From the sequence record OQ973471.1: a stretch of 64,000 bases of DNA; one strand, written 5' to 3'. The notes under the pieces were generated by a model. That model saw only the letters and a list, made by a program, of their open reading frames with translations, did not search any database and was not told where the DNA came from. This document shows positions 1 through 64,000 of the stretch, in pieces; within the stretch, counting starts at the first letter, position 1, and every line of letters starts with the position of its first letter. The position numbers were made by a program, and so were the translations under genes. This DNA comes from Escherichia phage AV101.

Positions 1-176
1 ATGGGCACTTGCACAGCATCTATGGACACGCCGTTGTCTTCAAGATATTTGTGAAAATCTTCTTGTTTGTCGGCATCGATTTGTGGCATAGAAGAACGCG
101 AAAGCCCGAGGTTCCCAACAGGAATCCTCAGGCCGTTAATGATGTTCAACCAGTCAATAAAAGATGTAAGGAACAT
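1..176 (-). CDS. hypothetical protein, partial (3' end beyond window edge)
   Basis: Manual minus-strand translation from ATG at 176-174 (MFLTSFIDWLNIINGLRIPVGNLG...) stays open to the window edge; GAGGTG 6 nt upstream. Confidence 0.3.
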   Translation of the reverse strand, partial: MFLTSFIDWLNIINGLRIPVGNLGLSRSSMPQIDADKQEDFHKYLEDNGVSIDAVQVP

Positions 177-208
177 GACACACCTCGGGATATAGGGTTA
201 TCCCTTAG

Positions 209-400
209 TTAGCGCATCCATCGATCCTTTCTCTCTTTCTCCTTGCGTTCGCGACGTTTCTGGTCGGATCGGAATAACCAATAGAAGAAGTTCCCACCCA
301 AGATGAAAACCACCGCGATTATTACTAGGACACCCTTCACAATTTCCCAAACCAATTCTTTATCCAAATTATACCTCGTCTTCTTCAGGTCCACCGTCAA
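209..400 (-). CDS. small membrane protein (one predicted TM helix, basic C-tail)
   Basis: 63-aa ORF with hydrophobic core VLVIIAVVFILGGNFFYWLF; start is TTG and no clear RBS, so uncertain. Confidence 0.3.
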   Translation of the reverse strand: MTVDLKKTRYNLDKELVWEIVKGVLVIIAVVFILGGNFFYWLFRSDQKRRERKEKERKDRWMR

Positions 401-656
401 TCAGGATACGAGCGGTGTCGAAAGTTTCCCCGCCCGTGTTCAGCAGCTTAGTCAGATCGTCAAGATATCGAACCGTGCCAAGATCAGATGACCGCGATAT
501 AAACTCCAGCATACCATACAACGCTGTTTGGAATCGGCTGTTATCGATATCGTTCTTTATTACCATCAGGCGCAAGATGTTCTCTGACTGAGTATGGCCA
601 ACACACGCCTTGTCTCTGATCATCTCCTTGATAGAACTTCTCTCTGATGGTGTCAT
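369..656 (-). CDS. hypothetical protein
   Basis: 95-aa ORF; ATGA start/stop overlap with the upstream gene suggests translational coupling. Confidence 0.45.
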   Translation of the reverse strand: MTPSERSSIKEMIRDKACVGHTQSENILRLMVIKNDIDNSRFQTALYGMLEFISRSSDLGTVRYLDDLTKLLNTGGETFDTARILIDGGPEEDEV

Positions 657-1027
657 AACGTACCCCCGACAGAGATCAAGAACTCTTCTTGCATGGTCTT
701 GACCGGGTGGTGGTTGCGGGTTTCGATCATGAAGCCCCAGCCGCCGTCGGCGACGTTGCCAAAGGTCTTGACGCCAAAGGACTTCGTCCCGTTGGAGCAG
801 GAATAGATGTCCAGGACGTATGGGCTACCCTGATTGTCGATCCCACGATTCACGTCGTCTGATACGCAGCGCTCAATCATCTTCCCGTTCTTATACAGAA
901 CGAGGTCTTGGCCATACGCCTTGAAAGCATAAACACCGTTGGTAGACACTCCGGTGATGACAGGAGGGGCGGAAACAGCAGCAAAGGAAGCGCCTAGCAG
1001 GGCAACAGCGAGGATTAACTTTTTCAT
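653..1027 (-). CDS. secreted/periplasmic small protein
   Basis: Internal start MKKLILAVALLGASFAAVSA is a typical signal peptide; listed ORF N-terminal extension is not protein-like. Confidence 0.5.
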   Translation of the reverse strand: MKKLILAVALLGASFAAVSAPPVITGVSTNGVYAFKAYGQDLVLYKNGKMIERCVSDDVNRGIDNQGSPYVLDIYSCSNGTKSFGVKTFGNVADGGWGFMIETRNHHPVKTMQEEFLISVGGTL

Positions 1028-1042
1028 GATATAGTCTCTTGG

Positions 1043-1086
1043 TTTCAAATGGGCGGGGTAATCATACCCCGCCGTGGGTTTATAGA
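1043..1086. repeat. intergenic hairpin element, copy 1 (TTCAAAT-GGCGGGG..CCCCGCC..TTATAG)
   Basis: GC stem GGCGGGG/CCCCGCC with conserved flanks; near-identical copies at 1601-1645 and 16356-16400. Confidence 0.55.
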
Positions 1087-1586
1087 GTAACAAGTGATAC
1101 GGTAAAAACCATCGTCCCGTCTGTTGCCATTTTTCTTGAAACTGGTATGACGCGAGGCTGGCAGAATATCCATTCTTTCTCCATGGACGCCAAGTCCAGC
1201 ATATCCATTTCTGATTCATCGCCTTTGTTCACAAATTTTTCTAGAGAACCATAGACATTAAGCCCCTCCGGGAGTCTGTTTCGATGTTTGTAACAAATGC
1301 GGGCAACAGCTTTGGTTCCGTACGATTTAGAAAATTTTTTGGCCACATGCTTCAGTTCACTGAAGCTAAGACAAGAGTCCCATGTCTGGAACATGTCGCC
1401 TCGTTCAAACATTATCTCTAAACGCGCAACGTCCTCTTTAGGCAACCCACGATAAAGTGTGGTCGTCTGTGGTTCGCGCAATTCTTGCACCAGATCGCGG
1501 ACGGCAGGGGAAACAGTACCGGGGCGCATGATGTGGGACTTATCATGGACGAGGTAAAATAAATCTTGAATTTGTTGATCGGTCAT
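1080..1586 (-). CDS. hypothetical protein
   Basis: ORF with internal start MTDQQIQDLFY; AGGAA RBS upstream. Confidence 0.5.
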   Translation of the reverse strand: MTDQQIQDLFYLVHDKSHIMRPGTVSPAVRDLVQELREPQTTTLYRGLPKEDVARLEIMFERGDMFQTWDSCLSFSELKHVAKKFSKSYGTKAVARICYKHRNRLPEGLNVYGSLEKFVNKGDESEMDMLDLASMEKEWIFCQPRVIPVSRKMATDGTMVFTVSLVTL

Positions 1587-1600
1587 GGTATAGTTCCTGC

Positions 1601-1645
1601 ATTTCAAATAGACGGGGTAATCATACCCCGCCCAAAGTTATAGAA
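1601..1645. repeat. intergenic hairpin element, copy 2
   Basis: Same stem GACGGGGTAATCATACCCCGCC and flanking TTCAAATAG / TTATAG as copy 1. Confidence 0.55.
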
Positions 1646-1885
1646 TTAACTGATGTGCTTCAGAAGAGCGAAGAGGATCGCGGCCTTGGCCTTTACCTTT
1701 CCCACGATGCCTGTCTCGACATCAACTTCTTCAGCAACCCACTCTTTTCCCTTCTTGCTGATGATAACGTCACGGCGCTGTGCGTAGACTTCTTTGGTCG
1801 CATACACACGGCGGAACCCTTTAGCGCGGAGCAATCCCCAATTGCGATCAATTTCTACTGAGGTTTCTACCATTTTGTTCTTCAT
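1646..1885 (-). CDS. hypothetical protein
   Basis: 79-aa ORF with ATG start and AAAGGTAAG upstream. Confidence 0.45.
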   Translation of the reverse strand: MKNKMVETSVEIDRNWGLLRAKGFRRVYATKEVYAQRRDVIISKKGKEWVAEEVDVETGIVGKVKAKAAILFALLKHIS

Positions 1886-1955
1886 GTTATAATCTTACCT
1901 TTCAACCCGGTGAACCCATCGTTCGCCAGTTATTGAATAATAGGACATTCCTTAG

Positions 1956-1988
1956 AGGAAGTAAACCCCTAAAAGTAAAAATCCCCAA
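1956..1988 (-). terminator. rho-independent terminator
   Basis: Hairpin TCCCCAAC-GTTT-GTTGGGGA followed on the minus strand by a T-run. Confidence 0.5.
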
Positions 1989-2007
1989 CGTTTGTTGGGG
2001 ACTTCTG

Positions 2008-2331
2008 TTATTTGCGCAGGGCAACCACGAGTTCAGAGAGTTCACCCATGGTCGGGTCATCGCCTTTACTACCTAGCCACCCGTCGTCGATTTCGACCTG
2101 AAACTCTTCTTCGAGGTCCATTACAATTTCGATAGCGTCCAGTTCATCACCGCCGAGGTCTTTCTTGGTACGGAGGCCAGCCAGCTTGTCCAGGGCGTCC
2201 TCGTTCTGAGATGCCACGTCGTCCAGCAATTTGCGCTTGTCATCGTCACGCCACAGATCCATATTCAGATTGTCGGTGGCGTACTGAGCCAGATGACGCA
2301 TGACTTCAACATATGTTGGTTTACTGCTCAT
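2008..2331 (-). CDS. acyl-carrier-protein-like protein with Glu in place of the phosphopantetheine-attachment Ser
   Basis: DLGGDELDAIEIVMDLEEEF aligns to the ACP motif [20 protein letters not shown]; acidic helix-II pattern retained; GGGAGAAG RBS. Confidence 0.6.
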   Translation of the reverse strand: MSSKPTYVEVMRHLAQYATDNLNMDLWRDDDKRKLLDDVASQNEDALDKLAGLRTKKDLGGDELDAIEIVMDLEEEFQVEIDDGWLGSKGDDPTMGELSELVVALRK

Positions 2332-2342
2332 GCTACTTCTCC

Positions 2343-2368
2343 CAAAGAAAGGCGGGTTGCCCCGCCCG
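2343..2368 (-). terminator. rho-independent terminator
   Basis: Hairpin GGCGGG-TTGC-CCCGCC followed by TTTCTTTGGG on the minus strand. Confidence 0.5.
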
Positions 2369-2373
2369 TTGGA

Positions 2374-4575
2374 TTAGATTTTGATTTCTTTCTCTGTCAG
2401 TTCGGCAGTGACCTTGTACTTCACGCCATCCACTTCAACTTCCATGGTGGACTCTTCCAGGTCGAGGTCGGTGAACCAGCCGTGGCCAGCAACGATACCA
2501 TACACCACTTTAGACAGTGTCTTGTTCAGGGCACGGACTTCGGTGATGGCCGCCTTGGCAGCAGCGTCGATCCAGTTTTCGATCAGCTGTTTCTGTAAGG
2601 CTTCAGGCACGGCAGTGATCATAGGAGACTTCACGAATGCTTCGTACTCTTTCAGAGCATTGGCGATGAACAAGTCACCAGCATTGAGTTTCTTGTTCTC
2701 GGCAATCTTCTTCTGTACCGCTGCGATAGACGGTAGAGATGAAGCGCCAGCGATCTTCACGTTCAGCTCACGGCTCATGTAGAAGTCGGTAGACTCTTTG
2801 GTCTCAGTCTTCGGTGAGAAGCCGTAATCGCGGATGCCGTAGGAGGACAGGAACTCGGCCGCCTCAGCGCCGTACTGTACTGCCAGGCCTTTGGCGTTAC
2901 CCTTACCAACCAGGGCGTCTCGATAGAACTTCAGCACCTTCTGCTTGCCTTTCAGGGCTTCCAGACGGACATTATCCGCAAAGAACTGAGCAGCACTGAT
3001 GTTCTTGACCATGGCGCGGTTGACCAGCGGTACGCTTTCCAGGTTCAGGACAAACACTTCCGGACCACCAAACACGTGGACGCCCATTTCGATCAGCTTT
3101 TGTACAACTTCGATATCAGCCTTGAACGGCAGAGTCTTCACGTTAATGATACCGTCTTTGACGATGGTGTAGTTGCGCCACTGGAAGGTGTCCAGTTCTT
3201 CAGGTAGACCAAACTTCTTCTGTGCGAATTCAGGCACAGCCACAGTACCGTGTTGAATTGTACGCACACTGATGTTCGGGCGCTCGGAGTTATAGACCAA
3301 ATCACTGATTGGCACAACACCCAGATCGTTGGTAGGTTCGAACGTCGGGTTCCACTCTTCGTGTTCTGCCAGCTTGAGAGCCAGGGCTTTACGCTCTTCT
3401 TTGGACTGAGCATTCGCGATCTGTTCTGCCAGCTTGTCTTCGGTGTCGTCGGTTTTCTGCACAGTACCGCGCCCGATACTCTTATAGGAGAACATCGGAT
3501 GCTTGGTAGCAACAGGCACACCAGCTTCAGCCAGGTACGTCAGCACATCAACGACGGTCGTCGCATCTTCAGCCGGAACCAGGTCATAGTCAATACCGTC
3601 AACACCGCGCAGCTGGTCGTCAACGATGGCCTGGGTCAGATCGTTCTTGATGTTGGAATAGTCCTGCTTGGTGAAGCAGTTGCTGTACTGTTTGATGAAG
3701 CGGACGTCGCCCGTCTTCTTCAGCGCAGCCCAAACCAGATCTGCGTCCATAGTGTGTACACCGTAGAACGCCAGCACGTATGCCGCCTGGATGTCCGTCA
3801 GGCTATCCATCTGGTCGATCATGTTAGGGTTTACAACCCACAGCTTGGTGACGCTCTCAGGGATGCTCACATAGCCGACCGGGTGAGAGTCATCGTCCTG
3901 TACTGCCAGCACGGTTGCCACACCGTTTTCGACGTAGATGGCATGGGTGTAGATGACTGGGACATCAACAACCACCTTCGGCACTGAAGACTTCAGTACG
4001 TTTTCCAGCTCGGTCTGATATTCGGTCTGGCCTTCGGCAAACACGTGAGTCGCGCCAGAGCGCTCGGACATCAGAGCCAGCAGTTCGCGGTTACAGTGCC
4101 AGCCGTATTCGATAAATGTAATGTTATCGAAAGCAAATGGCAGGGTCTCAGCAACCAGTAGAATTTCGTTGGTACGCCAGCAGTTGTCATACCCGTCAGT
4201 CATAAATGCCAGGTTGTTGACGTAGCCAGGTTTCTTCAGGTCACGCGCAGTATCCATCGCCAGTTTCAATGGCTCAACGAAACCAGTACAGCCGGATGGT
4301 TGCAGGAAACGGTCGATCAGTTTGTTCAGCTCGCTCAGGTCAGACGCAGCACTAACCTGGCGGCCAGCGAACACAGTACCAAAGTCGCCTTTGGAGGAGA
4401 AATACAGAACGCTCACAGTGTCTTCCGGCTTCACCAGGGATGGCAGGTTCTCCTTCAGGTGCTTGCGGACTTCAGGGAGCGCACGGTACATAGAGCCGGA
4501 AATGTCTACAACGATTACATGGTTGGACGGAGCAGCAGTCGCAACCGCATTCTTAAATTCTAATGATTCAATCAT
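2374..4575 (-). CDS. von Willebrand factor A (vWA) domain protein, about 733 aa
   Basis: N-terminal MIDAS-type motif VIVVDISGSMY (DxSxS) with downstream T/D positions; start taken at MIESLEF with AAGAGAA upstream; about 530 aa of unassigned C-terminal sequence. Confidence 0.6.
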   Translation of the reverse strand: MIESLEFKNAVATAAPSNHVIVVDISGSMYRALPEVRKHLKENLPSLVKPEDTVSVLYFSSKGDFGTVFAGRQVSAASDLSELNKLIDRFLQPSGCTGFVEPLKLAMDTARDLKKPGYVNNLAFMTDGYDNCWRTNEILLVAETLPFAFDNITFIEYGWHCNRELLALMSERSGATHVFAEGQTEYQTELENVLKSSVPKVVVDVPVIYTHAIYVENGVATVLAVQDDDSHPVGYVSIPESVTKLWVVNPNMIDQMDSLTDIQAAYVLAFYGVHTMDADLVWAALKKTGDVRFIKQYSNCFTKQDYSNIKNDLTQAIVDDQLRGVDGIDYDLVPAEDATTVVDVLTYLAEAGVPVATKHPMFSYKSIGRGTVQKTDDTEDKLAEQIANAQSKEERKALALKLAEHEEWNPTFEPTNDLGVVPISDLVYNSERPNISVRTIQHGTVAVPEFAQKKFGLPEELDTFQWRNYTIVKDGIINVKTLPFKADIEVVQKLIEMGVHVFGGPEVFVLNLESVPLVNRAMVKNISAAQFFADNVRLEALKGKQKVLKFYRDALVGKGNAKGLAVQYGAEAAEFLSSYGIRDYGFSPKTETKESTDFYMSRELNVKIAGASSLPSIAAVQKKIAENKKLNAGDLFIANALKEYEAFVKSPMITAVPEALQKQLIENWIDAAAKAAITEVRALNKTLSKVVYGIVAGHGWFTDLDLEESTMEVEVDGVKYKVTAELTEKEIKI

Positions 4576-4783
4576 TGTTCTCTTCGCCTTGTGCGTAAGG
4601 GTTAAGTTCAGACTCATCAGCGGCTTCGATGCGCGTCTTTACAGAGTCCAGCATATTGTTGATAAACTCACGAGACTGCTCCAGCTGAGCCAAGAGCACA
4701 TCCTTTGGAGCATAGTTCTGAATGCAAGCCGGAATACTTTCAGACGTCGCCTTCAGGTCGGTAAAACATTCTTTCAGTATCAT
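4568..4783 (-). CDS. hypothetical protein
   Basis: 71-aa ORF with ATG start, overlapping the vWA gene start by a few nt. Confidence 0.4.
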   Translation of the reverse strand: MILKECFTDLKATSESIPACIQNYAPKDVLLAQLEQSREFINNMLDSVKTRIEAADESELNPYAQGEENND

Positions 4784-4852
4784 TTGATCTCACTTAACAG
4801 AGACGACGCCCTGTTGGGATTTAATAGCGGTCTTCACAGACATCAGGTTTCC

Positions 4853-4878
4853 CTCAAAACAGGGGAGTCTCCTCCCCT
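4853..4878 (-). terminator. rho-independent terminator downstream of the NAD+ operon
   Basis: Hairpin GGGGAG-GAGA-CTCCCC then TGTTTT on the minus strand. Confidence 0.5.
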
Positions 4879-4885
4879 TCGGTTA

Positions 4886-6550
4886 TCAGATTTGTGAGGC
4901 CAGTTCTGTCACCAGAGGAGCGGCACGGACACGCGCATCTTCCAGCGTTTGGGTGTTGAAGAACTCGCCATCACGATACACCAGCTGGTGCTGGTTGTCG
5001 GCGTCTTGCACCTGATCAAAGGTGATACCGTCAACCAACACTAGTTTACCCTGAGAGTCTTTAATGACTTTAAGGAAACCACGCGCAGACTTTTTAGTCC
5101 CGCCTTTATCGGTCTTCGGCTCTTTGAAGATCTCACGGAATTCACCGTTCACTTTACCAGCCGTGGCTTTCACTGCTGTGCCAGTACTGTCACGGGTGTT
5201 CATCTGGTAGGTGTAGGAACCGATACCGAACACCACGTTGATGGAAGCGAAGTTCCGGTCAGCCAGACGGCTAAAGATCTGGTCTTCACGCGACAGGGTG
5301 ATAGAATCACCGTAGATCAGGCCGATGTGCTCATCCAACAGGAAGTGCCCAGTTTCAGTCTGGGTGCCACCAAAGATCTCCCACAGGCGCTGGATAGAGC
5401 CGACCGCTTCTGAACGGCTGATGATATTACGGTCATCTGCCATCAGAGAGTTGATCGTGCCTTCGCCTGTGATCAGGTGATAGGTGTTCGTCTCTTCGAT
5501 GTGGATGACTTCGGTGCTGCTGGACACGCCGCTGATGTTCAGCGTAGCGCGGTCTTTGAACCCCTCGATACGGTAGCCGCCGACGATGTGCACAGGGTCA
5601 CCAGAGTCAGGGCGGATCACGACTTTACCATTGCGCGCCATGATAATGTCTTTCAGGCGAGGCAGATAGTCGTCGATGACCTGCCAGTAATCCCACGCAT
5701 CAGACACGATGCTGACGATGCCATCAGGATACACGTCCTGCACCAGGCGGCGGAAGGTTTCGAATTCGCCATCCTTCGTGCCCATACACATCACGGCGTG
5801 TTCGGTAGCCGCAACAGAACCAGCAACGACATAATCTTCGTCGATGTCTGCGCCATAATACTCTTCTACGAAGTCCAGGGCAGGGTTGGTGTCGGTGCCT
5901 TTGAAGAACACCAGATGACCGGAACCGGAAGACGCGGCGTCATGCCACCCGCTCATACCACGGAAGGAGAAGTCGTGGCCTTGGTAGTCGATGAACCAAT
6001 GGTCCGGTGATACTCCCGTAGCGAGGGCAGCTTTCACCATCAGTGCCTTGTAATGCAGAGCGATGGTGGCGTTCGTCATCGGCTTCCAGATCTCAGAGCT
6101 GAACACAGTCTCCAGATAGTTGGTCAGCCAGTAGAACTCCGGCAGGGTATTGAACATCACATACACCGGAACACCATACGGACACATGGTGCCTTCAGGC
6201 AGCGCACGGACTTCGATAGGCAGGTAGCCGAGGTCATGCAGGGCTTCAATATGCTCTGTGCCGACGCGGCCTGGACCCAGGACTTTGTTCATGCGACGGG
6301 CATACTTCTTCAGCACCTTGGTCTTCGGGCGCTGGAAGAATGCTTCGTCAAACAGTTCGTGGAACCAGGTCATGAAGCCCTGGATACCCCAGACCACCAC
6401 GCCGTTCTTCGGCAGGTGAGAGTTGAAAAGTTTGTTAGAGCGCGGAGTTCCGTTGGAGAACACCAGCTCACTGCCTTCAGGGAACTGATAGATGTGCCCC
6501 GATTTGTAGAAGTCGATCGCATGGATTGGGTCTAAGTGGCGCATGCTCAT
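4886..6550 (-). CDS. nicotinamide phosphoribosyltransferase family protein (Nampt/NadV-like; possibly Namat of an NAD+ reconstitution pathway)
   Basis: 554-aa protein with strong Nampt-family resemblance across its length (MSMRHLDPIHAIDFYKSGHIYQFPEG... GHDFSFRGMSGWHDAASSGSGHLVFFKGTDT); 4-nt overlap with the upstream PRS-like gene. Confidence 0.85.
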   Translation of the reverse strand: MSMRHLDPIHAIDFYKSGHIYQFPEGSELVFSNGTPRSNKLFNSHLPKNGVVVWGIQGFMTWFHELFDEAFFQRPKTKVLKKYARRMNKVLGPGRVGTEHIEALHDLGYLPIEVRALPEGTMCPYGVPVYVMFNTLPEFYWLTNYLETVFSSEIWKPMTNATIALHYKALMVKAALATGVSPDHWFIDYQGHDFSFRGMSGWHDAASSGSGHLVFFKGTDTNPALDFVEEYYGADIDEDYVVAGSVAATEHAVMCMGTKDGEFETFRRLVQDVYPDGIVSIVSDAWDYWQVIDDYLPRLKDIIMARNGKVVIRPDSGDPVHIVGGYRIEGFKDRATLNISGVSSSTEVIHIEETNTYHLITGEGTINSLMADDRNIISRSEAVGSIQRLWEIFGGTQTETGHFLLDEHIGLIYGDSITLSREDQIFSRLADRNFASINVVFGIGSYTYQMNTRDSTGTAVKATAGKVNGEFREIFKEPKTDKGGTKKSARGFLKVIKDSQGKLVLVDGITFDQVQDADNQHQLVYRDGEFFNTQTLEDARVRAAPLVTELASQI

Positions 6551-7401
6551 TTTACACGTCCTGTATTTTCAGTTTTGAAAGGAAGCCCGTCGGCGGTGAT
6601 GTTCTCCCACCAGACAGTGTCGGCATACACAGCATCATAGATCCCGTCGAAAACAGAGAGACCTTTGCTGAAGATGCCATGGGTAACGAAGAGCGTCATG
6701 TGCTTAGGCTTGTGCTTCTGAAGCTCTTTGCCTAACTCAACGAACGTGCGCCCACCGTCGCAGATATCATCGACCACCACCAGATAGCGGTCTTTGATCA
6801 GTTCAGGGTTTGTAACACTCACCCCAATGATCTCACCAGTCTTGGTATCGCGGTTCTTATGGCCGTAGACAACAGGAACACCGTCCAACGATAGGCTGAG
6901 GGCTTCGGTCTTCTTAGTCGCGCCGCCGTCAGGAGCTACCAACACAGCGTTGTTCCCACGGATGAACCAGCCCAGATACTGACGCACGATGTAATCTTGC
7001 GGGACAACATGAACGTTGTTGATCAGAGAAGACACAACATGGCTGTGAGGATCTTTGATTACCACGCGGTCAAAGTTCATGCTATTGATGAATTCAGCCG
7101 CCCACTTCACAGACAGAGGCTCACCGAAGTCACAATGGCGGTCCTGGCGAGCATACGGGAAGTAAGGGATATACGCATGGAATGTCGTCAGACGGTCCAC
7201 GTTACTCAGACCACGAACGGCGTTTACCAGAAGCGCCAGCTCAATGAAGTCGGCTGATGATTTGATGTGAGCATCAATCACCACGTTCTGAACGTGGCCG
7301 ATAGGGATACCAGACTTTTGGATCTTGATATGTTCCTCACCACCTGGGAAGGTGAAGTGTTTGTAGAACACATCTTGGTCGTTCAATTTCAAACGAAACA
7401 T
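6547..7401 (-). CDS. ribose-phosphate pyrophosphokinase family protein (PRPP-synthetase-like; possibly ADP-ribose pyrophosphokinase Adps)
   Basis: PRPP-binding loop YLVVVDDICDGGRTF and PRS-like N-terminal half; GAGG RBS; co-oriented and overlapping with the Nampt-like gene. Confidence 0.8.
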   Translation of the reverse strand: MFRLKLNDQDVFYKHFTFPGGEEHIKIQKSGIPIGHVQNVVIDAHIKSSADFIELALLVNAVRGLSNVDRLTTFHAYIPYFPYARQDRHCDFGEPLSVKWAAEFINSMNFDRVVIKDPHSHVVSSLINNVHVVPQDYIVRQYLGWFIRGNNAVLVAPDGGATKKTEALSLSLDGVPVVYGHKNRDTKTGEIIGVSVTNPELIKDRYLVVVDDICDGGRTFVELGKELQKHKPKHMTLFVTHGIFSKGLSVFDGIYDAVYADTVWWENITADGLPFKTENTGRVK

Positions 7402-7460
7402 AATGCAGCCTCATGGTGTATTGTACAGCCGTATTATACTGTGACGCACAAATTGAAACG
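7402..7460 (-). promoter_or_regulatory. candidate sigma70-like promoter for the NAD+ operon
   Basis: On the minus strand, TTTCAA (weak -35), about 16 nt spacer, then TATAAT, about 35 nt upstream of the PRS-like ATG. Confidence 0.3.
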
Positions 7461-7509
7461 CCCAGCAAATTCACTGGACGTTATTGATATTGAAAAGGTT
7501 TTGACAAAC

Positions 7510-7743
7510 TCAGGATTTGGAGGAAGCACCCTTCCATGTCTGACGTTTGTAGTGGGAAGCCATGGCCATCGACCCGGCGTATTGCGTTTCACCCCTGACT
7601 ACCACAGCCACAACCAGCTTATGTCGCAACAGGAAGTCCAGACCTGACTTAGACGGGATATCGCCAATGCTCAGTGGACCACGATTGTACAGGGCATACA
7701 TGGTGTCAAGCGCCGCCCCGGTAAAAATAATCTCTTTAGACAT
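7510..7743 (-). CDS. hypothetical protein
   Basis: Internal ATG start MSKEIIFTGAAL; 77 aa. Confidence 0.4.
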   Translation of the reverse strand: MSKEIIFTGAALDTMYALYNRGPLSIGDIPSKSGLDFLLRHKLVVAVVVRGETQYAGSMAMASHYKRQTWKGASSKS

Positions 7744-7750
7744 GGTGGTC

Positions 7751-8056
7751 TCACTTAAACGAGTCAACGGTGGATGTAAGAATTTCGGGGGTGGGTTTGG
7801 CGTCTTGTGGTTCACGGAAACCCACCTTTGCGATGCGGTCCAAGACATTGTACACTTCGCGCGGAAGGGTGTCTACGACCGTGTCCGACATGAACACCAC
7901 GTCTTCTTGGATGGCGTTGTATTCAGCCAGTTTAGCCAGTTCTGATTCTACCAGGGACTTCAGCTTTTGCAATGGGTCGTTGCAATAGTTGAGACGGTTG
8001 CAGTTAGTGAGCGCCTGAGTTAGATTCTCAAACGCTTCTTGTATTTCCTTTGACAT
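7751..8056 (-). CDS. hypothetical protein
   Basis: Internal ATG start MSKEIQEAFENL; 101 aa, helical and acidic. Confidence 0.45.
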   Translation of the reverse strand: MSKEIQEAFENLTQALTNCNRLNYCNDPLQKLKSLVESELAKLAEYNAIQEDVVFMSDTVVDTLPREVYNVLDRIAKVGFREPQDAKPTPEILTSTVDSFK

Positions 8057-8438
8057 TGATATGTGCCTCGTATTGTTGACAGACAACAACTACTTTACGG
8101 CACATGTCGATATCGAACAAGCCAATATGACACTCACGCTTCTTTATCCCCAGCTTATGCGCCAGCCAACTGTAAGCGTCGCTCCTGCTCCTCTCTCCGC
8201 TTTTCCACAATGGGTCAAACGATCTATGGGCTTCCTGCTTAGCAGCACGGAGAGCGGCATTCGCCATCCTTCCCAGAGGTTGTCTGCCGTCGCCATGGGC
8301 ATGGCAACCGACACGGGCATCACATGGAGTGCACACCCAGAACTTCAGATTGCGGAGGTCAGGGCGATGAGGGTAGAGAACATCACCACCGACGAATTCG
8401 GCTGGGAGGCCACAGTAATCACATATAACAGGTTTCAT
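8028..8438 (-). CDS. cysteine-rich (zinc-ribbon-like) protein
   Basis: CDYCG...CTPCDARVGCHAH cysteine/histidine clusters; listed ORF start is GTG, internal ATG (MKPVICDYCG) preferred. Confidence 0.45.
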   Translation of the reverse strand: MKPVICDYCGLPAEFVGGDVLYPHRPDLRNLKFWVCTPCDARVGCHAHGDGRQPLGRMANAALRAAKQEAHRSFDPLWKSGERSRSDAYSWLAHKLGIKKRECHIGLFDIDMCRKVVVVCQQYEAHINVKGNTRSV

Positions 8439-8498
8439 ATTCTTTGTCCAAAAGAAACCCCGCACATGGCGGGGTTGCTCAGGCTGAGGTCAGACAGA

Positions 8499-8870
8499 TT
8501 ATTTCAGGAGTGCTTCCAGTTCTTCAACAGATTTGCTTTCCAGCTCTTGCTGTTTCTTACGCTGGATCAGCTCCAGGATAACCTGGTTGTTCGCCTTACG
8601 CTCTGCCGCTTCTCTGCTGTCGTCACGTTCTTTCAGCTTAACGCCGATGATGTGCTTGACAACGTCGAAGCGCAGCTGCAGTTCGGAGTCAACGTTGCTT
8701 TTGGTACCAATGAAATCTTCTTCATCGGTTTCTGCTGCTTTCACCTGACGGCTCAGACCTTTCGCCATTTCGTTCAGGGCAGTCAGGCTCAGGTCCCAGA
8801 CCTGCTCAATAGACAGCAGACCTTTGTTAGACTCGAAGCGCAGTTTCATACGGGTTGCTTTATCAAACAT
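8499..8870 (-). CDS. hypothetical protein
   Basis: 123-aa ORF, ATG start, GAGGA RBS 9 nt upstream. Confidence 0.5.
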   Translation of the reverse strand: MFDKATRMKLRFESNKGLLSIEQVWDLSLTALNEMAKGLSRQVKAAETDEEDFIGTKSNVDSELQLRFDVVKHIIGVKLKERDDSREAAERKANNQVILELIQRKKQQELESKSVEELEALLK

Positions 8871-8914
8871 TTTACTATCCTCAATGATGAATGGGTTACA
8901 ATTTCAAATCAGGT

Positions 8915-10933
8915 TTAGAACACAACTTTCACAGTGCGGTTGAACGAACCGCTCACCTTCACGAACACGTGGTTGCGTTGGGTGGTAGAGAAGCCCAGAC
9001 CGGACAGCTGCTCAGTGCTTGGCTGTACTTTAATCTTACCACCTAACATTTCAAAAACCTTGCGGTGTTTATCAAGTTCCGGCTTCAGATATTCGTTATA
9101 GAAACCACGGGTGCCGACAGGGTTAGCACAACCTTCCAGGATGAAGAACACGTGCTTGTTGCCAGTCTGCTCGCCGTCCCAATGGTTTGGTGAGTTCAGA
9201 ACCAGCTGTACCTTCTGGAAGACGGAGGTCTTGATGCCCCAGATTTCCTGAGAGCGAGCGTCGTCTTTCAGGGTAGAACGGATGTCTACCACTTGTCCAG
9301 CGCGGACATCAATCACAACAGCCAGAGTGCGATCTTTGTGCTTCAGGCCAGGATGCGAAAAACGCTTGGTCTGGCCTTTGTATTCAACTTCGATTTCGAA
9401 GCCCATATCACAGGTTTCACGCTGGCTGAAGTTAGTGACATAGAACTCGTACAGACCATCACGCAGCTTGCGTTCATCGCTGAAGAAGATGTTCTCCACC
9501 GGACGGCGGTTTGGATCAATGCCGTCCATACCGTTCATGTCGATGTCTAGAGTTGCGCCAGTTGTCGAACGACGGTTGTGATAATACACGTGGTTGTGAA
9601 GAGGATCGTTCAGGCTCAGATCCAGGTCGTCGTTGTTATGCCAAGCCAGTGACACACGGAGGAAGCTGTCGACATTGCCGCCTGCGGTCTTCACGCGCTC
9701 TTTGATGGAGTCGGCCACTTCGCCATTGTACGACCAGCTGAAGCCGTTGTTCCACTTGAACAGGTTAGGAGCGCCTGCGGTGGCCGGAGCGATCAGGGAC
9801 ATCAGGTTGCCAATGTGAGAGTTTTCGACCAGCACTTCCAGGGAATGCGCCTTTGGCAACACGTTGGTCAGGAAGTCGTCGATCGTGATCTCTTCAACCT
9901 TGTCCAGGGACTTGGTCGGAGTCTTCACTTCAGACGCCAGCTGAGCAAACGGGTCCATCTTCTTCTGAGCTGCTAGGTCGGCGAACAGAACGTTGTTGAT
10001 GGTCAGATCGTCATACACGGCATAACGGCGACCCAGTGAATCAGTCAGACCCAGCGCTTCGACTTCTTTCTGCGCGTTTTCAATCATCGACTTCGTGACC
10101 AGCGCGGTTGGGCGCTTGTAGTTCGTCGGAGCGACTTTGGCTTCAAAGGACTTCACGGCGGTTTCCAGATCCCGACCTTCATTGAGGTCTACCAGCAGAG
10201 AGCCAATCACGGTATTACGAATGCCGTGAGGGGTATGACCGTTTGCACGGTAGCCAGTGCGCCAAGCCCACAGAGCGCGTTTCTCTTCTGCAGTTTGTTC
10301 GTACAGGGTCTTGTTCACCACGAACGCCTGCACTGCCGCTTTGTGCTCTTCACCGCGATACAGAGAATTCTGGTCAATCAATTCAAGAACGATTTCAGCC
10401 GATTCCAGAGACAGTTCACGCAGGCCGCGCTCAAACACTTCAATCGCCTGGCGGATTTCACCCTTCTTAGAAGCGATGGTATCTGCCCGCAGAACATAGC
10501 TGCTCAGCAGGTCGGTGTGGAAGTGGTTGTAGGTGCGGACAATACCGTCTTTCATTTCGTGATTCGACCCAACACCAACTTTCTTGGTGTCGTTGAAGTA
10601 CACATCGACGATTGCGTGCTGCTTAACATATGCTGACAGCGCCGCAGCGACAACGTCGTATTCGTTACCCAGCTGAATGTTATCCCAGATAGAGATCACG
10701 TTCAGGTCGGAGTCGATGGTGACCACACCGCCGATATTACGGATGAATTGTTTACAGCAGGTACAGTCGTGTTCGGTACGCTCACGATAAAGCGGGTTAG
10801 TGCCAGCAGGGAAAGAAGACAGATACAGATCCCACAGAGCATCTTTATCGATGTTGGTCATGAACAGACCAGTTGCTGACATGGCCAGCACATTATTGTT
10901 TACGGCTACTGCGAAGGGCTTAAATTCTGACAT
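8915..10933 (-). CDS. large uncharacterised protein (672 aa)
   Basis: Long ORF with AGGAAG RBS; N-terminal HDCTCC cysteine cluster; no family recognised by eye. Confidence 0.6.
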   Translation of the reverse strand: MSEFKPFAVAVNNNVLAMSATGLFMTNIDKDALWDLYLSSFPAGTNPLYRERTEHDCTCCKQFIRNIGGVVTIDSDLNVISIWDNIQLGNEYDVVAAALSAYVKQHAIVDVYFNDTKKVGVGSNHEMKDGIVRTYNHFHTDLLSSYVLRADTIASKKGEIRQAIEVFERGLRELSLESAEIVLELIDQNSLYRGEEHKAAVQAFVVNKTLYEQTAEEKRALWAWRTGYRANGHTPHGIRNTVIGSLLVDLNEGRDLETAVKSFEAKVAPTNYKRPTALVTKSMIENAQKEVEALGLTDSLGRRYAVYDDLTINNVLFADLAAQKKMDPFAQLASEVKTPTKSLDKVEEITIDDFLTNVLPKAHSLEVLVENSHIGNLMSLIAPATAGAPNLFKWNNGFSWSYNGEVADSIKERVKTAGGNVDSFLRVSLAWHNNDDLDLSLNDPLHNHVYYHNRRSTTGATLDIDMNGMDGIDPNRRPVENIFFSDERKLRDGLYEFYVTNFSQRETCDMGFEIEVEYKGQTKRFSHPGLKHKDRTLAVVIDVRAGQVVDIRSTLKDDARSQEIWGIKTSVFQKVQLVLNSPNHWDGEQTGNKHVFFILEGCANPVGTRGFYNEYLKPELDKHRKVFEMLGGKIKVQPSTEQLSGLGFSTTQRNHVFVKVSGSFNRTVKVVF

Positions 10934-11052
10934 GATGTAGTCTTCCTGTTTCAGTTCAAATGTGCGCCCCGTTTGCCAGGGCGCTTCGTTTAAGTGAGGT
11001 CAATAATACGTTGAAAAAAGTTATTGAAGAATGAAGTAAAGGGAATCTTTAT

Positions 11053-11277
11053 TCAGACGATCTTACCACCGTCACAAGGCCGAGTATCACCGGAGTTGTA
11101 TGCCAGCATCCCCTGCATCAACAAACGTCTTGGCCCAGAAACTGATTTCTGTTTCCTCAACGTACTGCAGAACCGAGTAGTGCCTGGGTAAGGAGTGTAC
11201 ACGAGACGACCTTGCATACGAGCTTCCAGTAGGAATTCATCTGTGGCTTTGCGTAACTTGAATAATTTCCAGCTCAT
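11053..11277 (-). CDS. hypothetical protein (doubtful)
   Basis: 74-aa ORF with ATGA overlap to the HNH gene stop; no other support. Confidence 0.25.
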   Translation of the reverse strand: MSWKLFKLRKATDEFLLEARMQGRLVYTPYPGTTRFCSTLRKQKSVSGPRRLLMQGMLAYNSGDTRPCDGGKIV

Positions 11278-12203
11278 TTTTCACCCTTGTATCTTTTTAA
11301 CCATTTGACGCATTTTAATGGTTCCCACCCTTTATTGAAACGTTCGATAATGCTGTTTGTCGCATTAAAAGCCTTCAAATCCTTTGTTCCGTACACATGC
11401 ATGAGGGCTTCCGCTCTTTTCATCGTCTTCAAAGATTGCATAAGCAAATCAGCTTTTGACCAATACACATCATTTTCGGGGTTCCATTTCGCTTTCTCCC
11501 AAGGCAACTTCACTAACATACCTTTCTGGGCGTTTTCTTTCTGTTTGGCTCGTTGTTCCGGTGTGAAAGAATTGGTTAAGTCCTTCCCATAATTGGGATT
11601 GAGTTTCCCGAGTTTTGCTTGTCTAGAACGCTCCGAAAATTGCTTCAAATCTGTATTGGCGCGACGCCGCTCTAAAACCTGCCTTTTATATTCAGGGTCA
11701 GAAGCCATTCTTTCATGGATTTTCATCAATCCTTTGGTAATTTTCTTGACTTGCTCTGGAGTTCTCTTATATCCATATTGGGGGTTATTCTTTCCTCTCC
11801 TTCCGTACATTGGGTTGTCTTTACCCACAAACCGAGAAACCCCTTTCCATTGTAAAGATAGTTGTTCGCTGAATTTAATTCTGAAACTTTCATATAAATG
11901 AGAATTAAACCGAATCCCCGATTTATTTCTTCTTCCCCCCTTTCTCATAGCCACCACAGCATACACCATTCTCGTGTTTGGGAAAGCCAATGCCAAGCAC
12001 AAATGCACAAGATAATGTTGCCTGCCTGTTAATCGAACCAAATTGTTCTTATCTTTAAAATATTCAGGGAACATGCTCTTGGGAAGGATGTGGTGTAATT
12101 CAGTGTAGTCACCATCAGAATATTTGAAAGATTGAACCATCCTCAAATACTTCTTGATGAAATGCGGTTTACCGCCTTTAGAAACCAACAATTCATAAAA
12201 CAT
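11274..12203 (-). CDS. HNH homing endonuclease with NUMOD3-like repeats
   Basis: HNH core ELHHILPKSMFPEY...NLVRLTGRQHYLVH; repeated GKDNPMYG / GKNNPQYG / KLNPNYGKD motifs; AT-rich codon usage unlike neighbours. Confidence 0.8.
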   Translation of the reverse strand: MFYELLVSKGGKPHFIKKYLRMVQSFKYSDGDYTELHHILPKSMFPEYFKDKNNLVRLTGRQHYLVHLCLALAFPNTRMVYAVVAMRKGGRRNKSGIRFNSHLYESFRIKFSEQLSLQWKGVSRFVGKDNPMYGRRGKNNPQYGYKRTPEQVKKITKGLMKIHERMASDPEYKRQVLERRRANTDLKQFSERSRQAKLGKLNPNYGKDLTNSFTPEQRAKQKENAQKGMLVKLPWEKAKWNPENDVYWSKADLLMQSLKTMKRAEALMHVYGTKDLKAFNATNSIIERFNKGWEPLKCVKWLKRYKGEK

Positions 12204-12234
12204 AACAGGAACTCCAAAAATGAAAGTTCCTGTT
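12204..12234 (-). promoter_or_regulatory. inverted repeat spanning the RBS of the HNH endonuclease gene
   Basis: AACAGGAAC-(13 nt)-GTTCCTGTT lies immediately 5' of the ATG and includes the GGAG Shine-Dalgarno. Confidence 0.45.
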
Positions 12235-12264
12235 ATAATATACTTTGTTAACTCACAAAGTAAG

Positions 12265-13464
12265 TTACTTTTTAAATAAATTTAGCAGGTTTTTAGAACC
12301 AGATGTCGTCGCTTTAGGTTGTCCTTCCCCATCGTAACCAACCTTCCCGCGCGGTTTTTTGCCTTGGTTGACGGCTTCTACACAACGGGTATATTTCGAC
12401 AATTCACAAAAGTGGTTCTCTAATTGTTGAACATTCATACACTGATCCCAAGGCTCTTCGGCCGACCAAAATTCTTCCCTGTTATACCCAAGAGGACCAT
12501 AAACTGCGTCCTGATTATCCCGTAGCCAGAAGATGCATTCTTCGTGGGTCATACCGTCTTTGTTCAGGAACATCAGGTCGATGCCTGCGCGACAGCCTGG
12601 TCCAGCAACCGTGAAGTGGTTCTCGCTGAAAGGATATCCAGGAATGTACGTGAAATCAACCCAGATCTGATAGGCCAGGAATGGACCAAGCCCTTCGATG
12701 TCGTCATACATGCGCTGGTATACTTCCAGAGGAGTACCAAGGCGCAGCAAGTCATGGAAATAGTTTGGATACTTGTTGACGAATGCCTTCAGAGAACGGA
12801 TAACACGCATCGGCATGTATGGTTCCCATCCCTCGATGGTATATTCACCAGGATTCTCTTCGACCAGCTTTTTGGCGACCTTGTAGTCCATCTCGTCCAC
12901 AATACCCTGGCCAACGCGATACACTTTCACCATCATCCCACCGAAGCACTGCTCCTTGTGGTTGACAACCATCTCAGGGAAAGCCAGGCATTGCTTCAGG
13001 CCGCCCGTGTTGAAGGCATTGGTGAATACCTTACCACCGTCGGCCTCGAACTTCTGAAGTCGTTCGCGGGTTGCATCGAGGTTGATCTCGGCGAATTCTT
13101 TGATCGTCATCGCGCCGCCGATAGCCTGGATTGGATCCCAGAGGTTGAACATGCGGAACATCACGCAGTTGAACATCTTGTCGGCCATACCCAGAGCATC
13201 GTTGTTGACGATGTTGTTGATCAGGTTGAGAGACTGTCTGTCGTGCTCTCTCCGGACGTTACAGAATTTAACCTGGCGTAGTATGGGATTATCAGTCCAA
13301 GGAGCAGGAAGGCGCTGGACGTCCTTCTTGACGTGGATCTGATAACGATCGCGCATCCATTCGTAAGACAGGCTGGTATGGGTCGGACTGAGAACCGGTT
13401 TGGCCGACTTTATCTTTTCTTCACGGACACCGCAGTACGGGACGTCCAGGGCTTTATCTTTCAT
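12265..13464 (-). CDS. hypothetical protein (399 aa)
   Basis: ORF with AAGAGGA RBS; sits where T4 has DNA polymerase gene 43 relative to regA. Confidence 0.6.
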   Translation of the reverse strand: MKDKALDVPYCGVREEKIKSAKPVLSPTHTSLSYEWMRDRYQIHVKKDVQRLPAPWTDNPILRQVKFCNVRREHDRQSLNLINNIVNNDALGMADKMFNCVMFRMFNLWDPIQAIGGAMTIKEFAEINLDATRERLQKFEADGGKVFTNAFNTGGLKQCLAFPEMVVNHKEQCFGGMMVKVYRVGQGIVDEMDYKVAKKLVEENPGEYTIEGWEPYMPMRVIRSLKAFVNKYPNYFHDLLRLGTPLEVYQRMYDDIEGLGPFLAYQIWVDFTYIPGYPFSENHFTVAGPGCRAGIDLMFLNKDGMTHEECIFWLRDNQDAVYGPLGYNREEFWSAEEPWDQCMNVQQLENHFCELSKYTRCVEAVNQGKKPRGKVGYDGEGQPKATTSGSKNLLNLFKK

Positions 13465-13482
13465 GGTATCCTCTTAGAATAC

Positions 13483-13512
13483 GAAAACAGAGGCCATTAT
13501 AGCCTCTGTTGT
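13483..13512 (-). terminator. rho-independent terminator
   Basis: Hairpin ACAGAGGC-TATAATG-GCCTCTGT followed by TTTTCGTATT on the minus strand. Confidence 0.5.
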
Positions 13513-13532
13513 TTAGTGAATAACCGTATATC

Positions 13533-14405
13533 TTAATCGATACGGGTCAGTTGGGTGATAGATGATTGCACTGGGCTGGCCACATAGATACGGACGTTGG
13601 CTTTCCATTCACCCCAGATCAACGGCAGAGTTGGGAAGTTGTCTTCATTGAAAACAAACACGGGAATGTAGCTCTCGACTGTTTCGCCAGAGAACGCCTG
13701 AAAGCCCATCTTGGTGTATCCCATGATCTCGTCAATAAAATCGAACGGAGCGAAGGCAACACCAGCGTGTTCGTTAGAACCGAGCTGGCCTGGAATGGCC
13801 GTGCCCGTCAGAATGATTTCGGTGATCTGGCGCTTAGGCTCGGTGGTCAACATATCAGAGAAGTCAGGCTCTTTGAAGGTTGCCATGTTCTTCAGGAACT
13901 TGCCAGCCGGGTACTCTTTGCCGTCGACAGTGATGGTGTCCACCACTTTGATGCACGCCTGAGGGAATTCCCCTTCGATGCGTAGACTTTCGCGTGGGAA
14001 TCCTTTGTTATAGTAATACTCCAGCGCTGGAACAACTTCACCTTCATTGCGAACGAACTTGCTCATGTTAGAGGCATACACGCGTTGTAGGCATTCGTCA
14101 CCGTCGAAACCAGCAATATGAGCCACACCGTCGTTGACAGTGGTGATGTCGCCCTGGGCATCCATGATCTGGCGCATAATGTCTTTGATGTCGACAACAA
14201 CGGGTTCTTTCAGGACTCGCGGAGATGCAGTGAACTCAATTTTCACCTCGTGGTCGAAATACACCGCTTCCAGCAGTTCACGGGTTTCTTCCAGCACCAG
14301 TTTCGCCTGATTGCGGATCTTACCAAAGTCAGGCGATGTGACGTCGCCCTTTGCATTACCGAAAGCCAGATTCAGATTCACGTTCTTAGAAAATGTAGTT
14401 GTCAT
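13533..14405 (-). CDS. hypothetical protein (290 aa), possible MazG-like NTP pyrophosphohydrolase N-terminal region
   Basis: LVLEETRELLEAVYF resembles the EExxE..EA helix of MazG/HisE-type enzymes; weak, by eye only. Confidence 0.45.
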   Translation of the reverse strand: MTTTFSKNVNLNLAFGNAKGDVTSPDFGKIRNQAKLVLEETRELLEAVYFDHEVKIEFTASPRVLKEPVVVDIKDIMRQIMDAQGDITTVNDGVAHIAGFDGDECLQRVYASNMSKFVRNEGEVVPALEYYYNKGFPRESLRIEGEFPQACIKVVDTITVDGKEYPAGKFLKNMATFKEPDFSDMLTTEPKRQITEIILTGTAIPGQLGSNEHAGVAFAPFDFIDEIMGYTKMGFQAFSGETVESYIPVFVFNEDNFPTLPLIWGEWKANVRIYVASPVQSSITQLTRID

Positions 14406-14421
14406 GATTTAGCGACTCCAG

Positions 14422-14817
14422 TTATTCGCTTTTTGCCTTCGTAGGCCGGATGATGTATTTTGGAACCAGCTTCCATTCAGGAACCTGATCGTGTTTAACC
14501 ACTTTAATGCGAGACATATCGGCTGCTTCGGTGACCTGCTCAGGATGAATGACCTTCACCATGTTCCACTGCTCCAGCAGCTTGATGATTCGGTTCATCC
14601 TCAGGACATCTTCGCGGTTAAATCCGTTGTAATGCCCGTCCAGCATAAATAGATGCTTAAAGTGGACGATATAATACTTGCCGCACTTATGAAGAATATG
14701 GCAAGTTTGATACAGAGTATTCGGCTCTTGGCGCGTGTTTACCCCAATTCGACTCAGTGTTTCCTTGATCCCCAGGAATATACCTGGCCGATCTTGGTTC
14801 AATTGAACTTCAACCAT
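14422..14817 (-). CDS. regA: translational repressor RegA
   Basis: LYQTCHILHKCGKYYIVHFKHL and EWKLVPKYIIRP match T4 RegA (LYQSCHILQKKGLYYIVHFKEM, HEWKLVPKYTIG); GGAG RBS; sits beside the clamp-loader genes as in T4. Confidence 0.8.
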   Translation of the reverse strand: MVEVQLNQDRPGIFLGIKETLSRIGVNTRQEPNTLYQTCHILHKCGKYYIVHFKHLFMLDGHYNGFNREDVLRMNRIIKLLEQWNMVKVIHPEQVTEAADMSRIKVVKHDQVPEWKLVPKYIIRPTKAKSE

Positions 14818-14915
14818 ACAATCAACGATGCTGGCCTCATCGTTGACTGCTGAAATATTCAATATGTCTAGCGTATTACGCGCCATGACTCATTCCCCTT
14901 TTACAATAGTTTGAA

Positions 14916-15338
14916 CTACTTAGCCTTGCGCGGTTTCGCTTTGGCGTTCAGCTCAGTGCGTCTCATCTTCTCGCGTATCTCGGCCAGGACTTCCTTCGGC
15001 AAGAAACGGACGTACTCCGATGCCTTCTCCATGCTGATGTAGAAGTACTCTGAGAGTAACTTCACGTCAGGATCAATCGGACCTTTCTTAGACCATTTGT
15101 CGTAGCGTTTCCGAGCCGGAATGGTGTAAAAGGCATATGACCATTGCATCCATGGAGTGATAGCATGTAGCTTATTCATCTGTTGCGCAGCCACTAGAGT
15201 GTCTTTGCTCTGAGCTAAACCACGCCGCGTCATAAACGGGTCGAATCCTTTCAACACTTCTGGGTCATCAGACCGCAAAAGGTTTTCTTTGCTGCTGTTC
15301 AGAGCAGACAGGTAATCGAACAATCCAAGGGCGGCCAT
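14916..15338 (-). CDS. clamp loader small subunit (T4 gp62-like)
   Basis: ARKRYDKWSKK resembles the T4 gp62 GKRYGKWAK segment; immediately downstream of the gp44-like gene; internal ATG start MAALGLF with GGAAGTGA RBS. Confidence 0.55.
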   Translation of the reverse strand: MAALGLFDYLSALNSSKENLLRSDDPEVLKGFDPFMTRRGLAQSKDTLVAAQQMNKLHAITPWMQWSYAFYTIPARKRYDKWSKKGPIDPDVKLLSEYFYISMEKASEYVRFLPKEVLAEIREKMRRTELNAKAKPRKAK

Positions 15339-15342
15339 AATA

Positions 15343-16332
15343 TCACTTCCACTTGATGTTGAGCATGACATTGGTCAGGAAAAACACAGCATGCAGCCAG
15401 ACATCGCCGACTTGACGGTGTTCAATCTGAGACTGACCACATACGCATACTAGATCAGGGATAGACTCATTCTGAACCAACATTTGCTTCTCTTTATCCT
15501 GTGGTACACAGAACTGGAAGAAGCGGGAATAGAAGTCTTCAGTGATATAGTTCTGGTTGTCGGTCACCCACTGCTTCATCCCAGCCCAGTCATTATCCTT
15601 CAACATATTCACCAACATGCCCATATCGGCCGATTTTAACACAGCCAGTGCACGTTCGTCGATCTTGCCGTAAGTGGTGACGTTATCCTGTAGAACACCC
15701 ATGATGCGGCGGTTATCAGGGAAATGGCGCTTGACAATAGCAGCCAACACAGGAGGGTCATACTCAACACCTTCGCAGCGAAGGATTTCAGCACAGCGGC
15801 GCATGAACTGAAGTTTGACCTCATCAGCCTCGGTCTCATTCCAGATAAAGTCGATTTCACGGCAACGAGAGCGCAGAGGTTCGTTCACACGTTGCTTGGC
15901 GTTGGTGGTCAAGATGAATGAACAGTTCTTGGAGACCTTCTCCACAATACCCTTCAGCGACTCCTGTGCCGCCATAGACAGACGCTCTACTTCGTCGAGG
16001 ATAACGACTTTGCGGCCACCGAATACGCTCACACCAGTAGAGTACTGAATCACGCGGTCACGGATAACGTCGATGCTGTTGTCCAGGGATGCGTTGATCA
16101 TCAGTGGTTGCTTACAACCGATTTCATTACACACGGCCAGGGCGGAGGTAGTCTTGCCAGTACCAGGCTGAGGAGAGTAGAACAGCATAGACGGGATGTT
16201 GCCGTTGCCGCTGGTGATGTAGCCATGGATTTTAGCGCGGACGTCTTGAGGGATGATAATCTCGTCCAGGTTGTCAGGGCGGTACTTGTTTTCCCATGCG
16301 TACTGGTCGGAAACGATAGTGATATTAGACAT
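15343..16332 (-). CDS. clamp loader large subunit (T4 gp44-like AAA+ ATPase)
   Basis: Walker A PQPGTGKTT, clamp-loader-type N-terminus ENKYRPDNLDEIIIPQ, Walker B ILDEVERL. Confidence 0.85.
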   Translation of the reverse strand: MSNITIVSDQYAWENKYRPDNLDEIIIPQDVRAKIHGYITSGNGNIPSMLFYSPQPGTGKTTSALAVCNEIGCKQPLMINASLDNSIDVIRDRVIQYSTGVSVFGGRKVVILDEVERLSMAAQESLKGIVEKVSKNCSFILTTNAKQRVNEPLRSRCREIDFIWNETEADEVKLQFMRRCAEILRCEGVEYDPPVLAAIVKRHFPDNRRIMGVLQDNVTTYGKIDERALAVLKSADMGMLVNMLKDNDWAGMKQWVTDNQNYITEDFYSRFFQFCVPQDKEKQMLVQNESIPDLVCVCGQSQIEHRQVGDVWLHAVFFLTNVMLNIKWK

Positions 16333-16355
16333 TTTCAGCCTCGTGTAGAAGAATC

Positions 16356-16400
16356 ATTTCAAATAGGCGGGGAACGCCCCCGCCCACACATTATAGCATC
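16356..16400. repeat. intergenic hairpin element, copy 3
   Basis: TTTCAAATAG-GCGGGGAACGCCCCCGCC-...TTATAG between the gp45-like and gp44-like genes. Confidence 0.5.
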
Positions 16401-16414
16401 AGGCTGGAGATTGA

Positions 16415-17083
16415 TTACTCAATCTGTGCGCCGACGAAGTAATTGATCGTCGCGTCGGATGATTGGAAGTTCACCATTTGTAGATCAGCACATGCACGCA
16501 GAGTGTAGTTGCCTTCGATCATTTTCAGGTTGGCAACATCCAGTGGCATTACGAAGTCCGGCAGCGCGGTTTCGCCCAGCTCAACAGTGTAGTTGTTGGA
16601 GTTGTCCAGGGTAGTGGTGGTTGCAACCAGGCGAGTTTTGCCACCCTGAGCAACCAGGCGCACAGTCTTGTGTCCGAGGGTAGAACAGGCGCGGGTCAGT
16701 TCTTTCATCTTCTCTGGAGTGATGATCGCTTCAAAGTCGACAGACGGCAGTTCAATAGTATCAGCCGGGACAACCGTGAGTTCTTTAGCAGAACGCCAGA
16801 ATTGCAGCTGAGAACTTTCGCCTTTCAACAGGATGTAGTCCTGATGGAATTCGGCTTTGGCACCTTTGAAGGAAGGTAGGCGCTGGATGGCCAGAAGTTT
16901 GGTCAGGTCCAGAATCGGGAACTCAAACGGGAAGTCTTCTTCGATCTGCGCCACGGCGATCACAGTAGAAGAATCATTAATACTGCGCAGCATCTTGCCC
17001 GGTGTCAGAACGATAGATGGGTTGATGGTCTCAAAGTTGGCCAGCAACTGAAGTGTACGTTCGGAGAGAGTGATCTCTTGCAT
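16415..17083 (-). CDS. sliding clamp (T4 gp45-like)
   Basis: TLQLLANFETINPSIVLTPG and VANLKMIEGNYTL resemble T4 gp45 (TTALLKNFATINSGIMLKSG, MANMKMQPGNYKL); 222 aa. Confidence 0.7.
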   Translation of the reverse strand: MQEITLSERTLQLLANFETINPSIVLTPGKMLRSINDSSTVIAVAQIEEDFPFEFPILDLTKLLAIQRLPSFKGAKAEFHQDYILLKGESSQLQFWRSAKELTVVPADTIELPSVDFEAIITPEKMKELTRACSTLGHKTVRLVAQGGKTRLVATTTTLDNSNNYTVELGETALPDFVMPLDVANLKMIEGNYTLRACADLQMVNFQSSDATINYFVGAQIE

Positions 17084-17099
17084 TTGTATGTATCCTCAA

Positions 17100-17425
17100 A
17101 ATATAGTGGGGGTTCAAGTCATGTTTGACGCAATCTAGTATCGCTGTGTTTTGCTTATAGAACAAGTGGCAAATTGCGCTACGCGTTATTAATAAATGCC
17201 TTCGGCATTTATGGACTTTATTAAAGATAATAATCTTTATTAATCCTATTCGCTTCGCTCATAAAACAAATACTCGTTGTTCGCTAACGCTCACAACTCG
17301 TATAATACCACGCCATTGTTCAACAAGAAAGCAGTTTTTATTCAACAGCAAAAATAATTTATTTGGTCTAAACATGCACGCGAAATAATATGTATGTCAT
17401 GTTAACCAACACACGAGAGTAATAT
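17100..17425. promoter_or_regulatory. AT-rich divergent intergenic region with promoter-like elements
   Basis: TATAAT at 17301-17306, MotA-box-like TTTGCTTAT near 17150, UUCG-loop hairpin AAATGCC-TTCG-GCATTT near 17197; separates divergent transcription units. Confidence 0.3.
17274..17300. repeat. conserved 27-nt box CTCGTTGTTCGCTAACGCTCACAACTCG (second copy at 61160-61187)
   Basis: Near-identical copy in another divergent intergenic region; internal GTTGT/ACAAC inverted symmetry. Confidence 0.5.
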
Positions 17426-17797
17426 ATGAAACAGTTCGTAGGATTATACGCAGTCGGGTGTAGTAAGCCAGACGCCAACCTCACCACAGATCAATTTACC
17501 ACAGGCACCCCAGTTTATCTGACACAACTGGCGTCAGACAAGAACTTACCATCGGAGCCGCGATTTGTCCCTATGGGGTTGATGACAGGTCTGAAAGTTG
17601 GTCTGTATGTCGGTGTGGTGACGTTTGAAAATGGCGTCGAAGCGAAAGTTCTGCCATTCAAATTGGGCAGCGAAGAAATGCTGAAGGATACGATCAGTGA
17701 ACACCTGAACGCACAATGTCTGGCTTCCCTGGACAAATTGTTCGGTGTAGTAACTGATGAAGGCGAGGCCACCCCCGCCTATGTGAATCAAGATTAA
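17426..17797 (+). CDS. hypothetical protein
   Basis: 123-aa plus-strand ORF with GAGAG RBS; convergent with the helicase gene. Confidence 0.45.
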   Translation: MKQFVGLYAVGCSKPDANLTTDQFTTGTPVYLTQLASDKNLPSEPRFVPMGLMTGLKVGLYVGVVTFENGVEAKVLPFKLGSEEMLKDTISEHLNAQCLASLDKLFGVVTDEGEATPAYVNQD

Positions 17798-19302
17798 TCG
17801 TGATTACCCAGCGCCACCTTCATGAATTCCACAGGGTGGCGCTCTGCCAGGTAAAACTTGTAACGCTCGTGAGAGTGCCTAAGAGCGTGGTTCGTGCTGG
17901 CGTTGTACGATGCATCATCCACTAAGTCCCATATCCACGCGACGTCCTTAGAGGAGTGCTGACGCATCAGACGACCCAATGTCTGTATGACGCGGATATA
18001 TGACTTGCTCGGGTGTGCCAGTACAAGGTGGTGTAGCTTCTTGATCGACACTCCCTGCTGCATTGTCCCGTATGATGCCAACAGGGTGATGTCCTCTCCA
18101 TCCTCCATCGCTTTCTGTATGCGGCGGCGGTCTTCGATCTTCACTTCCCCGTTGATGACAAACACGTTGGGCTTGACTGCGCTCAGCATATCATACACGA
18201 CCATCATGTGACCATCAATACGTTCGAACATGATGGCCACGTTTCCTTTCAGATTCAGTGCCATCTTGGCGATCAGTTCGTTGCGGGACTGGTGTGTGAT
18301 AAGGTATTCTATTTCCTTGGAATAATCCCCGTCCAGACCAACAGCATCCGCCGGAGTGTGCTTCAGCTGAATCATCTTCACTTTGATGTCAGTGGCGTAC
18401 CCGAGATTGATAAGATCGCGAGCCGTGATGATCTTATGGTACGCCCCGAAGTGAGCCACCACCTGAAGCCCGGCAACTTTGGTATTCGCCAGCGTACCTG
18501 TAACCCCCAGGCGCTGGTCGGCATAGATGCAGTTGTTTAGGATGTAAGACAGTTTATCAGACTTGGAGGTGTGCACTTCGTCCACCACGACATCACCGAA
18601 CTGGTGGAACCATTCCTTCGGCTGGTCTTGAATGCCTTGCCATGTGCTGATGACGATTGGTTTGCTGATCTCCTTTGTCGCGCCCTCAAAAATCAGTTGG
18701 GTGTTAACAACGGGCTTCCAATCACTGCCATGCGCATACTCTTCGAAGTTGTCGTACAGCTGAGTGACTAGGTGGATTGACGGCACCACGATAAGCGTCT
18801 TCAGAGGACTTTCGAGAGCTTCTCTGCGCCGCCTGTAGTACCGCGCCATGACATACAGAATAAAGGACTTACCGGCACTCGTAGCCAGTTCACAGACGCA
18901 TCTGGTTTGACGCATAGCCTTGGCAATGGTGTCGTACTGGTAGTCACGAGTCTCGGCATCGATATATTCGTGATTTTCGGTGCGGATCTTTGGATGCAGA
19001 CTGTCGATGAAGTCACGGATTTCTTCATCTGGGATGTCCTGAATGTACTTCAGTGCCGGATCCAGTTCAATGGTGTATCCGTTGTTCTTACAGAACTTAA
19101 ATACCTCAAACAGCAGACCGATATCGATTAGACCAGATGACTTGGTAAATAGGCGGACAACCCCGTCCCATTTAGAGAAGGGGTTGGGAACGAAGTTCGG
19201 GTCTTCGAATTTGAAGTAGTCATTAAGTTCTTCCCTGATAGAAAGATCTGCGATACAACGCATGCGGACTTCGTTAACCTTAACAATCTGAATGTCTGCC
19301 AT
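17794..19302 (-). CDS. SF2 DNA/RNA helicase (UvsW-like)
   Basis: DEAH-type box VVDEVH and helicase C-terminal region; start set at MADIQIV, downstream of a CTAAATACCCC late-promoter-like motif and GGGAG RBS. Confidence 0.65.
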   Translation of the reverse strand: MADIQIVKVNEVRMRCIADLSIREELNDYFKFEDPNFVPNPFSKWDGVVRLFTKSSGLIDIGLLFEVFKFCKNNGYTIELDPALKYIQDIPDEEIRDFIDSLHPKIRTENHEYIDAETRDYQYDTIAKAMRQTRCVCELATSAGKSFILYVMARYYRRRREALESPLKTLIVVPSIHLVTQLYDNFEEYAHGSDWKPVVNTQLIFEGATKEISKPIVISTWQGIQDQPKEWFHQFGDVVVDEVHTSKSDKLSYILNNCIYADQRLGVTGTLANTKVAGLQVVAHFGAYHKIITARDLINLGYATDIKVKMIQLKHTPADAVGLDGDYSKEIEYLITHQSRNELIAKMALNLKGNVAIMFERIDGHMMVVYDMLSAVKPNVFVINGEVKIEDRRRIQKAMEDGEDITLLASYGTMQQGVSIKKLHHLVLAHPSKSYIRVIQTLGRLMRQHSSKDVAWIWDLVDDASYNASTNHALRHSHERYKFYLAERHPVEFMKVALGNHD

Positions 19303-19323
19303 ACAAAATCTCCCAAGGATTAT

Positions 19324-19334
19324 GGGGTATTTAG
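19324..19334 (-). promoter_or_regulatory. late-promoter-like motif CTAAATACCCC (minus strand)
   Basis: About 25 nt upstream of the helicase start; same motif recurs upstream of structural genes. Confidence 0.4.
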
Positions 19335-20077
19335 TGATCCGGCCAGACTCCATTTTGTTCTTTGTCCATGCGATGATACAGACGAACACGCTCAAACATC
19401 TTAGTCAGAATGTCATCACGGTTGAACTCAATGACGGTTGGTAGAGGGGAAGACTCGTTGGCGATCACGTTGATGAGGCGGGTGATCTTGACGCCGAACA
19501 TCTGCTGGAACATGACCGAATATAAACACAGCTGGATACTGTAATCCTCGATCATGCCCCGCGTCTTCATGGTGTTTGATGTCTTGAAGTCGATGACAGC
19601 AGGTTTACCCTCATAAACCCCGATAAGGTCTACACGACCTGCAAGACCAAGCACCTCGCTATATAATGGGATCTCCTGAGCATAGATCTTTGTCATCTTG
19701 TTCAGGTAAGGGAACAGCTGCTTGAACATGAACATGTATTCGCCAGCCGCTTCCAACACTTCTTTCATTGGGCGGTTCTTTAGATACAGTTCACACGCAA
19801 GGTGCAGCTTCTCCCCTCGGTCAGCACAGCGCATGGTCTCAAGATCAGCGGCCTCTGCGCCCAGCTTCTTCCTCCAAGACTCAAGCCATTCATGATCTCC
19901 AGTGCGTCCCAGCATAGTCGTGACGGATGTCAGTTTAACACCAGACGGTGAAACGTAATGACGACCATTCTCCGTCGTAACACACTCCAGTTCCTTATGA
20001 GGAAGTTCGTATTGCTGGAATGTGTAATGACGGTTTTCGAAGTCATTCAGCTTGCGTAGATCCTGGAGAGATGCCAT
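19331..20077 (-). CDS. PD-(D/E)XK nuclease (RecB/Cas4-like core)
   Basis: GRVDLIGVYEGKPAVIDFKTS matches the GxxD...(V/I)D(Y/F)KT nuclease motif. Confidence 0.55.
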   Translation of the reverse strand: MASLQDLRKLNDFENRHYTFQQYELPHKELECVTTENGRHYVSPSGVKLTSVTTMLGRTGDHEWLESWRKKLGAEAADLETMRCADRGEKLHLACELYLKNRPMKEVLEAAGEYMFMFKQLFPYLNKMTKIYAQEIPLYSEVLGLAGRVDLIGVYEGKPAVIDFKTSNTMKTRGMIEDYSIQLCLYSVMFQQMFGVKITRLINVIANESSPLPTVIEFNRDDILTKMFERVRLYHRMDKEQNGVWPDH

Positions 20078-20092
20078 TATGTGCGATCCTCG

Positions 20093-20545
20093 TTATACAC
20101 CATCAATATATTTTCTCCACTCAATAGCATTTTTCACTTCGTATCCCAGTTTGTTCAGGCGATCCAAACAAGTCTCTATGAACTTGACTTTTGCTTTTTG
20201 TTCTTGTAACAGAACAGACAACTCCACATAGTCATCGTCTGCTTTGACCCATGTATCTAGGTCAGACTTCAGGGGGCGAACCTTCAGGGGGCGATCTGCG
20301 TAGATGTTAGGGGGTAACTCCCCTGCATAGTAGCGGCGCAGATAGAGATCGATTTGGCGGAAGCGCCCGTTGAGAAATTCAAGATAACGTCCCTCGCGCA
20401 GATAATGCCGCTGTACAGCCATCCAAGAGCGCCCGATTTTCAGTGAGATCTGGTCAAGGTTCATGTCTTCTGGGTCCACTGTGATCAGCGGCTCCAGTTC
20501 GTTCATGATGTCCTCGGTAGCCATTGTCTGTAGTTGTTCTTTCAT
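20093..20545 (-). CDS. UvsY-like recombination mediator (tentative)
   Basis: LYLRRYYAG and YEVKNAIEWR resemble T4 UvsY segments (RLDYYSG, FAIKHIQDMR); adjacent to the UvsW-like gene as in T4. Confidence 0.4.
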   Translation of the reverse strand: MKEQLQTMATEDIMNELEPLITVDPEDMNLDQISLKIGRSWMAVQRHYLREGRYLEFLNGRFRQIDLYLRRYYAGELPPNIYADRPLKVRPLKSDLDTWVKADDDYVELSVLLQEQKAKVKFIETCLDRLNKLGYEVKNAIEWRKYIDGV

Positions 20546-20575
20546 AAAATATCCCAGCTTGTCAATGTCATAGAA

Positions 20576-21088
20576 TTATACCGCATTTCGTGGATTAGAA
20601 TCAATCGCCTTCCCACCAGATAGTGGAACCAGCTGTTGGAACTTGAAGGTCACTGTCGTCACCAGCTGAGGTACAGCCGCGTCTACGTCCACCAGTACGT
20701 TGTCCAAAGCAGTCGGGCGGGCTTCCTCCAGCACGAGAGTGAGGCCAATCGGTCGGTTGAGGTTATCCAGCAATTCAATGGTAATGTCCTTGCTGACAGG
20801 CAAATCCTTGCCGACGTTGCTGGTAATCCATTGGTGGATCTGTAACCATGATTTCCAGTCCTCGTCTATAACGAAAGTAAATACGACGGGATCATAGGTT
20901 AAACGCTCTGAAGGTATAGAAACCAACACGTCACCAGGAGACGGACCATCGATGCCTTCGGAGTACACCCCTGGTATACTGAAGTCGTGGATGTTACGGG
21001 TTAGGAGTACAAGGTCTCCGATAGTCAGACGCCACTTATCGGACGCCGCGAAATTAGGGTTTTCGTTCTTGAATTGTACGTTGGACAT
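20576..21088 (-). CDS. hypothetical protein
   Basis: Protein-like sequence begins at internal ATG MSNVQFKNEN with AAAGGTG RBS; listed N-terminal extension rejected. Confidence 0.5.
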   Translation of the reverse strand: MSNVQFKNENPNFAASDKWRLTIGDLVLLTRNIHDFSIPGVYSEGIDGPSPGDVLVSIPSERLTYDPVVFTFVIDEDWKSWLQIHQWITSNVGKDLPVSKDITIELLDNLNRPIGLTLVLEEARPTALDNVLVDVDAAVPQLVTTVTFKFQQLVPLSGGKAIDSNPRNAV

Positions 21089-21359
21089 AATAGCACCTTT
21101 GCTGTGGAGATATTTTGTGACCCTGATGCGCGGGATCAGTAGATTGTTGTTGGCATGCTCGATGCTCTTGTTTACGAGCTGTCGCATCTTTGTCACGCCA
21201 ATAATTTCTGTTTCCGAACTCTGGAACCCAGAAGTGCGCACTGTACCTGTGACGTTGTCGGCCAGCGTTCCCACTTGTAACAAGGGTATGCTGGACATCA
21301 TCGTGCAAGAGTTCCAGCCCTTCCAGAAGCTCGTACCTTTAGGTTGCTTTGATGAGAAC

Positions 21360-21767
21360 ATGAGCACCCTCAAGCCATACTGGAAGACCACAATTCCTCT
21401 CCTGCGGCATGGCGATGAAGGGAAGATTCCATACCTATCAGCAAGTATTTATTACTCTCAGAATAACAGCATCATTATCACTTTTAATCCATCATTCCAT
21501 GCCAAGCTGAAGCAACACATGGTTGGGCGACTGGATACAACATCAGATATAATCGTGACGTTCAAGATCATGAATGACTCAGATAAACCAGTACGAATCG
21601 CAACTCAGGGTGTGTTCGTTAACAACGACGCGGTTGGAAATGGGATGAGTATCTTTGAAGTTAACCCAGGGGGAACGATCTTGATCAGACTGAGTAATGT
21701 GGGTGTGAACTCCCTGCTGTTGGATGGCATCGAACCAGTGGGAGTTCTTCCGGCGCGGGAGCACTGA
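21360..21767 (+). CDS. hypothetical protein (plus strand, AT-rich)
   Basis: Only the C-terminal part of ORF 20952-21767 is protein-like, from MSTLKPYWKTT; convergent with the next minus gene. Confidence 0.4.
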   Translation: MSTLKPYWKTTIPLLRHGDEGKIPYLSASIYYSQNNSIIITFNPSFHAKLKQHMVGRLDTTSDIIVTFKIMNDSDKPVRIATQGVFVNNDAVGNGMSIFEVNPGGTILIRLSNVGVNSLLLDGIEPVGVLPAREH

Positions 21768-22496
21768 TTACTTCAGCGCGTTCTTCAGATTATCGGAACC
21801 AATGCTGTTGATGACACCTCCGGCGCAGATATCTTTCGCCCACTCTGATATCACGTTGGCAAAAGAGAAGTTAAGACACTTACCAACCATGTCTTGGATA
21901 TGGGCTAACTCTGCTGCAATACCGTTCGTGATGTCCTGAGCAATAGAGGCTACTGATGCGACAGCAGTGTCGATGGCCTGAGTAACTTCAGCAGCCAGTG
22001 CCCGAATAGCATCAAGACCAGCACTGACACCCTGAGCTACCAACTCAGCCAGCTCATTCATCTTGTTTGTGATAGTTGTGAGAACACTTTGCATGGTGTT
22101 GATCCACTGTTTGCCGAGGTTCTGAATAACCCCAAATGCATTATTGATCAGATCACAGTTGTTCGGTTCTCGACCTATAGACTTCAGGGCGGACTTATAT
22201 GACACAGATGTACCGATGCGGGAATATGCCTCGTTCACTGACTGGTAGCCATAGTTGTTCAAAGTAGTGATGCTGTCGTTGGCTGAGTTAAACATTGCTG
22301 TAGATTCGTTGAGTTTGGCTGTAGTCAACCCACCTGCCGTCAGCGCTTCCTGAATCTGCGTATTTCCGGTGTTAGCCAGTGACGCTGTAGTCGCCTTACC
22401 ACTGGTGATTAACCCCTGCGAGGCGCTGCTGAGGGACGGGAGAGGATTGGTAAAGGCGTTGCCCTGCGATAGGGCGTCATAGATCTGTGCGTTCAT
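21768..22496 (-). CDS. putative virion structural protein (Ala/Ser/Thr-rich)
   Basis: Start at MNAQIYD preceded by CCCTAAATACCCC late-promoter-like motif. Confidence 0.5.
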   Translation of the reverse strand: MNAQIYDALSQGNAFTNPLPSLSSASQGLITSGKATTASLANTGNTQIQEALTAGGLTTAKLNESTAMFNSANDSITTLNNYGYQSVNEAYSRIGTSVSYKSALKSIGREPNNCDLINNAFGVIQNLGKQWINTMQSVLTTITNKMNELAELVAQGVSAGLDAIRALAAEVTQAIDTAVASVASIAQDITNGIAAELAHIQDMVGKCLNFSFANVISEWAKDICAGGVINSIGSDNLKNALK

Positions 22497-22510
22497 AAGA
22501 AAATACCCCC

Positions 22511-22521
22511 ATGGATGATGG
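22511..22521 (-). promoter_or_regulatory. late-promoter-like motif CTAAATACCCC with flanking inverted repeat
   Basis: Motif and its complement form a palindrome around 22500-22535. Confidence 0.4.
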
Positions 22522-22541
22522 GGGTATTTAGGGATCATGGT

Positions 22542-22715
22542 AGTTTGTAAACGAAGTTGGACCAGAACTTACGAACAAACTTCTTGACATAAACCATTCG
22601 GTTGGCGTATTCCCCATCCTTCAGGTCATTGTAGGTCTCGATCCCTACCGCGCCCAAGAAGTACGCCGTGAAGATATAGCAGAACAGATTGATGACGACA
22701 AACATGATGTATCTC
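22542..22715 (-). CDS. small membrane protein (57 aa, below the ORF-track cutoff)
   Basis: Manual translation MFVVINLFCYIFTAYFLGAVGIETYNDL...; GGAG 7 nt upstream of ATG. Confidence 0.35.
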
Positions 22716-22746
22716 CGCTGTGTGTACTCAAATTATTTATGATATG

Positions 22747-23169
22747 TTACAAAAGGCGCTTGGTCTTCGGCTTACCCATTAGAGTGATATCCACAGGGAG
22801 GCCAGCTTTCTTGCAACGGTTGATCATGTCCAGGGTGCCAGTGGACGAACCATCCCACATCGCAATCGGATACACTTCCAGCTTGGTCTGCCTGACGAGA
22901 TCCAATGCCTTGTCTAACATGTCCTGATTGCGTTTGTTGCCCATCCCTTTCCCATACTTTTCATAATAGCTCGGAGGTATTGGCATAGGAGTGATATGAA
23001 CATAATTGATTTCAGCCCAATCACGGCAAATCGTGTCGACACCCGTGGCCTCACCCTCAATCAGTGTATAGACCTCACGAGGATCCAAGAGTTCGTCCAG
23101 CTTGGCGAATACCTTATCCCGCTCGGTGATTGAGCGGGAACCCGTAATGAGAACGATATACTTCTTCAT
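22747..23169 (-). CDS. SLOG-superfamily (DUF2493/YpsA-like) Rossmann-fold nucleotide-binding protein
   Basis: Paired glycine-rich motifs ITGSRS and IEGEATGVDT typical of SMF/DprA-LOG proteins; start at MKKYIVLITG. Confidence 0.5.
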   Translation of the reverse strand: MKKYIVLITGSRSITERDKVFAKLDELLDPREVYTLIEGEATGVDTICRDWAEINYVHITPMPIPPSYYEKYGKGMGNKRNQDMLDKALDLVRQTKLEVYPIAMWDGSSTGTLDMINRCKKAGLPVDITLMGKPKTKRLL

Positions 23170-23174
23170 AGAAC

Positions 23175-23519
23175 TCACAGCGCCCCAAGATTGCCGATTA
23201 CGTACAGGGAGCACAGAGGAGTGCCTGACGAACGCGGTTCGATCGTCATCCCGCTCAGGCGGATCAGTTCCAGTAAGCCGTCAGTGGTCCGATACGCGCG
23301 TGTCGAACCGTTCGGTCGATATAGCTCCAGCTCAGTTCGCCCTTCCTTTATTGCATTGCGAATGCGAGTGAACACGCTGTGGTCGCCGAACTTCTGTTTC
23401 AGAATATCCAGTTTGGTGGTCAGGCGGCGCGTTTTGCGTGGCTTGCGCTCACTCGGCTTTTCGAATTTGACGATGTGGGGGATCTCCACGGATTTGTTCA
23501 GTTTGGTGTCTGCTGCCAT
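23175..23519 (-). CDS. hypothetical basic protein
   Basis: 114-aa ORF with a Lys/Arg-rich segment; upstream hairpin. Confidence 0.45.
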   Translation of the reverse strand: MAADTKLNKSVEIPHIVKFEKPSERKPRKTRRLTTKLDILKQKFGDHSVFTRIRNAIKEGRTELELYRPNGSTRAYRTTDGLLELIRLSGMTIEPRSSGTPLCSLYVIGNLGAL

Positions 23520-23588
23520 GGTAAAGTCCTCTATTTGTAGGGGATAGGGTATGCGGTTAACATACCCTGTTCAAAGGTTTAGAACAAA

Positions 23589-23918
23589 TCACAGATCCTG
23601 ACACTGATCGCAGTATTCATCGTATGTGAAGGACTCATCACACAGGCCGTCCACGATCATAGCCGCTTTTGCTTCAGAGAAGATCGCGAGAGTGATATCA
23701 TTGTCATCCAAGTCTTGACGGATGAACGGTTCATCTTCAGGGCGATTGAAGAAGACTTCAGCAGGTTCGATATAGAACTCCGCTTCAAGATCTTTGCGGG
23801 TTTGATGGCCAGTGATTCCCATCACCCACTGGCGCATTTCAGAGATGGTTTCCAGCTGCGGGTTGCTCAGCACGTTGGTTTTGGTTGCGTCGAATGCTAC
23901 AAAGCCTTTAAAAGTCAT
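23589..23918 (-). CDS. hypothetical acidic protein
   Basis: 109-aa ORF. Confidence 0.45.
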   Translation of the reverse strand: MTFKGFVAFDATKTNVLSNPQLETISEMRQWVMGITGHQTRKDLEAEFYIEPAEVFFNRPEDEPFIRQDLDDNDITLAIFSEAKAAMIVDGLCDESFTYDEYCDQCQDL

Positions 23919-24019
23919 GATATATTTCCTTCATTTCAGAGTCAGTGTTGTGCTGCTTATGGAATGAAGTATACGGGGTTTATTGAAGAAGTAAACCCCG
24001 TATTCAACTTTTATTGAAT

Positions 24020-24256
24020 TTATTTAAAACGGTCAGGAAGGGTGTCGTGAACCTCGGCGCTCAGCACCAGAAACTTACCATCCGTCGTTGGGAAGCAATA
24101 GTCTTTCTTGATGTGACGCAAATGTTCAGCTACAGCTGCCACGCAGTCATCTGTCACGTCAGTCTTCTCACCAACCCACATGCTGGTTTTGGTGTTCAAC
24201 CTGCCCTGGAATATAGTACCAGTGAGAGGACTTGTGCCGATCTTTTTGATAATCAT
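24020..24256 (-). CDS. hypothetical protein
   Basis: 78-aa ORF. Confidence 0.4.
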   Translation of the reverse strand: MIIKKIGTSPLTGTIFQGRLNTKTSMWVGEKTDVTDDCVAAVAEHLRHIKKDYCFPTTDGKFLVLSAEVHDTLPDRFK

Positions 24257-24264
24257 GTTTGACC

Positions 24265-24708
24265 TCAGTTGTTAATGCGGAACAGTTGTGGATAACCACC
24301 TGGATGCCCTTCTCCGGTCACGAAGACCTCGTACCGGGCACCTTTAACCAAACCGGGCAAATTGCCTGAGTCGAGTAGATATCGGATTTTATCCATAGTA
24401 CCCATCCAGGACTTAGCAGGTTCAGCTTCAGCCTCTCCACGATTGAGGACGAGTTCACCTTCAGAATAATACTTCCCGCTGTCCTTCATGTAGTACAGCT
24501 TGATATGGATATACTGAGGGGATGGGACCAAACGCCAGCCGTCATCAATCAGATCCTGGCGATCATTATCCAGGGACTGGTAATCGATCTCACCAGACGC
24601 CAGACCATAGCTGCGCATGTAGCGGAACTTCTCAACACGGTCTTTCACGTCAGAGATGAAGAACTCCTTCGTGGCTGGACTGATGAAAATGTATTTCTCT
24701 TTTGACAT
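24265..24708 (-). CDS. hypothetical protein
   Basis: Start at internal ATG MSKEKYIFISPATK. Confidence 0.45.
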   Translation of the reverse strand: MSKEKYIFISPATKEFFISDVKDRVEKFRYMRSYGLASGEIDYQSLDNDRQDLIDDGWRLVPSPQYIHIKLYYMKDSGKYYSEGELVLNRGEAEAEPAKSWMGTMDKIRYLLDSGNLPGLVKGARYEVFVTGEGHPGGYPQLFRINN

Positions 24709-24725
24709 GATATAGTTCCTTCCTT

Positions 24726-25049
24726 TCAAAGAATGATGTGTTCGTCGATATCGGACTGCGTTGCAATCTCCCAGCGGACGATGTTCTCGGTTGTGATGAA
24801 ATCACGGTTCAGGTGAGAGGCTGGTACATACACCATCGTATTGACCATGAAGTAGCGCTGCTCATTGTTCCAGGAGTCAACATAAGCCTCAATAAGGCAC
24901 ACTTCGATCACTTCGCCTTTCGGATTCTTCACAGTCTTTTTCAGATACATGACACAGCCCTCGGTAGTAGACGGGGCAATAATACCTCTCACCCCGTTAT
25001 TGAAATGTTCTTTTAGTTCAAGACATATTTGATCAGTCCACAATTCCAA
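24726..25049 (-). CDS. hypothetical protein
   Basis: 107-aa ORF; start uncertain. Confidence 0.4.
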   Translation of the reverse strand: MELWTDQICLELKEHFNNGVRGIIAPSTTEGCVMYLKKTVKNPKGEVIEVCLIEAYVDSWNNEQRYFMVNTMVYVPASHLNRDFITTENIVRWEIATQSDIDEHIIL

Positions 25050-26485
25050 ATCCTGACCAGCCCGGCTTCGGTTGCTAACTGGCTTTCTGTTTTGCCTTCT
25101 ACGTCATACCCCATGCGAGCAAATGAACCTTTTCTGAAACCGAATTTGTGCTCACGCATAAATGTGCCAGGCTTGTGATATTTGTAGTCTGGCTTCTGTA
25201 CTTCCTCTTCTACGAATCCGTGGGATAGGTAAATGTTGGACAACCTGCTTGCAACACACCTATCCCCAAAGGAATAGATTTTGGTGTCGGCAAATTTTCT
25301 TCTGAAGTGTGAAAGAAGTTTACTGAATGCCCCGTGGCAATCATTAGAGGCAAATCTGACTAATTCCAGGCCATCTTTCCTTTTAGTGAATAGCATCACG
25401 GCTTGTATGACCCCACTCTTGTCAATTAACGATAAATGGTGGGTAGAAGAAACGGAACCTTGTATGTGGTGGTTGTCTAAAAACTCCCTCAAGCCGCTTA
25501 TATTCCCCCAAACGACTTTGTGTTGGCGAGCATATGACGCAGGCGTTTTAATGCCAAGTTTAGCTTTCAGAAGAGATTTGACCACTTCCTGTTTCTCAAC
25601 CCATTCATCTTCCCAGATGTGAATCAACTGGATACCCTGAGATTCACATATTTCAGTCTTTTCCAGGTGATAATGTTTCTCTTTAAAAACTTCTGAATGC
25701 CAGTACAGGCCATTAAATTCAATCGCCAATTTGTGTTCAGGGCAATAGATATCCAGTTGTTTACCGGATAATATACTGTAATCAGAAACAGTGTTTACAA
25801 CTCCCATTGAGGTGAGAAACTCGGATATTTCCTTTTCATAAGAAGATTTCTTGTTCCTGATAGAACCATTGCTGAACAACGCACGTTTTAGTATGTTCGA
25901 GTTTTTCATAGGGTTGTCAACACCATAACGTTCTTGTAACGTTGCCAACGCCTTCTCCCTCACACCAGGTAATTGTAGTGTGGAGCAGCTTCCGTATTTG
26001 GATATATTCGAAGTCTCTATGACTTTCCGACCAATCCCACCTTTACACATAGAAACCTGATAACATTCTTCAGAACAATATGTTCTGTAATCTTTATTAT
26101 TGATGTAAAAGTTGGTTTCCTTGGAACACACCGGGCATATTTTCACGGCTCTATTGTACAGCCAAGCTGTGACTTTACAAGCCAAATCTTGTAGGGTGTT
26201 GTGGGTATTGGCGAACACTAAAAGGTCTACATTGATGTGCTTCATAAGCAGTTCAGATTTGCATTTTTGGATATCCAATTTGTTGTTCTTGGTAAACATA
26301 TATTTGTAGAAAAATTGGCGATATGATTCCTCGTCAGATAATTCATTCACTGCTTCAAGGAAACCTTCCGGGAGGTTCTTTAGGGTGTTCGATGCGAAGG
26401 TCTTGCAAGCATCTGAACAAAATTTCTTATCTTTCCTGGATGCTTTGAACTGTTCATGGCAGACACTACAGATTACCTGATACAT
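25013..26485 (-). CDS. putative free-standing homing endonuclease: N-terminal zinc ribbons plus PD-(D/E)XK (Vsr/DUF559-like) nuclease core
   Basis: CSVCHEQF..CSDAC and CPVCSKE..CSEEC ribbons; QLDIYCPEHKLAIEFNGLYWHSE is a PD-(D/E)XK signature; AT-rich; own GGAGGAGAA RBS and TATACT -10-like box. Confidence 0.55.
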   Translation of the reverse strand: MYQVICSVCHEQFKASRKDKKFCSDACKTFASNTLKNLPEGFLEAVNELSDEESYRQFFYKYMFTKNNKLDIQKCKSELLMKHINVDLLVFANTHNTLQDLACKVTAWLYNRAVKICPVCSKETNFYINNKDYRTYCSEECYQVSMCKGGIGRKVIETSNISKYGSCSTLQLPGVREKALATLQERYGVDNPMKNSNILKRALFSNGSIRNKKSSYEKEISEFLTSMGVVNTVSDYSILSGKQLDIYCPEHKLAIEFNGLYWHSEVFKEKHYHLEKTEICESQGIQLIHIWEDEWVEKQEVVKSLLKAKLGIKTPASYARQHKVVWGNISGLREFLDNHHIQGSVSSTHHLSLIDKSGVIQAVMLFTKRKDGLELVRFASNDCHGAFSKLLSHFRRKFADTKIYSFGDRCVASRLSNIYLSHGFVEEEVQKPDYKYHKPGTFMREHKFGFRKGSFARMGYDVEGKTESQLATEAGLVRIWNCGLIKYVLN

Positions 26486-26534
26486 AATTATTCTCCTCCA
26501 TATGGTATCTAGTATAACCTGTTCGATAATATGA

Positions 26535-26562
26535 ACAAATAAAAACCCCGCCGAAGCGGGGT
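26535..26562 (-). terminator. rho-independent terminator (UUCG tetraloop on the minus transcript)
   Basis: AAAAACCCCGC-CGAA-GCGGGGTTT downstream of the capsid gene. Confidence 0.6.
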
Positions 26563-26589
26563 TTGTCAGGGTTAAGGACAACTGTTCTA

Positions 26590-27924
26590 TTAGAACAGGC
26601 CTTTGATCAGCCCTTTACGGAAGTACACGTTGGTGTCCTTGGCGATACCATCCGCAGTCACATAGACCTGTGGATCCTGGTTCGCTGGGATCTGAACGAA
26701 TGGGTTAGCACAAATCCCGTAGCGGGTCTTGAACGCCATACGTGGTGCGAAGGTGGTTTCACCCTGGGTGCGGTACATTTCCAGCGGCACGTATGGCGCG
26801 AAGAAGATACCAGCATCCAGTGCGGTTGCACCTTTGTATGCCAGGGTGATGTATTCTGCTACTGCATACGGGTCGATGTAGACACGCATACCGTTAGACA
26901 GCACACCAGCGAAGGTCTGGCCAGTCGGATCAATCGCCAGCTTGGTGTTTTCCTGCAGAGCCGGAGCATAATCCAGCATGCCGGACATCGCCAGAGCGGA
27001 TGCTACGTTCGGGGAGCACAGAACACGGTTGCCTTTACCACGACGGGTGTCAACACCGATGCCGTTCGCTTCAACTTCCAGCATGAAAGTCATGTACTTC
27101 CATTTTTCCAGCGCCCAACGACCGGAGATGTCAGTGGAGATGTCTACGATACCGTTGGTGCCGAATTTTTTGAAGCGTACTGCGCTGAAGTTCATGGTGC
27201 GGATAAACTCACGGTTCATCTCTGCCTGAATTTCAGTTACCATCACGTCGGACAGGATGCTGTCAACGTCTTCGCCGTGGATCGCCATCATGTCCTGGCG
27301 CAGTTCGTGGCTGTAGTCAGCGTACAGGCCGCGAGACTTCGCAGTCACGGTTGCTTTCTGAACGGTGATACCGACACGTGCCCATGGGTTGGTGGTGGTG
27401 CCCAGCAGTTCAGCGTCGGAAGTTGACATGCCTTTACCGATGGTGGTGGTAGCAGCGCCGGAACCTTCGATCTCAGTCTGGGTAAAGCCAGATGGGTCGC
27501 CAGCCTGAGCAGTGTCGTCACCAGAGTAGCCAGAATCAGCTTCCTGCATGAACAGTTCTTTACGGGAATGTTGGGTGTTGGAGCCGCCGTCTGAAATGCC
27601 CTGGCGAGCACGCAGAGCAAAGATCTGACCGTCAGGACCAGACAGCGGCTGAACGCCGAAGAAGTCCATCGCGATGTTGACCGGAGCCAGACGTTTGGCC
27701 ATGTCGATCAGGACTGGCTGCCATTTGCCCACAGAGGCGTTCACGGAGCCAGGAGCGTCGGATTCGCCCAGGTTTTTGGCGTTCCACTCAGCCTGGTTTT
27801 GCAGCAGACGGACGGCAACGTTTTCGGCAGAAAGCGGCTGGATGCTTTCAGATTCTTTCTGAAGAACTGGCAGCCACTGCTCGCGCATTTGTTCGGTAAC
27901 AAGTTTCTTAGCCATGATGGTCAT
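26590..27924 (-). CDS. major capsid protein (T4 gp23-like)
   Basis: 444 aa; by-eye resemblance to gp23-type capsid proteins; position after scaffold and protease as in T4; strong terminator downstream. Confidence 0.75.
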   Translation of the reverse strand: MTIMAKKLVTEQMREQWLPVLQKESESIQPLSAENVAVRLLQNQAEWNAKNLGESDAPGSVNASVGKWQPVLIDMAKRLAPVNIAMDFFGVQPLSGPDGQIFALRARQGISDGGSNTQHSRKELFMQEADSGYSGDDTAQAGDPSGFTQTEIEGSGAATTTIGKGMSTSDAELLGTTTNPWARVGITVQKATVTAKSRGLYADYSHELRQDMMAIHGEDVDSILSDVMVTEIQAEMNREFIRTMNFSAVRFKKFGTNGIVDISTDISGRWALEKWKYMTFMLEVEANGIGVDTRRGKGNRVLCSPNVASALAMSGMLDYAPALQENTKLAIDPTGQTFAGVLSNGMRVYIDPYAVAEYITLAYKGATALDAGIFFAPYVPLEMYRTQGETTFAPRMAFKTRYGICANPFVQIPANQDPQVYVTADGIAKDTNVYFRKGLIKGLF

Positions 27925-28006
27925 TCCTTACATTGATATTCAGTTAAGTTGAAATTACTTAGTAGTTCAAAATCAAGCCCCCTTTCGAGGGCTGTGGCTG
28001 CTAAAA

Positions 28007-28858
28007 TTAGCCGTTGATGCCGAAGCGACGATTATAGTCGGCCAACTGACGCTTGATAGATTCTTTCAGCTCTTTGTCTGTTTCATCTTCATCGTCATCT
28101 TCATCGCCTTCTTTCTTAGGCTTTTTGCCTTCGGCTTTAACATCTTTGTTGTCGTCATCGCCGTCTTTACCGCCGACTTTGTCCTGGAAGTCATCGTCAT
28201 CGTCATCGCCTTCTTTCTTCACGGACTTACCTTCTACCAGGTTGCGGAAGGTGTGTACGCGGGAAGCGAATTCGCTTTCGGTGGTGAACTGCACAGCTTC
28301 CAGCAGATTGACAACCGTTGCTTTCTTGGTGTCGACCATACCTTCACAGATACGGGCGATCACAGAGTCACGCAGAGTCGCATTCGCGGCTTCTTTGATT
28401 TGACGGTTTTCGCTTTCGGCAATCGCAGCACGTCGTTCTGCTTCGGTCAGGCGGGCAGTCAGCGCAGCGATCTGGCCGTTTTCGTCGGTGGCAAAGTTGA
28501 TACCAGCTTCTTTCAGAACACCAGTCAGGCCAGTCAGCAGATTTTCAGCCGCTTCACGTTTGATCTGAGCATCGATTGCAGGAGCGTTCTTGTTAGCCCA
28601 CTCTTCTACAACAGCATTCAGGAAGCCATCGACTTTCGTCGCGATTTCCATCAAGTGAGACTCTTTCAGCTGAGCAATCTCAGCCTGATGAGCTTCAACC
28701 AGACGCAGGCGCTCAATGTTGGCAGCGTTTTCGGTTTCTTGAATAGCGGTCAGGCGAGCGGCTTCTACTTTAGATTCCAGCAGACCAGACACTTTATCCA
28801 GGAAGTCGGTGCTGAGGCCGTTAACGCCCTCAAACAGTTTTTGCAATTCAGGTTTCAT
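28007..28858 (-). CDS. prohead scaffold protein (T4 gp22-like)
   Basis: Highly acidic, coiled-coil, poly-Asp/Glu C-terminal region; between protease and capsid genes; CTAAATAC motif upstream. Confidence 0.7.
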   Translation of the reverse strand: MKPELQKLFEGVNGLSTDFLDKVSGLLESKVEAARLTAIQETENAANIERLRLVEAHQAEIAQLKESHLMEIATKVDGFLNAVVEEWANKNAPAIDAQIKREAAENLLTGLTGVLKEAGINFATDENGQIAALTARLTEAERRAAIAESENRQIKEAANATLRDSVIARICEGMVDTKKATVVNLLEAVQFTTESEFASRVHTFRNLVEGKSVKKEGDDDDDDFQDKVGGKDGDDDNKDVKAEGKKPKKEGDEDDDEDETDKELKESIKRQLADYNRRFGING

Positions 28859-28884
28859 GATTGTTTCCTTCTGAACGATTTTCA

Positions 28885-28892
28885 GTATTTAG
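28885..28892 (-). promoter_or_regulatory. late-promoter-like motif CTAAATAC
   Basis: About 30 nt upstream of the scaffold ATG. Confidence 0.35.
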
Positions 28893-28903
28893 TGAGGCTG
28901 AAT

Positions 28904-29572
28904 TCAGCCCAGATGTTTCAATGCGATATCGAGGCGGCGCAGGAAGTCGTCTTCTAACTGAATATTGGTTTTCACCAATGAATCGACCACATGCCCCTTA
29001 ATGTCCTTAGGAACCCAAATTCCTGAAGATTCATCAAGCTGCCATTCCACAGATTCGCTCACAGCCTTTACATAACAAACTTGTCCAGAAGGACGGTCGA
29101 CTGCATCAACAGCAGTGAGCATAAAGCCGGGTTGAACGTCATCATAGCCGTTCACTGACTTGGTCTCACCAAGGCCACGTGTAGACACGGCCAGGTTGAA
29201 GTCTGCTTCAGCCAGAGCACGAATGATCTGACCTTTCGGTGTATTCAGGATCCGCGCTCGACCGATAGCGTTGGTGCCTTCCCAGCGCAAAGATTCGGTT
29301 TTGAGTGCAGCGTGTTCGATATCGGGGAAAGGATAATCCGGATGCTTGAGTTCACCGATTGCACGACGATCCTGGATATACTCTTTGTCGTATGCTTCGA
29401 CAGCAGGGATACCCACCTTTTGGAGATCGTAGTTGCGACCATTACGGTTCACCTGGTTACACATCACGAATGGACCTTCGATGTACATGGCTTTGCCGCC
29501 AGTAGCCGTGGCCGCTTCACCAATCTGAAGGTCTTTCCCTATCGCAGTGATCTCACGCAACAGTTTCATCAT
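28904..29572 (-). CDS. prohead core protease (T4 gp21-like)
   Basis: 222 aa; order portal, small core proteins, protease, scaffold, capsid matches T4. Confidence 0.65.
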   Translation of the reverse strand: MMKLLREITAIGKDLQIGEAATATGGKAMYIEGPFVMCNQVNRNGRNYDLQKVGIPAVEAYDKEYIQDRRAIGELKHPDYPFPDIEHAALKTESLRWEGTNAIGRARILNTPKGQIIRALAEADFNLAVSTRGLGETKSVNGYDDVQPGFMLTAVDAVDRPSGQVCYVKAVSESVEWQLDESSGIWVPKDIKGHVVDSLVKTNIQLEDDFLRRLDIALKHLG

Positions 29573-29579
29573 TCGCTCC

Positions 29580-29885
29580 TTAACTCAGTCCCATCATACG
29601 ACGGAACTTCATTGCTTTTTTCTTACGACGCTCGATTTTGCGCTGGTATCCCATACCCATGCGTTTCTTGGCTCGGATCGCCTTGCGGTTGCCCAGCTTG
29701 CGAGTACGGCGCTCACTGGCGACCATCACCTCACAACGGGAACCATCCGCAGACAGTTTGAAACCAGGAGCACACTGCAGACGGCGACGGCGTTTGCCTT
29801 TTGCGTTCACCTTGTCAATGACTTTCTGCTCATCCATGCGGGAAGCCAGGAAATCAGCGAACGTTGCAACTTCTTCGATTTCCAT
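29580..29885 (-). CDS. small basic prohead core protein (T4 gp68-like position)
   Basis: 101 aa, Arg/Lys-rich. Confidence 0.45.
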   Translation of the reverse strand: MEIEEVATFADFLASRMDEQKVIDKVNAKGKRRRRLQCAPGFKLSADGSRCEVMVASERRTRKLGNRKAIRAKKRMGMGYQRKIERRKKKAMKFRRMMGLS

Positions 29886-29897
29886 GATACATTCCTC

Positions 29898-30074
29898 TTA
29901 CTGGTCGTCGCCGAAAGGACCCATGTCTTGGCTCAGGGAGTTCAAGACATATTCAGTGCCCTGCTGGACCAGTTCTTGGGCGCGAGCGGACAGTTCCATT
30001 TCGCATTCAGCAGCAGCGGCATCAGTATCACCAGCGATGATTGCTTTTACCAGATCGATAGCGGCCATGTTCAT
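29898..30074 (-). CDS. small acidic prohead core protein (T4 gp67-like position)
   Basis: Start at MNMAAID with GAGGA RBS. Confidence 0.4.
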   Translation of the reverse strand: MNMAAIDLVKAIIAGDTDAAAAECEMELSARAQELVQQGTEYVLNSLSQDMGPFGDDQ

Positions 30075-30105
30075 ATCCTCTAAATGTTTTCTATACTTAG
30101 TCGAA

Positions 30106-31800
30106 TTATTCTTCACCACCAGGAGGGTTAGTCGCTGGGATGACGTTAGGTCTGAATTTCAGTGGACTGACTTCCCCGCTGCCGAAGCCGCCGGACTCAT
30201 CTGCCTGCACTTCAGGGTATTTGCCTTCTTTCTTCTCTTTCTCGATCTTCTCTTGCTGGTCTTTGATGTCTTCATCGGACATACGCAGCAAATTGCGTTG
30301 AGCAAAATCGATAGAGAAGAGAGTGCCGATATATGGTTCGATCTGACCGAGAGCCGCCATACGCTGTGACAAGATTTCGTTCTCTTGTTGTTCACGGATG
30401 AAGCTGTCAGAAGTGAATTCGAACTTGACGAACGGCTTGATCTTCTCATTCCAGTCAGCCTGATCTGTAATGCCTTTCAATATCAGCTGACGGCGCAGAA
30501 GTTCCAGGAAGATACCAGAAGAATAACGACGGCGCAGGCTCGCACAGAACTTGTTGAAGCGCAATTCTTCCTGTGTGATTTCAGCAAGATTGGAACCACC
30601 GATGTTGATGGAACCTTCCTCTTGCAAGCGGCTCTTAGGGATCATCAGAGCCTCGTAGAGCTTCTCGCGGAAGTACACCACATGATCCATTTGACCCAGT
30701 TGATCGCCACCGCCTACGTTGGAGATCTCGGTTGCGTTCTGCCCTTCGCGACGTGGTAGCCAGTAGTCCTCAGCGATACCCATCAAATGAGTGTTACCAG
30801 CCACCTTACCAGTGGTGCGATCATACGCCAGACGGTTCTTGAATTTGCCCATCATGGCTTGCATGTATTCTTCGGCCGACTTCTTACCCAGCGTACCCAC
30901 GTCGAGATAGAACGCTCGCTTCTCAGGAGCACGTGTGATCGCATAGATCACCGTTGCATCTTCAGTTGTAACAAGGTTGTTCAGGGGACGGATAGCTGGG
31001 TTCAGCAGGCTTGGTACAACCCCATTCGCCAGAGGCTCTTCACCACTGTCCAGATACACTATGCTCTCATCATCAAACACCAGCTCTTGCTGTGACGGTT
31101 GGAAGTTCTGAGACGTTCCGGACTGGCCAGTGAATTGGTTGCGGTTGTAGTTCGGGTTGTAGTAGTATTGAAGTTTTACGTCATTGATGACTTCGATACC
31201 GTCGCGCATCGCCTTTTGAACGATGTACACTGGGCGGATACAGCGTGAGTCCATCATGATGAGTTTGGCGATACCCGCTTTCTTGTTCTTCGGGTCCACT
31301 ACAACGTGGAATGCCTGACGGCCTTCAATATACCATTTGCGGATCTTCTGATACGCCGTGTTGTCAAAGTCAAGGAGATGCATGATCTCTTTGAATGCGT
31401 CAGTGATCTTCTCTTTGACTTCGTTTGTGATGCCATCTACCTTTTCCAGGTTGATGGTTACAGGAGTCTCTTCCTCTTCACAGGTGACGATGTCGTTGAC
31501 AATGATATCCACAGCCTTACGAATCTCAGGCTGCTGAGCCATAGACTGGTACTCTTCGACCAGCTGTTTGACGTTGAGCAACTCATTCTCAACACCAACG
31601 AAATTGAATGTGTTCGCGCCGCCCTGGAGGATGATGGAACCATCCTGAGAATCGTCCAGCGCAACAACAGTCGCTTTTGAAAGCAACTTCTCTTCTTGGT
31701 TCGTGACCATCTTGTCGGTATCAATCGGCGCTTCTACTTTGCCGCCTCTGCCGAACAAGCCGAAGAACCCATTTCCGAATGCACCATTACCGAATGCCAT
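30106..31800 (-). CDS. portal vertex protein (T4 gp20-like)
   Basis: 564 aa; glycine-rich N-terminus; position between tube and prohead core genes; GAGGA RBS. Confidence 0.8.
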   Translation of the reverse strand: MAFGNGAFGNGFFGLFGRGGKVEAPIDTDKMVTNQEEKLLSKATVVALDDSQDGSIILQGGANTFNFVGVENELLNVKQLVEEYQSMAQQPEIRKAVDIIVNDIVTCEEEETPVTINLEKVDGITNEVKEKITDAFKEIMHLLDFDNTAYQKIRKWYIEGRQAFHVVVDPKNKKAGIAKLIMMDSRCIRPVYIVQKAMRDGIEVINDVKLQYYYNPNYNRNQFTGQSGTSQNFQPSQQELVFDDESIVYLDSGEEPLANGVVPSLLNPAIRPLNNLVTTEDATVIYAITRAPEKRAFYLDVGTLGKKSAEEYMQAMMGKFKNRLAYDRTTGKVAGNTHLMGIAEDYWLPRREGQNATEISNVGGGDQLGQMDHVVYFREKLYEALMIPKSRLQEEGSINIGGSNLAEITQEELRFNKFCASLRRRYSSGIFLELLRRQLILKGITDQADWNEKIKPFVKFEFTSDSFIREQQENEILSQRMAALGQIEPYIGTLFSIDFAQRNLLRMSDEDIKDQQEKIEKEKKEGKYPEVQADESGGFGSGEVSPLKFRPNVIPATNPPGGEE

Positions 31801-31834
31801 GATTAAGTCCTCAACATTTTCTTGTAATTAGTGA

Positions 31835-31852
31835 GGGGGAATAAGATCCCCC
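31835..31852 (-). terminator. hairpin terminator between tube and portal genes
   Basis: GGGGGA-ATAAGAT-CCCCC. Confidence 0.4.
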
Positions 31853-31865
31853 AGCACTGAGGACA

Positions 31866-32399
31866 TTAGAGAGACTTGTCTGAGATGGCCTGGAAGTAAC
31901 GCAGGTCAACAGTGAACTGAGTATAAGAGTCCATTGCAGACATGTCCAGTTCCAGCTGACCGAGGTTCTGAGGCCAGGTGCCCTGAAGGGTCCAGGTCTT
32001 GGTGACGTTGTCATTCGCATCCAGTAGTTCCATGATTACATCACGGAAATAATCATCTGGGTTAGCAGACGCACGGTTGTTGTTGCTGCCGTTGATATAC
32101 TGCTGCCAGACTTCGAATGCGTTGTACGGGGCGTTGTCCACAACGTTGATAAACGTTACAGGCAGAGCCTCGAAGCGGCGGTCACCTGGGAATGGAAGTT
32201 CACGGCCACCCCATGGGACAAGTATTTCCCCGAGCTGGCCTGTTGGGGTATTTGTGGTAACCGCCAACAGCGAAACATCACGGATAGTATCGCTTCCAGC
32301 CACGAAGGAAGGGAAGTTAACAGTCACACGCCAACGGTGTTGGCGCTGAACGCCACCCCCGCGTGACATAGCTGCTCTGAATTCATTAACTGTAGCCAT
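31866..32399 (-). CDS. tail tube protein (T4 gp19-like)
   Basis: 177 aa; placement between sheath and portal as in T4; by-eye resemblance to gp19. Confidence 0.7.
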   Translation of the reverse strand: MATVNEFRAAMSRGGGVQRQHRWRVTVNFPSFVAGSDTIRDVSLLAVTTNTPTGQLGEILVPWGGRELPFPGDRRFEALPVTFINVVDNAPYNAFEVWQQYINGSNNNRASANPDDYFRDVIMELLDANDNVTKTWTLQGTWPQNLGQLELDMSAMDSYTQFTVDLRYFQAISDKSL

Positions 32400-32419
32400 T
32401 ATAGATTCTCCAGAAAGAG

Positions 32420-33118
32420 TTACACAATTCTAATTAGCTGCCAACCCGTCGTATTCAAACGCTCTGCGGTCGCAGTTTTCCTATGATACACAGACGGTGG
32501 TGGAACTGGAATACCCTTGTCGATGTAATCATAGAGTGCTGAATATTTAAGTCCCAACCTCTCCACATATTCACGACAGTTCCCGTGGATTTCGTGTTCT
32601 TCGCCGGAAGGAGATACCAATTTGAATCGCTTGGCATTGGAGTTCTTGGATCCGGTTCTTGCTTTGGCGAATTCAGACAGGCTCTTTGAGAAAGAACGCT
32701 TGACCCCGACCTTGCAGTGTATTATCTCTCCTGTCGACCATCTAGGGTCATCACAGTCTACGAGGCCGATACGCTCTCCGGTCGATGCATCAATAGCGCC
32801 GGTCTTGCCAGTGAATGTTGCACCATCACCGCCCCAAGTTTTGTTGTACCCTTTCTGAGTTGACATGTGGGTGCCATGCTGCTTGATCAGGATGATCTCT
32901 AATTCTTTAAGATCTTTTATGGACTTGGTCTGGGCAATCACTTGGAACGAGAATGATTCTTCACCGTGCTTGCGAATAGCTTGATGGATACCGTAGTCGG
33001 AACCATTTCGAGCGCTGTTACAATGTTCCCACCACCTATGGCTTGGGTCTCTTGTGGTGATACCGATATACGCTTTCCGATTGGCGAGATTTGCAATTTT
33101 ATAAACACTTCCGATCAT
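32420..33118 (-). CDS. GIY-YIG homing endonuclease (Seg-like)
   Basis: VYKIANLANRKAYIGITTRDPSHRWWEH plus downstream Arg/His/Glu positions; inserted between sheath and tube genes. Confidence 0.8.
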   Translation of the reverse strand: MIGSVYKIANLANRKAYIGITTRDPSHRWWEHCNSARNGSDYGIHQAIRKHGEESFSFQVIAQTKSIKDLKELEIILIKQHGTHMSTQKGYNKTWGGDGATFTGKTGAIDASTGERIGLVDCDDPRWSTGEIIHCKVGVKRSFSKSLSEFAKARTGSKNSNAKRFKLVSPSGEEHEIHGNCREYVERLGLKYSALYDYIDKGIPVPPPSVYHRKTATAERLNTTGWQLIRIV

Positions 33119-33167
33119 TTCGATGCTCTCTTAACAAAAACGATCTATTTTAACCTGTAGAGATCAT

Positions 33168-33193
33168 TGAAATGCCCTCCGAAGAGGGCATTG
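33168..33193 (-). terminator. rho-independent terminator (UUCG tetraloop)
   Basis: AATGCCCTC-CGAA-GAGGGCATT downstream of the sheath gene. Confidence 0.55.
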
Positions 33194-33201
33194 TGTCATA
33201 T

Positions 33202-35097
33202 TTAAGACGCCGCGACGATACCACCGCCAGATTCGATCTCGGAGAACTCCATGTCTGGTCGAACGGAAGCAAAATCCAAAAATATCCAATTTATTGAGTA
33301 TTCCGGCTTGAGCCAGATACCCGCGACCATGGTGTTGGCTGCGATAACATCAGCGGTGTTGTTGTCCTCGTCACACTTCACCATCCCGTCATAGATCGCG
33401 CCCATGTTGGCCAACTGGCGGATATATGGGCGGACAGCGTTGCTGAACAACCCACGAGTGAATGCATCGTTGTTCTCACCAAGGTAGTATTTGGCGATGG
33501 CTGCGATGTTCTGCTCTGCCATAATGAACAGACCACGAACGTTGATGCGGTCGAACGCAGATGGGCGGGTCAGGCCAGTCTTGTCGCCGTACAACACGAT
33601 GCCTTCGTTGGAGAAGGTGACGATGCTGTTGATCTGGTTGCGATACAGCACAGCACGCTCATCAGAAGACGCAGACCACGCCATTCGATTATAGTTGTTG
33701 TATTTACCACGGTTGTGGAACGCCGGAGATTTGTAGATACCCGCGATTTCAATGCTTCGCGCCCAAACACCTGCGGTGCCGCCACAAGCCGGAATCCAAC
33801 GCATTTTGTCGTTGTACTTGTCGTACACATACGCCCAGTTGTCATCCATGAAGAAGTAGGAGGAGTCGCGAACAAGGCTTTCACGCCAGGCCACAACATC
33901 ATCCATCTCACGGCCACGGTTTCCGACGACCGTATCGCGAAGAGGAGACACGAAGGACACTGTGTCTTTACGCTCAGTGGACAGGTCGATCAGTGCCTGC
34001 TGCTCAATCAGTTCTTCACAGAAACCGAACACTGGCTTGGCATCATACGCTTCGGCGTTGTTCAGTGCCTGGATAGCCGCAACACGGTTCCCAGTGTAAT
34101 CGTCTACACCACCTTCGAGTTCAATGACACCAGCAGCCAGGGTAGTGGCGAAGGTGTACACCCAATTTGAGGTGCCGTTGATCACGTCTTTGAAGTACGC
34201 ATTGGATCCATCAGATTTCTTAGAACCCTGAGCGGTCTGCACCAGTTCATACTTCTCGATGATCGTACCGGAAGCACCAACAGTGGTGACGGCAGCGGTA
34301 GCAGTCAGACCATTCGCGTCTGGAACAATCGCAGTCGCAGCCTGAGGACCGATTGCTTTGTGAGTGACGGTGACGGTGTTGGACTTCACGACAACAGAAG
34401 AATACACGTCAGACAGGGACGTCAGCGCGGTTCCGATCTTTGTCGCCAGAGTCGCCGGGGTGTCAGCGTCAGTGTACGCCACGGCTTCACCAGCAACAGA
34501 GATGGAACCAGCAGCGGTGGCAGTACCGGATACAGAGATACGATCAACCTGACTAACAGCGCCAGAAGAGTCGGTGATGCGACCTACTTTGTCAACGATG
34601 GCGATATGGTACTCGCCATCCTGCGGAGCATATGCGAAGTTGTTACGGAATTCCCAGGTCGGGAACAGCGCAGCGTCACAGATGTTCACAGCAATGTCGT
34701 TACCCAGAGAGCCAGCATAGCGGCCTGTCCAGGTAATAGACGCAGATGGAGACGCAGTTTCGAAGTCTAGTTTGTTGCGGATAAGGATTGCAGTCTGACC
34801 TTTGGTTACAGCGTTGCGTGCCGCCGGACCGACCACACGGGTCACCCATGCAACAGAGCTGTAAGACAGGAAGTCGGCAATCACCAAGAAGTCGGTCGCA
34901 GTTGCATCGTTTGGCTTGAAGAATTTCTTCACCAGACCAGTTTCACCACCAGTGACCAACACAGGGAGTTCTGCCTCACCCCATTGGAATTTGCCGACAG
35001 TCGCACCCTGAACAACAACGGATGGAGACGTCTGAAGCGTGGCATCACGCTCAGTCCACTGTACGGACGGCGCAACGCTGAAGCTTTGAGTTGCCAT
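33202..35097 (-). CDS. tail sheath protein (T4 gp18-like)
   Basis: 631 aa from MATQSFS (listed ORF start is TTG); GAAGGAA RBS; CTAAATAT motif upstream; position as in T4. Confidence 0.8.
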   Translation of the reverse strand: MATQSFSVAPSVQWTERDATLQTSPSVVVQGATVGKFQWGEAELPVLVTGGETGLVKKFFKPNDATATDFLVIADFLSYSSVAWVTRVVGPAARNAVTKGQTAILIRNKLDFETASPSASITWTGRYAGSLGNDIAVNICDAALFPTWEFRNNFAYAPQDGEYHIAIVDKVGRITDSSGAVSQVDRISVSGTATAAGSISVAGEAVAYTDADTPATLATKIGTALTSLSDVYSSVVVKSNTVTVTHKAIGPQAATAIVPDANGLTATAAVTTVGASGTIIEKYELVQTAQGSKKSDGSNAYFKDVINGTSNWVYTFATTLAAGVIELEGGVDDYTGNRVAAIQALNNAEAYDAKPVFGFCEELIEQQALIDLSTERKDTVSFVSPLRDTVVGNRGREMDDVVAWRESLVRDSSYFFMDDNWAYVYDKYNDKMRWIPACGGTAGVWARSIEIAGIYKSPAFHNRGKYNNYNRMAWSASSDERAVLYRNQINSIVTFSNEGIVLYGDKTGLTRPSAFDRINVRGLFIMAEQNIAAIAKYYLGENNDAFTRGLFSNAVRPYIRQLANMGAIYDGMVKCDEDNNTADVIAANTMVAGIWLKPEYSINWIFLDFASVRPDMEFSEIESGGGIVAAS

Positions 35098-35137
35098 AAT
35101 CTTATTCCTTCTCTGTAGAGTTTCGCTCAATTTGAAA

Positions 35138-35146
35138 GATATTTAG
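35138..35146 (-). promoter_or_regulatory. late-promoter-like motif CTAAATATC
   Basis: About 45 nt upstream of the sheath ATG. Confidence 0.35.
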
Positions 35147-35149
35147 TGA

Positions 35150-37369
35150 TCACCGTCTCAGCCATTCTTCCATAGACATACCAGAGCGTTCATCATAAAC
35201 CTGAATTCCACCGAACCCTGGGATGTTCTCCACAGAGTGAGGATCTGGCGTCGACATCATACCTCCAAATGGTAGCATCTGTGATTCTTCCATCGCAGAC
35301 AACCGCCCCCTCATATCAACCGAGATGCTGGAGTTGGTGAGATCACTAAACCATTCTTGTTTCACCGCCCATGCATAGAGCACAAGAGGCATTACACAGT
35401 CATCATGACAACCATCATCGGCTTCATACCTTGTTCCAGTCCATACGAATGTACTGAGTTCATCTATCGTGTCCTGGTCATCTATCACCAGCATTTCACG
35501 TTCAATCAGGGCTTTCAGGTTGGCGCAGCCGTTTGTGCGCACCTTCTTGTTGGTATTGATACCAGGTTCAGGGCGGCGACCACCGATTCTCTTGCCTGTA
35601 CCCTTGGTATCTGTTGTGGTGAAGATGATCTCGGGATATTCAATTTCCTGGTATAGAATTGTGATTACCTGACCACCCACGTCGTTGTTAGTCTCGACTA
35701 GCATCGGGCACGTTCCATACTTCTCGCCCATATCGGCGATTGTGTACGCATACATCATTGGAGGTATCGTGTTATTTCGATACTTGGCTGCGATCTTGTG
35801 AGGATAGTCTGTGATGTCGATAATGGTCAGCACAGAATAATCCCCTTCAACACCCTTGCCTGTATCTGCGATACCCATATAAATGCGCTTAGGATCGTAA
35901 TCGTGATAAATCTTGGTGAACTCGTTCGGCTCCTGATACAGCTTCGAGGTCATCTTGTCCAGACACTTGGCAGGTATCAGTGATCCCACAGAACCACGGA
36001 ACTTAATGCCAAATTCTTGATCGAAACGCGCATCACCCAGCTTCGCCCTTTGTTTGGATTCCCAGTCTGGATCTTTGGTATACGTTGGAACACGATACCA
36101 TGGGACCTCTGTGAGTTTGAAGTCGTTGTATTGTGGGTGTTCTGGGTTCGCCTTGGTGACGATGTCGTAGAACAACCCGCGCTGACCTTTCGGCGTACTG
36201 GTCAGAATACAACGTGAAGTCTCTGCAGATGCAATCGCCGGGAATGTAGACTCCCAGAATTCAAAGTCGTTTTCAATGAACGCCACTTCGTCCACATACA
36301 GGAGCGATACAGATCGACCACGGATGGAGTCGGAAGATGTCGCATAGGCGTAGATCTTTGATCCGTTTTCGAACTCTATCAGCGTGGAACCGAACTTCTC
36401 ACAACCCTGTTGGAGGAAGAATGGCAAATCCTGGTATGCCTTGCGGATACGGTCTAGGATTTCAATCGCCTGCTTCTCTTTGTTCGCCAGTACCGCGATC
36501 TCTTTGTCAGAGTGGAACATCGCATACCAGAGCAGGAACGCTGCCACGACTGTCGTGTTGTGGCTGAGGAAGCCGTTGGTGTAGTAGCGCTGATCACTAG
36601 ATTTCACCTGTAGGTCATACATGTGATGCGTCTCACCAGTCTGCCAAACCTCACGGATTTCTTCTGGACCTTCTGACGTCATGATGTATGACCCGGCATT
36701 CAGGTCTTTGGCAAATATCTCCTTCATTTCCGGAGTGAAGAACATATGTTTGTCGGCCACGTTAATTCGTCGCCCGGTAACGGTGACAATAACGAATTCC
36801 GCATATTTCTTCGTCTTATGCGCTGCGATAACCGGAACCCAGCCACTATCGGATTGCACAAAGTAACGTTTGCCGAAGCGGCTGTCCACGAACTTGTCAT
36901 GGTTGCCAATGGTATTCAGCGGCACAGCGTGGTTGACGTCCTCGAAGCGGCTGTGAAGCTCCCCTATGGTCAGGAGCAACTGCTCTTGGCTGAGAGTATC
37001 GTAAACTGTGACAAGCGTGTCACCTTTTACACATTTCCCAGACTGACGAGCCTGGACGACCGCATTGAATCGATAGTCCTGGAAGTCATGGAACAACTGC
37101 TTCTGGTAATCGTGCATGTCAAAGAGGATGAAGCCTTTATCGATGGTCGTGATCTTGTAGTAGTTGGCGGCGAAGTAATGGGCGTCCATCGCACACTCGA
37201 CGAACTCCGATTCTTGTTCGTCGGTTAGCATCAACTCCACACGAGGAGCACGCACAGACGGCTTGCGCATGAACGTTTGGTCCATACGCAGTCTGACGTC
37301 TTCTGTCTTAAACCCCGTCTTGAGTGGGGCGTATTCTACATCACGCTTCTGATACGCCATTGTCTTCAC
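35150..37369 (-). CDS. terminase large subunit (T4 gp17-like) containing a mini-intein
   Basis: Walker A QSGK/T split by the intein; nuclease domain follows; 739 aa including 159 intein residues. Confidence 0.85.
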   Translation of the reverse strand: MKTMAYQKRDVEYAPLKTGFKTEDVRLRMDQTFMRKPSVRAPRVELMLTDEQESEFVECAMDAHYFAANYYKITTIDKGFILFDMHDYQKQLFHDFQDYRFNAVVQARQSGKCVKGDTLVTVYDTLSQEQLLLTIGELHSRFEDVNHAVPLNTIGNHDKFVDSRFGKRYFVQSDSGWVPVIAAHKTKKYAEFVIVTVTGRRINVADKHMFFTPEMKEIFAKDLNAGSYIMTSEGPEEIREVWQTGETHHMYDLQVKSSDQRYYTNGFLSHNTTVVAAFLLWYAMFHSDKEIAVLANKEKQAIEILDRIRKAYQDLPFFLQQGCEKFGSTLIEFENGSKIYAYATSSDSIRGRSVSLLYVDEVAFIENDFEFWESTFPAIASAETSRCILTSTPKGQRGLFYDIVTKANPEHPQYNDFKLTEVPWYRVPTYTKDPDWESKQRAKLGDARFDQEFGIKFRGSVGSLIPAKCLDKMTSKLYQEPNEFTKIYHDYDPKRIYMGIADTGKGVEGDYSVLTIIDITDYPHKIAAKYRNNTIPPMMYAYTIADMGEKYGTCPMLVETNNDVGGQVITILYQEIEYPEIIFTTTDTKGTGKRIGGRRPEPGINTNKKVRTNGCANLKALIEREMLVIDDQDTIDELSTFVWTGTRYEADDGCHDDCVMPLVLYAWAVKQEWFSDLTNSSISVDMRGRLSAMEESQMLPFGGMMSTPDPHSVENIPGFGGIQVYDERSGMSMEEWLRR
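36557..37033 (-). other. mini-intein (159 aa) in the terminase P-loop
   Basis: Begins CVKGDTLV directly after ARQSGK; ends MYDLQV...NGFLSHN followed by Thr +1 and TTVVAAF; too short to hold a homing-endonuclease domain. Confidence 0.7.
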
Positions 37370-38054
37370 CTTCTTCCTTCGGCTGCGGCTCGGCCTGAAC
37401 GTCGATTACATCTTCTTCGGGATCAGGTCCTTTGGACGCAGCTTTCGCTGCAGCACGTTCTTCAGCACGTTTACGGGCGTCTTCGATGGTCTTCAGTAGA
37501 TCACGGGAAGACCTGGCCTGTTTACCGACGTTGACCGTGGTTGTGCCATCAGGGGACGTGGTGACCTCGACGGTTGTTTCGTCTCCAGGAGGTGGCTCTC
37601 TGTCGCCCGTGACCGCCTTGATAGTTTTCTGGTTCTCCATCAGGTCTTTGTTCAGACCGCGCATGAGTTCACCCAACTCTTTGAAGACTGTGAAAGCACG
37701 GGGTGCTTCAGTCGTCGTCGCAAGTTTGGCTGCCTGTCCCATCATGAACATCGTGGCTTCCTGCATGGCATAAGTTGTGTCACGGATGCGTTTGTAGTCG
37801 GTGGTGGCATCAGTGTCTTCGAAGTCTGGAACCTTAGATTCCTTGGGCTTCAGCTCTTCTGGGTCCAATGAAGGAGGAAACACCACAGGCTCATACCCCA
37901 CAGGCTTTTCACCCAACCACACGCCTGTATCCGGATCGTAATCCTTTCCAGCCACAGGCGAGGTCTTCTCCATGACTTCTTGAGCGACCTCATCTCGCGC
38001 TTGGATAGCGCTGAGGGTGGATAATAGGCGTTCTGACATAGCACTCATAATCAA
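37341..38054 (-). CDS. terminase small subunit (T4 gp16 position; tentative)
   Basis: 237 aa immediately upstream of and overlapping the large terminase gene; assigned by synteny. Confidence 0.45.
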   Translation of the reverse strand: MIMSAMSERLLSTLSAIQARDEVAQEVMEKTSPVAGKDYDPDTGVWLGEKPVGYEPVVFPPSLDPEELKPKESKVPDFEDTDATTDYKRIRDTTYAMQEATMFMMGQAAKLATTTEAPRAFTVFKELGELMRGLNKDLMENQKTIKAVTGDREPPPGDETTVEVTTSPDGTTTVNVGKQARSSRDLLKTIEDARKRAEERAAAKAASKGPDPEEDVIDVQAEPQPKEEGEDNGVSEA

Positions 38055-38746
38055 TCTCCAGGATGATGTACACCGTCTTTGTCAACACGGAACCATTCTG
38101 GCAGTTCCGTCCACGGTGTTTTCAAATCATTAGACATTTCGATAATTATCTCTTTGATCCCGTTAGGATCCCCGCCTCCACCGTTGTCCACCCAATAGTC
38201 ATACCCATAGATGAAGCCGCTCAGCTGGAACATGAAGGAGCAGTCGACGTGTGGTGAATCAGAAGCATCCCCTTCCCAATTATCGGACATCTGGTGGCTA
38301 ATCAGTTGGATCTTGATCTTCTGGTCTTGCTGTAGTGTATCGTTGTCCTTGATACCACAGTCTAGAGAGGGAGTGAATACCGAATAAACCTGCTCTAGCA
38401 CCTGTAACATCTCAACCAATTTCTTGGTTCGGATATTGTACTCAAAATCGATAATCAGGGGGATTCGCTGCTTCGCCCCTGCTGTTGGTGTCGATTGTCG
38501 ATTGTGGTACGTCTTCGTCACCTGTTTGTTGATCTCAAACTGACCAAAAGAGAAGGTCGCAAATGGAAGCATGTTGGATGGCACGTTCCTGTTGAGGTCA
38601 TTGCGTCTCCCGATGGCCATGTGTAATGGGACTTCCATAAGTCCACGCTCTGTGTTCACCTTCAGGTCAGACATAATGGTGGCAAACAGATTGATGTATT
38701 TCATCAATGAATCATGGTAGAAGTAATTTTCAAATGGTCTGGCCAT
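38051..38746 (-). CDS. tail completion/sheath stabiliser (T4 gp15 position)
   Basis: 231 aa; synteny gp13-gp14-gp15-gp16-gp17. Confidence 0.5.
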   Translation of the reverse strand: MARPFENYFYHDSLMKYINLFATIMSDLKVNTERGLMEVPLHMAIGRRNDLNRNVPSNMLPFATFSFGQFEINKQVTKTYHNRQSTPTAGAKQRIPLIIDFEYNIRTKKLVEMLQVLEQVYSVFTPSLDCGIKDNDTLQQDQKIKIQLISHQMSDNWEGDASDSPHVDCSFMFQLSGFIYGYDYWVDNGGGGDPNGIKEIIIEMSNDLKTPWTELPEWFRVDKDGVHHPGD

Positions 38747-38748
38747 GA

Positions 38749-39399
38749 TTATTCTCCAAAGTCGATCTTCATATTGTCTGTTGCAAGCCCCTTCTCAAGA
38801 ACATCTGCTAAAGCATTGTCGGTCTGTAGAGAAGAATCCTTGTACACGTCCGGTTCGTTCTCTTCGTCCAAGATGGACAGACGTTTGTCGATATCGTCGA
38901 TCTCCGGAACGCCCGTATCGAAGTTTTCGTTGCCGTACTGGAACAATGTGCACGGTAGAGAGAACGTATACCATTTGCCAAATTGCATGAAGTCTTCATC
39001 GTTGTTCGGGTTGTTGACCTTGAAGATCTTGTTCGCCAGTGGTAGATAGATCAGGTCACCTTCCTGAGGTTGTTGTTCAATCCCAACACCGTTGCCTATT
39101 ACCTCGGCAAATCGGCGGCGCGAGATAGAGAACGTCACTTCGTCTTGTAATTGGATACCCCCAAACTTCTCCCACATCTGGGTGTTGAAGCCCTGATAAT
39201 CCTGCATGTACGCTTCGATGTCGAACGCCTGGTCGAACCTGTGGTTAGCATCGTTGGTGATAGGAAATTTTTCAACGATGGAACGGGGTATATACTTGAT
39301 GTCTATCCCGCGCAACTCAATCATTTCCTGTACCAAATCTTCAATCAGCTTCTGTGTGCCTTGGTGATTGGTGGCGTTGAAATATTTAGAAGTGGCCAT
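38749..39399 (-). CDS. neck protein (T4 gp14 position)
   Basis: 216 aa; GAGGG RBS; CTAAATACC motif upstream. Confidence 0.5.
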   Translation of the reverse strand: MATSKYFNATNHQGTQKLIEDLVQEMIELRGIDIKYIPRSIVEKFPITNDANHRFDQAFDIEAYMQDYQGFNTQMWEKFGGIQLQDEVTFSISRRRFAEVIGNGVGIEQQPQEGDLIYLPLANKIFKVNNPNNDEDFMQFGKWYTFSLPCTLFQYGNENFDTGVPEIDDIDKRLSILDEENEPDVYKDSSLQTDNALADVLEKGLATDNMKIDFGE

Positions 39400-39420
39400 A
39401 TCGATACCCTCAATTTTGAA

Positions 39421-39429
39421 GGTATTTAG
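39421..39429 (-). promoter_or_regulatory. late-promoter-like motif CTAAATACC
   Basis: About 25 nt upstream of the gp14-like ATG. Confidence 0.35.
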
Positions 39430-39458
39430 TCGAAGTTTATTCTTTTGAGGAATAGCTC

Positions 39459-39671
39459 ATGCAAGTGGAAGACATCAAAGAAGTTCGCAGCGGTCGTCGC
39501 GTCCGAATCATCTGTGTAGACGCCAAGATTGGAGGTGGTGATTACGACATCGTCGGTCTGGTGAAAGAAGTAGATGGTACAGACTTCATTGAGTGGTGGA
39601 ACTCCAAAGACAAGACAGAAGACGGTCTGCTGCGTGGTAGTGGCAACGGAAACCTGGATTTGAAAATCTAA
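39459..39671 (+). CDS. small plus-strand protein inside the neck module
   Basis: 70-aa ORF with GAGGAA RBS 8 nt upstream; followed by its own terminator. Confidence 0.45.
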   Translation: MQVEDIKEVRSGRRVRIICVDAKIGGGDYDIVGLVKEVDGTDFIEWWNSKDKTEDGLLRGSGNGNLDLKI

Positions 39672-39700
39672 AAGAAGGGCGGGTAATCCCGCCTTTCCTT
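39672..39700 (+). terminator. rho-independent terminator
   Basis: GGCGGG-TAAT-CCCGCC followed by TTTCCTT. Confidence 0.5.
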
Positions 39701-40457
39701 ATCCCATGTAGAAGTCGATAGGGTACTGCTGACCAGTACGCAGTTCTTCCTCTAAACGCTCGATCTCCGCTTCAGCCTCACTGAACATACTATCGCCATC
39801 CAGCTCGATACCGCCAGGGAGACGGATGCCTCTTGCCTTCTTGAGCACTTCTGCCCAGCGGCGCTTAACCAACGCAGTTGCATATGCCTTCAGCCACATA
39901 TCATTCCATGCTTCTTCATTACCCTCAACCTCTGGGTCGATGTTCTGGAAGCATTTGAACGCCAACACCTCGTCCTTTATCAGGGCGAATTGTGGGTAGA
40001 GTTTGCGCTGGAATTTCTTGTAAACGAAGGTGCGCTTCACGTTCAGCACACTGGTGATGTCAGACAAACGCTGTTGCATTGAAACATAGTCGACCAAGCG
40101 GATGGAAACGAGGGCTGCCTTTGGTACCAACATGGCTTGGGCCATCTGCCATTGAGGGGTTGCCCAGTTACCGATCGATTCAATCGGAGGACCAACGATG
40201 ACTTCAACCACGTCGTCGATGTCTTTGGGGAATTCGATGTAACCGTTGGTGATAGTTTCTTCAGTCACCTGGTGAACAAAGAATGCGTCCTGACTGCCAT
40301 CACGATGATACTCCCAAAACTTCTGTAGAGCATCGTCTACAGCATCCGAAACTTGCGTTGGGTCAAGGTTGATCTGAATTACAGGTGCCCCCAATTTCTT
40401 GAGAATGTAATTCATAAATCCTTTACGATCAACAATAGAATTAACGGCCATTGCCAT
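39699..40457 (-). CDS. neck protein (T4 gp13 position)
   Basis: Start at MAMAVNSIVDR with AAGGGG RBS. Confidence 0.5.
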   Translation of the reverse strand: MAMAVNSIVDRKGFMNYILKKLGAPVIQINLDPTQVSDAVDDALQKFWEYHRDGSQDAFFVHQVTEETITNGYIEFPKDIDDVVEVIVGPPIESIGNWATPQWQMAQAMLVPKAALVSIRLVDYVSMQQRLSDITSVLNVKRTFVYKKFQRKLYPQFALIKDEVLAFKCFQNIDPEVEGNEEAWNDMWLKAYATALVKRRWAEVLKKARGIRLPGGIELDGDSMFSEAEAEIERLEEELRTGQQYPIDFYMG

Positions 40458-40779
40458 TCCCCTTGTTGCTCTGGATATCAGCGACGGTGATACGTAAAGT
40501 GCGAACGTCATCGGATAGACTGTTGCTATTGAGTTTCAACTCAGCAACGTTCTGCTTGACGTAGTTAACGTCTGTGTTTAACACAGCAATCTTCTCATTC
40601 ATATCGTTCACCTTGGTGAGGATTAGGTCGACCTTGTTGGAGTCACGCTCAACCACATCAAGGCGATTCTCAAATTTACCCATCATCCAAACAACCGAGC
40701 CAACAGAGACTATCGTCGCCGTCAGCACCCCGGTGAGGATCGCTTTCACATCGATCACAGTGTCAGTTTGGGTTGCCAT
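40441..40779 (-). CDS. membrane-anchored coiled-coil protein
   Basis: Start MATQTDTVID with AGGAGG RBS; hydrophobic helix ILTGVLTATIVSVGSVVWMM then heptad-like region. Confidence 0.5.
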   Translation of the reverse strand: MATQTDTVIDVKAILTGVLTATIVSVGSVVWMMGKFENRLDVVERDSNKVDLILTKVNDMNEKIAVLNTDVNYVKQNVAELKLNSNSLSDDVRTLRITVADIQSNKGNGNGR

Positions 40780-41011
40780 CTTGTCCTCCTGACGGGAGTT
40801 CAATCCCGAGGTGTTCCGCCATGAGTTGTACCATCGCTGTCAGTTGATCTATTTGCGCTGCCTGCGCTGCAATAGTTCTGTTCTTTTCTTCCTGATTTCG
40901 ACGAGCGTTCAGTGCTGCCAAACCGGCAGCATTGTCTGTGCAGATGATAGCCCCAGGGCAAGAGCTACTTCTCATCATCGATGCATGCCCTTGTACTTTT
41001 ACACCACGCAT
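40763..41011 (-). CDS. hypothetical protein
   Basis: 82 aa; AGAGGA RBS; downstream of a terminator hairpin. Confidence 0.45.
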   Translation of the reverse strand: MRGVKVQGHASMMRSSSCPGAIICTDNAAGLAALNARRNQEEKNRTIAAQAAQIDQLTAMVQLMAEHLGIELPSGGQDGNPN

Positions 41012-41027
41012 GATAATATCCTCTGTT

Positions 41028-41050
41028 AATGGCGGGGCAACCCCGCCTTG
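41028..41050 (-). terminator. hairpin terminator after the large structural gene
   Basis: GGCGGGG-CAA-CCCCGCC. Confidence 0.45.
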
Positions 41051-41060
41051 TTAATACTAC

Positions 41061-44000
41061 TTATGCCAGAGCAATCAAACGGAAATCTTTGAATGACGGC
41101 GGTGCTGTGCGGTTGCCTCTGACCAGCAGGCGGATCTTCAGACCAACGAAAGGATTGGTGCTGTCTACAGTCTTGTCATACTCATATTCGAAGAATGTAG
41201 AACCGTCATTGACCAGAGGGGATGTCGGTGTCACAGTTTCCCATGCCACATTATCCATCTCCTGGCCTGCGCGCAGCAGTTTAACCTGCACAGTCATTGA
41301 AGACTGAGAAGGTAGCATCGCGCCGAAGTATTGTTTCAGAGTGGTGCAAGGGTTATCGAATCCGATATCCTTGGTCACGTAGCTGAACACGTCTTCAAAC
41401 GGATCCACACCGTATGTGTTGAAGATGATAGTGAAATCATCCCCATCAATCATTGGAGCCGTGTAGACATTACTCTCGTTGCGAGTCATGGTTGCACGAA
41501 CCTGGAAGTCACCCACCTGACGATAGATACCTTCCGTCGGCAGAGACACGTCCGTATCGGATTCGAACTCAACCCAATCAGAGAATGAGTTGGAGGTTGC
41601 ATCGCGATAGCGGTATTCCAGTTTCAATACAGATCCTTCTAGGGCTGAATTGGTGACGCTTGCATAGAACATGTCTACCAAGTAGTTGCCCAGGAAAGAT
41701 GCTGCTTCACCACCAATCTGACCGTCGGAGTCGGCGTTGGAACTCAGAACGAATTTGAACGTCGTGAACGTCGCATCAGTCACAGTGTGTTGAGCGTTCA
41801 GCTGCTCAGGAGTGAAACCGCAACCACCCGTCAACCCAGACAGAGTAACACTTTCGCCCGCAGTCAGGCCATGCCCCGGAGCGTACACAGTAACAGTTGA
41901 AGAACCGTTGACACATTTCACGGTGTTCAGACCCAGAGGGCGGATCTTCGGACCGACTTTAGCATCGAAGGTCACGATGTTTGAACCAGCGGAGAAGTTA
42001 CAGCGATACACACGGAACTTCATATCGGCAGTCTGGTTTGGAGTCCAGGTCGTACCATTTGAAGATGTGAAGAACACGCCAGTGTACGGCTGTTTGGCAA
42101 TGAACTCGTTGGTCAGCAAGTTCTTCTTGCCCATCTCTGCGATGTATGCATTGTAATCTTGAGTGTTGGCCAAGAGAACAATCGCGAACTCGGTTTGCGC
42201 CTGCAGATACACAGGATAATCAAACTTGAACATCGTTGGTACAGAAGAGTCTGTGGAGACGGAAACTTCTGATGGATTCAGAGTCTTACGAGTGACGACA
42301 GTCGTCGCTGGCAGACCATTGCTCATCTCACGGATTTCCAGAGTGATCGGGATATCACGGGACTTGGTAGAGAAGAACACTTCGATGCCTTCGATGTATT
42401 CGCCGCCGATATTGGTGGCAACCATGAAGGACTGGGCGATAGGATCTTTCCACTTCGCGACTTCAACCGTCTCTGTTTTGTTTTCCGTAGACTTGGTCGC
42501 AGTGTATCCCAGGACGCGAGTGTTGACATAAGTCTTCTGGATACCCTGTTTCTTGCCGAAGGACTTATGAACCGCCTCAGCATTGGTCAGGGTATCATCA
42601 GCAGACTTGCTGTCCACAGGACTGTCAGTCAGACGGAAGACGTTGTCACCCGTGTTAAACTTGATAGTCTCGTTCTGAGGAACCGCAAACACGCCTTTGA
42701 TGTTACCGTTGGCATCGGTGTTCAGCGCACCACCCAATACACCGCCGTTTGGGGTACAGTACGCGCTCACATCACGCCCAGAGAAGAACGGATACACACG
42801 AGTGAACGGACGCAGGCCTGTGGCTTCGAAGTTGATGTTCGTTTTGCGCATGTATGGGATTACCTGCGTTTCAACGATCTGCTCACCAGTCATGGTGGTA
42901 GTCGTCCTGTCGGTGTACGTGTACGTGGTAATGTCACGGGTGGACACAGTCGTGCGGTAGCGGTAGCCCCACCATACACCACCCGCACCATGCGGTTCCC
43001 ACACACGCTCAGACACGGACACAGTACGCCATGTGCCGTACACAGAACCTTCTTTGATCGCACCACGGGTGTTGATCGTTTCGTTGATCACGCGTGGAGT
43101 AACATAGTAGTTCTCAAACCAGTAATCAGTAGTCGGGTTCAGCTTCAAGAAACCTTCCCAGTTGAACACCGCATACGGGTTCACGTTGATGGTCGTGGTT
43201 GCATAGTCCTGGCGGACAGAGATCTCACGGGTGTAGTTGCATACAACCATGCCATCCTGAACGTTGTTCCAACCGACTGGCGTCAGGTCAATCGCGTTCT
43301 GCTGAACAAACGGACGCAGGCGACCATTGTCAGTGTCGATTGAACCCACCCAGTCTGTAGACAAATCGTCGATAAGACGGAAGTCTTTGAACGGGTCTGC
43401 TGCGATACCGTTCTTGAAGCGCGGGTTGCCAGTAATTGGATCGAACACCTGTTGTGCCATCGCCGAGGATTCCAGCTGAGACAGTGAGGTGTAATATTCG
43501 ACATTGGAGATACGGGTCTCCAGTTTACCGATATCGCGCATCGTGTAGCGGCGGTTGTCGATAGTACGAATCTGAATGTCATCGATGTTGGCCGTGTAAG
43601 GTGGGATCATCAATTCGTACAGACGCATGCTGTTGTCTGGGATCGCAGGGGAAGCCAGGTTGTTGGAACTCACACCACGCGCAACGTTGAACACACCGTT
43701 GTCGGCCAGATACACAGCATCAATACGAGGCAGATAGTACTCTGCATCTAGGATGATCGCGGTGTTCGGGCGAACCATGTCCGTGTCAGACGCTCCGCTG
43801 GTGATCTTGGGACGGAAGTCCAGACTGTCGGCCAACCCATACACAGTACCAGAACTGGATGAAACATAGTTCGGGATGTCTGGGTAGTTGATGGACGAAT
43901 AGGAGTCCGCTGTGAAGAAATCACCAGAGCTGTGAGCGAAATACTGATACACCACCGTGAACGTCCCTGAAATGGCTCCAGTGGACGATATGAGGTTAGA

Positions 44001-45899
44001 AAGGTAGTATGCCGCATCGCGTTGACCGCCGTCCAGAGTGAAGTTAGAGGTGACGTCAGCGCCATTTGCGTTCTTCACGCTGATCAGCTTGTAGCCGTCG
44101 TGGTTCCCAAGTTGTGCGCTGGCCGCCGCAGTAAACGTCACAGTCTCGGTGACTTCGGTAACAGTCTTGGTCTTGATCGTCGCTGTGGTGCGGACCATCA
44201 ATGCCAACAGGTTGATAGACTGGTTGGCATACCCCGCGCCCAGGGAAATCTGCAGTGCTGAGCCAACCGGAGTACCAGCCAGGGACAGTCCCGAAGAGAT
44301 ATCAAACTGAGCTGCAGTGCCATCTGCTTTCGCTGCGGAGTACAGTGAAAACTCAGGGCTGAAGCTGTAACCCAGAGGAGCGGAGATTGAGCCTGCACCA
44401 GCAGCGTTCAACGTGATCTTGTTTGACCGCAGGACGGTGTAGTTGATGTCGATGGTGCCTGTAGGTGCTAGAGTCTTCACACCAAATACAGGCAGAGGGA
44501 AGATCAGGTCAATTGCTGAACTCTGGCTGAACTGATTGGACTCCAGTTCGCAAGAGAACATCGTTGTGCCGCTTTCTTCATAAGCGACTTTGGTCACCGT
44601 GCCCATGTCCCCAGTCACAACCAGGTCGCGCATATACAGACGGAATTCAGTACCAGAGCGCTCTGCCGAAATCAGCAGGGCGGTGGCCTGTACATCGCTG
44701 GATGCGTTCAGGAACTTGTAGCGGATTGTGCGGGAGACAACCGGAACCCCTTTGGAGTTCTTGGACACCAGATAGTTGCCAGTCGAAACAGCCACAGGGT
44801 TGTTGTTCAGGATATCAGTGTCACGGGCTTTGTCAATTATGACCAGCTCTTCGCCGAGGTTTTCGATACGACGACCACGAACGTAGGATATCCCTGGCTT
44901 CATAACCGCCACGAATTTGCTTTCGTCGCCACCTTCGGCCGGAGTGTACACGCCGCCGTTGTTGTTCTGTTTCAGATGTTCGCGCAGGTCGATCTGGTGA
45001 GTAGAGACGTTGTAGTCACCATTGGTCTCATAGGTGCGCTGAGCCATCGCGTCTTCGAGGATGTTGTACGTTGACTGGGCGACCATAGACTGAATGCGAC
45101 CGTCTTTCACCTTCGCCAGTTCAACGAAGTCGGCCACTTCTTCATCATAACCGTAGCGAGACAACACGAGGTCGACGCGCAGGCGATGCGCACCAGGGGC
45201 TTTAGAGTTCGGAGTACCCTGAGCATTGGAGAACAGACTTTCATCTTCTGCTTCGGTCACGATTGTTTCTGTAACTTTGAAGCCAATGCGGTGAGATGTA
45301 GAGTTCGATGCGTTGTCTACGATCAAAGTGGTTGGTTCAACATCCAGGAACATACCACGAACGAAATAAACACCCTTTGTCATGCGAGCGACAATCGAAC
45401 CACCAACAGTAGCGGCCACACCATAGCCGACACGGATGAAGTTATCGTTCACGTCATAGGTGTTGAAATATAGATTGTCACCAGCTTCGAAACCGTCTGA
45501 ACTACCACTCTCAGTCATCTCTAAGATAGCATACATTGTATCCGGCTCAACTGGGTAACGTTCCAGAGACAGGACGCGTGCTTTCGCATTGTTGTCCTTG
45601 CCCAGAACATAGAGTTCGGAGATACCTTCCAAATCAGTGAACTCACTACCACCAGCCAGAGTGAACTTCATGGACACAGCAGTGTTGGTGATCGTTAGGC
45701 CGCCGGGGATAACCATTGAACCGTCTTTGAACAGATGGTTGCCAAGTTTCTCCAGTTGATCCTGGAAGATGGTCTGCATCTGGTTCAGTTCACGAGTCTG
45801 AACTTTGATCGGTGCCGGACGGAATAGAATGCGCGAAAAACGCTTCTCTGGATTCCAGTCATCCCAATATGGGCGGCGGTTGAGGTTCATTTCTTGCAT
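41061..45899 (-). CDS. large virion structural protein (about 1612 aa; baseplate or tail-fibre component)
   Basis: Listed ORF start is TTG; ATG at MQEMNLN has GGAG RBS and CTAAATAT motif about 40 nt upstream; Ser/Thr/Gly/Asn-rich beta-type composition. Confidence 0.7.
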   Translation of the reverse strand: MQEMNLNRRPYWDDWNPEKRFSRILFRPAPIKVQTRELNQMQTIFQDQLEKLGNHLFKDGSMVIPGGLTITNTAVSMKFTLAGGSEFTDLEGISELYVLGKDNNAKARVLSLERYPVEPDTMYAILEMTESGSSDGFEAGDNLYFNTYDVNDNFIRVGYGVAATVGGSIVARMTKGVYFVRGMFLDVEPTTLIVDNASNSTSHRIGFKVTETIVTEAEDESLFSNAQGTPNSKAPGAHRLRVDLVLSRYGYDEEVADFVELAKVKDGRIQSMVAQSTYNILEDAMAQRTYETNGDYNVSTHQIDLREHLKQNNNGGVYTPAEGGDESKFVAVMKPGISYVRGRRIENLGEELVIIDKARDTDILNNNPVAVSTGNYLVSKNSKGVPVVSRTIRYKFLNASSDVQATALLISAERSGTEFRLYMRDLVVTGDMGTVTKVAYEESGTTMFSCELESNQFSQSSAIDLIFPLPVFGVKTLAPTGTIDINYTVLRSNKITLNAAGAGSISAPLGYSFSPEFSLYSAAKADGTAAQFDISSGLSLAGTPVGSALQISLGAGYANQSINLLALMVRTTATIKTKTVTEVTETVTFTAAASAQLGNHDGYKLISVKNANGADVTSNFTLDGGQRDAAYYLSNLISSTGAISGTFTVVYQYFAHSSGDFFTADSYSSINYPDIPNYVSSSSGTVYGLADSLDFRPKITSGASDTDMVRPNTAIILDAEYYLPRIDAVYLADNGVFNVARGVSSNNLASPAIPDNSMRLYELMIPPYTANIDDIQIRTIDNRRYTMRDIGKLETRISNVEYYTSLSQLESSAMAQQVFDPITGNPRFKNGIAADPFKDFRLIDDLSTDWVGSIDTDNGRLRPFVQQNAIDLTPVGWNNVQDGMVVCNYTREISVRQDYATTTINVNPYAVFNWEGFLKLNPTTDYWFENYYVTPRVINETINTRGAIKEGSVYGTWRTVSVSERVWEPHGAGGVWWGYRYRTTVSTRDITTYTYTDRTTTTMTGEQIVETQVIPYMRKTNINFEATGLRPFTRVYPFFSGRDVSAYCTPNGGVLGGALNTDANGNIKGVFAVPQNETIKFNTGDNVFRLTDSPVDSKSADDTLTNAEAVHKSFGKKQGIQKTYVNTRVLGYTATKSTENKTETVEVAKWKDPIAQSFMVATNIGGEYIEGIEVFFSTKSRDIPITLEIREMSNGLPATTVVTRKTLNPSEVSVSTDSSVPTMFKFDYPVYLQAQTEFAIVLLANTQDYNAYIAEMGKKNLLTNEFIAKQPYTGVFFTSSNGTTWTPNQTADMKFRVYRCNFSAGSNIVTFDAKVGPKIRPLGLNTVKCVNGSSTVTVYAPGHGLTAGESVTLSGLTGGCGFTPEQLNAQHTVTDATFTTFKFVLSSNADSDGQIGGEAASFLGNYLVDMFYASVTNSALEGSVLKLEYRYRDATSNSFSDWVEFESDTDVSLPTEGIYRQVGDFQVRATMTRNESNVYTAPMIDGDDFTIIFNTYGVDPFEDVFSYVTKDIGFDNPCTTLKQYFGAMLPSQSSMTVQVKLLRAGQEMDNVAWETVTPTSPLVNDGSTFFEYEYDKTVDSTNPFVGLKIRLLVRGNRTAPPSFKDFRLIALA

Positions 45900-45931
45900 T
45901 TTGATGCTCCATCGATAGGTGCCATTATAGA

Positions 45932-45940
45932 GATATTTAG
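45932..45940 (-). promoter_or_regulatory. late-promoter-like motif CTAAATATC
   Basis: Upstream of the 1612-aa gene. Confidence 0.35.
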
Positions 45941-46469
45941 TATACAACCAACCGAGGAATAGAAAGAAATAAGCCCGAAGGGGCTTTGATTATCTTTCTG
46001 TGGTGGCCTCAGCAGAAGCCGTACATCAATTATTTGCCATCGTTCAGGTCTCCCAGGTACACTCGGACGCCGTTGATACCTGACGCCGAAGAAATCAGAA
46101 TTTTCAGAGTACTATCGACGTACACCGCCCAACTGGATGTTACCAGACAACGCATAAGTTGGCATATTGACCTCAACGTTCTTTAGTCTATTGCCTATGT
46201 CATTGTTTGAATCTAGGAGTTCTACCAGAGTCTCTTCCATTTTCTCCCTTTCCCTCGATTCACGGGTTTTGGTTTTCGAAAATGTTTCTCAGTCTCTCTT
46301 CGAGTCTGGCTAGAGTTACGTTATCTGGTTCATTTCCCATAGGGATTTTCTCAGGTTAGTTAAGTCGGAATTGACTGAAACAGTCTACCTAATGACTTGT
46401 TTGTGGTACAACAAAACCCCCTCCCCTCATGGGCTTCGAAGATTAAATACTTTTTCTAATGATAAAAAT

Positions 46470-46496
46470 AACCCCGCCGAAGCGGGGTTTTTGTTA
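46470..46496 (-). terminator. rho-independent terminator (UUCG tetraloop)
   Basis: AACCCCGC-CGAA-GCGGGGTTTTT. Confidence 0.6.
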
Positions 46497-46497
46497 G

Positions 46498-48699
46498 TTA
46501 CTGGATAACAATACTACACTCCATATCTGAAACAACACCCGCATTGCTGTATGTTGTAATAGTCCATGATGTTGTTGATGTTTTATTAACAACAACATAC
46601 CGTCCAGTACCAGGTGAAGAAAAAGTGTAGCCCGCGCGTGACATATCAGTAGGGAAGTTGATGACCCAAATACCAACGGATGATTTAGTCGCGGTACAAC
46701 CAGCAGCAAGAGCAAGCGCACCAGAAGAGTTGATATTAACTACGCACGGTGAACTTACCAGCTTAACCACACCAGAGTCGAGAGTATATGTATCGTAAAC
46801 TGTGCCGATGCGGTTCATCCCAAGATATGTCACCGCAGAAGAAGCCAATCCCGCCCGGTTACGTAGCACGACAGACACCCCAAGACCTGAGCAGTTAGTA
46901 ACTTGCTGGTCAGAAACCATACCGGAAGTGGAACTGTATTGTTCAAGAACTGCGTCAACCGTGTTTGATCCGTTGTAGCAATTGAACGTTACATTTTCCA
47001 ATCTGTTTCTGCGCACGCTTTTCCCAAAATCAGACCTAACATTACATATACGGTTATATTGCCCAGGGGTATTAATGGTGACCATACCTCCACTGATAAC
47101 GTTATCTAAGCAGTCTGTTAAAGAAATTTGATGGTCAAAAAATCCATATGCGCTCTTGAAGTCGCCGTTGTTCTGCATGAATATCTGAACGTTTTCGATT
47201 CGGTTATTGCTGCACCCCTGTAAAGCCACCACGTGGTCGTTACCGTTAAATGCTCCATTGGAAATACTGGTAAACTTACCGCCGATGATTTTGCAGTTGG
47301 TGCAGCCTCTAGAGAATTTAATATTATTATTACCGCCTACGGCGCCATCAACACTCCCCAAAACGGATGAATTCATAACGCCCTCACAATCTATGAATTT
47401 AAAATCCGTGGTCGGGAACCCAGTGCCATCTGCGGATGTAGCATGGTAGTTTATTAGTAGCCCGTTTTCTGCGTACCCTTCAGATACATATCCACCTTTA
47501 ACACCTAGAACCTCCATATTCCCCCCGGCTTTAGGCTGCCCAATGAAGCGAGGAAATGTAATCTCGGGATATAGTGCACCAATTAATACAAAATTACCGT
47601 GGTTTGGACCCTTGAATCCTGTGTTATCAAATGTGCAACTATTGGATCTTACACCTACTCGACGAGAAGAATCTGATGCGCCATAGGCTGTATTACCCAT
47701 ACGTAGAGGGGTTACTTCTGTGGATAGCGTGGTAAAGTAAATACCAGAGACTTCGGTATAATTTCCTGTTAACTCCACTGCACCTTTTGTTTGGTCGAAA
47801 GATGACCCGACCAATGTTATTATACCACCGCGACCTATCAATCTACGGTTATCAAGATCACTGATAACATTACTTGATAAAGTCACATTAATGTCAATAT
47901 AAACTGTTTTATAGTGAGTAATCAGTACATATAGCAAAGAGCTTACATCGTCACCCTCAGCAGCCCATGCTGATATAAAAGTATCAACGTCATCCTCTAT
48001 TTTTTCAAGGTAAACAATTGTAGAGTCAATTGTCATGGTTTGATCACTTATTGACCCTATAACTCCAGATACTTCTGGCTTAATTCTGTAGATACCAGAA
48101 TCAGTATTAACAAATGACGTACCAACTGGAACTGTACCTCCAACCTGTGCAACTGATGAGATATCTAATGGGTAAACGTTACCGCCAATAACTTTATTTC
48201 TCATATCATTAACGTCACATCGAAGTGAAGCATCCCCAACACTAATCCACGCTCCTAAACCTTCTCCACCCGTTGACCCTGGAGTTGTGTCAGCAGGAAC
48301 TACTTTAGGCAGTACACCATCCCATCGGTACTTACCATCAGTAAATACAACCAGTTCATTCTTAGTATTAACTGTTACGCCCGTAGAAAATGATCCAGGT
48401 AGGGTTACATACTCTTCGCGGGTAACAGCTAGTGCACCCAAGTCCACATTACCAGCAGAGTGAACTAATACCCCAGTAGGACTAAGGCTTACAGCAGTAA
48501 CCCCTGAACCAATGTCAGCAGGTAGGGAATAAGCCCGTTGTGACACTTTGTCATAGATGACTTTATAACCGCTTAGTACAGCACCCACCGAGAAGTAAAC
48601 AACCTCGGATTGTTTAACCCCAAAGTGTCGGGCCACTGCTTGTTTATTGGTTAAGATTCCGGTTGAACCTTTACCACCTTGTGAGAACATTTCGTTCAT
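46498..48699 (-). CDS. tailspike protein (733 aa) with shared N-terminal module
   Basis: N-terminus (GVKQSEVVYFSVGAVLSGYKVIYDK...GKYRWDG) also found in the 648-aa and 1102-aa proteins; Gly/Asn/Thr/Ser-rich C-terminal body. Confidence 0.8.
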   Translation of the reverse strand: MNEMFSQGGKGSTGILTNKQAVARHFGVKQSEVVYFSVGAVLSGYKVIYDKVSQRAYSLPADIGSGVTAVSLSPTGVLVHSAGNVDLGALAVTREEYVTLPGSFSTGVTVNTKNELVVFTDGKYRWDGVLPKVVPADTTPGSTGGEGLGAWISVGDASLRCDVNDMRNKVIGGNVYPLDISSVAQVGGTVPVGTSFVNTDSGIYRIKPEVSGVIGSISDQTMTIDSTIVYLEKIEDDVDTFISAWAAEGDDVSSLLYVLITHYKTVYIDINVTLSSNVISDLDNRRLIGRGGIITLVGSSFDQTKGAVELTGNYTEVSGIYFTTLSTEVTPLRMGNTAYGASDSSRRVGVRSNSCTFDNTGFKGPNHGNFVLIGALYPEITFPRFIGQPKAGGNMEVLGVKGGYVSEGYAENGLLINYHATSADGTGFPTTDFKFIDCEGVMNSSVLGSVDGAVGGNNNIKFSRGCTNCKIIGGKFTSISNGAFNGNDHVVALQGCSNNRIENVQIFMQNNGDFKSAYGFFDHQISLTDCLDNVISGGMVTINTPGQYNRICNVRSDFGKSVRRNRLENVTFNCYNGSNTVDAVLEQYSSTSGMVSDQQVTNCSGLGVSVVLRNRAGLASSAVTYLGMNRIGTVYDTYTLDSGVVKLVSSPCVVNINSSGALALAAGCTATKSSVGIWVINFPTDMSRAGYTFSSPGTGRYVVVNKTSTTSWTITTYSNAGVVSDMECSIVIQ

Positions 48700-48719
48700 A
48701 TAAACCTCTTTGTTTTTCT

Positions 48720-48746
48720 AGTAAACCCCTCCGAAGAGGGGATTGT
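48720..48746 (-). terminator. hairpin terminator (UUCG tetraloop)
   Basis: CCCCTC-CGAA-GAGGGG. Confidence 0.5.
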
Positions 48747-51050
48747 TTAATTACTAATCTTACCACGTATGGATAGCTCAAGAGCGCCAGTTGATACACC
48801 TGCTGCGTTAATTTGGGTTCTTGAACCATTTGCCGTTTTATAAAAGAATTCTATAGAGCTGCCGTTCAAAACAGCTATTACCCCAATGTTGCTTTGGTTG
48901 ATGTTCCCAAAGCAGGAATTCTGGCTTGGTTCTGATGTAGGCCCAAAATAGCACTTAAGTCCACGAGGCAGAGTAACGGATAACGAACCCGAAGGGCTGG
49001 AAATTGCCGTCACATTAATAAGTAAAGAAATGTCTATGTGTTCACCGTCTCTGCGTAAACTATATGTGCCGGAAGAAGTTATTCCTACGCCATTGAATGA
49101 TATGCTTCCTGTAAGATTGCTTAAATTACCAGCGATATACTCAGGGAGCCTAACAAGGTTAGTAAACAATGTATCTTGATGACCAGAGTCGTATGATGCT
49201 CTTTCAACAATTAACTTAGATGGATTTATTACATCTGCAATTTCAATCTCATTTCTGGCAGACTCTCCTTTAAAATACACCAAAGCCATGTTTGTGTTTA
49301 CGTCTTCCGGATGGATCAACGCATTCCCCGCTATTATCTTATTACGCCAACCCTCTATGTAAAACCCTACACCACCGTTTGATCTACTTGAGCCAAGTGA
49401 ACTGTTAATTTTTGTCACAGTGTCTGCGTAAGGTCTAATGAAAGTTGAAGCGCTACCAGAAATGAGAAACGGTATTTTACACTGCATATTAGGGTATTTT
49501 TGGGATGAATCGGTTGAAGTTACAGGATAACCCCACGGGTGAGGGTTGATAAAAACTGTACCACTACCTTTTACATCGTGAATTCCGATACCGTAAGCGA
49601 CGGTTACTACATCTTTGAACGTTGAATCGGTTACATTAGAACGGAAACCGATCTTCTCTGAATCCTCCCATGCGTGAATCCATGATAAACATTTGTCGAT
49701 TACTATTTCGTAACCTTTCCCAGAAACCCCTCCAACGTCAACCCCACCGTTAAGAAAGCCGAAAGTTTGTAGATTGCGTATATACACATTAGCTATGTCG
49801 GTAATTACTACTCCTTTCGAAGCAATATGCTGGTCAGTGTAGCCGGAAGGCTCTCTGTTCGCGGTGTATGTTAAGGTTAGTCCCGTAACAGAGGCAGACT
49901 TAGCATTATTAAACACTCCATTTTCTGTAGTAATAATATAAGCAGCGTTCTCTGTGTTACTTTGCGCAGTGGTAAAAGTGTAATTCCCGGAAGGGGAAGC
50001 TATGATTCTACCTGTGCATAAAACATTCAAACCATCATAGTGTATGACACTTGAAGATATATTGTAGTCATTGGCAAGCAACACGCTCTTATTATTTGAA
50101 CGAGCATATGCGTATGCCTCATTTATCATAACGGCCCAGTCAGTTTCCCCTGGATGATTTTCATAGAACTGTTCTGGAGTTACGAATCGGAAAGAGTCTT
50201 TTAACTTAACAAGAGATTCTTCAACAGTGTCACCGGAGCTAGTATGAATCATACTTGACCCAGTATTGGCAGCAAGTTCACTCTTCAACTTGGCAGCCGA
50301 ATCAGGCACTTCAACTAGAGGGACTGTAATAGGACCAGGATTATAGGTTAACTGCCCATTGGATACGGAGCCAATATAGACATTGGACGGTAACGACGGC
50401 AAGCCATAAGACTTCTGTTCATTAACAGAGTAAACAACCTTCTTACCATTGAGGGACTGAGTAGTATCAGTGCTGAGAATTACTTCAGAGTCTTTTACAT
50501 TAGCTGCACGAGCGATTTCTTGAATACTTCGGTCAAACAACGGACTGATATTCGGTTGTTTAACAGACATTTCAGCGACTACCCAAACGCCTGCAGTCAG
50601 CGCGGTTTGTAAAGACACTTTCCCTGTCGTGCTGTTATAGGAATATTCAATTTCGGGTGTTTTGTACTCACCACCGATATAAAGAGATTGGACTCCATAA
50701 GATGTGTAATCAGGAGTGAACTCGGTTTCACCTCCTATAGCCTGGAACTTATAGATTCGAATCCCGGTTTTATAATCTTCTGGAGACAGAATCTTATCAA
50801 ACAGACAGAACACAACATCACCTTTGGACAATGCGCGTCCGAGATTCAACGTATTTCCATCGATTTCAAAGTTGTCTAACGGAACTTGCATACCACCGTT
50901 GATTGTGACTATACCAGTGACAGGGTAGAAAGGGAGGGAGATAAACTTCTCTCCGCCCGTTGCTGTGTAAGTGTATGGAATCTGGTGCGGAGCTGTTACG
51001 ACCGCTCCAAAGATGCTCTCGACGTTTCTGGTCATTTGAAGATACCCCAT
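48747..51050 (-). CDS. tailspike protein (767 aa)
   Basis: Contains the VKDSEV linker-type segment shared with the 1102-aa protein; beta-rich body. Confidence 0.75.
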   Translation of the reverse strand: MGYLQMTRNVESIFGAVVTAPHQIPYTYTATGGEKFISLPFYPVTGIVTINGGMQVPLDNFEIDGNTLNLGRALSKGDVVFCLFDKILSPEDYKTGIRIYKFQAIGGETEFTPDYTSYGVQSLYIGGEYKTPEIEYSYNSTTGKVSLQTALTAGVWVVAEMSVKQPNISPLFDRSIQEIARAANVKDSEVILSTDTTQSLNGKKVVYSVNEQKSYGLPSLPSNVYIGSVSNGQLTYNPGPITVPLVEVPDSAAKLKSELAANTGSSMIHTSSGDTVEESLVKLKDSFRFVTPEQFYENHPGETDWAVMINEAYAYARSNNKSVLLANDYNISSSVIHYDGLNVLCTGRIIASPSGNYTFTTAQSNTENAAYIITTENGVFNNAKSASVTGLTLTYTANREPSGYTDQHIASKGVVITDIANVYIRNLQTFGFLNGGVDVGGVSGKGYEIVIDKCLSWIHAWEDSEKIGFRSNVTDSTFKDVVTVAYGIGIHDVKGSGTVFINPHPWGYPVTSTDSSQKYPNMQCKIPFLISGSASTFIRPYADTVTKINSSLGSSRSNGGVGFYIEGWRNKIIAGNALIHPEDVNTNMALVYFKGESARNEIEIADVINPSKLIVERASYDSGHQDTLFTNLVRLPEYIAGNLSNLTGSISFNGVGITSSGTYSLRRDGEHIDISLLINVTAISSPSGSLSVTLPRGLKCYFGPTSEPSQNSCFGNINQSNIGVIAVLNGSSIEFFYKTANGSRTQINAAGVSTGALELSIRGKISN

Positions 51051-51140
51051 AGAGGATTTGCCAATATGGGGTATTTAGTCTGAACTAATAAATTTATGAA
51101 CAAAGGTATAACAAGAACCGCCGAAGAGGGGGTTTGATTT
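51036..51140. repeat. about 100-bp duplicated upstream cassette, copy A
   Basis: Near-identical to 53518-53632; includes CTAAATACCCC (as GGGGTATTTAG), an ATACCCCAT/ATGGGGTAT inverted repeat and a terminator hairpin. Confidence 0.7.
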
Positions 51141-51330
51141 TACTCTCCAAAATCACGATCCTGTCTTCCCTTGCCTGATTATCAAACAGAGTCTTCAATC
51201 GTTCCTCCAGTCTGAATAGGAACAGTTCACCTGATTCATTCATAATATTACCGTAATTGTACCCCAATGAGGCCGTATCATAGGATGGCTCTTAGATAAT
51301 GCTTAGTATGATGGGATACATCCATACATA

Positions 51331-51546
51331 GTGTCTGGCACTATATCTATAGCAGGAACTCTTAGCTATAGCATATACCTTACACATCAGACGGTAATGT
51401 TCTCCGTTGTTAATATATTTTCAGCCATTTCAACTAAAGAAATGATGACAACATATGCATTACTTACAACCGCATTAATTTCGGCTGTGATAACAATGAT
51501 CGTATCGATACTTCTGTACAACAAAGTTGAGAAAAAGTTCATATAA
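51331..51546 (+). pseudogene. C-terminal remnant of an acyltransferase-3 family (O-acetyltransferase-like) membrane protein
   Basis: LSYSIYLTHQTVMF resembles the AT3-family SYSIYLWH motif, followed by a hydrophobic helix; AT-rich; no ATG start (GTG in frame); plus strand within the minus-strand tailspike cluster. Confidence 0.4.
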
Positions 51547-51551
51547 TAACA

Positions 51552-51575
51552 AGGCCCATTATCGGGCCTTTTGTT
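51552..51575 (+). terminator. rho-independent terminator
   Basis: GGCCC-ATTATC-GGGCC followed by TTTTGTTTAT. Confidence 0.5.
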
Positions 51576-53521
51576 TATAGCTGGCAAGTAAAGCTCAAGT
51601 CTATTGATGCATGACCTGTTATCAGATCTGTTATCTGAACATCTTCAGGAGATCCACTTCTGAAGATCTTTCTAAAAAATATTTTACCTCCAGTAATATA
51701 CCCAATAACTTCAATTAGGTTGGTGTCAGCGCGTATAGTATTATTCAATATTGTGAATATTGAGCCAGTGCAATCACCCTTGAATGAGCTTAGGTAAGGG
51801 GGAAGAGATATTGAAAACGCACCGGATCCAACGTTGCTTGTTATGTTGCATTCAATAGTTAACCTTCCTGATACGCTGCGCTGAGTCAATTCATGCCTAT
51901 ATACTTGTGAAGTATATGCGCAAGGTGCGTTTATGGTTGGGTTGAATCCAGTGGACTGAGGGAAAACGTAGAAGCTTTGTAAGTTACCACCAGATACAGT
52001 ATTATTGATTGGCGTTGCTGAACCAGAAAACACATACACACCACCATCTTCGATACCTGAAACATCAGAACTAACAGGTTCTCTAATGCTATTATCCGTT
52101 CCACTAATGTAGAATACCTTCCCATACTTAGGACCATCATTTTCATGAAAAAGGACTCTTGGGCACACCAAGTTGTTATTGAAACCAGATATTACATATC
52201 CGATCCCACCATTAGCTATACTTGCTGGCTGTGTTTTGTCAAGCTTATGTGGCGTGTCAGAATAATAATTAATAACGTTATTTGAACTACCACCAAGCTT
52301 TAAACCAATTAACATCACGCGTGTTGTTCTAATTCCATCTAACCCCCAGACGTGTGTGTTAACTATGTCATTTGCTCCGCTTGTAACTTCCATGCCGACA
52401 GGATATCCAACTACCGTTGTATTGATATACATACTATCAGAAGTACGGTGTAATATCCCACTAACGCCAGATGTTCCAAGCTGGTCTTCCGGTGCTACAA
52501 CTACTGTATTATTGAATTTCCACTCATAACCCTTTTCAATATTAATACCTCCATTTAGCATATTGAAAATTCTTGCGTTATTTATCACTGGTCCAACACC
52601 ATCAGTACCATAGATTCCAACAGCCGATATTGACGATTCTGGCTCAATATAAAGATTGTCAATAAGGACTCTATTTCCTGTTTGTATAGCTGTTATACCA
52701 TCATTATAAGGTGATCTCCATTTATCATCTTTTACTTCTATAACAACTGTATCAGTAAAATTCTTGGGTACGATAGACCCTATATTATGCATTCTTGCTC
52801 CACTATTTAAAACAAGACGCGATGTTATGCATGTTTTACCAATAAACAATACGGTTCTTTTATTTGTTGCTGACCAATCTAAAGCTTGCTGATTAGGAAT
52901 GGTATCATCATCAATACCATTACATTTAGCGCCAAATGATCGGTTTGTAATGCAATCAGTCAATACATCTTCAACAATTCTTGTTGAAAAACCTGTTGGC
53001 CCAAATCCTATTAATCCTGCCCCTGTTGGCTTAGCGAGGTCAGATCTTAGCGCCGCATCACCAACACTAACCCACGCACCAACAGCAATACCTCCAGCAG
53101 TTTCAGGGGTTGAACCAGCTGGCACTACTTTGGGAAGCTCCCCATCCCAGCGATACTTCCCCGTTGTATAGGTAAGTAATTCATTTTTAACATTAAGGGT
53201 AGCACCTGTATCGAAAGATCCTGGTAAGGTTACGTATTCTTCGCGGCTTACTGCTAATTCCCCAAGATCAACAGAACCCGCTGAATGAGTGAGGATAGCT
53301 CTTTTATCCAGACTTATCGCAGTCGTTCCTGAAACAATACCTGAAGGAAGAGAATAAGCCCGTTGGGTAGACTCATTATAAATTACTTTAAATCCACTGA
53401 GATCAATACCAGCAGTGAAATAAATGACTTCGTCTTCTTTGACACCGAAATTTCGAGCGATAGATTGTTTGTTAACTTCTATAGAAGTGGAGCCGCGTGG
53501 TTGATTGAATTGAGAAATCAT
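51575..53521 (-). CDS. tailspike protein (648 aa) with shared N-terminal module
   Basis: N-terminus MISQFNQPRGSTSIEVNKQSIARNFGVKEDEVIYF... parallels the 733-aa protein. Confidence 0.8.
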   Translation of the reverse strand: MISQFNQPRGSTSIEVNKQSIARNFGVKEDEVIYFTAGIDLSGFKVIYNESTQRAYSLPSGIVSGTTAISLDKRAILTHSAGSVDLGELAVSREEYVTLPGSFDTGATLNVKNELLTYTTGKYRWDGELPKVVPAGSTPETAGGIAVGAWVSVGDAALRSDLAKPTGAGLIGFGPTGFSTRIVEDVLTDCITNRSFGAKCNGIDDDTIPNQQALDWSATNKRTVLFIGKTCITSRLVLNSGARMHNIGSIVPKNFTDTVVIEVKDDKWRSPYNDGITAIQTGNRVLIDNLYIEPESSISAVGIYGTDGVGPVINNARIFNMLNGGINIEKGYEWKFNNTVVVAPEDQLGTSGVSGILHRTSDSMYINTTVVGYPVGMEVTSGANDIVNTHVWGLDGIRTTRVMLIGLKLGGSSNNVINYYSDTPHKLDKTQPASIANGGIGYVISGFNNNLVCPRVLFHENDGPKYGKVFYISGTDNSIREPVSSDVSGIEDGGVYVFSGSATPINNTVSGGNLQSFYVFPQSTGFNPTINAPCAYTSQVYRHELTQRSVSGRLTIECNITSNVGSGAFSISLPPYLSSFKGDCTGSIFTILNNTIRADTNLIEVIGYITGGKIFFRKIFRSGSPEDVQITDLITGHASIDLSFTCQL

Positions 53522-53632
53522 GATAATACCCCATAAAGGATGACCAATATGGGGTATTTAGTCTGAACTAATCAAATTTATGAACAAAGGTATAATAAGA
53601 ACCCCGCCAAAGCGGGGTTTGACACTCCTATT
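53518..53632. repeat. about 100-bp duplicated upstream cassette, copy B
   Basis: See copy A. Confidence 0.7.
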
Positions 53633-53799
53633 CCAGACACATTTCAAAATATATACCAACATCACCCCACCCATCATAAACAGACGACCCCGATATTCTT
53701 GATATCATCTATGACAACCTGAGAGAGCCAACAGCATTATCAATTAGGGTAATGCAAACAGTAAACTCTATATAAAAAGTATTATTAATAAGTAAAACT

Positions 53800-53822
53800 A
53801 ACCCCGCCGAAGCGGGGTTTTT
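53800..53822 (-). terminator. rho-independent terminator (UUCG tetraloop)
   Basis: AACCCCGC-CGAA-GCGGGGTTTTT immediately downstream of the 1102-aa gene. Confidence 0.6.
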
Positions 53823-53824
53823 AC

Positions 53825-56800
53825 TTATATTACTGACGTCACAGTTCCAGATATAGACGCTTTTACACTTGAAGTTGGATTTGGTCTAACTTGAACAGTA
53901 CCCCTGTTACCAGATGCTCCGATAAACACATCATATCCGGTTGAAGCATTAAAGTCAGAGAACAGACTTACAGGAGCATTATTTTGCGCAACTAGTGTAG
54001 CTGATGATGTCCCATATCGCTTCAATATACCAGGTGTAGTAGCAGAAGAATTACCATCCCTTCTGCATACAATATCCAAGTCAAACGTGTAACCATCAAA
54101 CCCGTACTGTGCAGTATCCTGGAAGAACTTCATTACTTCAGTGGTTGAGCCCCCAGCCGGAGCAACATGGTTGAAACCGGAGAAGGTCATACGAGTAAAT
54201 CGGTTATCTTGTACAACAGTATCAAATGTCTTTTCAATCTTAAGACTACTAAGCCCATATACACCGTTTAAGATAATGGGGTTTTGTACTCGGGCGTTCA
54301 TGCGAATATCTAGCGCAGGGGCACTGTATAAATCTATACGTTCGCCCACAGCCCCAGAACGATCGGTAATGTTAACAGCAATAGAAAAAGTGGTATCGTT
54401 TCCTTCAATTTTGATGGAAGAGCGTTTATCCGCATTAATTGAAATGGCAGGGGATGTCTCAGCTGTTGACATTCCAATAATCGTTAACGCTCGCACATAC
54501 TTAGTGATATATATCTTTGCTTCTTCACTATAGTTACCTGCCAAATATGTTGCCTGGCTGTCACCAATTCTTACCTCACCTGTTTCAATTGTACTTGAAA
54601 TTACTGACGTACCAATAATGGGAACTTCAACCTTAGTCCCAGATTGAAACTCAGAAGTCATTGCACGGTCAAGTGTCAACACATTCCCAGAGATTGCTGT
54701 TATACGCCGTGTTTCTACACCTCCAGTAGAATTAGTGAAAGCAATCTCAAACCAAGTATCGAATCCAGCTGCGTCAGCAACAGTAACAGTAGTATCCCCA
54801 ATATTTGCTGCTGAGCTAAGTGTCGTACTCATTCCTTCAATAGAAACCGTACACTGTCCCGTACTACCACCAATATAGCCCATCAACTTTATCGAGTTAT
54901 TTCGGACGCGAACACCATACTTAGTTCTGGTGGAGCCATTTGTTGTTCCTTGCGAATGACCATGCCAATTAATAACCAGATGTAAAAGATCATAATTACT
55001 GATGCGGTGGTTAATTGATTTATTTCTAATGGTTGTATAGGGCGCTGTGTAAATAGCTCTCCCAGCTGCTGATGATCCTTTTTCCTCTACTCCACCATTA
55101 ACCGTGAAACCCTCAATGGTTTGATGCCAGTGTAGTCGATCTCGATTCCTATCTCGTGGGTCAATACCAACGTGGTGTAGCGAAATATCTGAATCTGCTG
55201 ACATAAGAATAGTTGCGTCATTGCCAGCACCAGAGAAGGTGAACCCACGACGGTCAACATCAAGAGTCACTTGGTTGGTACTAAAAGTACCAGATGGAAA
55301 ACTGAGCTTTCTAATAACTGCATTAGCTCGTGCTACACGGTTAGCCTCATCTATAGCAGCAGAGTTAGCAACAGGGTCAGTTCCACCAAAACCAAACTCT
55401 TCATAACCCATATTACGGTGTAATATTAGGTTAGCAAATAAACCATTTGCAAGGGTTATAGCATATGTGCTGCTATCTTTCGTAGCACTGACTCGCCATT
55501 TCGATATTGTTTTAATACCATATTCGTTAGCTGCTGTTTCAACTAGCATTCCCTCTACTAATGGAATATTCTCACCCGATGGTAGGGTTCCTGTCACAAG
55601 TTCGCTAACCGTTTTAAAATTAATTGTAATATTCTTATTCACCCATTTCTTAATGGAGTGGACACCTACACTAATCCATAAACCACTACCAATACCTCCA
55701 GTTGTTGCTGGAGTAGAGTCAGCGGGGACTTCTTTAGGCAATGCACCATCCCAACGGTATTTACCATCTGTAAAGACAACTAACTCATTCTTGGTATTAA
55801 CAGTTACACCTGTATCGAATGAACCAGGTAAGGTCACGTACTCCTCACGAGATACAGCTAATGCGCCCAGATCAACACTACCAGCAGAATGCACAAGTAC
55901 AGCCGAAGAACTAAGGCTGACTGCCGTGGTTCCAGTCGGTAGCTCTGGAATAAAATATGATCTCTGTGTTACTTTATCATAGATAACTTTATACCCACTT
56001 AACACAGCACCAACACTAAAATAAACGACCTCTGTATCTTTAACATTGGTTACACGAGCCACTTCCCGCAAAGTATAATCAATTTGATTATAGATGTTTG
56101 GTGTTCCATTGATAATTACAACAACTTCATCCTCTGGTTCCAGTTCTTGCGCAAGAGTGATTTTACTGGTTAATGGATCGAATGTGAACCCCAGATTTTT
56201 ATACTGGCGACTTCCGTTTATATCAATGGCCGGAACATCATCAACAACGACGTCCAACGTGATTTCGGTTTCACCACCAATCGCTGAACCCCCATTATAG
56301 ACCCAGGTAATCGTAGAAGAACCAGAACCACCGCCAGTGCCCAACTGAACCGGAGTATATTCTATTACCTGCAATTCAGTGCTGGCGGGCAAAGAAGGAC
56401 TGAAAGTGATTACATTCCCATCTAGTGAATATTTGGATTCCACAAGACGTTTTCCGTCAGCATATACGTCCACGATTATTGGTGGAGTATTGAGAGCGAC
56501 AGAACTTGTTTCAGACGCCAAAATTTGTGTAAATATTTCACGACTGTAGACACGACCTTGGCCAAGACCGACGCCGGATGTAATAATCCAACCTTGTTCA
56601 GGTCCAGACCAAGTGAACGTTGCTGATACGTTATCAGTTGTTATAGCCATGTCTTCAGTGGAGCCATACAAATTATTTCCAGAAGGAGACACGGTCAATG
56701 GGTAAGTGGCAAATTTCCCATAAGCATCACAAATAGTAACAGAATCCCCAATACGCGTAGGGGAAGGGAGAACCACTGTAGATGCCCCTGTGGTATTATT

Positions 56801-57133
56801 AATGAGATAGCCTCGCCCTTCAGTGAGCGTTGCCGTAGAGGCATGCGGAAGGACTTCCCAGCGGATGCCACCGCCACCCAGCGGCAACCATCCACCATTT
56901 TCATAGAAACCCTCAAATTCGTCGGAGTCGGCATTGTAGCGAACGGAAGACGGGAGTCCTGCGCTGGCATTACCCTCGGGTAAAGTCAGGACAGCATCTG
57001 GTCCATGCTCAATCGTACCCGTGTTGAGGACACCAGCCAAAGTAGACTGCTCTTCAGCCGCCAGACCGAGAGGGAAAACAGGCTGTGTTGGTTTATTAGC
57101 CATTTCAAATACCCCTAAATGTGTTCGTTTCAT
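53825..57133 (-). CDS. tailspike protein (about 1100 aa) with extended N-terminal region and internal shared module
   Basis: Internal VKDTEVVYFSVGAVLSGYKVIYDK...GKYRWDG module; true start may be MANKPTQ at 57103. Confidence 0.8.
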   Translation of the reverse strand: MKRTHLGVFEMANKPTQPVFPLGLAAEEQSTLAGVLNTGTIEHGPDAVLTLPEGNASAGLPSSVRYNADSDEFEGFYENGGWLPLGGGGIRWEVLPHASTATLTEGRGYLINNTTGASTVVLPSPTRIGDSVTICDAYGKFATYPLTVSPSGNNLYGSTEDMAITTDNVSATFTWSGPEQGWIITSGVGLGQGRVYSREIFTQILASETSSVALNTPPIIVDVYADGKRLVESKYSLDGNVITFSPSLPASTELQVIEYTPVQLGTGGGSGSSTITWVYNGGSAIGGETEITLDVVVDDVPAIDINGSRQYKNLGFTFDPLTSKITLAQELEPEDEVVVIINGTPNIYNQIDYTLREVARVTNVKDTEVVYFSVGAVLSGYKVIYDKVTQRSYFIPELPTGTTAVSLSSSAVLVHSAGSVDLGALAVSREEYVTLPGSFDTGVTVNTKNELVVFTDGKYRWDGALPKEVPADSTPATTGGIGSGLWISVGVHSIKKWVNKNITINFKTVSELVTGTLPSGENIPLVEGMLVETAANEYGIKTISKWRVSATKDSSTYAITLANGLFANLILHRNMGYEEFGFGGTDPVANSAAIDEANRVARANAVIRKLSFPSGTFSTNQVTLDVDRRGFTFSGAGNDATILMSADSDISLHHVGIDPRDRNRDRLHWHQTIEGFTVNGGVEEKGSSAAGRAIYTAPYTTIRNKSINHRISNYDLLHLVINWHGHSQGTTNGSTRTKYGVRVRNNSIKLMGYIGGSTGQCTVSIEGMSTTLSSAANIGDTTVTVADAAGFDTWFEIAFTNSTGGVETRRITAISGNVLTLDRAMTSEFQSGTKVEVPIIGTSVISSTIETGEVRIGDSQATYLAGNYSEEAKIYITKYVRALTIIGMSTAETSPAISINADKRSSIKIEGNDTTFSIAVNITDRSGAVGERIDLYSAPALDIRMNARVQNPIILNGVYGLSSLKIEKTFDTVVQDNRFTRMTFSGFNHVAPAGGSTTEVMKFFQDTAQYGFDGYTFDLDIVCRRDGNSSATTPGILKRYGTSSATLVAQNNAPVSLFSDFNASTGYDVFIGASGNRGTVQVRPNPTSSVKASISGTVTSVI

Positions 57134-57147
57134 CTAGGGGTATTTAG
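57105..57147 (-). promoter_or_regulatory. late-promoter-like motif within an inverted repeat
   Basis: AAATACCCCTA...TAGGGGTATTT palindrome spanning the 5' end of the 1102-aa gene. Confidence 0.4.
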
Positions 57148-57155
57148 TTTTCACT

Positions 57156-58367
57156 TTAGAAAGAAGCGACTAAATTGTAGTCAACGGAGCAAGCAGTCGT
57201 CGTGTTCGCATTTGTTATCGTCAAACGAAGTTTTGAAGACACTACAGAACCCGCGAATGTCACCGTACCGGAAGTGGACTTCTGTACCAACAGTTCAGAC
57301 TTGATAGTCCCGTCACGGGTGATCGTCACGCGGTACGTATCCACGACGTTGCCTGTACCCCATTGTGCACTGATCAACACCTGGCAAAGGTTCACCAAAT
57401 CGAAGTCGGGCAACGCAGAGTTCCCAGAAGCAGAGACAGTGATACCGCTTGGGTTGGTCTTCCCGATCTTCACACGGGCAGCAATGTCGGCGTCCAGGCT
57501 TGTCATTTTGGCGTTGTAGGTCGATGTGTTGACCTTTCCAGACAACGTGGTATTGATCGTGCCAATATCACTCTGAATGCCGCTGATGGAACTGTCCAAC
57601 GCCGCCATCTTCGTGTTATACGTACTGACGTTCACTTTGTTGTTCGTCAGATCCAGTATACTGGTGTCTAGGCTAGACATCTTGGAGTTGTAAGTCGACG
57701 TGTTGACCTTCGCAGCCAGAGTGGTGTTGACAGTGTTGAACTGAGACTGGATATCCAACATATCGGCATCGTAATCAACAACCTTCAGATAAGCGTTGAA
57801 ACGCGTATCATTGAAGATAGAAGTCACAAACGCAGATGTGTCGTACTTGACAGTGTCGGTTCCACTCACCAGTAACATGGTAGTTGGCACACCAGTACCA
57901 GAGTAAGTGGCCAGATTTGTGCCATCGAAAGTGAGTTTGTTGTAGCCGCCAGGTAACAACTCTATTTTCAGACCAGAGTTAACCCCGGCAGTGTCTTCGC
58001 TCACGCCGTGCTTGCGCAGCATAGACAGATTGACGCCATCAGTGGAATCAACTGGCTCATCTGCGATGGTAAGTTTCTTCCCCGTAGGGATACTGACACC
58101 AGCATTGGCTCGGATTTCTGCGGCAAAAGTCTTCCGCCCGTTGATAGTTTGTTCACCACCGTCGGTGCGGATCACTTTGTTTTCCAGTGTGTCGTAGATA
58201 TTATCCACAGAACGCTTCAGCTCATACGTCAGATGAGCTGAAGGAGGGAACAACGGATCATCAACAGCGAAATCGTTGACAACATCAGTCTTGCTTATTT
58301 TATCGTCAACAGAAGAAAGGATTGCATCAATCTGCTGACCTGTGTATTGACTCAGAAAATCGGCCAT
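57156..58367 (-). CDS. tail fibre/fibritin-like protein with tandem repeats
   Basis: Three tandem repeats of about 24 aa (VNTSTYNSKMSSLD, VNVSTYNTKMAALD, VNTSTYNAKMTSLD). Confidence 0.6.
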   Translation of the reverse strand: MADFLSQYTGQQIDAILSSVDDKISKTDVVNDFAVDDPLFPPSAHLTYELKRSVDNIYDTLENKVIRTDGGEQTINGRKTFAAEIRANAGVSIPTGKKLTIADEPVDSTDGVNLSMLRKHGVSEDTAGVNSGLKIELLPGGYNKLTFDGTNLATYSGTGVPTTMLLVSGTDTVKYDTSAFVTSIFNDTRFNAYLKVVDYDADMLDIQSQFNTVNTTLAAKVNTSTYNSKMSSLDTSILDLTNNKVNVSTYNTKMAALDSSISGIQSDIGTINTTLSGKVNTSTYNAKMTSLDADIAARVKIGKTNPSGITVSASGNSALPDFDLVNLCQVLISAQWGTGNVVDTYRVTITRDGTIKSELLVQKSTSGTVTFAGSVVSSKLRLTITNANTTTACSVDYNLVASF

Positions 58368-58369
58368 TT

Positions 58370-59224
58370 TTAACTCCTTGAACTTTCTAGGAATACAGTA
58401 AACCCAGCAGGATGGAAATGCTGACGGAAGACGCGATCAAACACACCTTCAAAATCAGATACGTTGCCAGGAACTCTTATCACATACGTGAATTCATCAT
58501 AGTAGTAATCGTCACGCATTCCTGTCGCGCCGTCACATTCAAAGTTGTCGTCCAGGCCACCAATTTCTTCCTTGGGATAATACACACTCACTGGGCAACC
58601 AAAGTAAATCCAGAAGAACAATTCAATCGCTTTCTTCGTCCCGCGAATGCGATAAATGTGTTTAAGTAACTTCAACCAGCGTACATGGTCCAGTGTCCGG
58701 CGTTCAGTTCCCTCGACATACACAGAGAGCGTGTCTCCGTCTGAAGTCACCAAACTGTCCGAACCAACTGGCACAAACTTCCCGAACTCCAGGAAGGACT
58801 TATCAACCGTTCTCTGGAATCCAAAATCAGCATACCAATCGTCGATGCGTTCGTTCTTGTCTTCCATTGAGATTAATGGCCGACCGTCCACGTCCAGCAA
58901 ATCTTCGAAGTCTAGCGCCATCATGTTCTCAAACGTGCGCGTCAGGAACTTGTCTTCCAAGAAGTCTTTGGCCTCAGTACCTGGCGTCTTGCGCTTCTTG
59001 ATGTCAATCAACTGCTCAATAGGAGACTGATCCGTATTTGGGTTCACCCAACCATCAGTGTCTGCCAGATACGCCAAGATCTCCTCTTCGGTGAATCCCT
59101 GCTGGCGATACAACCAGTTGAAGAACGTATCCATAAACTCGATGAATACTGGGAATTCATTCTGGTAGAACAATGGGGTTTCATATTTCACCCCATTGTG
59201 TCCGTTATTAAGATCTTTGGACAT
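58370..59224 (-). CDS. putative baseplate protein
   Basis: 284 aa between the baseplate-wedge-like and fibre genes; overlaps the upstream gene end. Confidence 0.45.
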   Translation of the reverse strand: MSKDLNNGHNGVKYETPLFYQNEFPVFIEFMDTFFNWLYRQQGFTEEEILAYLADTDGWVNPNTDQSPIEQLIDIKKRKTPGTEAKDFLEDKFLTRTFENMMALDFEDLLDVDGRPLISMEDKNERIDDWYADFGFQRTVDKSFLEFGKFVPVGSDSLVTSDGDTLSVYVEGTERRTLDHVRWLKLLKHIYRIRGTKKAIELFFWIYFGCPVSVYYPKEEIGGLDDNFECDGATGMRDDYYYDEFTYVIRVPGNVSDFEGVFDRVFRQHFHPAGFTVFLESSRS

Positions 59225-60986
59225 AACGCACCTCCGGCTCCACAGTTACAGCACCGATGCGGAGCACCTGATTCTGTGTGGCCTGAATGTTCTGGTCAAG
59301 ACCGTCTGGAGACACAATTATTGTCACACCCTCAGTGTTGTAGTTGGATACTATGATACGCTGGAGTTCAACAACGCCATTCACATAATCAACCGTCCCA
59401 ACAGCTTGTACCAGATATTCCTTGGTCGTGTCTGTTGCACTCACCTTGTACATATTCAGGACACCACTGACGTCGCGCATGTAGTAAGTGAAGTCGACCT
59501 CGGCCGGAAGCGGCTTAAACCCACTGATAAGCACAGAACCAGATGCAATCGAGCGCCCATAATCGAACGTGAAGCTGTCCAGTACCCCATAGTCTGGCTT
59601 GAAATGGCGCTTATACTTCACAGAAGTGATGTTTGACACTATCGATCTGTCCATGTCGGTGATTGCCGACTGTAACTGCTCTTTATCGAACAGTTCGTCG
59701 AATCCTTCTAGATTCCCCAAACCCCAGTTGACAACACCGTTCTTCACGACTGTCTTCAACTGCTCTTCGGTATAGGACGTGGAAGTCGGATCCCAGAACA
59801 CGCGGGTGGTGACATCAACATAAGTCAGTTCAGCGTCGACAATCTTGGGTGTGATCGTGCCCACATTGTACTTGTCTAACGTCGCCACGATATCTGCCTT
59901 CTCAGCGTCCGAGAGCGACTCACCAACAGAAGGTATCACAGCAATGTAAACGTATCCGGAGTCGGGCGGAGAGAGCGTGTCGCCGCCATATGCTTTGGCG
60001 CGGGAGACGTTGGAGAACAGACGCTCGGTCAACACAGCATAATCGACTTCGGCTACCGCCGCACCCTCAGTCTGATAAGCCAGCGGAGCAAGGCGCTTGA
60101 TGTCCTCAATGCTCTCTGGGTCCGCACCACCGGAAGAACGTTCTGACACCAGCTCAACATCTACAAGGTTGAATCCCCCGATGGAAGACGCGGAGGACAA
60201 GGCAGTGATGTCATTGCCGTCTGCACCAGCTGTCTCCAGATACTGGAGGTACACGACGTTCCCGTCTTCTACTCGCTTACAGATATACCCATCACCGAAT
60301 TCGAACGTGTACATCCCGTCCAACCCCAGCTCAACGAAGTAGAGTTGCGCATACTGGCTCAAATCGAACGGGCTGACGTATCGTGAGAAGGTAGACCGCA
60401 CGTCAGATGTCTCAGATTCCTGCACCTGCACCACCATATGGTCGATGTCCACGGAAGAAGATGGGATCACATAGGTAGAGATCGCGCTACCTTCCACATC
60501 ATAGGACTTGTACAGCCAGTTACCCTGTATGAGTTTGATGTTCTCGAACTTGTAAGAGCCGTCTACAAGAGAGGCGCTCACAGGTTGGTCAACCGTGAAG
60601 TTATAGGATTTGCCATCCTTCACCCCAATGAACATCGCGCGGCGATCCATTATAATCGTGTCCGGAGCCGTGCTGGCGTCATATGGAGTGACTGTGACGT
60701 TTGCGTACAGGTACGCCGCCTGGTAGTTGTGAGGGGTGTACGACAAGAACCCAGCCGCAAGACCGACATTAGAACGCTGTTGAGCAGAGTGAAGATGGCT
60801 TTCGCCATTCAGCATGTTCTGCATGAACCCGATAGAGTTGGCATCCGAGGCCAAGATACGCACGATTGCACTGAGACCAGAACCTTCAAAGTCATAATCC
60901 TTGAAAGTTGGATCAGCTTTCATGCGCTTCTTGATAAGATACTCGAAAGCCCTGACATCGAGTGAAGGGACTGTTTGCGTGGCCAT
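59208..60986 (-). CDS. baseplate wedge protein (T4 gp6-like, tentative)
   Basis: About 592 aa from MATQTVPS (GGAG RBS); CTAAATATC motif upstream; identity is a by-eye impression. Confidence 0.5.
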   Translation of the reverse strand: MATQTVPSLDVRAFEYLIKKRMKADPTFKDYDFEGSGLSAIVRILASDANSIGFMQNMLNGESHLHSAQQRSNVGLAAGFLSYTPHNYQAAYLYANVTVTPYDASTAPDTIIMDRRAMFIGVKDGKSYNFTVDQPVSASLVDGSYKFENIKLIQGNWLYKSYDVEGSAISTYVIPSSSVDIDHMVVQVQESETSDVRSTFSRYVSPFDLSQYAQLYFVELGLDGMYTFEFGDGYICKRVEDGNVVYLQYLETAGADGNDITALSSASSIGGFNLVDVELVSERSSGGADPESIEDIKRLAPLAYQTEGAAVAEVDYAVLTERLFSNVSRAKAYGGDTLSPPDSGYVYIAVIPSVGESLSDAEKADIVATLDKYNVGTITPKIVDAELTYVDVTTRVFWDPTSTSYTEEQLKTVVKNGVVNWGLGNLEGFDELFDKEQLQSAITDMDRSIVSNITSVKYKRHFKPDYGVLDSFTFDYGRSIASGSVLISGFKPLPAEVDFTYYMRDVSGVLNMYKVSATDTTKEYLVQAVGTVDYVNGVVELQRIIVSNYNTEGVTIIVSPDGLDQNIQATQNQVLRIGAVTVEPEVRYVQRS

Positions 60987-61023
60987 GATAATCTCCATCA
61001 CCTGAGTTTGAATATGGTGTTGA

Positions 61024-61032
61024 AGATATTTA
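61024..61032 (-). promoter_or_regulatory. late-promoter-like motif CTAAATATC
   Basis: About 40 nt upstream of the gp6-like ATG. Confidence 0.35.
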
Positions 61033-61159
61033 GCCAACGGGAATCAAAACGCTCGCGCGCGTTTAATTTATTCGAATATAACTCGCGAGGGGGCTGACGC
61101 CCTCGCTCGTAACACCGCCCTGTGCGGGCAGCACCATTCCACAGCCATGGAGGCTGCTT

Positions 61160-61187
61160 CTCGTTGTTCGTTAACACTCACAACTCG
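61160..61187. repeat. conserved 27-nt box, second copy
   Basis: CTCGTTGTTCGTTAACACTCACAACTCG, near-identical to 17274-17300. Confidence 0.5.
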
Positions 61188-61351
61188 AAGGGCACTGCGT
61201 TAGGATACAGTTTCTTGATGTTGTAGAAAAGTAGTTTTTACCTATTAATAATCACTGTCATTATTTTATTGGTCATTCCTGTGTTTATATTCAATAAACA
61301 TACTCCCAATATAATAACGGAGACATTTAATCAATCCAGTGAGGCTCCGGA

Positions 61352-61921
61352 ATGCACATTAACACAGCAATCATGAAACACATTATTCCTTTGTTAGCAA
61401 AATACGAAGGGGAACGCGCCACGAATATCCCTTTTGAAACAATCACCGATGAAGTAAAACGCCTGACAGGTAAAAGTATCAATTTCCGTCGCGTTATTGA
61501 ATCTGCGTTAGAGTTGGCCCGTTCTGATTTACGAAATCCAACATTTTCATTTAACATTGACATAACTTCTTCACTTCGACAAGAATTGGAAGAATCATCA
61601 CAAGCACGGCGCGATCGCTTCCGTCATTTATATGTTCGTAACGAATTCTCTGAAGGTCGTGTTGGTATGAAACTGGAGTCTATTCGTTCTGACATTTGCT
61701 TCACTGTCAACTACGTTTTAGAGCCAGAGAGCCAGCGCATTTATTTTGGCGCGATTATCGGTTTCTATGGGAACTCCATTAATGGTTGGGCAGAACGTGT
61801 TGGATTAAAAGAAACTCAGAACACTCATTCCACACCTTCTACCCATTATATGACGCATGAAGCTGCTGGTGAATATGTTTACCTTCTGCGTCGTGTTGTG
61901 AAGTTAGAAGTGTTAAAATAA
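61352..61921 (+). CDS. hypothetical protein
   Basis: 189-aa plus-strand ORF with GAGG RBS; divergent from the late cluster. Confidence 0.5.
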   Translation: MHINTAIMKHIIPLLAKYEGERATNIPFETITDEVKRLTGKSINFRRVIESALELARSDLRNPTFSFNIDITSSLRQELEESSQARRDRFRHLYVRNEFSEGRVGMKLESIRSDICFTVNYVLEPESQRIYFGAIIGFYGNSINGWAERVGLKETQNTHSTPSTHYMTHEAAGEYVYLLRRVVKLEVLK

Positions 61922-61978
61922 CGCTTTATTCAATAAATAATTACAGTAAAGTTATTTGCATGGAAGGGAGGGAACACT

Positions 61979-62125
61979 ATGTTTTACATGATGTTACTCC
62001 TCATCCTCCTGATCGGGATTACCTTTACTCTCCTGGGTCTACCCGATCAGTCCGGTAAACAGACGCCCACTTCGGCGCATCCGGTTTTGAGTTCAGGTTC
62101 GTCCGCACTGCTGTGGGCAGTGTAG
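61979..62125 (+). CDS. small hydrophobic peptide (48 aa, below the ORF-track cutoff)
   Basis: Manual translation MFYMMLLLILLIGITFTLLGLPDQSGKQT...; GGAAGGGAGGG upstream. Confidence 0.4.
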   Translation: MFYMMLLLILLIGITFTLLGLPDQSGKQTPTSAHPVLSSGSSALLWAV

Positions 62126-62636
62126 CTCAAAGAGGAGAGGACTTTTCAAATTAGTTGGGCTGTAGTATAGTAAATTTTATGGTGTAAAGAGTCGGGCGAC
62201 TAGCGGTGTAAAGGTTGAGGCCAAGCACAGTCCTAGGACGAGGACTCCGGCTCCATAAGTCAATATCCACCTTGCATGGTGTCAGTGGACGCACTTGACC
62301 GTCGGAGAACGAAACTCCCTGTTGTAGCGTGATTAGCTCAGAAATAGAGAGCACCCCGTTGGCAAGTCGACACCAACACAAGGGGAGGTCGGGGGCGCTA
62401 ATCTCCATCACGCCGACAACATTATGAGTCTTCCATAGAGGGTTCATAATGTTGCGTCAAAGGGCAACAAGGTTCCTGTTGGTCGAATTAACTTGATTCA
62501 TAGTTCCTACTGATCTTCCCGGATTCGAAGGAGCACCAACAGGCGAGACCGGATGCGTAAGTTCCGGCAAAATGTTGGTGGGTGTGACATAGTCCGCGAA
62601 TGGAAATGTCCAACAAACAACAACAAAGAGGTAGTT
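62126..62636 (+). ncRNA. candidate structured RNA or long structured leader
   Basis: About 510 nt with no credible ORF; perfect 11-bp hairpin CAACATTATGA/TCATAATGTTG (62414-62457) and CCTGTTGG/CCAACAGG pairing. Confidence 0.25.
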
Positions 62637-62885
62637 ATGATCAATTTAGAGAATTTACAGAAGCAACTGGGTTGGGATGGGGTTTCATGCACTCTGGTGA
62701 AATCTGAAGACTCAACCAAGGTAGAAATCTCAGGACGGAAGCGTGCCATCGCTCTGGTGGACAAGAAGTTTGAGAACTACGATGCCCTGTATAATTTCTC
62801 GGCCTCGTGTCAGGCTGTTTGGGTTGAGTCTGTGGAAGTTAATTCAGACAACACCATCAAAGCAGTCATGGGCTGGCTGAAGTAG
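62637..62885 (+). CDS. hypothetical protein
   Basis: Start at MINLENLQ with AAGAGG RBS. Confidence 0.5.
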   Translation: MINLENLQKQLGWDGVSCTLVKSEDSTKVEISGRKRAIALVDKKFENYDALYNFSASCQAVWVESVEVNSDNTIKAVMGWLK

Positions 62886-62889
62886 ATTA

Positions 62890-63763
62890 ATAGTGCGGTG
62901 GTCTTGAGTACACCGCAACTTAATTTAAGGTTTTGTCAATAACGGGTTACAAAGTATAGTTAACCTACTGAACGAAAAGCTGTTTGGGCATTAGACAAAC
63001 ACTTCGATGTGAACCCAGGACATGGCGTCTTGTGCTCAAATAGGTTTTCGTTTTCGTTGTGCGTGACTTTGCGGGTTTTTAGAAACTGACCAAGCAAATA
63101 ACTGCTAATGATTCCGAAGTTCTGATGGCGGCGTAACAGCCTATAAGTCAGTGAGGTCTTCCGATTCCTCATCACCAAATTCGGCGCACTAAAATAGACG
63201 GGAGGGTGTGATTAATAATCTCCCGTCGACAATGCCGTTATATCTGACTGCCCAAAGGGGATAAGCTCCTGAGTAAGCAGAGGTGGGTTGCCTAAGTCAG
63301 ATGGGATGTAAGGTCAGCGCTGGCCGAGCATTTGGGTTCGACTCCCTAAAACGGCACCACATCTTTGAGGATATTCTCACGAGTATCTTGAAAGATGTGA
63401 GCGAAGTCTTGCCATCAGCCCTGATCCCTGGCAGGTGAAGGGCACACAAATCGAAGTGCCTTGACAATTTATCTTAAACCCAAAGGTTGATCTACAAATT
63501 GGACGGCCAATCCGGTGGACGATAACAGCATATTGGGCTATACTGTTGAGTCAGGGCACTTCGATTTGTGAACTTGAGAGAGCATTGGGTGAAATAGACC
63601 ATGCCTTGCAGATTGCGATGCCTACACATTCCGGACACTGGTGGGCACCAAGAAGAACTCAGTAGCAGACGAGCCATCAGGGTTAGCTACCCGGCGCGGC
63701 GAGGACTGGGAGGCCGAACTAAGGGGAAACCCGAGACAGGCGTAGTATTCTCAAGTTCACAAA
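62890..63763 (+). ncRNA. candidate structured RNA locus
   Basis: About 870 nt without credible ORFs; 16-nt and 12-nt exact long-range complements; tRNA-like 3' end at 63332-63359. Confidence 0.25.
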
Positions 63764-63973
63764 ATGAAGAGCATTAAAGAACTCGCAAAGGACCTGAAAT
63801 TGGTATCCCTGGCTTGTACCACTGAGTGTTCTTCATCTTTGGGTGATTCTATGTTGCCGGGCTATCAACCCATGCTTGCTGGAGCAACCAGCGGCTCTGA
63901 ATCAACCAGCCAGTCTCGTTTGGTCCGAGCGTTAGAGGACAAGTTGCTTCTACATGGAAGCTGCGAGTTGTAA
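63764..63973 (+). CDS. hypothetical protein (doubtful)
   Basis: 69-aa ORF with ATG start but no recognisable RBS. Confidence 0.2.
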   Translation: MKSIKELAKDLKLVSLACTTECSSSLGDSMLPGYQPMLAGATSGSESTSQSRLVRALEDKLLLHGSCEL

Positions 63974-64000
63974 CATTTGGTTGCAACTTTGATGGCTCTG

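What the first reader, a model, noticed from the sequence alone, without database searches (positions are those of the whole stretch)
25013..26562. Third endonuclease, of a different family, beside the capsid gene
Zinc ribbons plus a PD-(D/E)XK core (LDIYCPEHKLAIEFNGLYWHSE), AT-rich, with its own promoter-like TATACT and strong RBS. Together with the HNH and GIY-YIG genes the window carries three nuclease families, suggesting heavy mobile-element traffic.
Basis: partly seen in the sequence, partly recalled or inferred. Interest (0 to 1): 0.45.

Follow-up and report, generated by a model that had tools for sequence, protein, structure and literature searches.

The report
Hef-like homing endonuclease beside capsid gene
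This is an ordinary, already-named selfish gene of T4-like phages, a "Hef-like" homing endonuclease sitting just after the capsid gene; its only under-appreciated feature is a tail domain resembling the DNA-modifying enzyme Mom of phage Mu.

Summary
Window 25013..26485 (minus strand) is an intact 490-aa gene. It is AT-rich (40.8% GC against 48% for the window). It lies directly after the major-capsid-gene terminator and has a strong Shine-Dalgarno and a conserved TATACT block.

It is not new. It is 98.8% identical to an annotated "homing endonuclease" of Escherichia phage RPN242 and 87% identical to F-LimVII, the Hef-like endonuclease named in Dickeya phage LIMEstone1 in 2012.

The architecture has four parts:
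- two Cys4 zinc ribbons;
- a DUF7487 helical repeat;

That GNAT domain matches the phage Mu Mom family profile-to-profile (95%, E 3e-8). It keeps the residues aligned to Mom's essential ones.

Mobility is supported. The slot after the capsid gene holds no endonuclease, this one, a different Hef-like one, or a GIY-YIG one in sister phages. Synonymous divergence of the endonuclease gene disagrees with that of its flanks. dN/dS is about 0.1.

The HNH gene (11274..12203) and the GIY-YIG gene (32420..33118) are also real.

Verdict: a known kind, of low interest. Whether the Mom-like domain modifies DNA is untested.

The parts
25013..26485 (-). Hef-like homing endonuclease gene (490 aa; stop codon at 25013-25015), orthologue of F-LimVII
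   Evidence: ORF and sequence. 98.8% aa identity to RPN242 gp141 'homing endonuclease' and 87% to F-LimVII. phrog_3339 at E 2e-155. dN/dS 0.095 against LIMEstone1.
26405..26470 (-). Zinc ribbon 1 (C6, C9, C23, C27)
   Evidence: Cysteine positions. Two short strands at residues 2-5 and 12-15 in the AF2 model, pLDDT >90. Present in only about a quarter of family members.
26063..26137 (-). Zinc ribbon 2 (C117, C120, C137, C141), YacG-like
   Evidence: C117 and C120 are conserved in 111 and 103 of 120 homologues. Weak Pfam YacG hit at residues 117-144, E 0.005. The family profile touches YacG structures at E about 1.
25871..26020 (-). DUF7487-type helical repeat (residues 156-205), presumed DNA-targeting module
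   Evidence: Pfam PF24308 at 23.9 bits, below its 27-bit cut-off, in this protein. Strong in homologues, up to 257 bits and in several copies. The consensus repeat 'KYGV...K...T...YG' appears in alignments A1/A2.
25556..25861 (-). Vsr-like 'EDxHD' nuclease domain (residues 209-310). Key residues: E217, D245, E256, N258, H263, H273, K276, E292, D293.
25016..25555 (-). GNAT-fold, Mom-like C-terminal domain (residues 311-490). Key residues: H340, R377, S388, D408, R409, Y419.
26493..26499 (-). Shine-Dalgarno GGAGGAG, 7 nt upstream of the ATG
   Evidence: Read from the sequence. GGAG is conserved in the orthologues.
26501..26538 (-). Promoter-like leader: TTGTTC (26538-26533), 16-nt spacer, TATACT (26516-26511), inside the conserved block GGTTATACTAGATACCATA (26519-26501)
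   Evidence: The block is 100% identical in all six phages with this gene, while the spacer varies. It falls below the sigma-70 scan threshold at 8 of 12. Function is inferred, not shown.
26543..26564 (-). Intrinsic terminator of the major capsid gene; it forms the upstream boundary of the endonuclease cassette
   Evidence: 9-bp stem with 6 GC pairs, followed by a T-run. It is shared by phages with and without the endonuclease, and homology breaks right after the T-run. It is annotated as a terminator in LIMEstone1.
24951..25009 (-). Repeated intergenic hairpin cassette (TTTCAATAACGGGGYGAGAGGTATTATTGCCCCGTCTAC...); it forms the downstream boundary of the endonuclease cassette
   Evidence: The same element precedes each small ORF downstream in Ag3, RPN242, PC3 and SNUABM02. 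Two copies flank the extra 201-nt ORF of RPN242 that the window lacks.
26590..27924 (-). Major capsid protein gene (gp23-like), the upstream neighbour
   Evidence: Annotated as such in all relatives.

Best explanation
The gene is a free-standing homing endonuclease gene of the Hef family and the orthologue of F-LimVII. It occupies the variable slot between the capsid-gene terminator and a repeated intergenic hairpin cassette in an Aglimvirinae (ViI/Ag3-like, Ackermannviridae) phage.

Shown here:
- the identity of the gene, its four-module architecture and its intact nuclease residues;
- purifying selection on the whole gene;
- patchy, phylogenetically discordant occupancy of the slot.

Inferred by analogy with phage U5 Hef and the T4 seg/mob genes:
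- During mixed infection the protein is made from its own weak promoter or by read-through of the terminator.
- The zinc-ribbon/DUF7487 modules, and probably the GNAT domain, position it on the DNA of a relative that lacks the gene, near the capsid-gene/downstream junction.
- The Vsr-like active site (D245 and E256 binding Mg2+, H263 as general base, E217/N258/H273/K276 assisting) cuts that DNA.
- Recombinational repair from the endonuclease-bearing genome copies the gene and its flanking markers into the cut genome.

The Mom-like GNAT domain most likely serves as a DNA-binding or base-flipping recognition module. Whether it still transfers an acyl or aminoacyl group is open.
For: Identity. 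tblastn gives 98.8% to RPN242 'homing endonuclease', 87% to F-LimVII, and 35.6% over residues 201-487 to the U5 Hef protein (E 9e-31). phrog_3339 scores E 2e-155. LIMEstone1's authors classed F-LimVII as a free-standing Hef-like endonuclease. Hef of U5 is reviewed as an endonuclease that cleaves nrdB. Taylor et al. placed Hef-type enzymes in the Vsr-like EDxHD family.

Nuclease. All eight nuclease positions I scored (E217, D245, E256, N258 as N/D, H263, H273, K276, D293) are kept together in 109 of 120 homologues.

Mobility.
- Ag3 has three small ORFs where the window has the gene. Homology breaks at 25005 and 26541.
- PC3 has a different 621-aa Hef-like gene in the slot.
- SW16-7 has a GIY-YIG-type gene there (phrog_314 at 2e-31).
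- About 24 of 287 related phage records carry this orthologue.
- Synonymous divergence (dS) of the endonuclease gene disagrees with its flanks. Window vs RPN242: 0.02, against 0.11 for the capsid gene and 0.82 for the gene two places downstream. LIMEstone1 vs CECAV_050: 0.12, against 0.28 and 1.31. ChubbyThor and Ag3 have near-identical flanks but differ in presence or absence.
- dS is mosaic within the gene.

Selection. dN/dS is 0.095 overall and 0.06-0.18 per domain.

Free-standing. No group I intron or other Rfam family is present.

Precedent. T4 also carries a homing endonuclease gene (segD) between genes 23 and 24.
Against: - No cleavage site, target or homing event is known for F-LimVII or any Ackermannviridae Hef-like enzyme. 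Function is transferred from a 35%-identical protein.
- I found no sequence polymorphism in the capsid-gene 3' end or terminator that tracks presence or absence of the gene, so the target and the immunity mechanism cannot be read from the sequences.
- The cassette is bounded by a repeated intergenic element. Ordinary homologous recombination between repeats could therefore shuffle it without any endonuclease action.
- The strong conservation of Mom-type active-site residues is not required by a pure homing model.
Confidence: 0.8

Rival explanations
1. The protein is a single-chain restriction-modification-like enzyme. The Mom-like GNAT domain chemically modifies adenines (momylation or a related acyl/aminoacyl transfer) on the phage's own DNA at the recognition site. 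The fused nuclease then cuts unmodified DNA of the host or of competing phages. This is the reading Iyer et al. (2021) gave to Mom-plus-restriction-fold fusions in jumbo phages. It can coexist with homing, with modification serving as self-immunity.
For: - Profile-profile match of the C-domain to the Mom family: 95.2%, E 2.7e-8, with controls at or below 0.5%.
- Pfam 'Mom' scores above its cut-off in some homologues, and no other GNAT family is hit. 14 of the 120 best homologues carry a precomputed PF25680 hit.
- The residues aligned to Mom's essential R111, S124, D149 and R151, plus H58 and Y159, are R377, S388, D408, R409, H340 and Y419 here. H340, R377 and Y419 are invariant in 120 of 120, and 84 of 120 members keep all six.
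- R111 (R101 in the older numbering) is Mom-specific rather than a general GNAT residue.
- Both families have an insertion between the last strands at the position of Mom's essential HTH-like insert.
- The domain's dN/dS is 0.08-0.18.
Against: - The window protein itself gives no Pfam Mom hit at E <= 1. A narrow Mom HMM scores homologues at only 10-25 bits.
- The Mom crystal structure 8BV8 is not among the top 50-60 structural matches, which are generic GNATs. I could not confirm that 8BV8 is in the fold libraries.
- The essential Ser is Gly in the LIMEstone1 orthologue and absent in 23 of 120 members. The only experimentally studied member, U5 Hef, has Asn at the D149 position.
- Mom's dimerisation residue W48 is not conserved (S330).
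- The multi-copy, patchy, intergenic distribution is typical of selfish homing genes rather than defence genes.
Confidence: 0.15
2. The gene is a domesticated or decaying former homing endonuclease. It no longer moves by cleavage and is carried along, and shuffled, by recombination between the repeated intergenic hairpin cassettes and the conserved capsid-gene terminator. It may be retained for some host-beneficial nuclease role, such as exclusion of competitors or host DNA breakdown.
For: - The cassette boundaries coincide with a shared terminator and a repeated roughly 55-nt element. The window differs from RPN242 by exact loss of one small ORF between two repeat copies.
- A 233-aa truncated copy, 99% identical to the C-terminal part, exists on another contig.
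Against: - The ORF is intact and the catalytic residues are complete.
- dN/dS of about 0.1 equals that of the capsid gene.
- The endonuclease gene is far more similar between some phage pairs than their flanks are, which implies recent directed spread rather than passive carriage.
Confidence: 0.05

Closest known systems
F-LimVII of Dickeya phage LIMEstone1 (Adriaenssens et al. 2012, PMC3296691) and its annotated copies in RPN242, ZQ1, CECAV_050 and ChubbyThor
   Same: Orthologue: 87-99% amino-acid identity, the same 490-491 aa length, and the same position directly downstream of the major capsid gene terminator on the same strand.
   Different: The genes downstream differ. The window lacks the 201-nt ORF found in RPN242. 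The LIMEstone1 copy has Gly where the window protein has Ser388, the Mom S124 position. ChubbyThor's label 'HNH endonuclease' is a misnomer, since no HNH motif or hit is present.
Hef of T-even phage U5 (Sandegren, Nord & Sjoberg 2005), the founding, experimentally studied member
   Same: It shares the nuclease plus C-terminal GNAT-like core: 35.6% identity over residues 201-487. D245, E256, H263, H273, K276, H340, R377, S388 and Y419 are all conserved. It is a free-standing gene between conserved genes.
   Different: It sits at a different locus (nrdA/nrdB) with a different target (nrdB). Its N-terminal region is different and lacks the two Cys4 ribbons. It has N instead of D at positions 293 and 408. 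I could not read the primary paper, which is not held.
I-Bth0305I, prototype of the 'EDxHD' Vsr-like homing endonuclease family (Taylor et al. 2011; PDB 3R3P)
   Different: I-Bth0305I is intron-encoded. Its DNA-binding part is N-terminal NUMOD/HTH, and its nuclease is C-terminal with no GNAT domain. The fifth motif residue (D222) has no unambiguous counterpart here. Alignments place it at Y272, H273 or E275, and position 275 is N, E or D across the family.
Mom of phage Mu (Gly-tRNA-dependent DNA N6-adenine aminoacyltransferase; PDB 8BV8; PMC13219725, PMC7261163)
   Same: GNAT fold, a profile-profile match, aligned essential residues, and an insertion before the last strands.
   Different: Mom is a stand-alone 241-aa dimer with no nuclease. 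The similarity is remote, about 16% identity. The window protein fails Pfam's Mom model. The dimer residue W48 is not kept. No modification activity is known for any Hef-family protein.
Mom-plus-restriction-endonuclease-fold fusions of jumbo phages (Iyer, Anantharaman, Krishnan, Burroughs & Aravind 2021, PMC7824862)
   Same: Apparently the same architecture and probably the same family. tblastn with the window protein hits several copies in jumbo phages such as AR9, MIJ3 and PTm5. That paper describes Mom domains fused to REase-fold DNases.
   Different: That paper reads them as restriction-modification-like conflict systems and does not connect them to Hef homing endonucleases. I did not check their accession lists against this family.
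T4 segD (GIY-YIG) between genes 23 and 24
   Same: A free-standing homing endonuclease gene in the slot just after the major capsid gene.
   Different: A different nuclease family, in the opposite orientation to its neighbours, and uncharacterised.

Membership tests
Hef-like homing endonucleases (PHROG 3339; Sandegren 2005) | Sequence homology to Hef across both the nuclease and the C-terminal domain | tested here: met
   phrog_3339 at E 2e-155. U5 Hef: 35.6% identity over residues 201-487, E 9e-31. Key residues are shared.
Hef-like homing endonucleases (PHROG 3339; Sandegren 2005) | Free-standing gene between conserved genes, with presence/absence polymorphism among close relatives | tested here: met
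   Four occupancy states of the slot after the capsid gene. dS discordance with the flanks. No intron RNA.
Hef-like homing endonucleases (PHROG 3339; Sandegren 2005) | Site-specific cleavage of the endonuclease-free allele and biased inheritance in mixed infection | not testable with these tools
   Needs biochemistry and phage crosses. No target could be inferred from the junction alignments.
EDxHD / Vsr-like homing endonuclease family (I-Bth0305I) | Vsr-like variant of the restriction-endonuclease fold | tested here: met
EDxHD / Vsr-like homing endonuclease family (I-Bth0305I) | Motif residues E, D, x (N/H) and H | tested here: met
   E217, D245, N258 and H263 align to E170, D196, N208 and H213. 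They are conserved in 113, 120, 105 (+12 D) and 120 of 120 homologues.
EDxHD / Vsr-like homing endonuclease family (I-Bth0305I) | Final Asp of the motif (D222 in I-Bth0305I, D97 in Vsr) | tested here: inconclusive
   Alignments place it at E275 or Y272. Position 275 is N, E or D in 103 of 120. The adjacent H273 and K276 are invariant. No coordinates were available to check 3-D proximity.
Canonical PD-(D/E)XK nucleases | Literal D...(D/E)-x-K motif | tested here: not met
   The strand motif is E256-F-N258, not E-x-K. An invariant Lys (K276) lies in the following helix. The fold superfamily is the same.
Vsr mismatch-repair endonuclease | Reaches the curated family score | tested here: not met
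   TIGR00632: 19.6 bits against a cut-off of 97.85. Pfam Vsr: 18.3 bits against 27.
Mom family (Pfam PF25680; DNA N6-adenine aminoacyltransferase) | GNAT fold | tested here: met
Mom family (Pfam PF25680; DNA N6-adenine aminoacyltransferase) | Reaches Pfam's gathering score for PF25680 | tested here: not met
   No hit at E <= 1 for the window protein. Some homologues pass: P0041 at 28.2 bits and P0083 at 29.0 bits, against a cut-off of 27.1.
Mom family (Pfam PF25680; DNA N6-adenine aminoacyltransferase) | Detectable homology to Mom beyond the generic GNAT fold | tested here: met
   hhalign of family profiles: 95.2%, E 2.7e-8, 117 columns. Global mode: 91%. Reversed, shuffled and unrelated-domain controls: 0.2-0.5%. 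No other GNAT Pfam family is hit in the homologues.
Mom family (Pfam PF25680; DNA N6-adenine aminoacyltransferase) | Essential residues R111, S124, D149 and R151 (plus H58 and Y159) | tested here: met
   They are aligned to R377, S388, D408, R409, H340 and Y419. Essentiality comes from PMC13219725 and PMC7261163. The mapping is by alignment only. Ser is lost in 23 of 120 relatives, including LIMEstone1's orthologue.
Mom family (Pfam PF25680; DNA N6-adenine aminoacyltransferase) | Closest solved structure is Mom (8BV8) | tested here: inconclusive
Mom family (Pfam PF25680; DNA N6-adenine aminoacyltransferase) | Transfers glycine from Gly-tRNA to N6 of adenine in dsDNA | not testable with these tools
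   Needs an enzyme assay or LC-MS.
HNH or GIY-YIG homing endonucleases | HNH or GIY-YIG catalytic motif | tested here: not met
   No such Pfam or NCBIfam hit. PHROG families labelled 'HNH endonuclease' that match (phrog_559) align over the Hef-type regions and are mislabelled by annotation transfer.

The most novel reading that the evidence does not exclude
Hef-type 'homing endonucleases', including this one, may be bifunctional. Their conserved Mom-like GNAT domain would be a working DNA-base (adenine N6) acyl- or aminoacyl-transferase that marks the phage's own copy of the target site. Self-immunity of this large family of selfish nucleases would then rest on a site-specific DNA hypermodification rather than on target-sequence differences. 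That would unite the 'Hef homing endonuclease' literature with the 'Mom-REase fusion' prediction. It would also imply sparse, so far unnoticed adenine modifications in many phage genomes.
Probability: 0.15. Interest if true: 0.7.

Novelty: already known. Interest (0 to 1): 0.22.

Why it matters
As found, it matters little. It adds one more copy of a named selfish gene, and it documents that the slot after the capsid gene is a hotspot where at least three kinds of homing endonuclease gene alternate in Aglimvirinae phages. These phages are used for biocontrol and therapy, so it is useful to know that this gene is selfish cargo rather than a virulence or host-range factor.

The wider point concerns a family of about 2000 detectable members. 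One literature files them as 'Hef-like homing endonucleases'. Another files the same architecture as 'Mom-nuclease fusions'. Neither reading of the GNAT domain has been tested. With Mom's chemistry solved in 2026, the question has become directly testable.

Tried and rejected
- Start codon. I rejected the TTG-extended 522-aa ORF of the mechanical list because it runs through the terminator and no orthologue uses it.
- Sigma-70 promoter. The scan found none upstream of the gene. The promoter claim rests only on a conserved block.
- Intron or other RNA. Rfam gave nothing near gathering scores, so the gene is free-standing.
- Paralogues in the window. There are none.
- Mom similarity, single sequence. 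A1 profile against the single Mu Mom sequence gave only 15.7%. It became convincing only profile-to-profile.
- Mom similarity, HMM against sequence. This was weak in both directions, and the family profile against PDB sequences did not find 8BV8.
- Mom similarity, structure. Three fold searches never listed 8BV8. The afdb50 library was unavailable.
- C-domain homologue search. The last search, with the C-domain alone, returned only one truncated copy.
- Target site. I looked for an immunity polymorphism in the capsid-gene 3' end and terminator that tracks presence of the gene. There is none. Two haplotypes exist but do not correlate with occupancy.
- Primary literature. The Hef paper (PMC1275590) and Iyer 2009 (PMC2995806) are not held.
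- HNH reading. ChubbyThor's 'HNH endonuclease' annotation is not supported by any motif or family hit.
Full report
WHAT IS THERE

The finding's interval holds one long ORF on the minus strand. The mechanical list gives 25013..26581 from a TTG. The credible start is the ATG at 26485, which sits 7 nt after GGAGGAG, and every orthologue is annotated at that length, 490-491 aa. The stretch from 26486 to 26562, also included in the finding, is the 5' leader plus the intrinsic terminator of the upstream major capsid gene. That terminator is a 9-bp stem with a T-run at 26564-26543.

The gene is AT-rich. It is 40.8% GC, against 48.0% for the window and 50-58% across the capsid gene.

The quoted peptide LDIYCPEHKLAIEFNGLYWHSE is residues 244-265. 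The two Cys4 sets are C6/C9/C23/C27 and C117/C120/C137/C141.

WHERE THE WINDOW COMES FROM

A 4-kb query around the gene matches 287 phage records, all ViI/Ag3-like Ackermannviridae. The best matches, at about 95% nucleotide identity, are Escherichia phages ZQ1, YX22, RPN242 and LHE287 of the subfamily Aglimvirinae.

The gene order is gp21 protease, gp22 scaffold, gp23 capsid, this gene, then small ORFs. All lie on the minus strand.

WHAT THE PROTEIN IS

It is a known protein.
- tblastn gives 98.8% identity to RPN242 gp141, annotated 'homing endonuclease'.
- It gives 87% to 'putative homing endonuclease F-LimVII' of the Dickeya LIMEstone-type phages.
- It gives 30-40% over the C-terminal 55-65% of the protein to proteins annotated 'Hef' or 'Hef-like homing endonuclease' in T-even, Campylobacter, Acinetobacter, Klebsiella, Xanthomonas and jumbo phages. 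These include Hef of phage U5 itself (35.6% over residues 201-487, E 9e-31).
- PHROG 3339 'homing endonuclease' scores E 2e-155.

The LIMEstone1 paper lists F-LimVII (ORF137) as a free-standing Hef-like endonuclease, one of 14 homing endonucleases in that genome. The T4 mobile-DNA review describes U5 hef as a unique endonuclease that cleaves nrdB. I could not read the primary Hef paper.

DOMAIN ARCHITECTURE

AlphaFold2 with a 120-sequence alignment gives mean pLDDT 94. The only weak segment is at 206-208, which is a linker.

N-terminal region. Residues 1-205 hold the two zinc ribbons, helices and one DUF7487-type repeat. That repeat scores below the Pfam cut-off here but strongly in homologues, where it is often present in several copies.

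Nuclease domain. Residues 209-310 are a Vsr-like nuclease.
- The only significant solved-structure relative by sequence is 3R3P, the catalytic domain of homing endonuclease I-Bth0305I (E 1e-3 for the single sequence; 5e-8 for the family profile).
- E217, D245, N258 and H263 align with E170, D196, N208 and H213 of I-Bth0305I.
- D245, E256, H263, H273 and K276 are invariant in 120 homologues.

Taylor et al. (2011) had already placed Hef-type enzymes in this 'EDxHD' family. The family's fifth residue (D222) has no unambiguous counterpart here. Alignments place it at E275 or Y272, and the invariant H273 and K276 sit beside it.

The strand reads E-F-N, not E-x-K.

Pfam finds nothing there in the window protein. 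In several homologues the same region passes the gathering score of PF25680, the 'Mom protein family', and it hits no other GNAT family. Fourteen of the 120 best homologues carry that precomputed hit.

I built a profile of the Hef-family C-domain and a profile of Mu Mom plus 107 homologues. hhalign gives 95.2% probability, E 2.7e-8, over 117 columns. Reversed or column-shuffled Mom profiles, and the unrelated nuclease domain, give 0.2-0.5%.

The alignment maps Mom residues as follows:
- H58 to H340
- R111 to R377
- S124 to S388
- D149 to D408
- R151 to R409
- Y159 to Y419

According to the 2026 structural and mechanistic paper (PDB 8BV8) and the 2020 study, R111, S124, D149 and R151 are essential. 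R111 is specific to Mom rather than to GNATs in general.

H340, R377 and Y419 are invariant in 120 of 120 family members, and D408 is kept in 118. All six positions are kept together in 84 of 120. Both families also have an insertion before the last strands, where Mom has its essential HTH-like insert.

Caveats:
- The similarity is remote, about 16% identity. HMM-against-sequence scores are only 10-25 bits.
- 8BV8 never appeared among the top structural matches, and I cannot tell whether it is in those libraries.
- The Ser is Gly in the LIMEstone1 orthologue.
- U5 Hef, the one studied member, has Asn at the D149 position.

Iyer et al. (2021) had already noted Mom domains fused to restriction-fold DNases in jumbo phages. 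They read these as restriction-modification-like systems. That paper does not mention homing endonucleases.

IS IT MOBILE?

The slot between the capsid-gene terminator and the next small ORF has at least four states in close relatives:
- Ag3 has three small ORFs and no endonuclease. Homology to the window breaks at 25005 and resumes at 26541.
- The F-LimVII type is present in the window, RPN242, ChubbyThor, CECAV_050, pSal-SNUABM-02 and the Dickeya phages.
- PC3 and its relatives have a different 621-aa Hef-like gene, about 50% identical, whose last 300 nt are 86% identical to the window's.
- SW16-7 has a 283-aa GIY-YIG-type gene (phrog_314 at 2e-31; SegE_GIY-YIG at 23.8 bits).

About 24 of 287 related records carry this orthologue.

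Synonymous divergence of the endonuclease gene disagrees with that of its flanks:

| Pair | Endonuclease gene dS | Capsid gene dS | Gene two places downstream dS |
|---|---|---|---|
| window vs RPN242 | 0.02 | 0.11 | 0.82 |
| LIMEstone1 vs CECAV_050 | 0.12 | 0.28 | 1.31 |
| window vs SNUABM-02 | 0.18 | 0.36 | 0.89 |

ChubbyThor and Ag3 have nearly identical flanks (0.15 and 0.03) yet differ in presence or absence. Within the gene, dS is mosaic.

The gene is under purifying selection. dN/dS is 0.095 against LIMEstone1, equal to the capsid gene, and 0.06-0.18 in each of the three regions for the well-diverged pairs.

The cassette boundaries are sharp. Upstream, the boundary falls immediately after the terminator's T-run. 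Downstream, it falls at a repeated hairpin-containing intergenic element that precedes every small ORF in the region.

No intron-like RNA is present. In T4 the same slot, between genes 23 and 24, holds segD.

EXPRESSION SIGNALS

TATACT lies in a 19-nt block that is identical in all six phages with this gene. A conserved TTTGTTCAT lies 16 nt upstream of it, while the spacer between them varies. This argues for a functional element that travels with the gene. It falls short of the sigma-70 scan threshold and is unverified.

MECHANISM, WITH SHOWN AND INFERRED STEPS MARKED

Shown:
- identity, architecture and intact nuclease residues;
- purifying selection;
- a mobile, discordant distribution.

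Inferred from U5 Hef and the T4 seg/mob genes: in mixed infection the enzyme cuts endonuclease-free relatives near the capsid-gene junction, and recombinational repair copies the gene and its flanking markers into the cut genome.

Open questions are the cleavage site, how the phage's own DNA is spared, and what the Mom-like domain does. I favour a role in DNA binding or base flipping. I give about 0.15 to the idea that it still modifies DNA as a self-immunity mark, because the catalytic Ser and Asp are dispensable in some members.

COMPARISON AND VERDICT

The other two nuclease genes are real: HNH at 11274..12203 and GIY-YIG at 32420..33118.

The object itself is already known and annotated, so interest is low. 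The only lead worth passing on is the untested Mom-like domain, which is shared by roughly 2000 Hef-family proteins.

Noticed in passing
window 24951-25009 (minus strand); also L004 25342-25392 and 25600-25650; L002, L003, L009: A roughly 55-nt intergenic cassette (TTTCAATAACGGGGYGAGAGGTATTATTGCCCCGTCTAC..., a GC hairpin with TATTAT in the loop) is repeated upstream of each small ORF downstream of the capsid gene in Aglimvirinae. The window lacks one 201-nt ORF that RPN242 has between two copies. From memory, it resembles the promoter-stem-loop shuffling cassettes described for T4-type phages.
   Followed up: partly
L010 2169-3020 (Salmonella phage SW16-7); L003 2759-4624 (Escherichia phage PC3): The same slot after the capsid gene holds a GIY-YIG-type homing endonuclease in SW16-7 and a different 621-aa Hef-like one in PC3. 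The 3' 300 nt of the PC3 gene are 86% identical to the window gene, which indicates recombination between distinct endonuclease genes.
   Followed up: partly
window 11274-12203 (-): HNH homing endonuclease gene: 309 aa, 39.8% GC, 'ELHHILPKS', a NUMOD3 motif, phrog_655 at 7e-61. It is labelled only 'hypothetical protein' in RPN242.
   Followed up: partly
window 32420-33118 (-): GIY-YIG homing endonuclease gene between the tail tube and tail sheath genes (Pfam PF01541; phrog_314/5123).
   Followed up: partly
window 4838-7250: A 2.4-kb segment absent from RPN242. It carries a NAPRTase-family gene (4886-6550) and most of a PRPP-synthetase-like gene (6547-7401), which together look like an NAD-salvage pair.
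   Followed up: no
window 1074-1582: A segment absent from RPN242. ORF 1080-1607(-) matches the C-terminal part of phrog_832 'RNA polymerase ADP-ribosylase' (E 2.5e-15).
   Followed up: no
P0241 (233 aa, on a 49.6-kb contig): A truncated protein 99% identical to the C-terminal Mom-like part of the window endonuclease. It may be a split or decaying copy in a relative.
   Followed up: no
L007 1493-2965 (Shigella phage ChubbyThor gp188): The orthologue is annotated 'putative HNH endonuclease'. No HNH motif or family hit supports that label. PHROG 559, labelled 'HNH endonuclease', also aligns over Hef-type regions.
   Followed up: yes
window 26470-26600 (-): The read-through RNA folds more stably than shuffles (z -3.5). 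The capsid-gene 3' end pairs with the promoter-like region, and a small hairpin overlaps the start codon. This might limit translation from read-through transcripts, as in some T4 endonuclease genes.
   Followed up: no
window 22747-23214 (-): The ORF has a YspA/cpYpsA-related SLOG domain (Pfam PF10686, E 2e-10).
   Followed up: no

Follow-up and report, generated by a model that had tools for sequence, protein, structure and literature searches.

A predicted class 1 mini-intein in the Walker A motif of the large terminase of Escherichia phage AV101

In the P-loop, the junction between the invariant Lys and the Thr has been described as a "classic" intein insertion site (Kelley et al. 2016, PMC5050341). 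In the same study, a reporter assay demonstrated splicing of five mycobacteriophage large terminase (TerL) inteins (those at sites b, c, e, f, and g), and the authors argued that splicing must occur for the active site to be generated and for the complex to form (PMC5050341). Among the Ackermannviridae, a TerL intein was reported in Salmonella phages Maynard and Marshall (Tatsch et al. 2013, PMC3868846) and was noted in the announcement of Klebsiella phage Magnus (PMC6763660). The Maynard record (NC_022768) has a 477-nt mat_peptide called "intein," with the note "intein from Cys110-Asn268," and the Marshall record (NC_022772) has the same annotation. Counted from the ATG start, Cys110 to Asn268 are also the boundaries of the element that we analyzed in the TerL gene of Escherichia phage AV101. 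Thus, the AV101 intein is already known: an annotated orthologue was published in 2013, and the insertion site is a classic one.

The element in Maynard and Marshall, which are members of the genus Kuttervirus, matches that of AV101 in host gene, insertion site between Lys and Thr, length (159 amino acids [aa], 477 nt), phage family, and terminal residues, and the two are orthologous; however, identity is only 76% at the protein level and 71% at the DNA level, and the two are different alleles. More distant homologues, found with tblastn, were in Vibrio phage VAP7, Delftia phage PhiW-14, Campylobacter phages, and an uncultured jumbo phage. The inteins of VAP7 and PhiW-14 share the Lys/Thr site and the block F/G sequence with that of AV101, but identity to the AV101 intein is only 30 to 37% for VAP7, PhiW-14, and Campylobacter phage CP20. 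The VAP7 intein is 179 aa long, with a 20-aa loop insertion; the PhiW-14 intein appears to be split into two open reading frames (ORFs), unlike the contiguous intein of AV101; and the CP20 insert appears to lie a few residues upstream, before SSKST, in an alignment that is uncertain at this point. The mycobacteriophage TerL1-a P-loop inteins occupy terminases of the Terminase_1 family, whereas the AV101 enzyme is of the Terminase_6, or T4 gp17, type, and no close sequence relationship between these inteins has been shown. Unlike the AV101 intein, some of the TerL1 inteins at sites b and c have identifiable, active endonuclease domains (PMC5050341).

Among solved inteins, the nearest to that of AV101 in structure and sequence are VidaL, Cat (consensus atypical), and gp41-1 (PDB 6vgv, 6dsl, and 6qaz). 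They share with it a C terminus of the form YYTNG..SHN and an (A/S)-x-x-H version of block B. Yet these three are naturally or artificially split and splice in trans, whereas the AV101 intein is contiguous and predicted to splice in cis; VidaL has no cysteine, whereas the AV101 intein starts with one; and identity to the group is only 17 to 25%. Some of the atypical split inteins on which Cat is based, such as AceL-TerL, come from phage TerL proteins.

The window that we analyzed is a stretch of 64,000 nt of the AV101 genome. The TerL precursor gene occupies positions 35150 to 37360 on the minus strand and has 736 codons plus a stop codon. A mechanical search for ORFs gave positions 35150 to 37369 on the same strand, 739 aa with a GTG start at 37369, but the start annotated in relatives is the ATG at 37360, nine bases downstream of the GTG, which gives 736 aa. 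Pfam placed Terminase_6N on precursor residues 272 to 464 (E value, 2.9e-17) and Terminase_6C on residues 501 to 658 (1.2e-6), and reported the two as flanking a sub-threshold match to Intein_splicing. In DNA, the gene shares 98% identity with TerL of Escherichia phages YX22, LHE287, RPN242, and A221. Its identity to TerL of two Agtrevirus phages, Ag3 and SW16-7, which are Ackermannviridae, is about 87.5%. AV101 is a Vi1-like, Agtrevirus-like member of the Ackermannviridae, and the host gene encodes a T4-family large terminase; the Pfam domains and the TerL relatives bear out what an earlier note on this DNA had said of the host protein. In GenBank, the gene is labeled simply "terminase large subunit" or "hypothetical protein" in most records of this phage group. 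The tail sheath gene lies downstream of the TerL gene, the genes for the small terminase (TerS), gp15, and gp14 lie upstream, and portal, major capsid protein, and tailspike genes are found further along the window. The window holds one TerL gene, with no backup gene, and one copy of the insert.

The insert lies at positions 36557 to 37033 on the minus strand and is exactly 159 codons, reading CVKGDTLVTV...YYTNGFLSHN. It is preceded by NAVVQARQSGK and followed by TTVVAAFLLWYAMF, so that it falls between the Lys and the Thr of Walker A, at ARQSGK/TTVVAAF (here and below, the slash marks the insertion point). The earlier note had placed the insert at these coordinates with no strand given, and its placement was right to the base. 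The first part of the host protein, the N-extein (residues 1 to 109; positions 37034 to 37360, minus strand), closes with ARQSGK, the first half of Walker A. The C-extein (468 aa; positions 35153 to 36556, minus strand) consists of the rest of the ATPase domain and the RNaseH-like nuclease domain. Its first residue, encoded at positions 36554 to 36556 (minus strand), is the Thr of the Walker A GKT and is the +1 residue of the intein. The plus-strand frame over positions 36557 to 37033 is riddled with stop codons. A plus-strand ORF of 160 aa at positions 36746 to 37228, antisense to the intein, was rejected as a mechanical artifact; it is the minus-strand frame that is under purifying selection (see below). 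The GC content of the intein is 50.1% and that of the whole gene is 49.5%, and thus this comparison revealed no compositional mark of foreign origin in the intein.

With the Thr of block B as the only exception, the residues expected of an intein of class 1 are in place. We aligned the insert with 27 homologues that were 33 to 79% identical to it. The Cys1 codon, which encodes the block A nucleophile (positions 37031 to 37033, minus strand), was invariant in 27 of 27 homologues, as were Ala93, Asp94, and His96 of block B, Asp140 of block F, and Ser157, His158, and Asn159 of block G; the Thr-Thr that follows the intein was nearly invariant. Block B, GRRINVADKHMFF (intein residues 87 to 99; positions 36737 to 36775, minus strand), is a variant of the TxxH motif in which the His is kept as His96 and the Thr position is Ala93, both of them fixed across the 27 homologues. 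The solved inteins Cat and VidaL also have Ser or Ala at the position of the block B Thr. Blocks F and G, HHMYDLQVKSSDQRYYTNGFLSHN (intein residues 136 to 159; positions 36557 to 36628, minus strand), contain Asp140, His158, and Asn159, and this stretch aligned with the C termini of the Cat, VidaL, and gp41-1 inteins. The motifs that the earlier note quoted were all found: Cys1, MYDLQV (residues 138 to 143), NGFLSHN (residues 153 to 159), the terminal His-Asn, and the +1 Thr. Cys1 is the only Cys in the intein, and the presence of Cys1 with no other Cys makes the element class 1, not class 2 or class 3. Class 3, which has no N-terminal nucleophile and has the Trp-Cys-Thr triplet with a Cys in block F, was ruled out on these grounds, and a split intein was ruled out because the ORF is single and uninterrupted.

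Profile searches gave a more qualified answer. PF14890 (Intein_splicing, Pfam) matched the insert with an E value of 1.1e-6 and 29.0 bits against a cutoff of 35.8; TIGR01445 (intein_Nterm, NCBIfam) matched residues 1 to 100 with 24.1 bits against 24.5; and TIGR01443 (intein_Cterm, NCBIfam) matched residues 139 to 159 with 13.1 bits against 15.6. Thus, the search for intein profiles proposed earlier did find the insert with all three models, but in each case below the curated cutoff. For a protein 99% identical to this one (P0003), PF14890 is listed in the precomputed Pfam table. These matches, significant by E value or close to the cutoff, are suggestive; a curated threshold is diagnostic and is not a defining property of an intein.

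Structure prediction pointed the same way. The AlphaFold2 model of the insert, computed with the homologue alignment as input, had a pLDDT of 95.4 and a pTM of 0.88 and is all beta with two short helices; the predicted fold is HINT (Hedgehog/intein). When the model was compared with the PDB by Foldseek, the top 50 matches were inteins or the closely related bacterial intein-like (BIL) domains only, all with a probability of 1.00. The best was VidaL (E value, 9.6e-11; TM scores, 0.76 and 0.83), followed by the NpuDnaB, gp41-1, TFIIB, GyrA, and RadA inteins. In sequence, the insert matched the Cat, VidaL, and gp41-1 inteins (Cat, phmmer E value of 0.0065). The fold evidence, together with the exact absence of the 159 residues from intein-free homologues (see below), excludes a chance match. 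With its splice residues invariant and its best fold matches among solved mini-inteins, the insert can be called an intein, as first proposed.

That proposal also held that the endonuclease domain is lacking, and this agrees with the length of 159 aa and with the superposition of the model on mini-inteins of 128 to 176 aa (TM scores of 0.65 to 0.8). The length is within the range of about 130 to 200 aa that is usual for mini-inteins. Searches of the insert for endonuclease families in Pfam and PHROGs gave no match, no LAGLIDADG, HNH, or GIY-YIG domain lies between blocks B and F, and the gap between block B and block F is only about 36 residues; therefore, the element is a mini-intein. No PHROGs family was found for the isolated intein.

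If the 159 residues are an insertion, relatives of the enzyme should have an empty site, and they do. In an alignment of 16 TerLs, the T4-type gp17 of phage RB32 reads SRQLGK/TTVVAIF and the TerL of Vibrio phage D494, whose sequence is 55% identical to the AV101 extein, reads CRQSGK/TTVVAAF; neither has an insert, and both are uninterrupted at the Lys and Thr of Walker A between which the earlier note had placed the insertion. A homologue search with the 159-aa intein alone yielded only two proteins and was repeated with the whole precursor. A metagenomic protein search gave five intein-free TerLs (P0015 to P0019) that are 73 to 85% identical to the AV101 extein and that all read ARQSGK/TTVVAAFLLW. 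One of these, P0016, is on a 118-kb contig with the gene order gp13-gp14-gp15-TerS-TerL-sheath-tube-portal, as in AV101. RB32, D494, and the five metagenomic proteins thus lack exactly these residues, as alignment with intein-free T4-family terminases had been expected to reveal, and with relatives this close devoid of it, the insert is not a conserved feature of all TerLs. Many other TerLs likewise read RQxGK/TT with no insert. The junctions at the DNA level agree with the insertion site in the protein alignment. All sampled genera of the Ackermannviridae (Kuttervirus, Agtrevirus, Limestonevirus, Taipeivirus, Miltonvirus, and Vapseptimavirus) have an insert at the identical Lys/Thr position. 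In a rough neighbor-joining tree of the exteins, drawn without bootstrap, intein-free and intein-bearing lineages interleave, and P0015 to P0019 nest inside the clade with the 159-aa intein.

These results bear on the possibility that the insert is a conserved, nonsplicing domain of the terminase, HINT or BIL-like, that is retained in the mature protein. Its presence in almost all cultured Ackermannviridae and the profile scores below the curated intein cutoffs would fit such a domain. However, the insert is precisely missing from relatives with exteins 73 to 85% identical, which in the rough tree (no bootstrap) are nested among the intein-bearing ones; it interrupts the GKT of Walker A; and the residues for the reactions at both splice junctions are all invariant. 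The ATP-binding loop of P-loop ATPases depends on a contiguous GKT/S motif. BIL domains typically do not require a +1 nucleophile, and they are located in variable proteins. We consider a retained domain very improbable.

We are nearly certain, instead, that the insert is a canonical class 1 HINT mini-intein without an endonuclease, in frame at the GK/T of TerL, and it would be spliced from the 736-aa precursor. As judged from the sequence, TerL would be made as this precursor with its ATP-binding loop interrupted. Splicing would begin with an N-S acyl shift at Cys1, assisted by His96 of block B; the hydroxyl of the +1 Thr would then attack the thioester in a transesterification that gives a branched ester. 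Cyclization of Asn159, helped by His158 and by Asp140 of block F, would free the 159-aa intein (about 18 kDa), and an O-N acyl shift would restore the Lys-Thr peptide bond. The product would be a terminase of 577 aa with an intact ARQSGKTT P-loop. Because the P-loop of the precursor is interrupted, ATP binding should be impossible before splicing. We infer both splicing and the ATPase inactivity that would precede it, and the reading of the ATPase appears sound. A literature search for experimental splicing of any Ackermannviridae TerL intein found no report. Thr is the least common of the +1 nucleophiles, and with this residue and Ala93 in place of the block B Thr, the kinetics of splicing may be unusual.

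The same replacement of the block B Thr by Ala could be taken as a sign that the intein is decayed and inactive and that the gene has become a pseudogene or reflects an assembly artifact, but nothing else specific favors this. Ala93 is invariant in the whole family and so is not a recent lesion; the reading frame of 736 codons is intact; the arrangement is repeated in about 280 independently sequenced lytic phages; the ratio of nonsynonymous to synonymous changes (dN/dS) is far below 1; and the window has no second TerL that could take over. Conservation effectively refutes decay, and we give it next to no credence.

The selection that acts on the intein was estimated by the method of Nei and Gojobori. 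Across pairs, dN/dS was 0.03 to 0.19 for the intein versus 0.004 to 0.07 for the extein. Thus, the intein is under strong purifying selection, slightly more relaxed than that on the enzyme. Such selection is to be expected, because failure to splice an intein in an essential gene would be lethal, and it does not by itself show that the intein has a beneficial function.

This caution applies to the idea that the phage has recruited the intein as a conditional switch, governed by redox state, temperature, metal ions, or how far infection has progressed, that delays the terminase ATPase until proheads and concatemers are ready. A switch would account for the persistence of an intein without an endonuclease in nearly all cultured enterobacterial Ackermannviridae; almost every cultured member has the element (about 278 genomes), purifying selection on it is strong, and it sits in the catalytic P-loop, a location for which a regulatory role of inteins has been discussed (Kelley et al., PMC5050341). 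But any intein that sits in an essential gene should be under purifying selection, there are close relatives that lack the intein and whose gene order is the same over the part examined, and, as Cys1 is the sole Cys, an internal disulfide trap is impossible. We therefore regard a switch as quite unlikely. The presence of the intein in about 278 cultured phage genomes is in any case compatible with viable lytic phages.

The spread of the mini-intein among these phages was surveyed with tblastn, which found it at an identity of at least 60% in 278 phage records, amounting to about 280 Ackermannviridae genomes. Identity to the AV101 intein was bimodal. It was 95 to 99% in 93 records, mostly Kuttervirus (e.g., Mutine), and about 74 to 76% in 184 records, which included other Kutterviruses (Vi01 and Maynard) and Agtrevirus, the genus closest to AV101. 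Compared in DNA with Mutine (Kuttervirus), AV101 was 93.5% identical in the intein and 77.8% in the extein; compared with SW16-7 (Agtrevirus), it was 77.4% identical in the intein and 90.6% in the extein.

Sliding-window identity and informative sites placed a recombinant tract of the Kuttervirus (Mutine) type at positions 36654 to 37076 (nt 285 to 707 of the gene, 423 nt) in a gene that is otherwise of the Agtrevirus type. The tract covers the last 14 codons of the N-extein and the first ∼127 codons of the intein, and it ends about 32 codons before the C terminus of the intein. Of the informative sites, 105 of 110 inside the tract were Mutine-like versus 67 of 379 outside, and the maximum chi-square was 226 versus 22.3 or less in 200 permutations. 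The first ∼127 intein codons are 93 to 99% identical in DNA to those of Mutine and about 90 other records. Because the tract ends inside the intein, the AV101 intein is a chimera. Both breakpoints fall in conserved sequence.

AV101 is not alone in this. The intein of Salmonella phage ISTP3 has a shorter patch of the Mutine-type allele within a Maynard-type intein, and the exteins of Mutine and Maynard are nearly identical (dN of 0.003), whereas their inteins differ with a dN of 0.16. Kuttervirus has two intein alleles, which are roughly 72 to 76% identical. Intein alleles thus move between coinfecting lineages and genera of the Ackermannviridae without an endonuclease of their own, and ordinary homologous recombination is the simplest explanation. 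A more directed route, by which the mini-intein would in effect still be mobile, would be "collaborative homing," in which a free-standing homing endonuclease acts in trans at coinfection, cutting the P-loop-coding site or the rival allele and thereby directing gene conversion. We looked for an endonuclease gene adjoining TerL and found only TerS and tail sheath as neighbors; the closest gene resembling a homing endonuclease lies about 10 kb from TerL. A search of the literature for intein-mediated phage competition that involved a terminase found no report. Directed conversion of this kind seems unlikely to us. At the DNA level, the distribution of the element is patchy, with alleles that recombine between phage genera.

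What these data add to the prior description is the Kuttervirus-type patch and the allele exchange to which it points, a modest increment. As a compact mini-intein with Cys1 and a +1 Thr that is related to the TerL-derived atypical split inteins of protein engineering, the element is of minor interest as a tool. Records of this phage group that carry the gene under a single product name could adopt the mat_peptide split used for Maynard. The intein is best removed before TerL-based phylogenies of the Ackermannviridae are built: because it has its own recombinant history (in the comparison with Mutine, 93.5% identity in the intein versus 77.8% in the exteins), a retained intein would distort the trees. 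The AV101 TerL gene adds one more case to the known tendency of inteins to occupy the P-loops of essential ATPases.

The large terminase (TerL) of Delftia phage PhiW-14 (locus L014, GQ357915, 1925-4198) contains an intein homologous to that of AV101 and inserted at the identical K|T site, between the Walker A lysine and threonine. After 43 residues this intein is stopped by TGATAA (GQ357915, 2390-2395). On the 3' side of the stops lies a GC-rich, terminator-like hairpin (GGGCGGGCC..GGTCCGCCC followed by TTTT); beyond it, a ribosome-binding site (GGAG) precedes an ATG (2441), with the frame unchanged throughout. In GenBank, gp17 does not start until this internal Met. The in-frame stops may be a sequencing error. 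The arrangement resembles that of a naturally split intein whose N-fragment is short, here in a cultured phage, and the pieces of this putative split intein appear to be an IntN of 43 aa and an IntC of 121 aa. We found no published description of such an arrangement in PhiW-14.

The TerL of Campylobacter phage CP20 (L013) also has a homologous intein, apparently a few residues upstream in the P-loop (..MQPRQ|C...SHN|SSKSTT) and apparently with Ser as the +1 residue, although the alignment there is uncertain. In the window, most of the intein is spanned by a 423-nt Kuttervirus (Mutine-type) recombination patch (36654-37076), while the rest of the TerL gene is Agtrevirus-type. Salmonella phage ISTP3 (L010) has the same allele in a shorter patch. 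Kuttervirus holds two intein alleles, with a DNA identity between them of ∼72%.

About 10 kb from TerL, the window has a free-standing homing-endonuclease-like gene, a 522-aa ORF (25013-26581, minus strand) with hits to two families, the HNH endonuclease PHROG 559 and, at 2.4e-155, PHROG 3339 ("homing endonuclease"); the major capsid gene (26590-27924) is directly upstream. Other minus-strand genes encode a VWA-domain protein (2374-4617) and a NAPRTase-family protein (4886-6550), and two minus-strand ORFs (46498-48699 and 51575-53521) have at the N-terminus the TSP1/Gp66 tailspike domain that is typical of the multi-tailspike clusters of Ackermannviridae.

Four TerL homologues from the protein search (P0054, P0069, P0084, and P0060) are 948 to 987 aa long. 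In the first three the insert is far larger and begins CV..DT immediately after the Walker A Lys, and that of P0084 contains a weak SegE-type GIY-YIG match. These inserts are possibly full-size inteins with an endonuclease at the same K|T site as in the window. In four other predicted proteins, metagenomic and Vibrio-phage TerLs (P0052, P0056, P0088, and P0059, the last from Vibrio phage VP-1), the ATPase domain continues directly into a GIY-YIG domain (PF01541, approximately residues 500 to 590), and no Terminase_6C domain was detected; the P-loop intein is present too in three of the four. This domain order, together with the undetected Terminase_6C, suggests that these TerLs are broken 3' of the ATPase domain by a GIY-YIG homing endonuclease or an intron.

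Follow-up and report, generated by a model that had tools for sequence, protein, structure and literature searches.

Organization of the tailspike locus

The window analysed here is a stretch of 64,000 nucleotides from Escherichia phage AV101, in which four open reading frames (ORFs) lie in tandem on the minus strand at 46498-48699 (733 aa), 48747-51050 (767 aa), 51575-53521 (648 aa) and 53825-57133 (1102 aa). The original prediction had named these as four consecutive tailspike genes, the largest encoding about 1100 aa, and all four are present where it placed them. Their products are exact matches to TSP1-TSP4 of AV101 in GenBank, which defines the genes, all on the minus strand, as tsp1 (46498..48699; WJJ54142.1), tsp2 (48747..51035; WJJ54143.1), tsp3 (51575..53521; WJJ54145.1) and tsp4 (53825..57103; WJJ54146.1). 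Deposited TSP2 (762 aa, start at 51035) and deposited TSP4 (1092 aa, start at 57103) begin 5 and 10 codons, respectively, inside the longest ORF. Together with the adjacent protein of 403 aa (WJJ54147.1), five proteins match residue for residue, and the AV101 sequence containing them is 156,759 bp in length. For the three small ORFs of the tsp2-tsp3 spacer, no exact sequence was found in the protein collection.

The cluster is located between a VriC-like ORF of 1628 aa (41061-45947, DUF4815) and the baseplate wedge genes, which include a wedge protein at 58370-59224 (PF23786, E 1e-147). The same order of vriC, tsp genes and wedge is seen in phages CBA120, LPST94 and pSC20, and an array of two to four tsp genes flanked by vriC and the wedge genes, as found here, is a defining trait of the CBA120-type complex. 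Aglimvirinae phage A221 shares 97% backbone identity with AV101, as do further phages of Escherichia and Enterobacter placed in Agtrevirus by the AV101 paper (PMC10791037). With high confidence, the region can be assigned as the tsp1-tsp4 cluster of AV101 (Agtrevirus, Ackermannviridae), encoding a branched adsorption organelle of four specificities.

A tandem domain shared among the tailspikes

A segment of ~145-165 amino acids recurs in TSP1 (aa 1-165, 48208-48699), TSP3 (aa 1-164, 53033-53521) and the TSP4 ORF (aa ~350-500, 55637-56074). BLASTP comparisons between the copies give 52-74% identity with E values of 1e-52 to 1e-63, far beyond chance. BLASTN detects two pairs (E 5e-26 and 2e-31); the third, TSP1-TSP4, is covered by a repeat search and global alignment. 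Taken together, these methods confirm the predicted repeat of about 150 aa, N-terminal in two proteins and internal in the largest. Its nucleotide identity, put earlier at about 80% over about 400 bp, was overstated. By global alignment over 432-435 nt, the identity is 65.4% for TSP1/TSP3, 68.9% for TSP1/TSP4 and 63.5% for TSP3/TSP4; windows of 100 nt peak at 73-84%, and exact runs extend to 11-14 nt at most.

The repeated segment is the TD1-TD2 tandem domain, in which TD2 corresponds to Pfam PF18668 (E 2e-22 in TSP1 and 4e-24 in TSP3). In tsp1, TD1 (~48430-48699) and TD2 (aa 91-156, 48232-48429) form the N-terminus and are followed by a receptor-binding body (46498-48231). The arrangement is alike in tsp3, with TD1 at ~53255-53521, TD2 (aa 90-155) at 53057-53254 and the body at 51575-53056. 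In tsp4, TD1 (~55859-56074) and TD2 (55664-55858) are positioned behind an anchor and XD1-XD3 (~56090-57103) and precede the body (53825-55663). The tsp2 gene comprises XD2-XD3-TD1 (~50247-51035) and a body (48747-50246), its TD1 corresponding to the first half of the module in diverged form, with amino acid identity of 39.5% across 43 aa and 26% across the entire stretch. A second module, consisting of the gp10-like XD3 plus the TD1 region, is common to TSP2 and TSP4 (34% over 128 aa). As a correction to the original reading, the TD1-TD2 module is primarily a structural docking domain.

Predicted assembly of the branched complex

The predicted branched multi-tailspike apparatus is supported by N-terminal matches to solved structures of CBA120. 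The TD1-TD2 region of TSP1 matches CBA120 TSP1 (4oj5, E 5e-79) as well as the N-terminus of 4qnl, labelled 'tail fiber protein' (E 6e-71), and that of TSP3 matches CBA120 TSP3 (6nw9, E 1e-86). Residues 6-268 of the TSP2 ORF correspond to residues 1-264 of full-length CBA120 TSP2 (6w4q, E 4e-128), and residues 11-348 of the TSP4 ORF to residues 1-338 of CBA120 TSP4-N (7rej, E 8e-196); TSP4 also matches 5w6h (E 5e-74). The domain traits of the CBA120-type complex are therefore all found: an anchor and gp10-like XD1-XD3 in TSP4, XD2-XD3 followed by TD1 in TSP2, and an N-terminal TD1-TD2 in TSP1 and TSP3. Anchor, XD and TD domains are known to build the branched complex (PMC11721090), and for AV101 a star-like complex is visible by TEM (PMC10791037).

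Tailspike contacts are known, from published structures and biochemistry, for CBA120 alone (PMC11721090), and the assembly order and contacts described here for AV101 are transferred from that phage. By analogy, TSP4, with its anchor domain and gp10-like XD1-XD3, would attach to the baseplate, and TSP2 would join TSP4 by XD2-XD2 contacts. TSP1 may then dock on XD3 of TSP4, and TSP3 on XD3 of TSP2, each via its N-terminal TD1-TD2, a unit that could link any beta-helix body to the complex. TD1 of TSP1 has a net charge of +2 and that of TSP3 one of -1, with -9 for TSP4 residues 251-338 (~XD3); these calculated charges fit the electrostatic model of TSP1 binding to XD3 (PMC11721090).

Receptor-binding bodies

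Structure prediction, proposed as a check in the original prediction, together with Foldseek searches supported a right-handed beta-helix tailspike fold for the bodies of TSP2 and TSP4. The AF2 model of the TSP2 body (pLDDT 86; Foldseek 6f7k, E 2e-12) has the Det7, HK620, P22 and Sf6 tailspikes as its top matches. For the TSP4 body (pLDDT 88.9; Foldseek 6c72, E 1e-12), the top matches are Acinetobacter and Klebsiella depolymerase tailspikes together with CBA120 TSP2; sequence searches of Pfam and PDB returned nothing for this body, and the fold search alone succeeded. The TSP3 body is linked to the fold through a profile comparison with the TSP2 body, to which it is homologous (hhalign 98.8%, E 7e-17). 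The TSP1 body had no match in Pfam (E up to 10), PHROGs, a PDB sequence search or hhalign against the TSP2 and TSP4 body profiles, and is 63% identical to proteins of kutterviruses sal1 and SeF3a and of a short Escherichia phage CBA6 record. A match between TSP1 residues 20-360 and the beta-helix of CBA120 TSP4 (5w6h) was rejected, as it was gone when the body alone was searched.

In the AV101 paper, beta-helix AF2 models are given for all four TSPs, and each body is shown there by experiment to be a polysaccharide-degrading beta-helix. Halo and infection-inhibition assays there assign TSP1 to E. coli O8, TSP2 to O82, TSP3 to O153 and TSP4 to O159 (PMC10791037).

Mosaic junctions in tsp4 and tsp3

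Along tsp4, the closest relative changes. Codons 11-370 are 96-100% identical to tsp4 of A221 and LHE287, and codons 111-420 are ~95-100% identical to tsp4 of kuttervirus LPST94, with a dip at codons 241-261 to 81-88% and 83-88%, respectively. Against LPST94 tsp4, nucleotide identity is 45-78% in anchor/XD1 and 95-100% from XD2 to TD1. From codon ~431 to position 53790, beyond the stop codon and terminator, the match is to LPST94 tsp1 at 91.7% identity. These patterns point to a crossover from tsp4-type to tsp1-type sequence at the TD1/TD2 boundary, with the putative junction at ~55840 (ORF codon ~431). The crossover interval is only ~5 nt between the nearest available 'parents', and the true parents may be others. 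The swapping of receptor-binding bodies proposed in the original prediction is supported by this scar. No mention of the exact junction was found in the available part of the AV101 paper, which lists the same relatives of the TSP4 body as found here, namely LPST94, ST31 and Ro121c4YLVW (PMC10791037).

In tsp3, codons 1-50 are 98-100% identical in nucleotide sequence to kuttervirus tsp3, compared with ~74% for the flanking backbone against kutterviruses. The body is 85% identical at the nucleotide level to that of phage EcoIv28_Lewi and 92% identical to the prophage tailspikes of E. coli TBE6 and TST3, and the 5' limits of similarity differ, at codon ~122 for Lewi and codon ~195 for the TBE6 prophage. 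The 3' flank of tsp3 (51341..51574, plus) is foreign, being 99.6% identical over 234 nt to a P22-like prophage of E. coli TBE6. An acyltransferase-family gene is represented there by its last ~68 codons (ORF 51331-51546, plus, 5'-truncated), and a bidirectional terminator hairpin (51551-51570) is also present. The ORF aligns with positions 272-325 of the 326-position Pfam profile Acyl_transf_3 at E 7e-4, which is below the curated cut-off; in the TBE6 prophage, the acyltransferase gene is complete and convergent with the tailspike gene. The tsp3 body, together with the 3' flank, is inferred to derive from a P22-like E. coli prophage, with the acyltransferase fragment carried along. Such hitch-hiking would give the direction of one transfer, from temperate to virulent phage. 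The word 'acyltransferase' is absent from the main text of the AV101 paper (PMC10791037).

The tsp4 crossover and the prophage-derived tsp3 body are the two exchange events that appear readable in the window. As for the other genes, tsp2 is 95.6% identical to A221 tsp2 at the nucleotide level, and a sliding-window comparison places the end of high A221 identity at the tsp1 start. A blastn match spanning 48419-51141 had suggested an A221 breakpoint at TSP1 codon ~93, which was discarded as BLAST over-extension.

Intergenic cassettes with late-promoter-like motifs and terminator hairpins

The tsp1 gene is followed on its 3' side by a terminator hairpin, AACCCCGC-TTCG-GCGGGGTT (46470..46489, minus), that recurs after tsp4 and before the tsp3 promoter. 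In the tsp4-tsp3 spacer (53522..53824, minus), the tsp4 terminator hairpin (53800-53819) and a second terminator hairpin (53600-53619) are followed by the motif CTAAATACCCC (53551-53561, minus) and a hairpin before the tsp3 ATG; positions 53522-53620 are 99-100% identical to kutterviruses LPST94 and pSC20. The cassette upstream of tsp2 (51036..51137, minus) contains a degenerate terminator hairpin (~51105-51125) and CTAAATACCCC (51068-51078), and a further hairpin in it ends immediately ahead of the ATG. The cassette directly repeats 53526-53622 with 89% identity, and the two copies of 96-99 nt flank tsp3. Upstream of tsp4, the same late-promoter-like motif (57137..57147, minus) supplies the 5' arm of a 16-bp hairpin whose end is 4 nt away from the ATG at 57103.

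A literature search found nothing specific on the CTAAATACCCC motif, although T4-like late promoters are predicted in a related phage (PMC3296691), and a scan for sigma-70 promoters was at background (32 found versus 29.8 expected). The available part of the AV101 paper yielded no mention of promoter hairpins (PMC10791037), and a limited literature search did not find such a regulatory layer in Ackermannviridae papers. One tentative reading, on balance doubtful, is that each tsp gene is a self-contained expression-and-exchange cassette with a TD arm at its 5' end and a terminator/late-promoter arm at its 3' end. The hairpin carrying the late promoter in its 5' arm would hide the ribosome binding site in read-through transcripts, and only promoter-started transcripts would be translated. 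Translation of T4 lysozyme is reportedly limited in this way to transcripts started at the late promoter. If the same were true in AV101, a newly acquired body would automatically fall under the correct late control.

Proposed exchange of receptor-binding bodies

From the mosaic patterns, each variable body may be regarded as a cassette, bounded at the 5' side by the conserved TD module and at the 3' side by the conserved terminator/late-promoter cassette. Recombination in those arms with co-infecting Ackermannviridae could replace bodies and therefore change host range, and bodies may also be replaced, in a less regular manner, by recombination with prophages and phages that are unrelated. 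Homologues of the TSP2 and TSP4 bodies do sit behind other adaptors, both with PF18668 and PF03906 (T7 tail fibre N-terminus) and, for TSP4, also behind PF09008 (P22 head-binding domain) and PF03160. The TD1 motif GTTAVSL has been proposed as a recombination site (PMC8432352). The interpretation given in the original prediction is supported and agrees with published work on this phage and its family, with the correction that the paralogous copies within one genome are too diverged for efficient mutual recombination. With 63-69% nucleotide identity and exact runs of at most 14 nt, the TD modules of one genome are, judging by their sequence, poor substrates for each other. Co-infecting phages or prophages that carry much closer copies offer a better account of the exchange.

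The same divergence bears on two other explanations. The module could be kept purely as a structural docking domain, with its role as a recombination arm incidental or absent and bodies exchanged illegitimately anywhere. The paralogous copies lack long exact runs and their nucleotide identity is about equal to or below their protein identity, the 5' limits of tsp3 similarity are unequal (Lewi codon ~122, TBE6 codon ~195), and the 3' junction of the tsp3 body, within an unrelated acyltransferase gene, is itself illegitimate. This explanation is nevertheless considered unlikely: the tsp4 junction is inside the module at its most conserved stretch (codon ~431) with a 3' end at a conserved terminator, published comparisons place TSP1, TSP3 and TSP4 body swaps at the same region (PMC8432352), and engineered tsp swaps via homologous flanks work, including transfer of AV101 tsp2 to kuttervirus S117 (PMC11414711). 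A still less probable alternative is that the three or four copies recombine within one genome by gene conversion or unequal crossing-over, shuffling bodies or deleting genes in normal replication. In AV101, tsp4 carries the body found in LPST94 tsp1, and therefore bodies move between positions, yet such a change is equally possible between two co-infecting genomes. The direct repeats flanking tsp3, its lack in the close relatives A221 and LHE287 and its deletion in an engineered phage (PMC11414711) would suit recombination within a genome, but the low identity of the paralogous modules, their short exact runs and the lack of any sign of homogenisation argue against it.

It is barely conceivable that the repeats are an assembly artefact or that the ORFs encode non-enzymatic fibres instead of tailspikes, and nothing was found in favour of either idea. 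The artefact, named in the original prediction as what could overturn it, is ruled out because identical proteins have been deposited for AV101 and parts of the region have matches in 398 phage records. Against fibres stand the beta-helix depolymerase folds predicted for the TSP2 and TSP4 bodies and the published halo and inhibition assays for four of four TSPs (PMC10791037).

Significance and comparison with known systems

Multi-tailspike complexes account for the ability of a single virulent phage to infect hosts of several O-antigens and provide a platform for host range engineering. The biology of the locus has already been worked out, with receptor specificities measured and gene swaps demonstrated. 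Both the reading as a branched complex and the idea of recombination entered the literature between 2019 and 2024, so that the cluster, its shared N-terminal module and the role of the module in body swapping are already described, and the finding is an ordinary one. The window adds detail in the form of a base-level crossover point (TD1/TD2), a prophage acyltransferase fragment and a promoter/hairpin block conserved at the borders of the cassettes.

The published AV101 locus (GenBank OQ973471; Sorensen et al. 2023, PMC10791037) is the same locus, without sequence differences. CBA120 (Kuttervirus; PDB 4oj5, 6w4q, 6nw9, 5w6h, 7rej) shares the N-terminal anchor, XD1-3, TD1 and TD2 domains and has the same gene order, in which four tsp genes are followed by homologues of orf215, orf216 and the gp6-type wedge; the large ORF upstream of the cluster is annotated as VriC in relatives. 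It belongs to another genus, with ~74% backbone identity beside the cluster, and differs in all four bodies, which recognize O21/O157/O77/O78 rather than O8/O82/O153/O159. In T4 gp10 and gp10-like adaptors (Klebsiella podophages, G7C gp63.1/gp66), XD domains likewise dock further receptor-binding proteins (PMC11721090, PMC13352976), but one or two extra proteins are attached, whereas AV101 has four trimeric spikes in one branched unit. Tailspikes of E. coli P22-like prophages consist of a head-binding domain and a beta-helix, followed by an O-antigen-modifying acyltransferase gene. The TBE6 prophage resembles AV101 in the tsp3 body and 3' flank (92-99.6% identity), while in AV101 TD1-TD2 takes the place of the P22 head-binding domain as the tsp3 adaptor, and only the last ~68 codons of the acyltransferase gene are left.

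The tailspike gene cluster

Four minus-strand ORFs lie in tandem at 46498-48699 (tsp1, 733 aa), 48747-51050 (tsp2, 767 aa), 51575-53521 (tsp3, 648 aa) and 53825-57133 (tsp4, 1102 aa), where the original prediction had placed four consecutive tailspike genes. In exact-sequence look-ups, the 733-aa protein is WJJ54142.1 of AV101, the 767-aa ORF read from its sixth codon (762 aa) is WJJ54143.1, the 648-aa protein is WJJ54145.1, the 1102-aa ORF read from its eleventh codon (1092 aa) is WJJ54146.1, and the 403-aa product of the next gene is WJJ54147.1. All five are encoded on one 156,759-bp AV101 sequence, and these matches assign the window to Escherichia phage AV101 (Agtrevirus, Ackermannviridae). 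The structural-gene backbone (20000-44000) is 97% identical to that of the Aglimvirinae phage A221 and to those of related Escherichia/Enterobacter phages that the AV101 paper places in Agtrevirus (PMC10791037). No record in the phage collection searched spans more than 38% of the region, because OQ973471 itself is absent from that collection.

The longest tsp2 and tsp4 ORFs open at 51050 and 57133, ahead of the deposited starts (51035 and 57103) by 5 and 10 codons, and their first ATGs fall within or directly after a promoter/hairpin block. Since PDB homologues and the identity with the close relatives A221 and LHE287 begin at the downstream ATGs, these are likely the real starts.

Adjoining tsp4 is the gene of the 403-aa protein (57156-58367, minus strand), a homologue of orf215 of the kuttervirus CBA120 that is annotated in some relatives as a tail fibre protein. 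It contains 73-nt direct repeats at 57489-57561 and 57663-57735 (78% identity, 174 nt apart) encoding the repeated motif NTTL..KVNTSTYN.KM..LD. On the other side of the cluster, a 1628-aa ORF (41061-45947, minus strand) matches DUF4815 (E 9e-61) and, weakly, a phage spike trimer; relatives' annotation names it VriC virulence-associated protein.

Shared modules and the branched complex

The predicted recurring segment is present as about 145-165 aa at the N-termini of the 733- and 648-aa proteins and internally in the 1102-aa protein (residues ~350-500), with nucleotide coordinates that were right within about 30 nt. BLASTP among the three copies gives 52-74% identity (E 1e-52 to 1e-63). The nucleotide identity of ~80% originally put forward was overstated, the measured values being 65.4%, 68.9% and 63.5% over 432-435 nt, with 73-84% in the best 100-nt windows and longest exact runs of 11-14 nt. 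Two further relationships had been overlooked: a diverged copy of the module's first half in the 767-aa protein, and a second module common to the 767- and 1102-aa proteins (34% over 128 aa).

The N-termini of all four tailspikes (TSP1-TSP4) match their CBA120 counterparts in sequence searches against solved structures. TSP1 residues 1-172 align on 4oj5 (E 5e-79), TSP2 residues 6-268 on full-length TSP2 6w4q (E 4e-128), TSP3 residues 1-213 on 6nw9 (E 1e-86), TSP4 residues 11-348 on the fragment 7rej, which holds the anchor and the gp10-like domains XD1-3 (E 8e-196), and TSP4 residues 354-510 on 5w6h (E 5e-74). Since a Pfam search also finds PF18668 (Tail_spike_N), the signature of the second tandem domain (TD2), in TSP1, TSP3 and TSP4, the repeated module is TD1-TD2.

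According to the published CBA120 model, TSP4 is the baseplate anchor, XD2-XD2 contacts link TSP2 to TSP4, and the TD domains of TSP1 dock on TSP4 XD3 and those of TSP3 on TSP2 XD3 (PMC11721090). A crude count of net charge in AV101 (+2 for TSP1 TD1, -1 for TSP3 TD1 and -9 for TSP4 residues 251-338) fits the electrostatic part of this docking model. Together, the CBA120-type N-termini and the mosaic tsp genes support the original interpretation of a branched multi-tailspike apparatus with swapping of receptor-binding parts; the prediction holds for its ORFs, repeated segment and interpretation, and fails in its identity value.

Receptor-binding bodies

Beyond the module lies the receptor-binding body. 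An AlphaFold model of the TSP2 body, built from an alignment of 27 sequences (mean pLDDT 86.1), has the Det7 tailspike gp208 as top PDB match (E 2e-12), followed by the HK620, P22 and Sf6 tailspikes and phage depolymerases. The TSP4-body model (31 sequences, pLDDT 88.9) matches Acinetobacter/Klebsiella depolymerase tailspikes and CBA120 TSP2 (E 1e-12 to 1e-10), and the TSP3 body is homologous to that of TSP2 (433 columns, hhalign probability 98.8%, E 7e-17). The original prediction had been staked on beta-helix folds; tailspike folds are found for TSP2 and TSP4 from models and for TSP3 by homology, and for the TSP1 body, searches of Pfam, PHROGs and PDB sequences and a profile comparison found no match. 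PMC10791037 reports models in which all four proteins are beta-helices, and its halo and inhibition assays show that TSP1-TSP4 act on E. coli O8, O82, O153 and O159.

Several different adaptors precede homologues of the TSP2 and TSP4 bodies: TD2 (PF18668) and the T7 tail-fibre N-terminus (PF03906) are found with both, and PF03160 and the P22 head-binding domain (PF09008) with the TSP4 body as well. The tsp2 gene is 95.6% identical to that of A221.

Mosaicism of tsp4 and tsp3

Codons 11-370 of tsp4 share 96-100% identity with A221/LHE287 tsp4, and codons 111-420 about 95-100% with tsp4 of the kuttervirus LPST94, with a dip at codons 241-261 in both (81-88% and 83-88%, respectively). Over codons 1-110, the anchor region, identity with LPST94 tsp4 is just 45-78%. 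At informative sites, AV101 tsp4 tracks LPST94 tsp4 to about codon 428-431 and then LPST94 tsp1, with the exception of one variable patch (codons ~472-496). Resemblance to LPST94 tsp1 (91.7% over 2139 nt) extends beyond the stop codon and the terminator hairpin as far as 53790. This switch places a recombination junction at about 55840, the TD1/TD2 boundary, ~25 codons 3' of GTTAVSL, the motif proposed as the recombination site (PMC8432352).

The tsp3 gene reads as a mosaic of three parts. Over its first ~50 codons and in the cassette upstream of it, identity with kutterviruses is 98-100%, against only ~74% for the backbone just outside the cluster. Similarity to the tailspike of the 48-kb phage EcoIv28_Lewi starts at codon ~122 (85% identity), and similarity to the P22-like prophage tailspike of E. 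coli TBE6 and TST3 at codon ~195 (92-93%). The 234 nt past the stop codon are 99.6% identical to the TBE6 prophage. This flank of tsp3 (51331-51574, plus strand) holds the last ~68 codons of a truncated acyltransferase-family gene, which match the C-terminal end of the Pfam profile Acyl_transf_3 (E 7e-4), and a bidirectional terminator. Whereas the TBE6 prophage has the full acyltransferase gene, convergent with its tailspike gene, AV101 has only the remnant, which is a hitch-hiking scar of the tsp3 body transfer. As a truncated passenger, it shows that the transfer ran from a temperate phage to the AV101 lineage.

Cassette borders

One terminator hairpin (AACCCCGC..GCGGGGTT) occurs after tsp1, after tsp4 and before the tsp3 promoter, with a degenerate version ahead of tsp2. 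Direct repeats of 96-99 nt (51042-51137 and 53526-53622, 89% identity) lie upstream of tsp2 and tsp3 and, at a spacing of 2484 nt, enclose the whole tsp3 gene; this block is kept in the other Ackermannviridae loci examined. The TD module and the 96-99-nt terminator/promoter block would form conserved arms on either side of each variable body, an arrangement that may permit double crossovers with related phages during co-infection. Within one genome, the TD paralogues are too diverged for efficient mutual recombination. Recombination between the direct repeats could delete tsp3, and such a loss would give exactly the arrangement of A221 and LHE287, which have only three tsp genes, without tsp3.

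Between tsp4 and tsp3, two copies of the hairpin (53600-53619 and 53800-53819) stand 200 nt apart. The intervening 53620-53799 partly matches sequence 3' of tsp1 in LHE287 and A221 and is probably a remnant of an earlier cassette exchange. Non-coding sequence 3' of tsp1 (46264-46425) shares 91% identity with the A221 spacer that follows tsp4, and a short peptide-like motif, RLEERL..F.NQ, occurs in small ORFs at both 46260-46340 and 51094-51267.

A late-promoter-like motif and its hairpins

[quoted passage not shown] Four of the five sites have the motif as the 5' arm of an inverted repeat of 10-12 bp, which extends further in the predicted RNA fold and whose 3' arm (GGGGTAT) stops 4-8 nt before the start codon. 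The predicted hairpins (-16 to -21 kcal/mol, z -4 to -7.7) show compensatory arm differences between sites (CCCCTA/TAGGGG, CCCCATA/TATGGGG, CCCCCAT/ATGGGGG). The layout is kept upstream of those tsp4, tsp3 and tsp2 genes found in CBA120, LPST94, the kuttervirus pSC20, A221 and LHE287. For T4 lysozyme, the ribosome-binding site is masked in read-through transcripts and free in those started at the promoter within the hairpin. By analogy, it is possible that read-through RNAs of the AV101 tsp genes hide this site and promoter-started RNAs do not.

Comparison with known systems

The AV101 cluster, the branched complex, the specificities and tsp exchange are already known. PMC11721090 summarises the CBA120 complex, PMC8432352 presents TSP subtypes and the hypothesis of recombination at TD1, and PMC11414711 describes experiments in which tsp genes were exchanged, among them AV101 tsp2 placed in kuttervirus S117. 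PMC10791037 gives the four specificities and reports that AV101 bodies resemble those of prophages and of LPST94, ST31 and Ro121c4YLVW, the same three phages recovered in the present search. To these, the present analysis makes small additions: the precise position of the tsp4 junction, the acyltransferase remnant ('acyltransferase' does not occur as a word in the main text of PMC10791037) and the promoter-hairpin arrangement.
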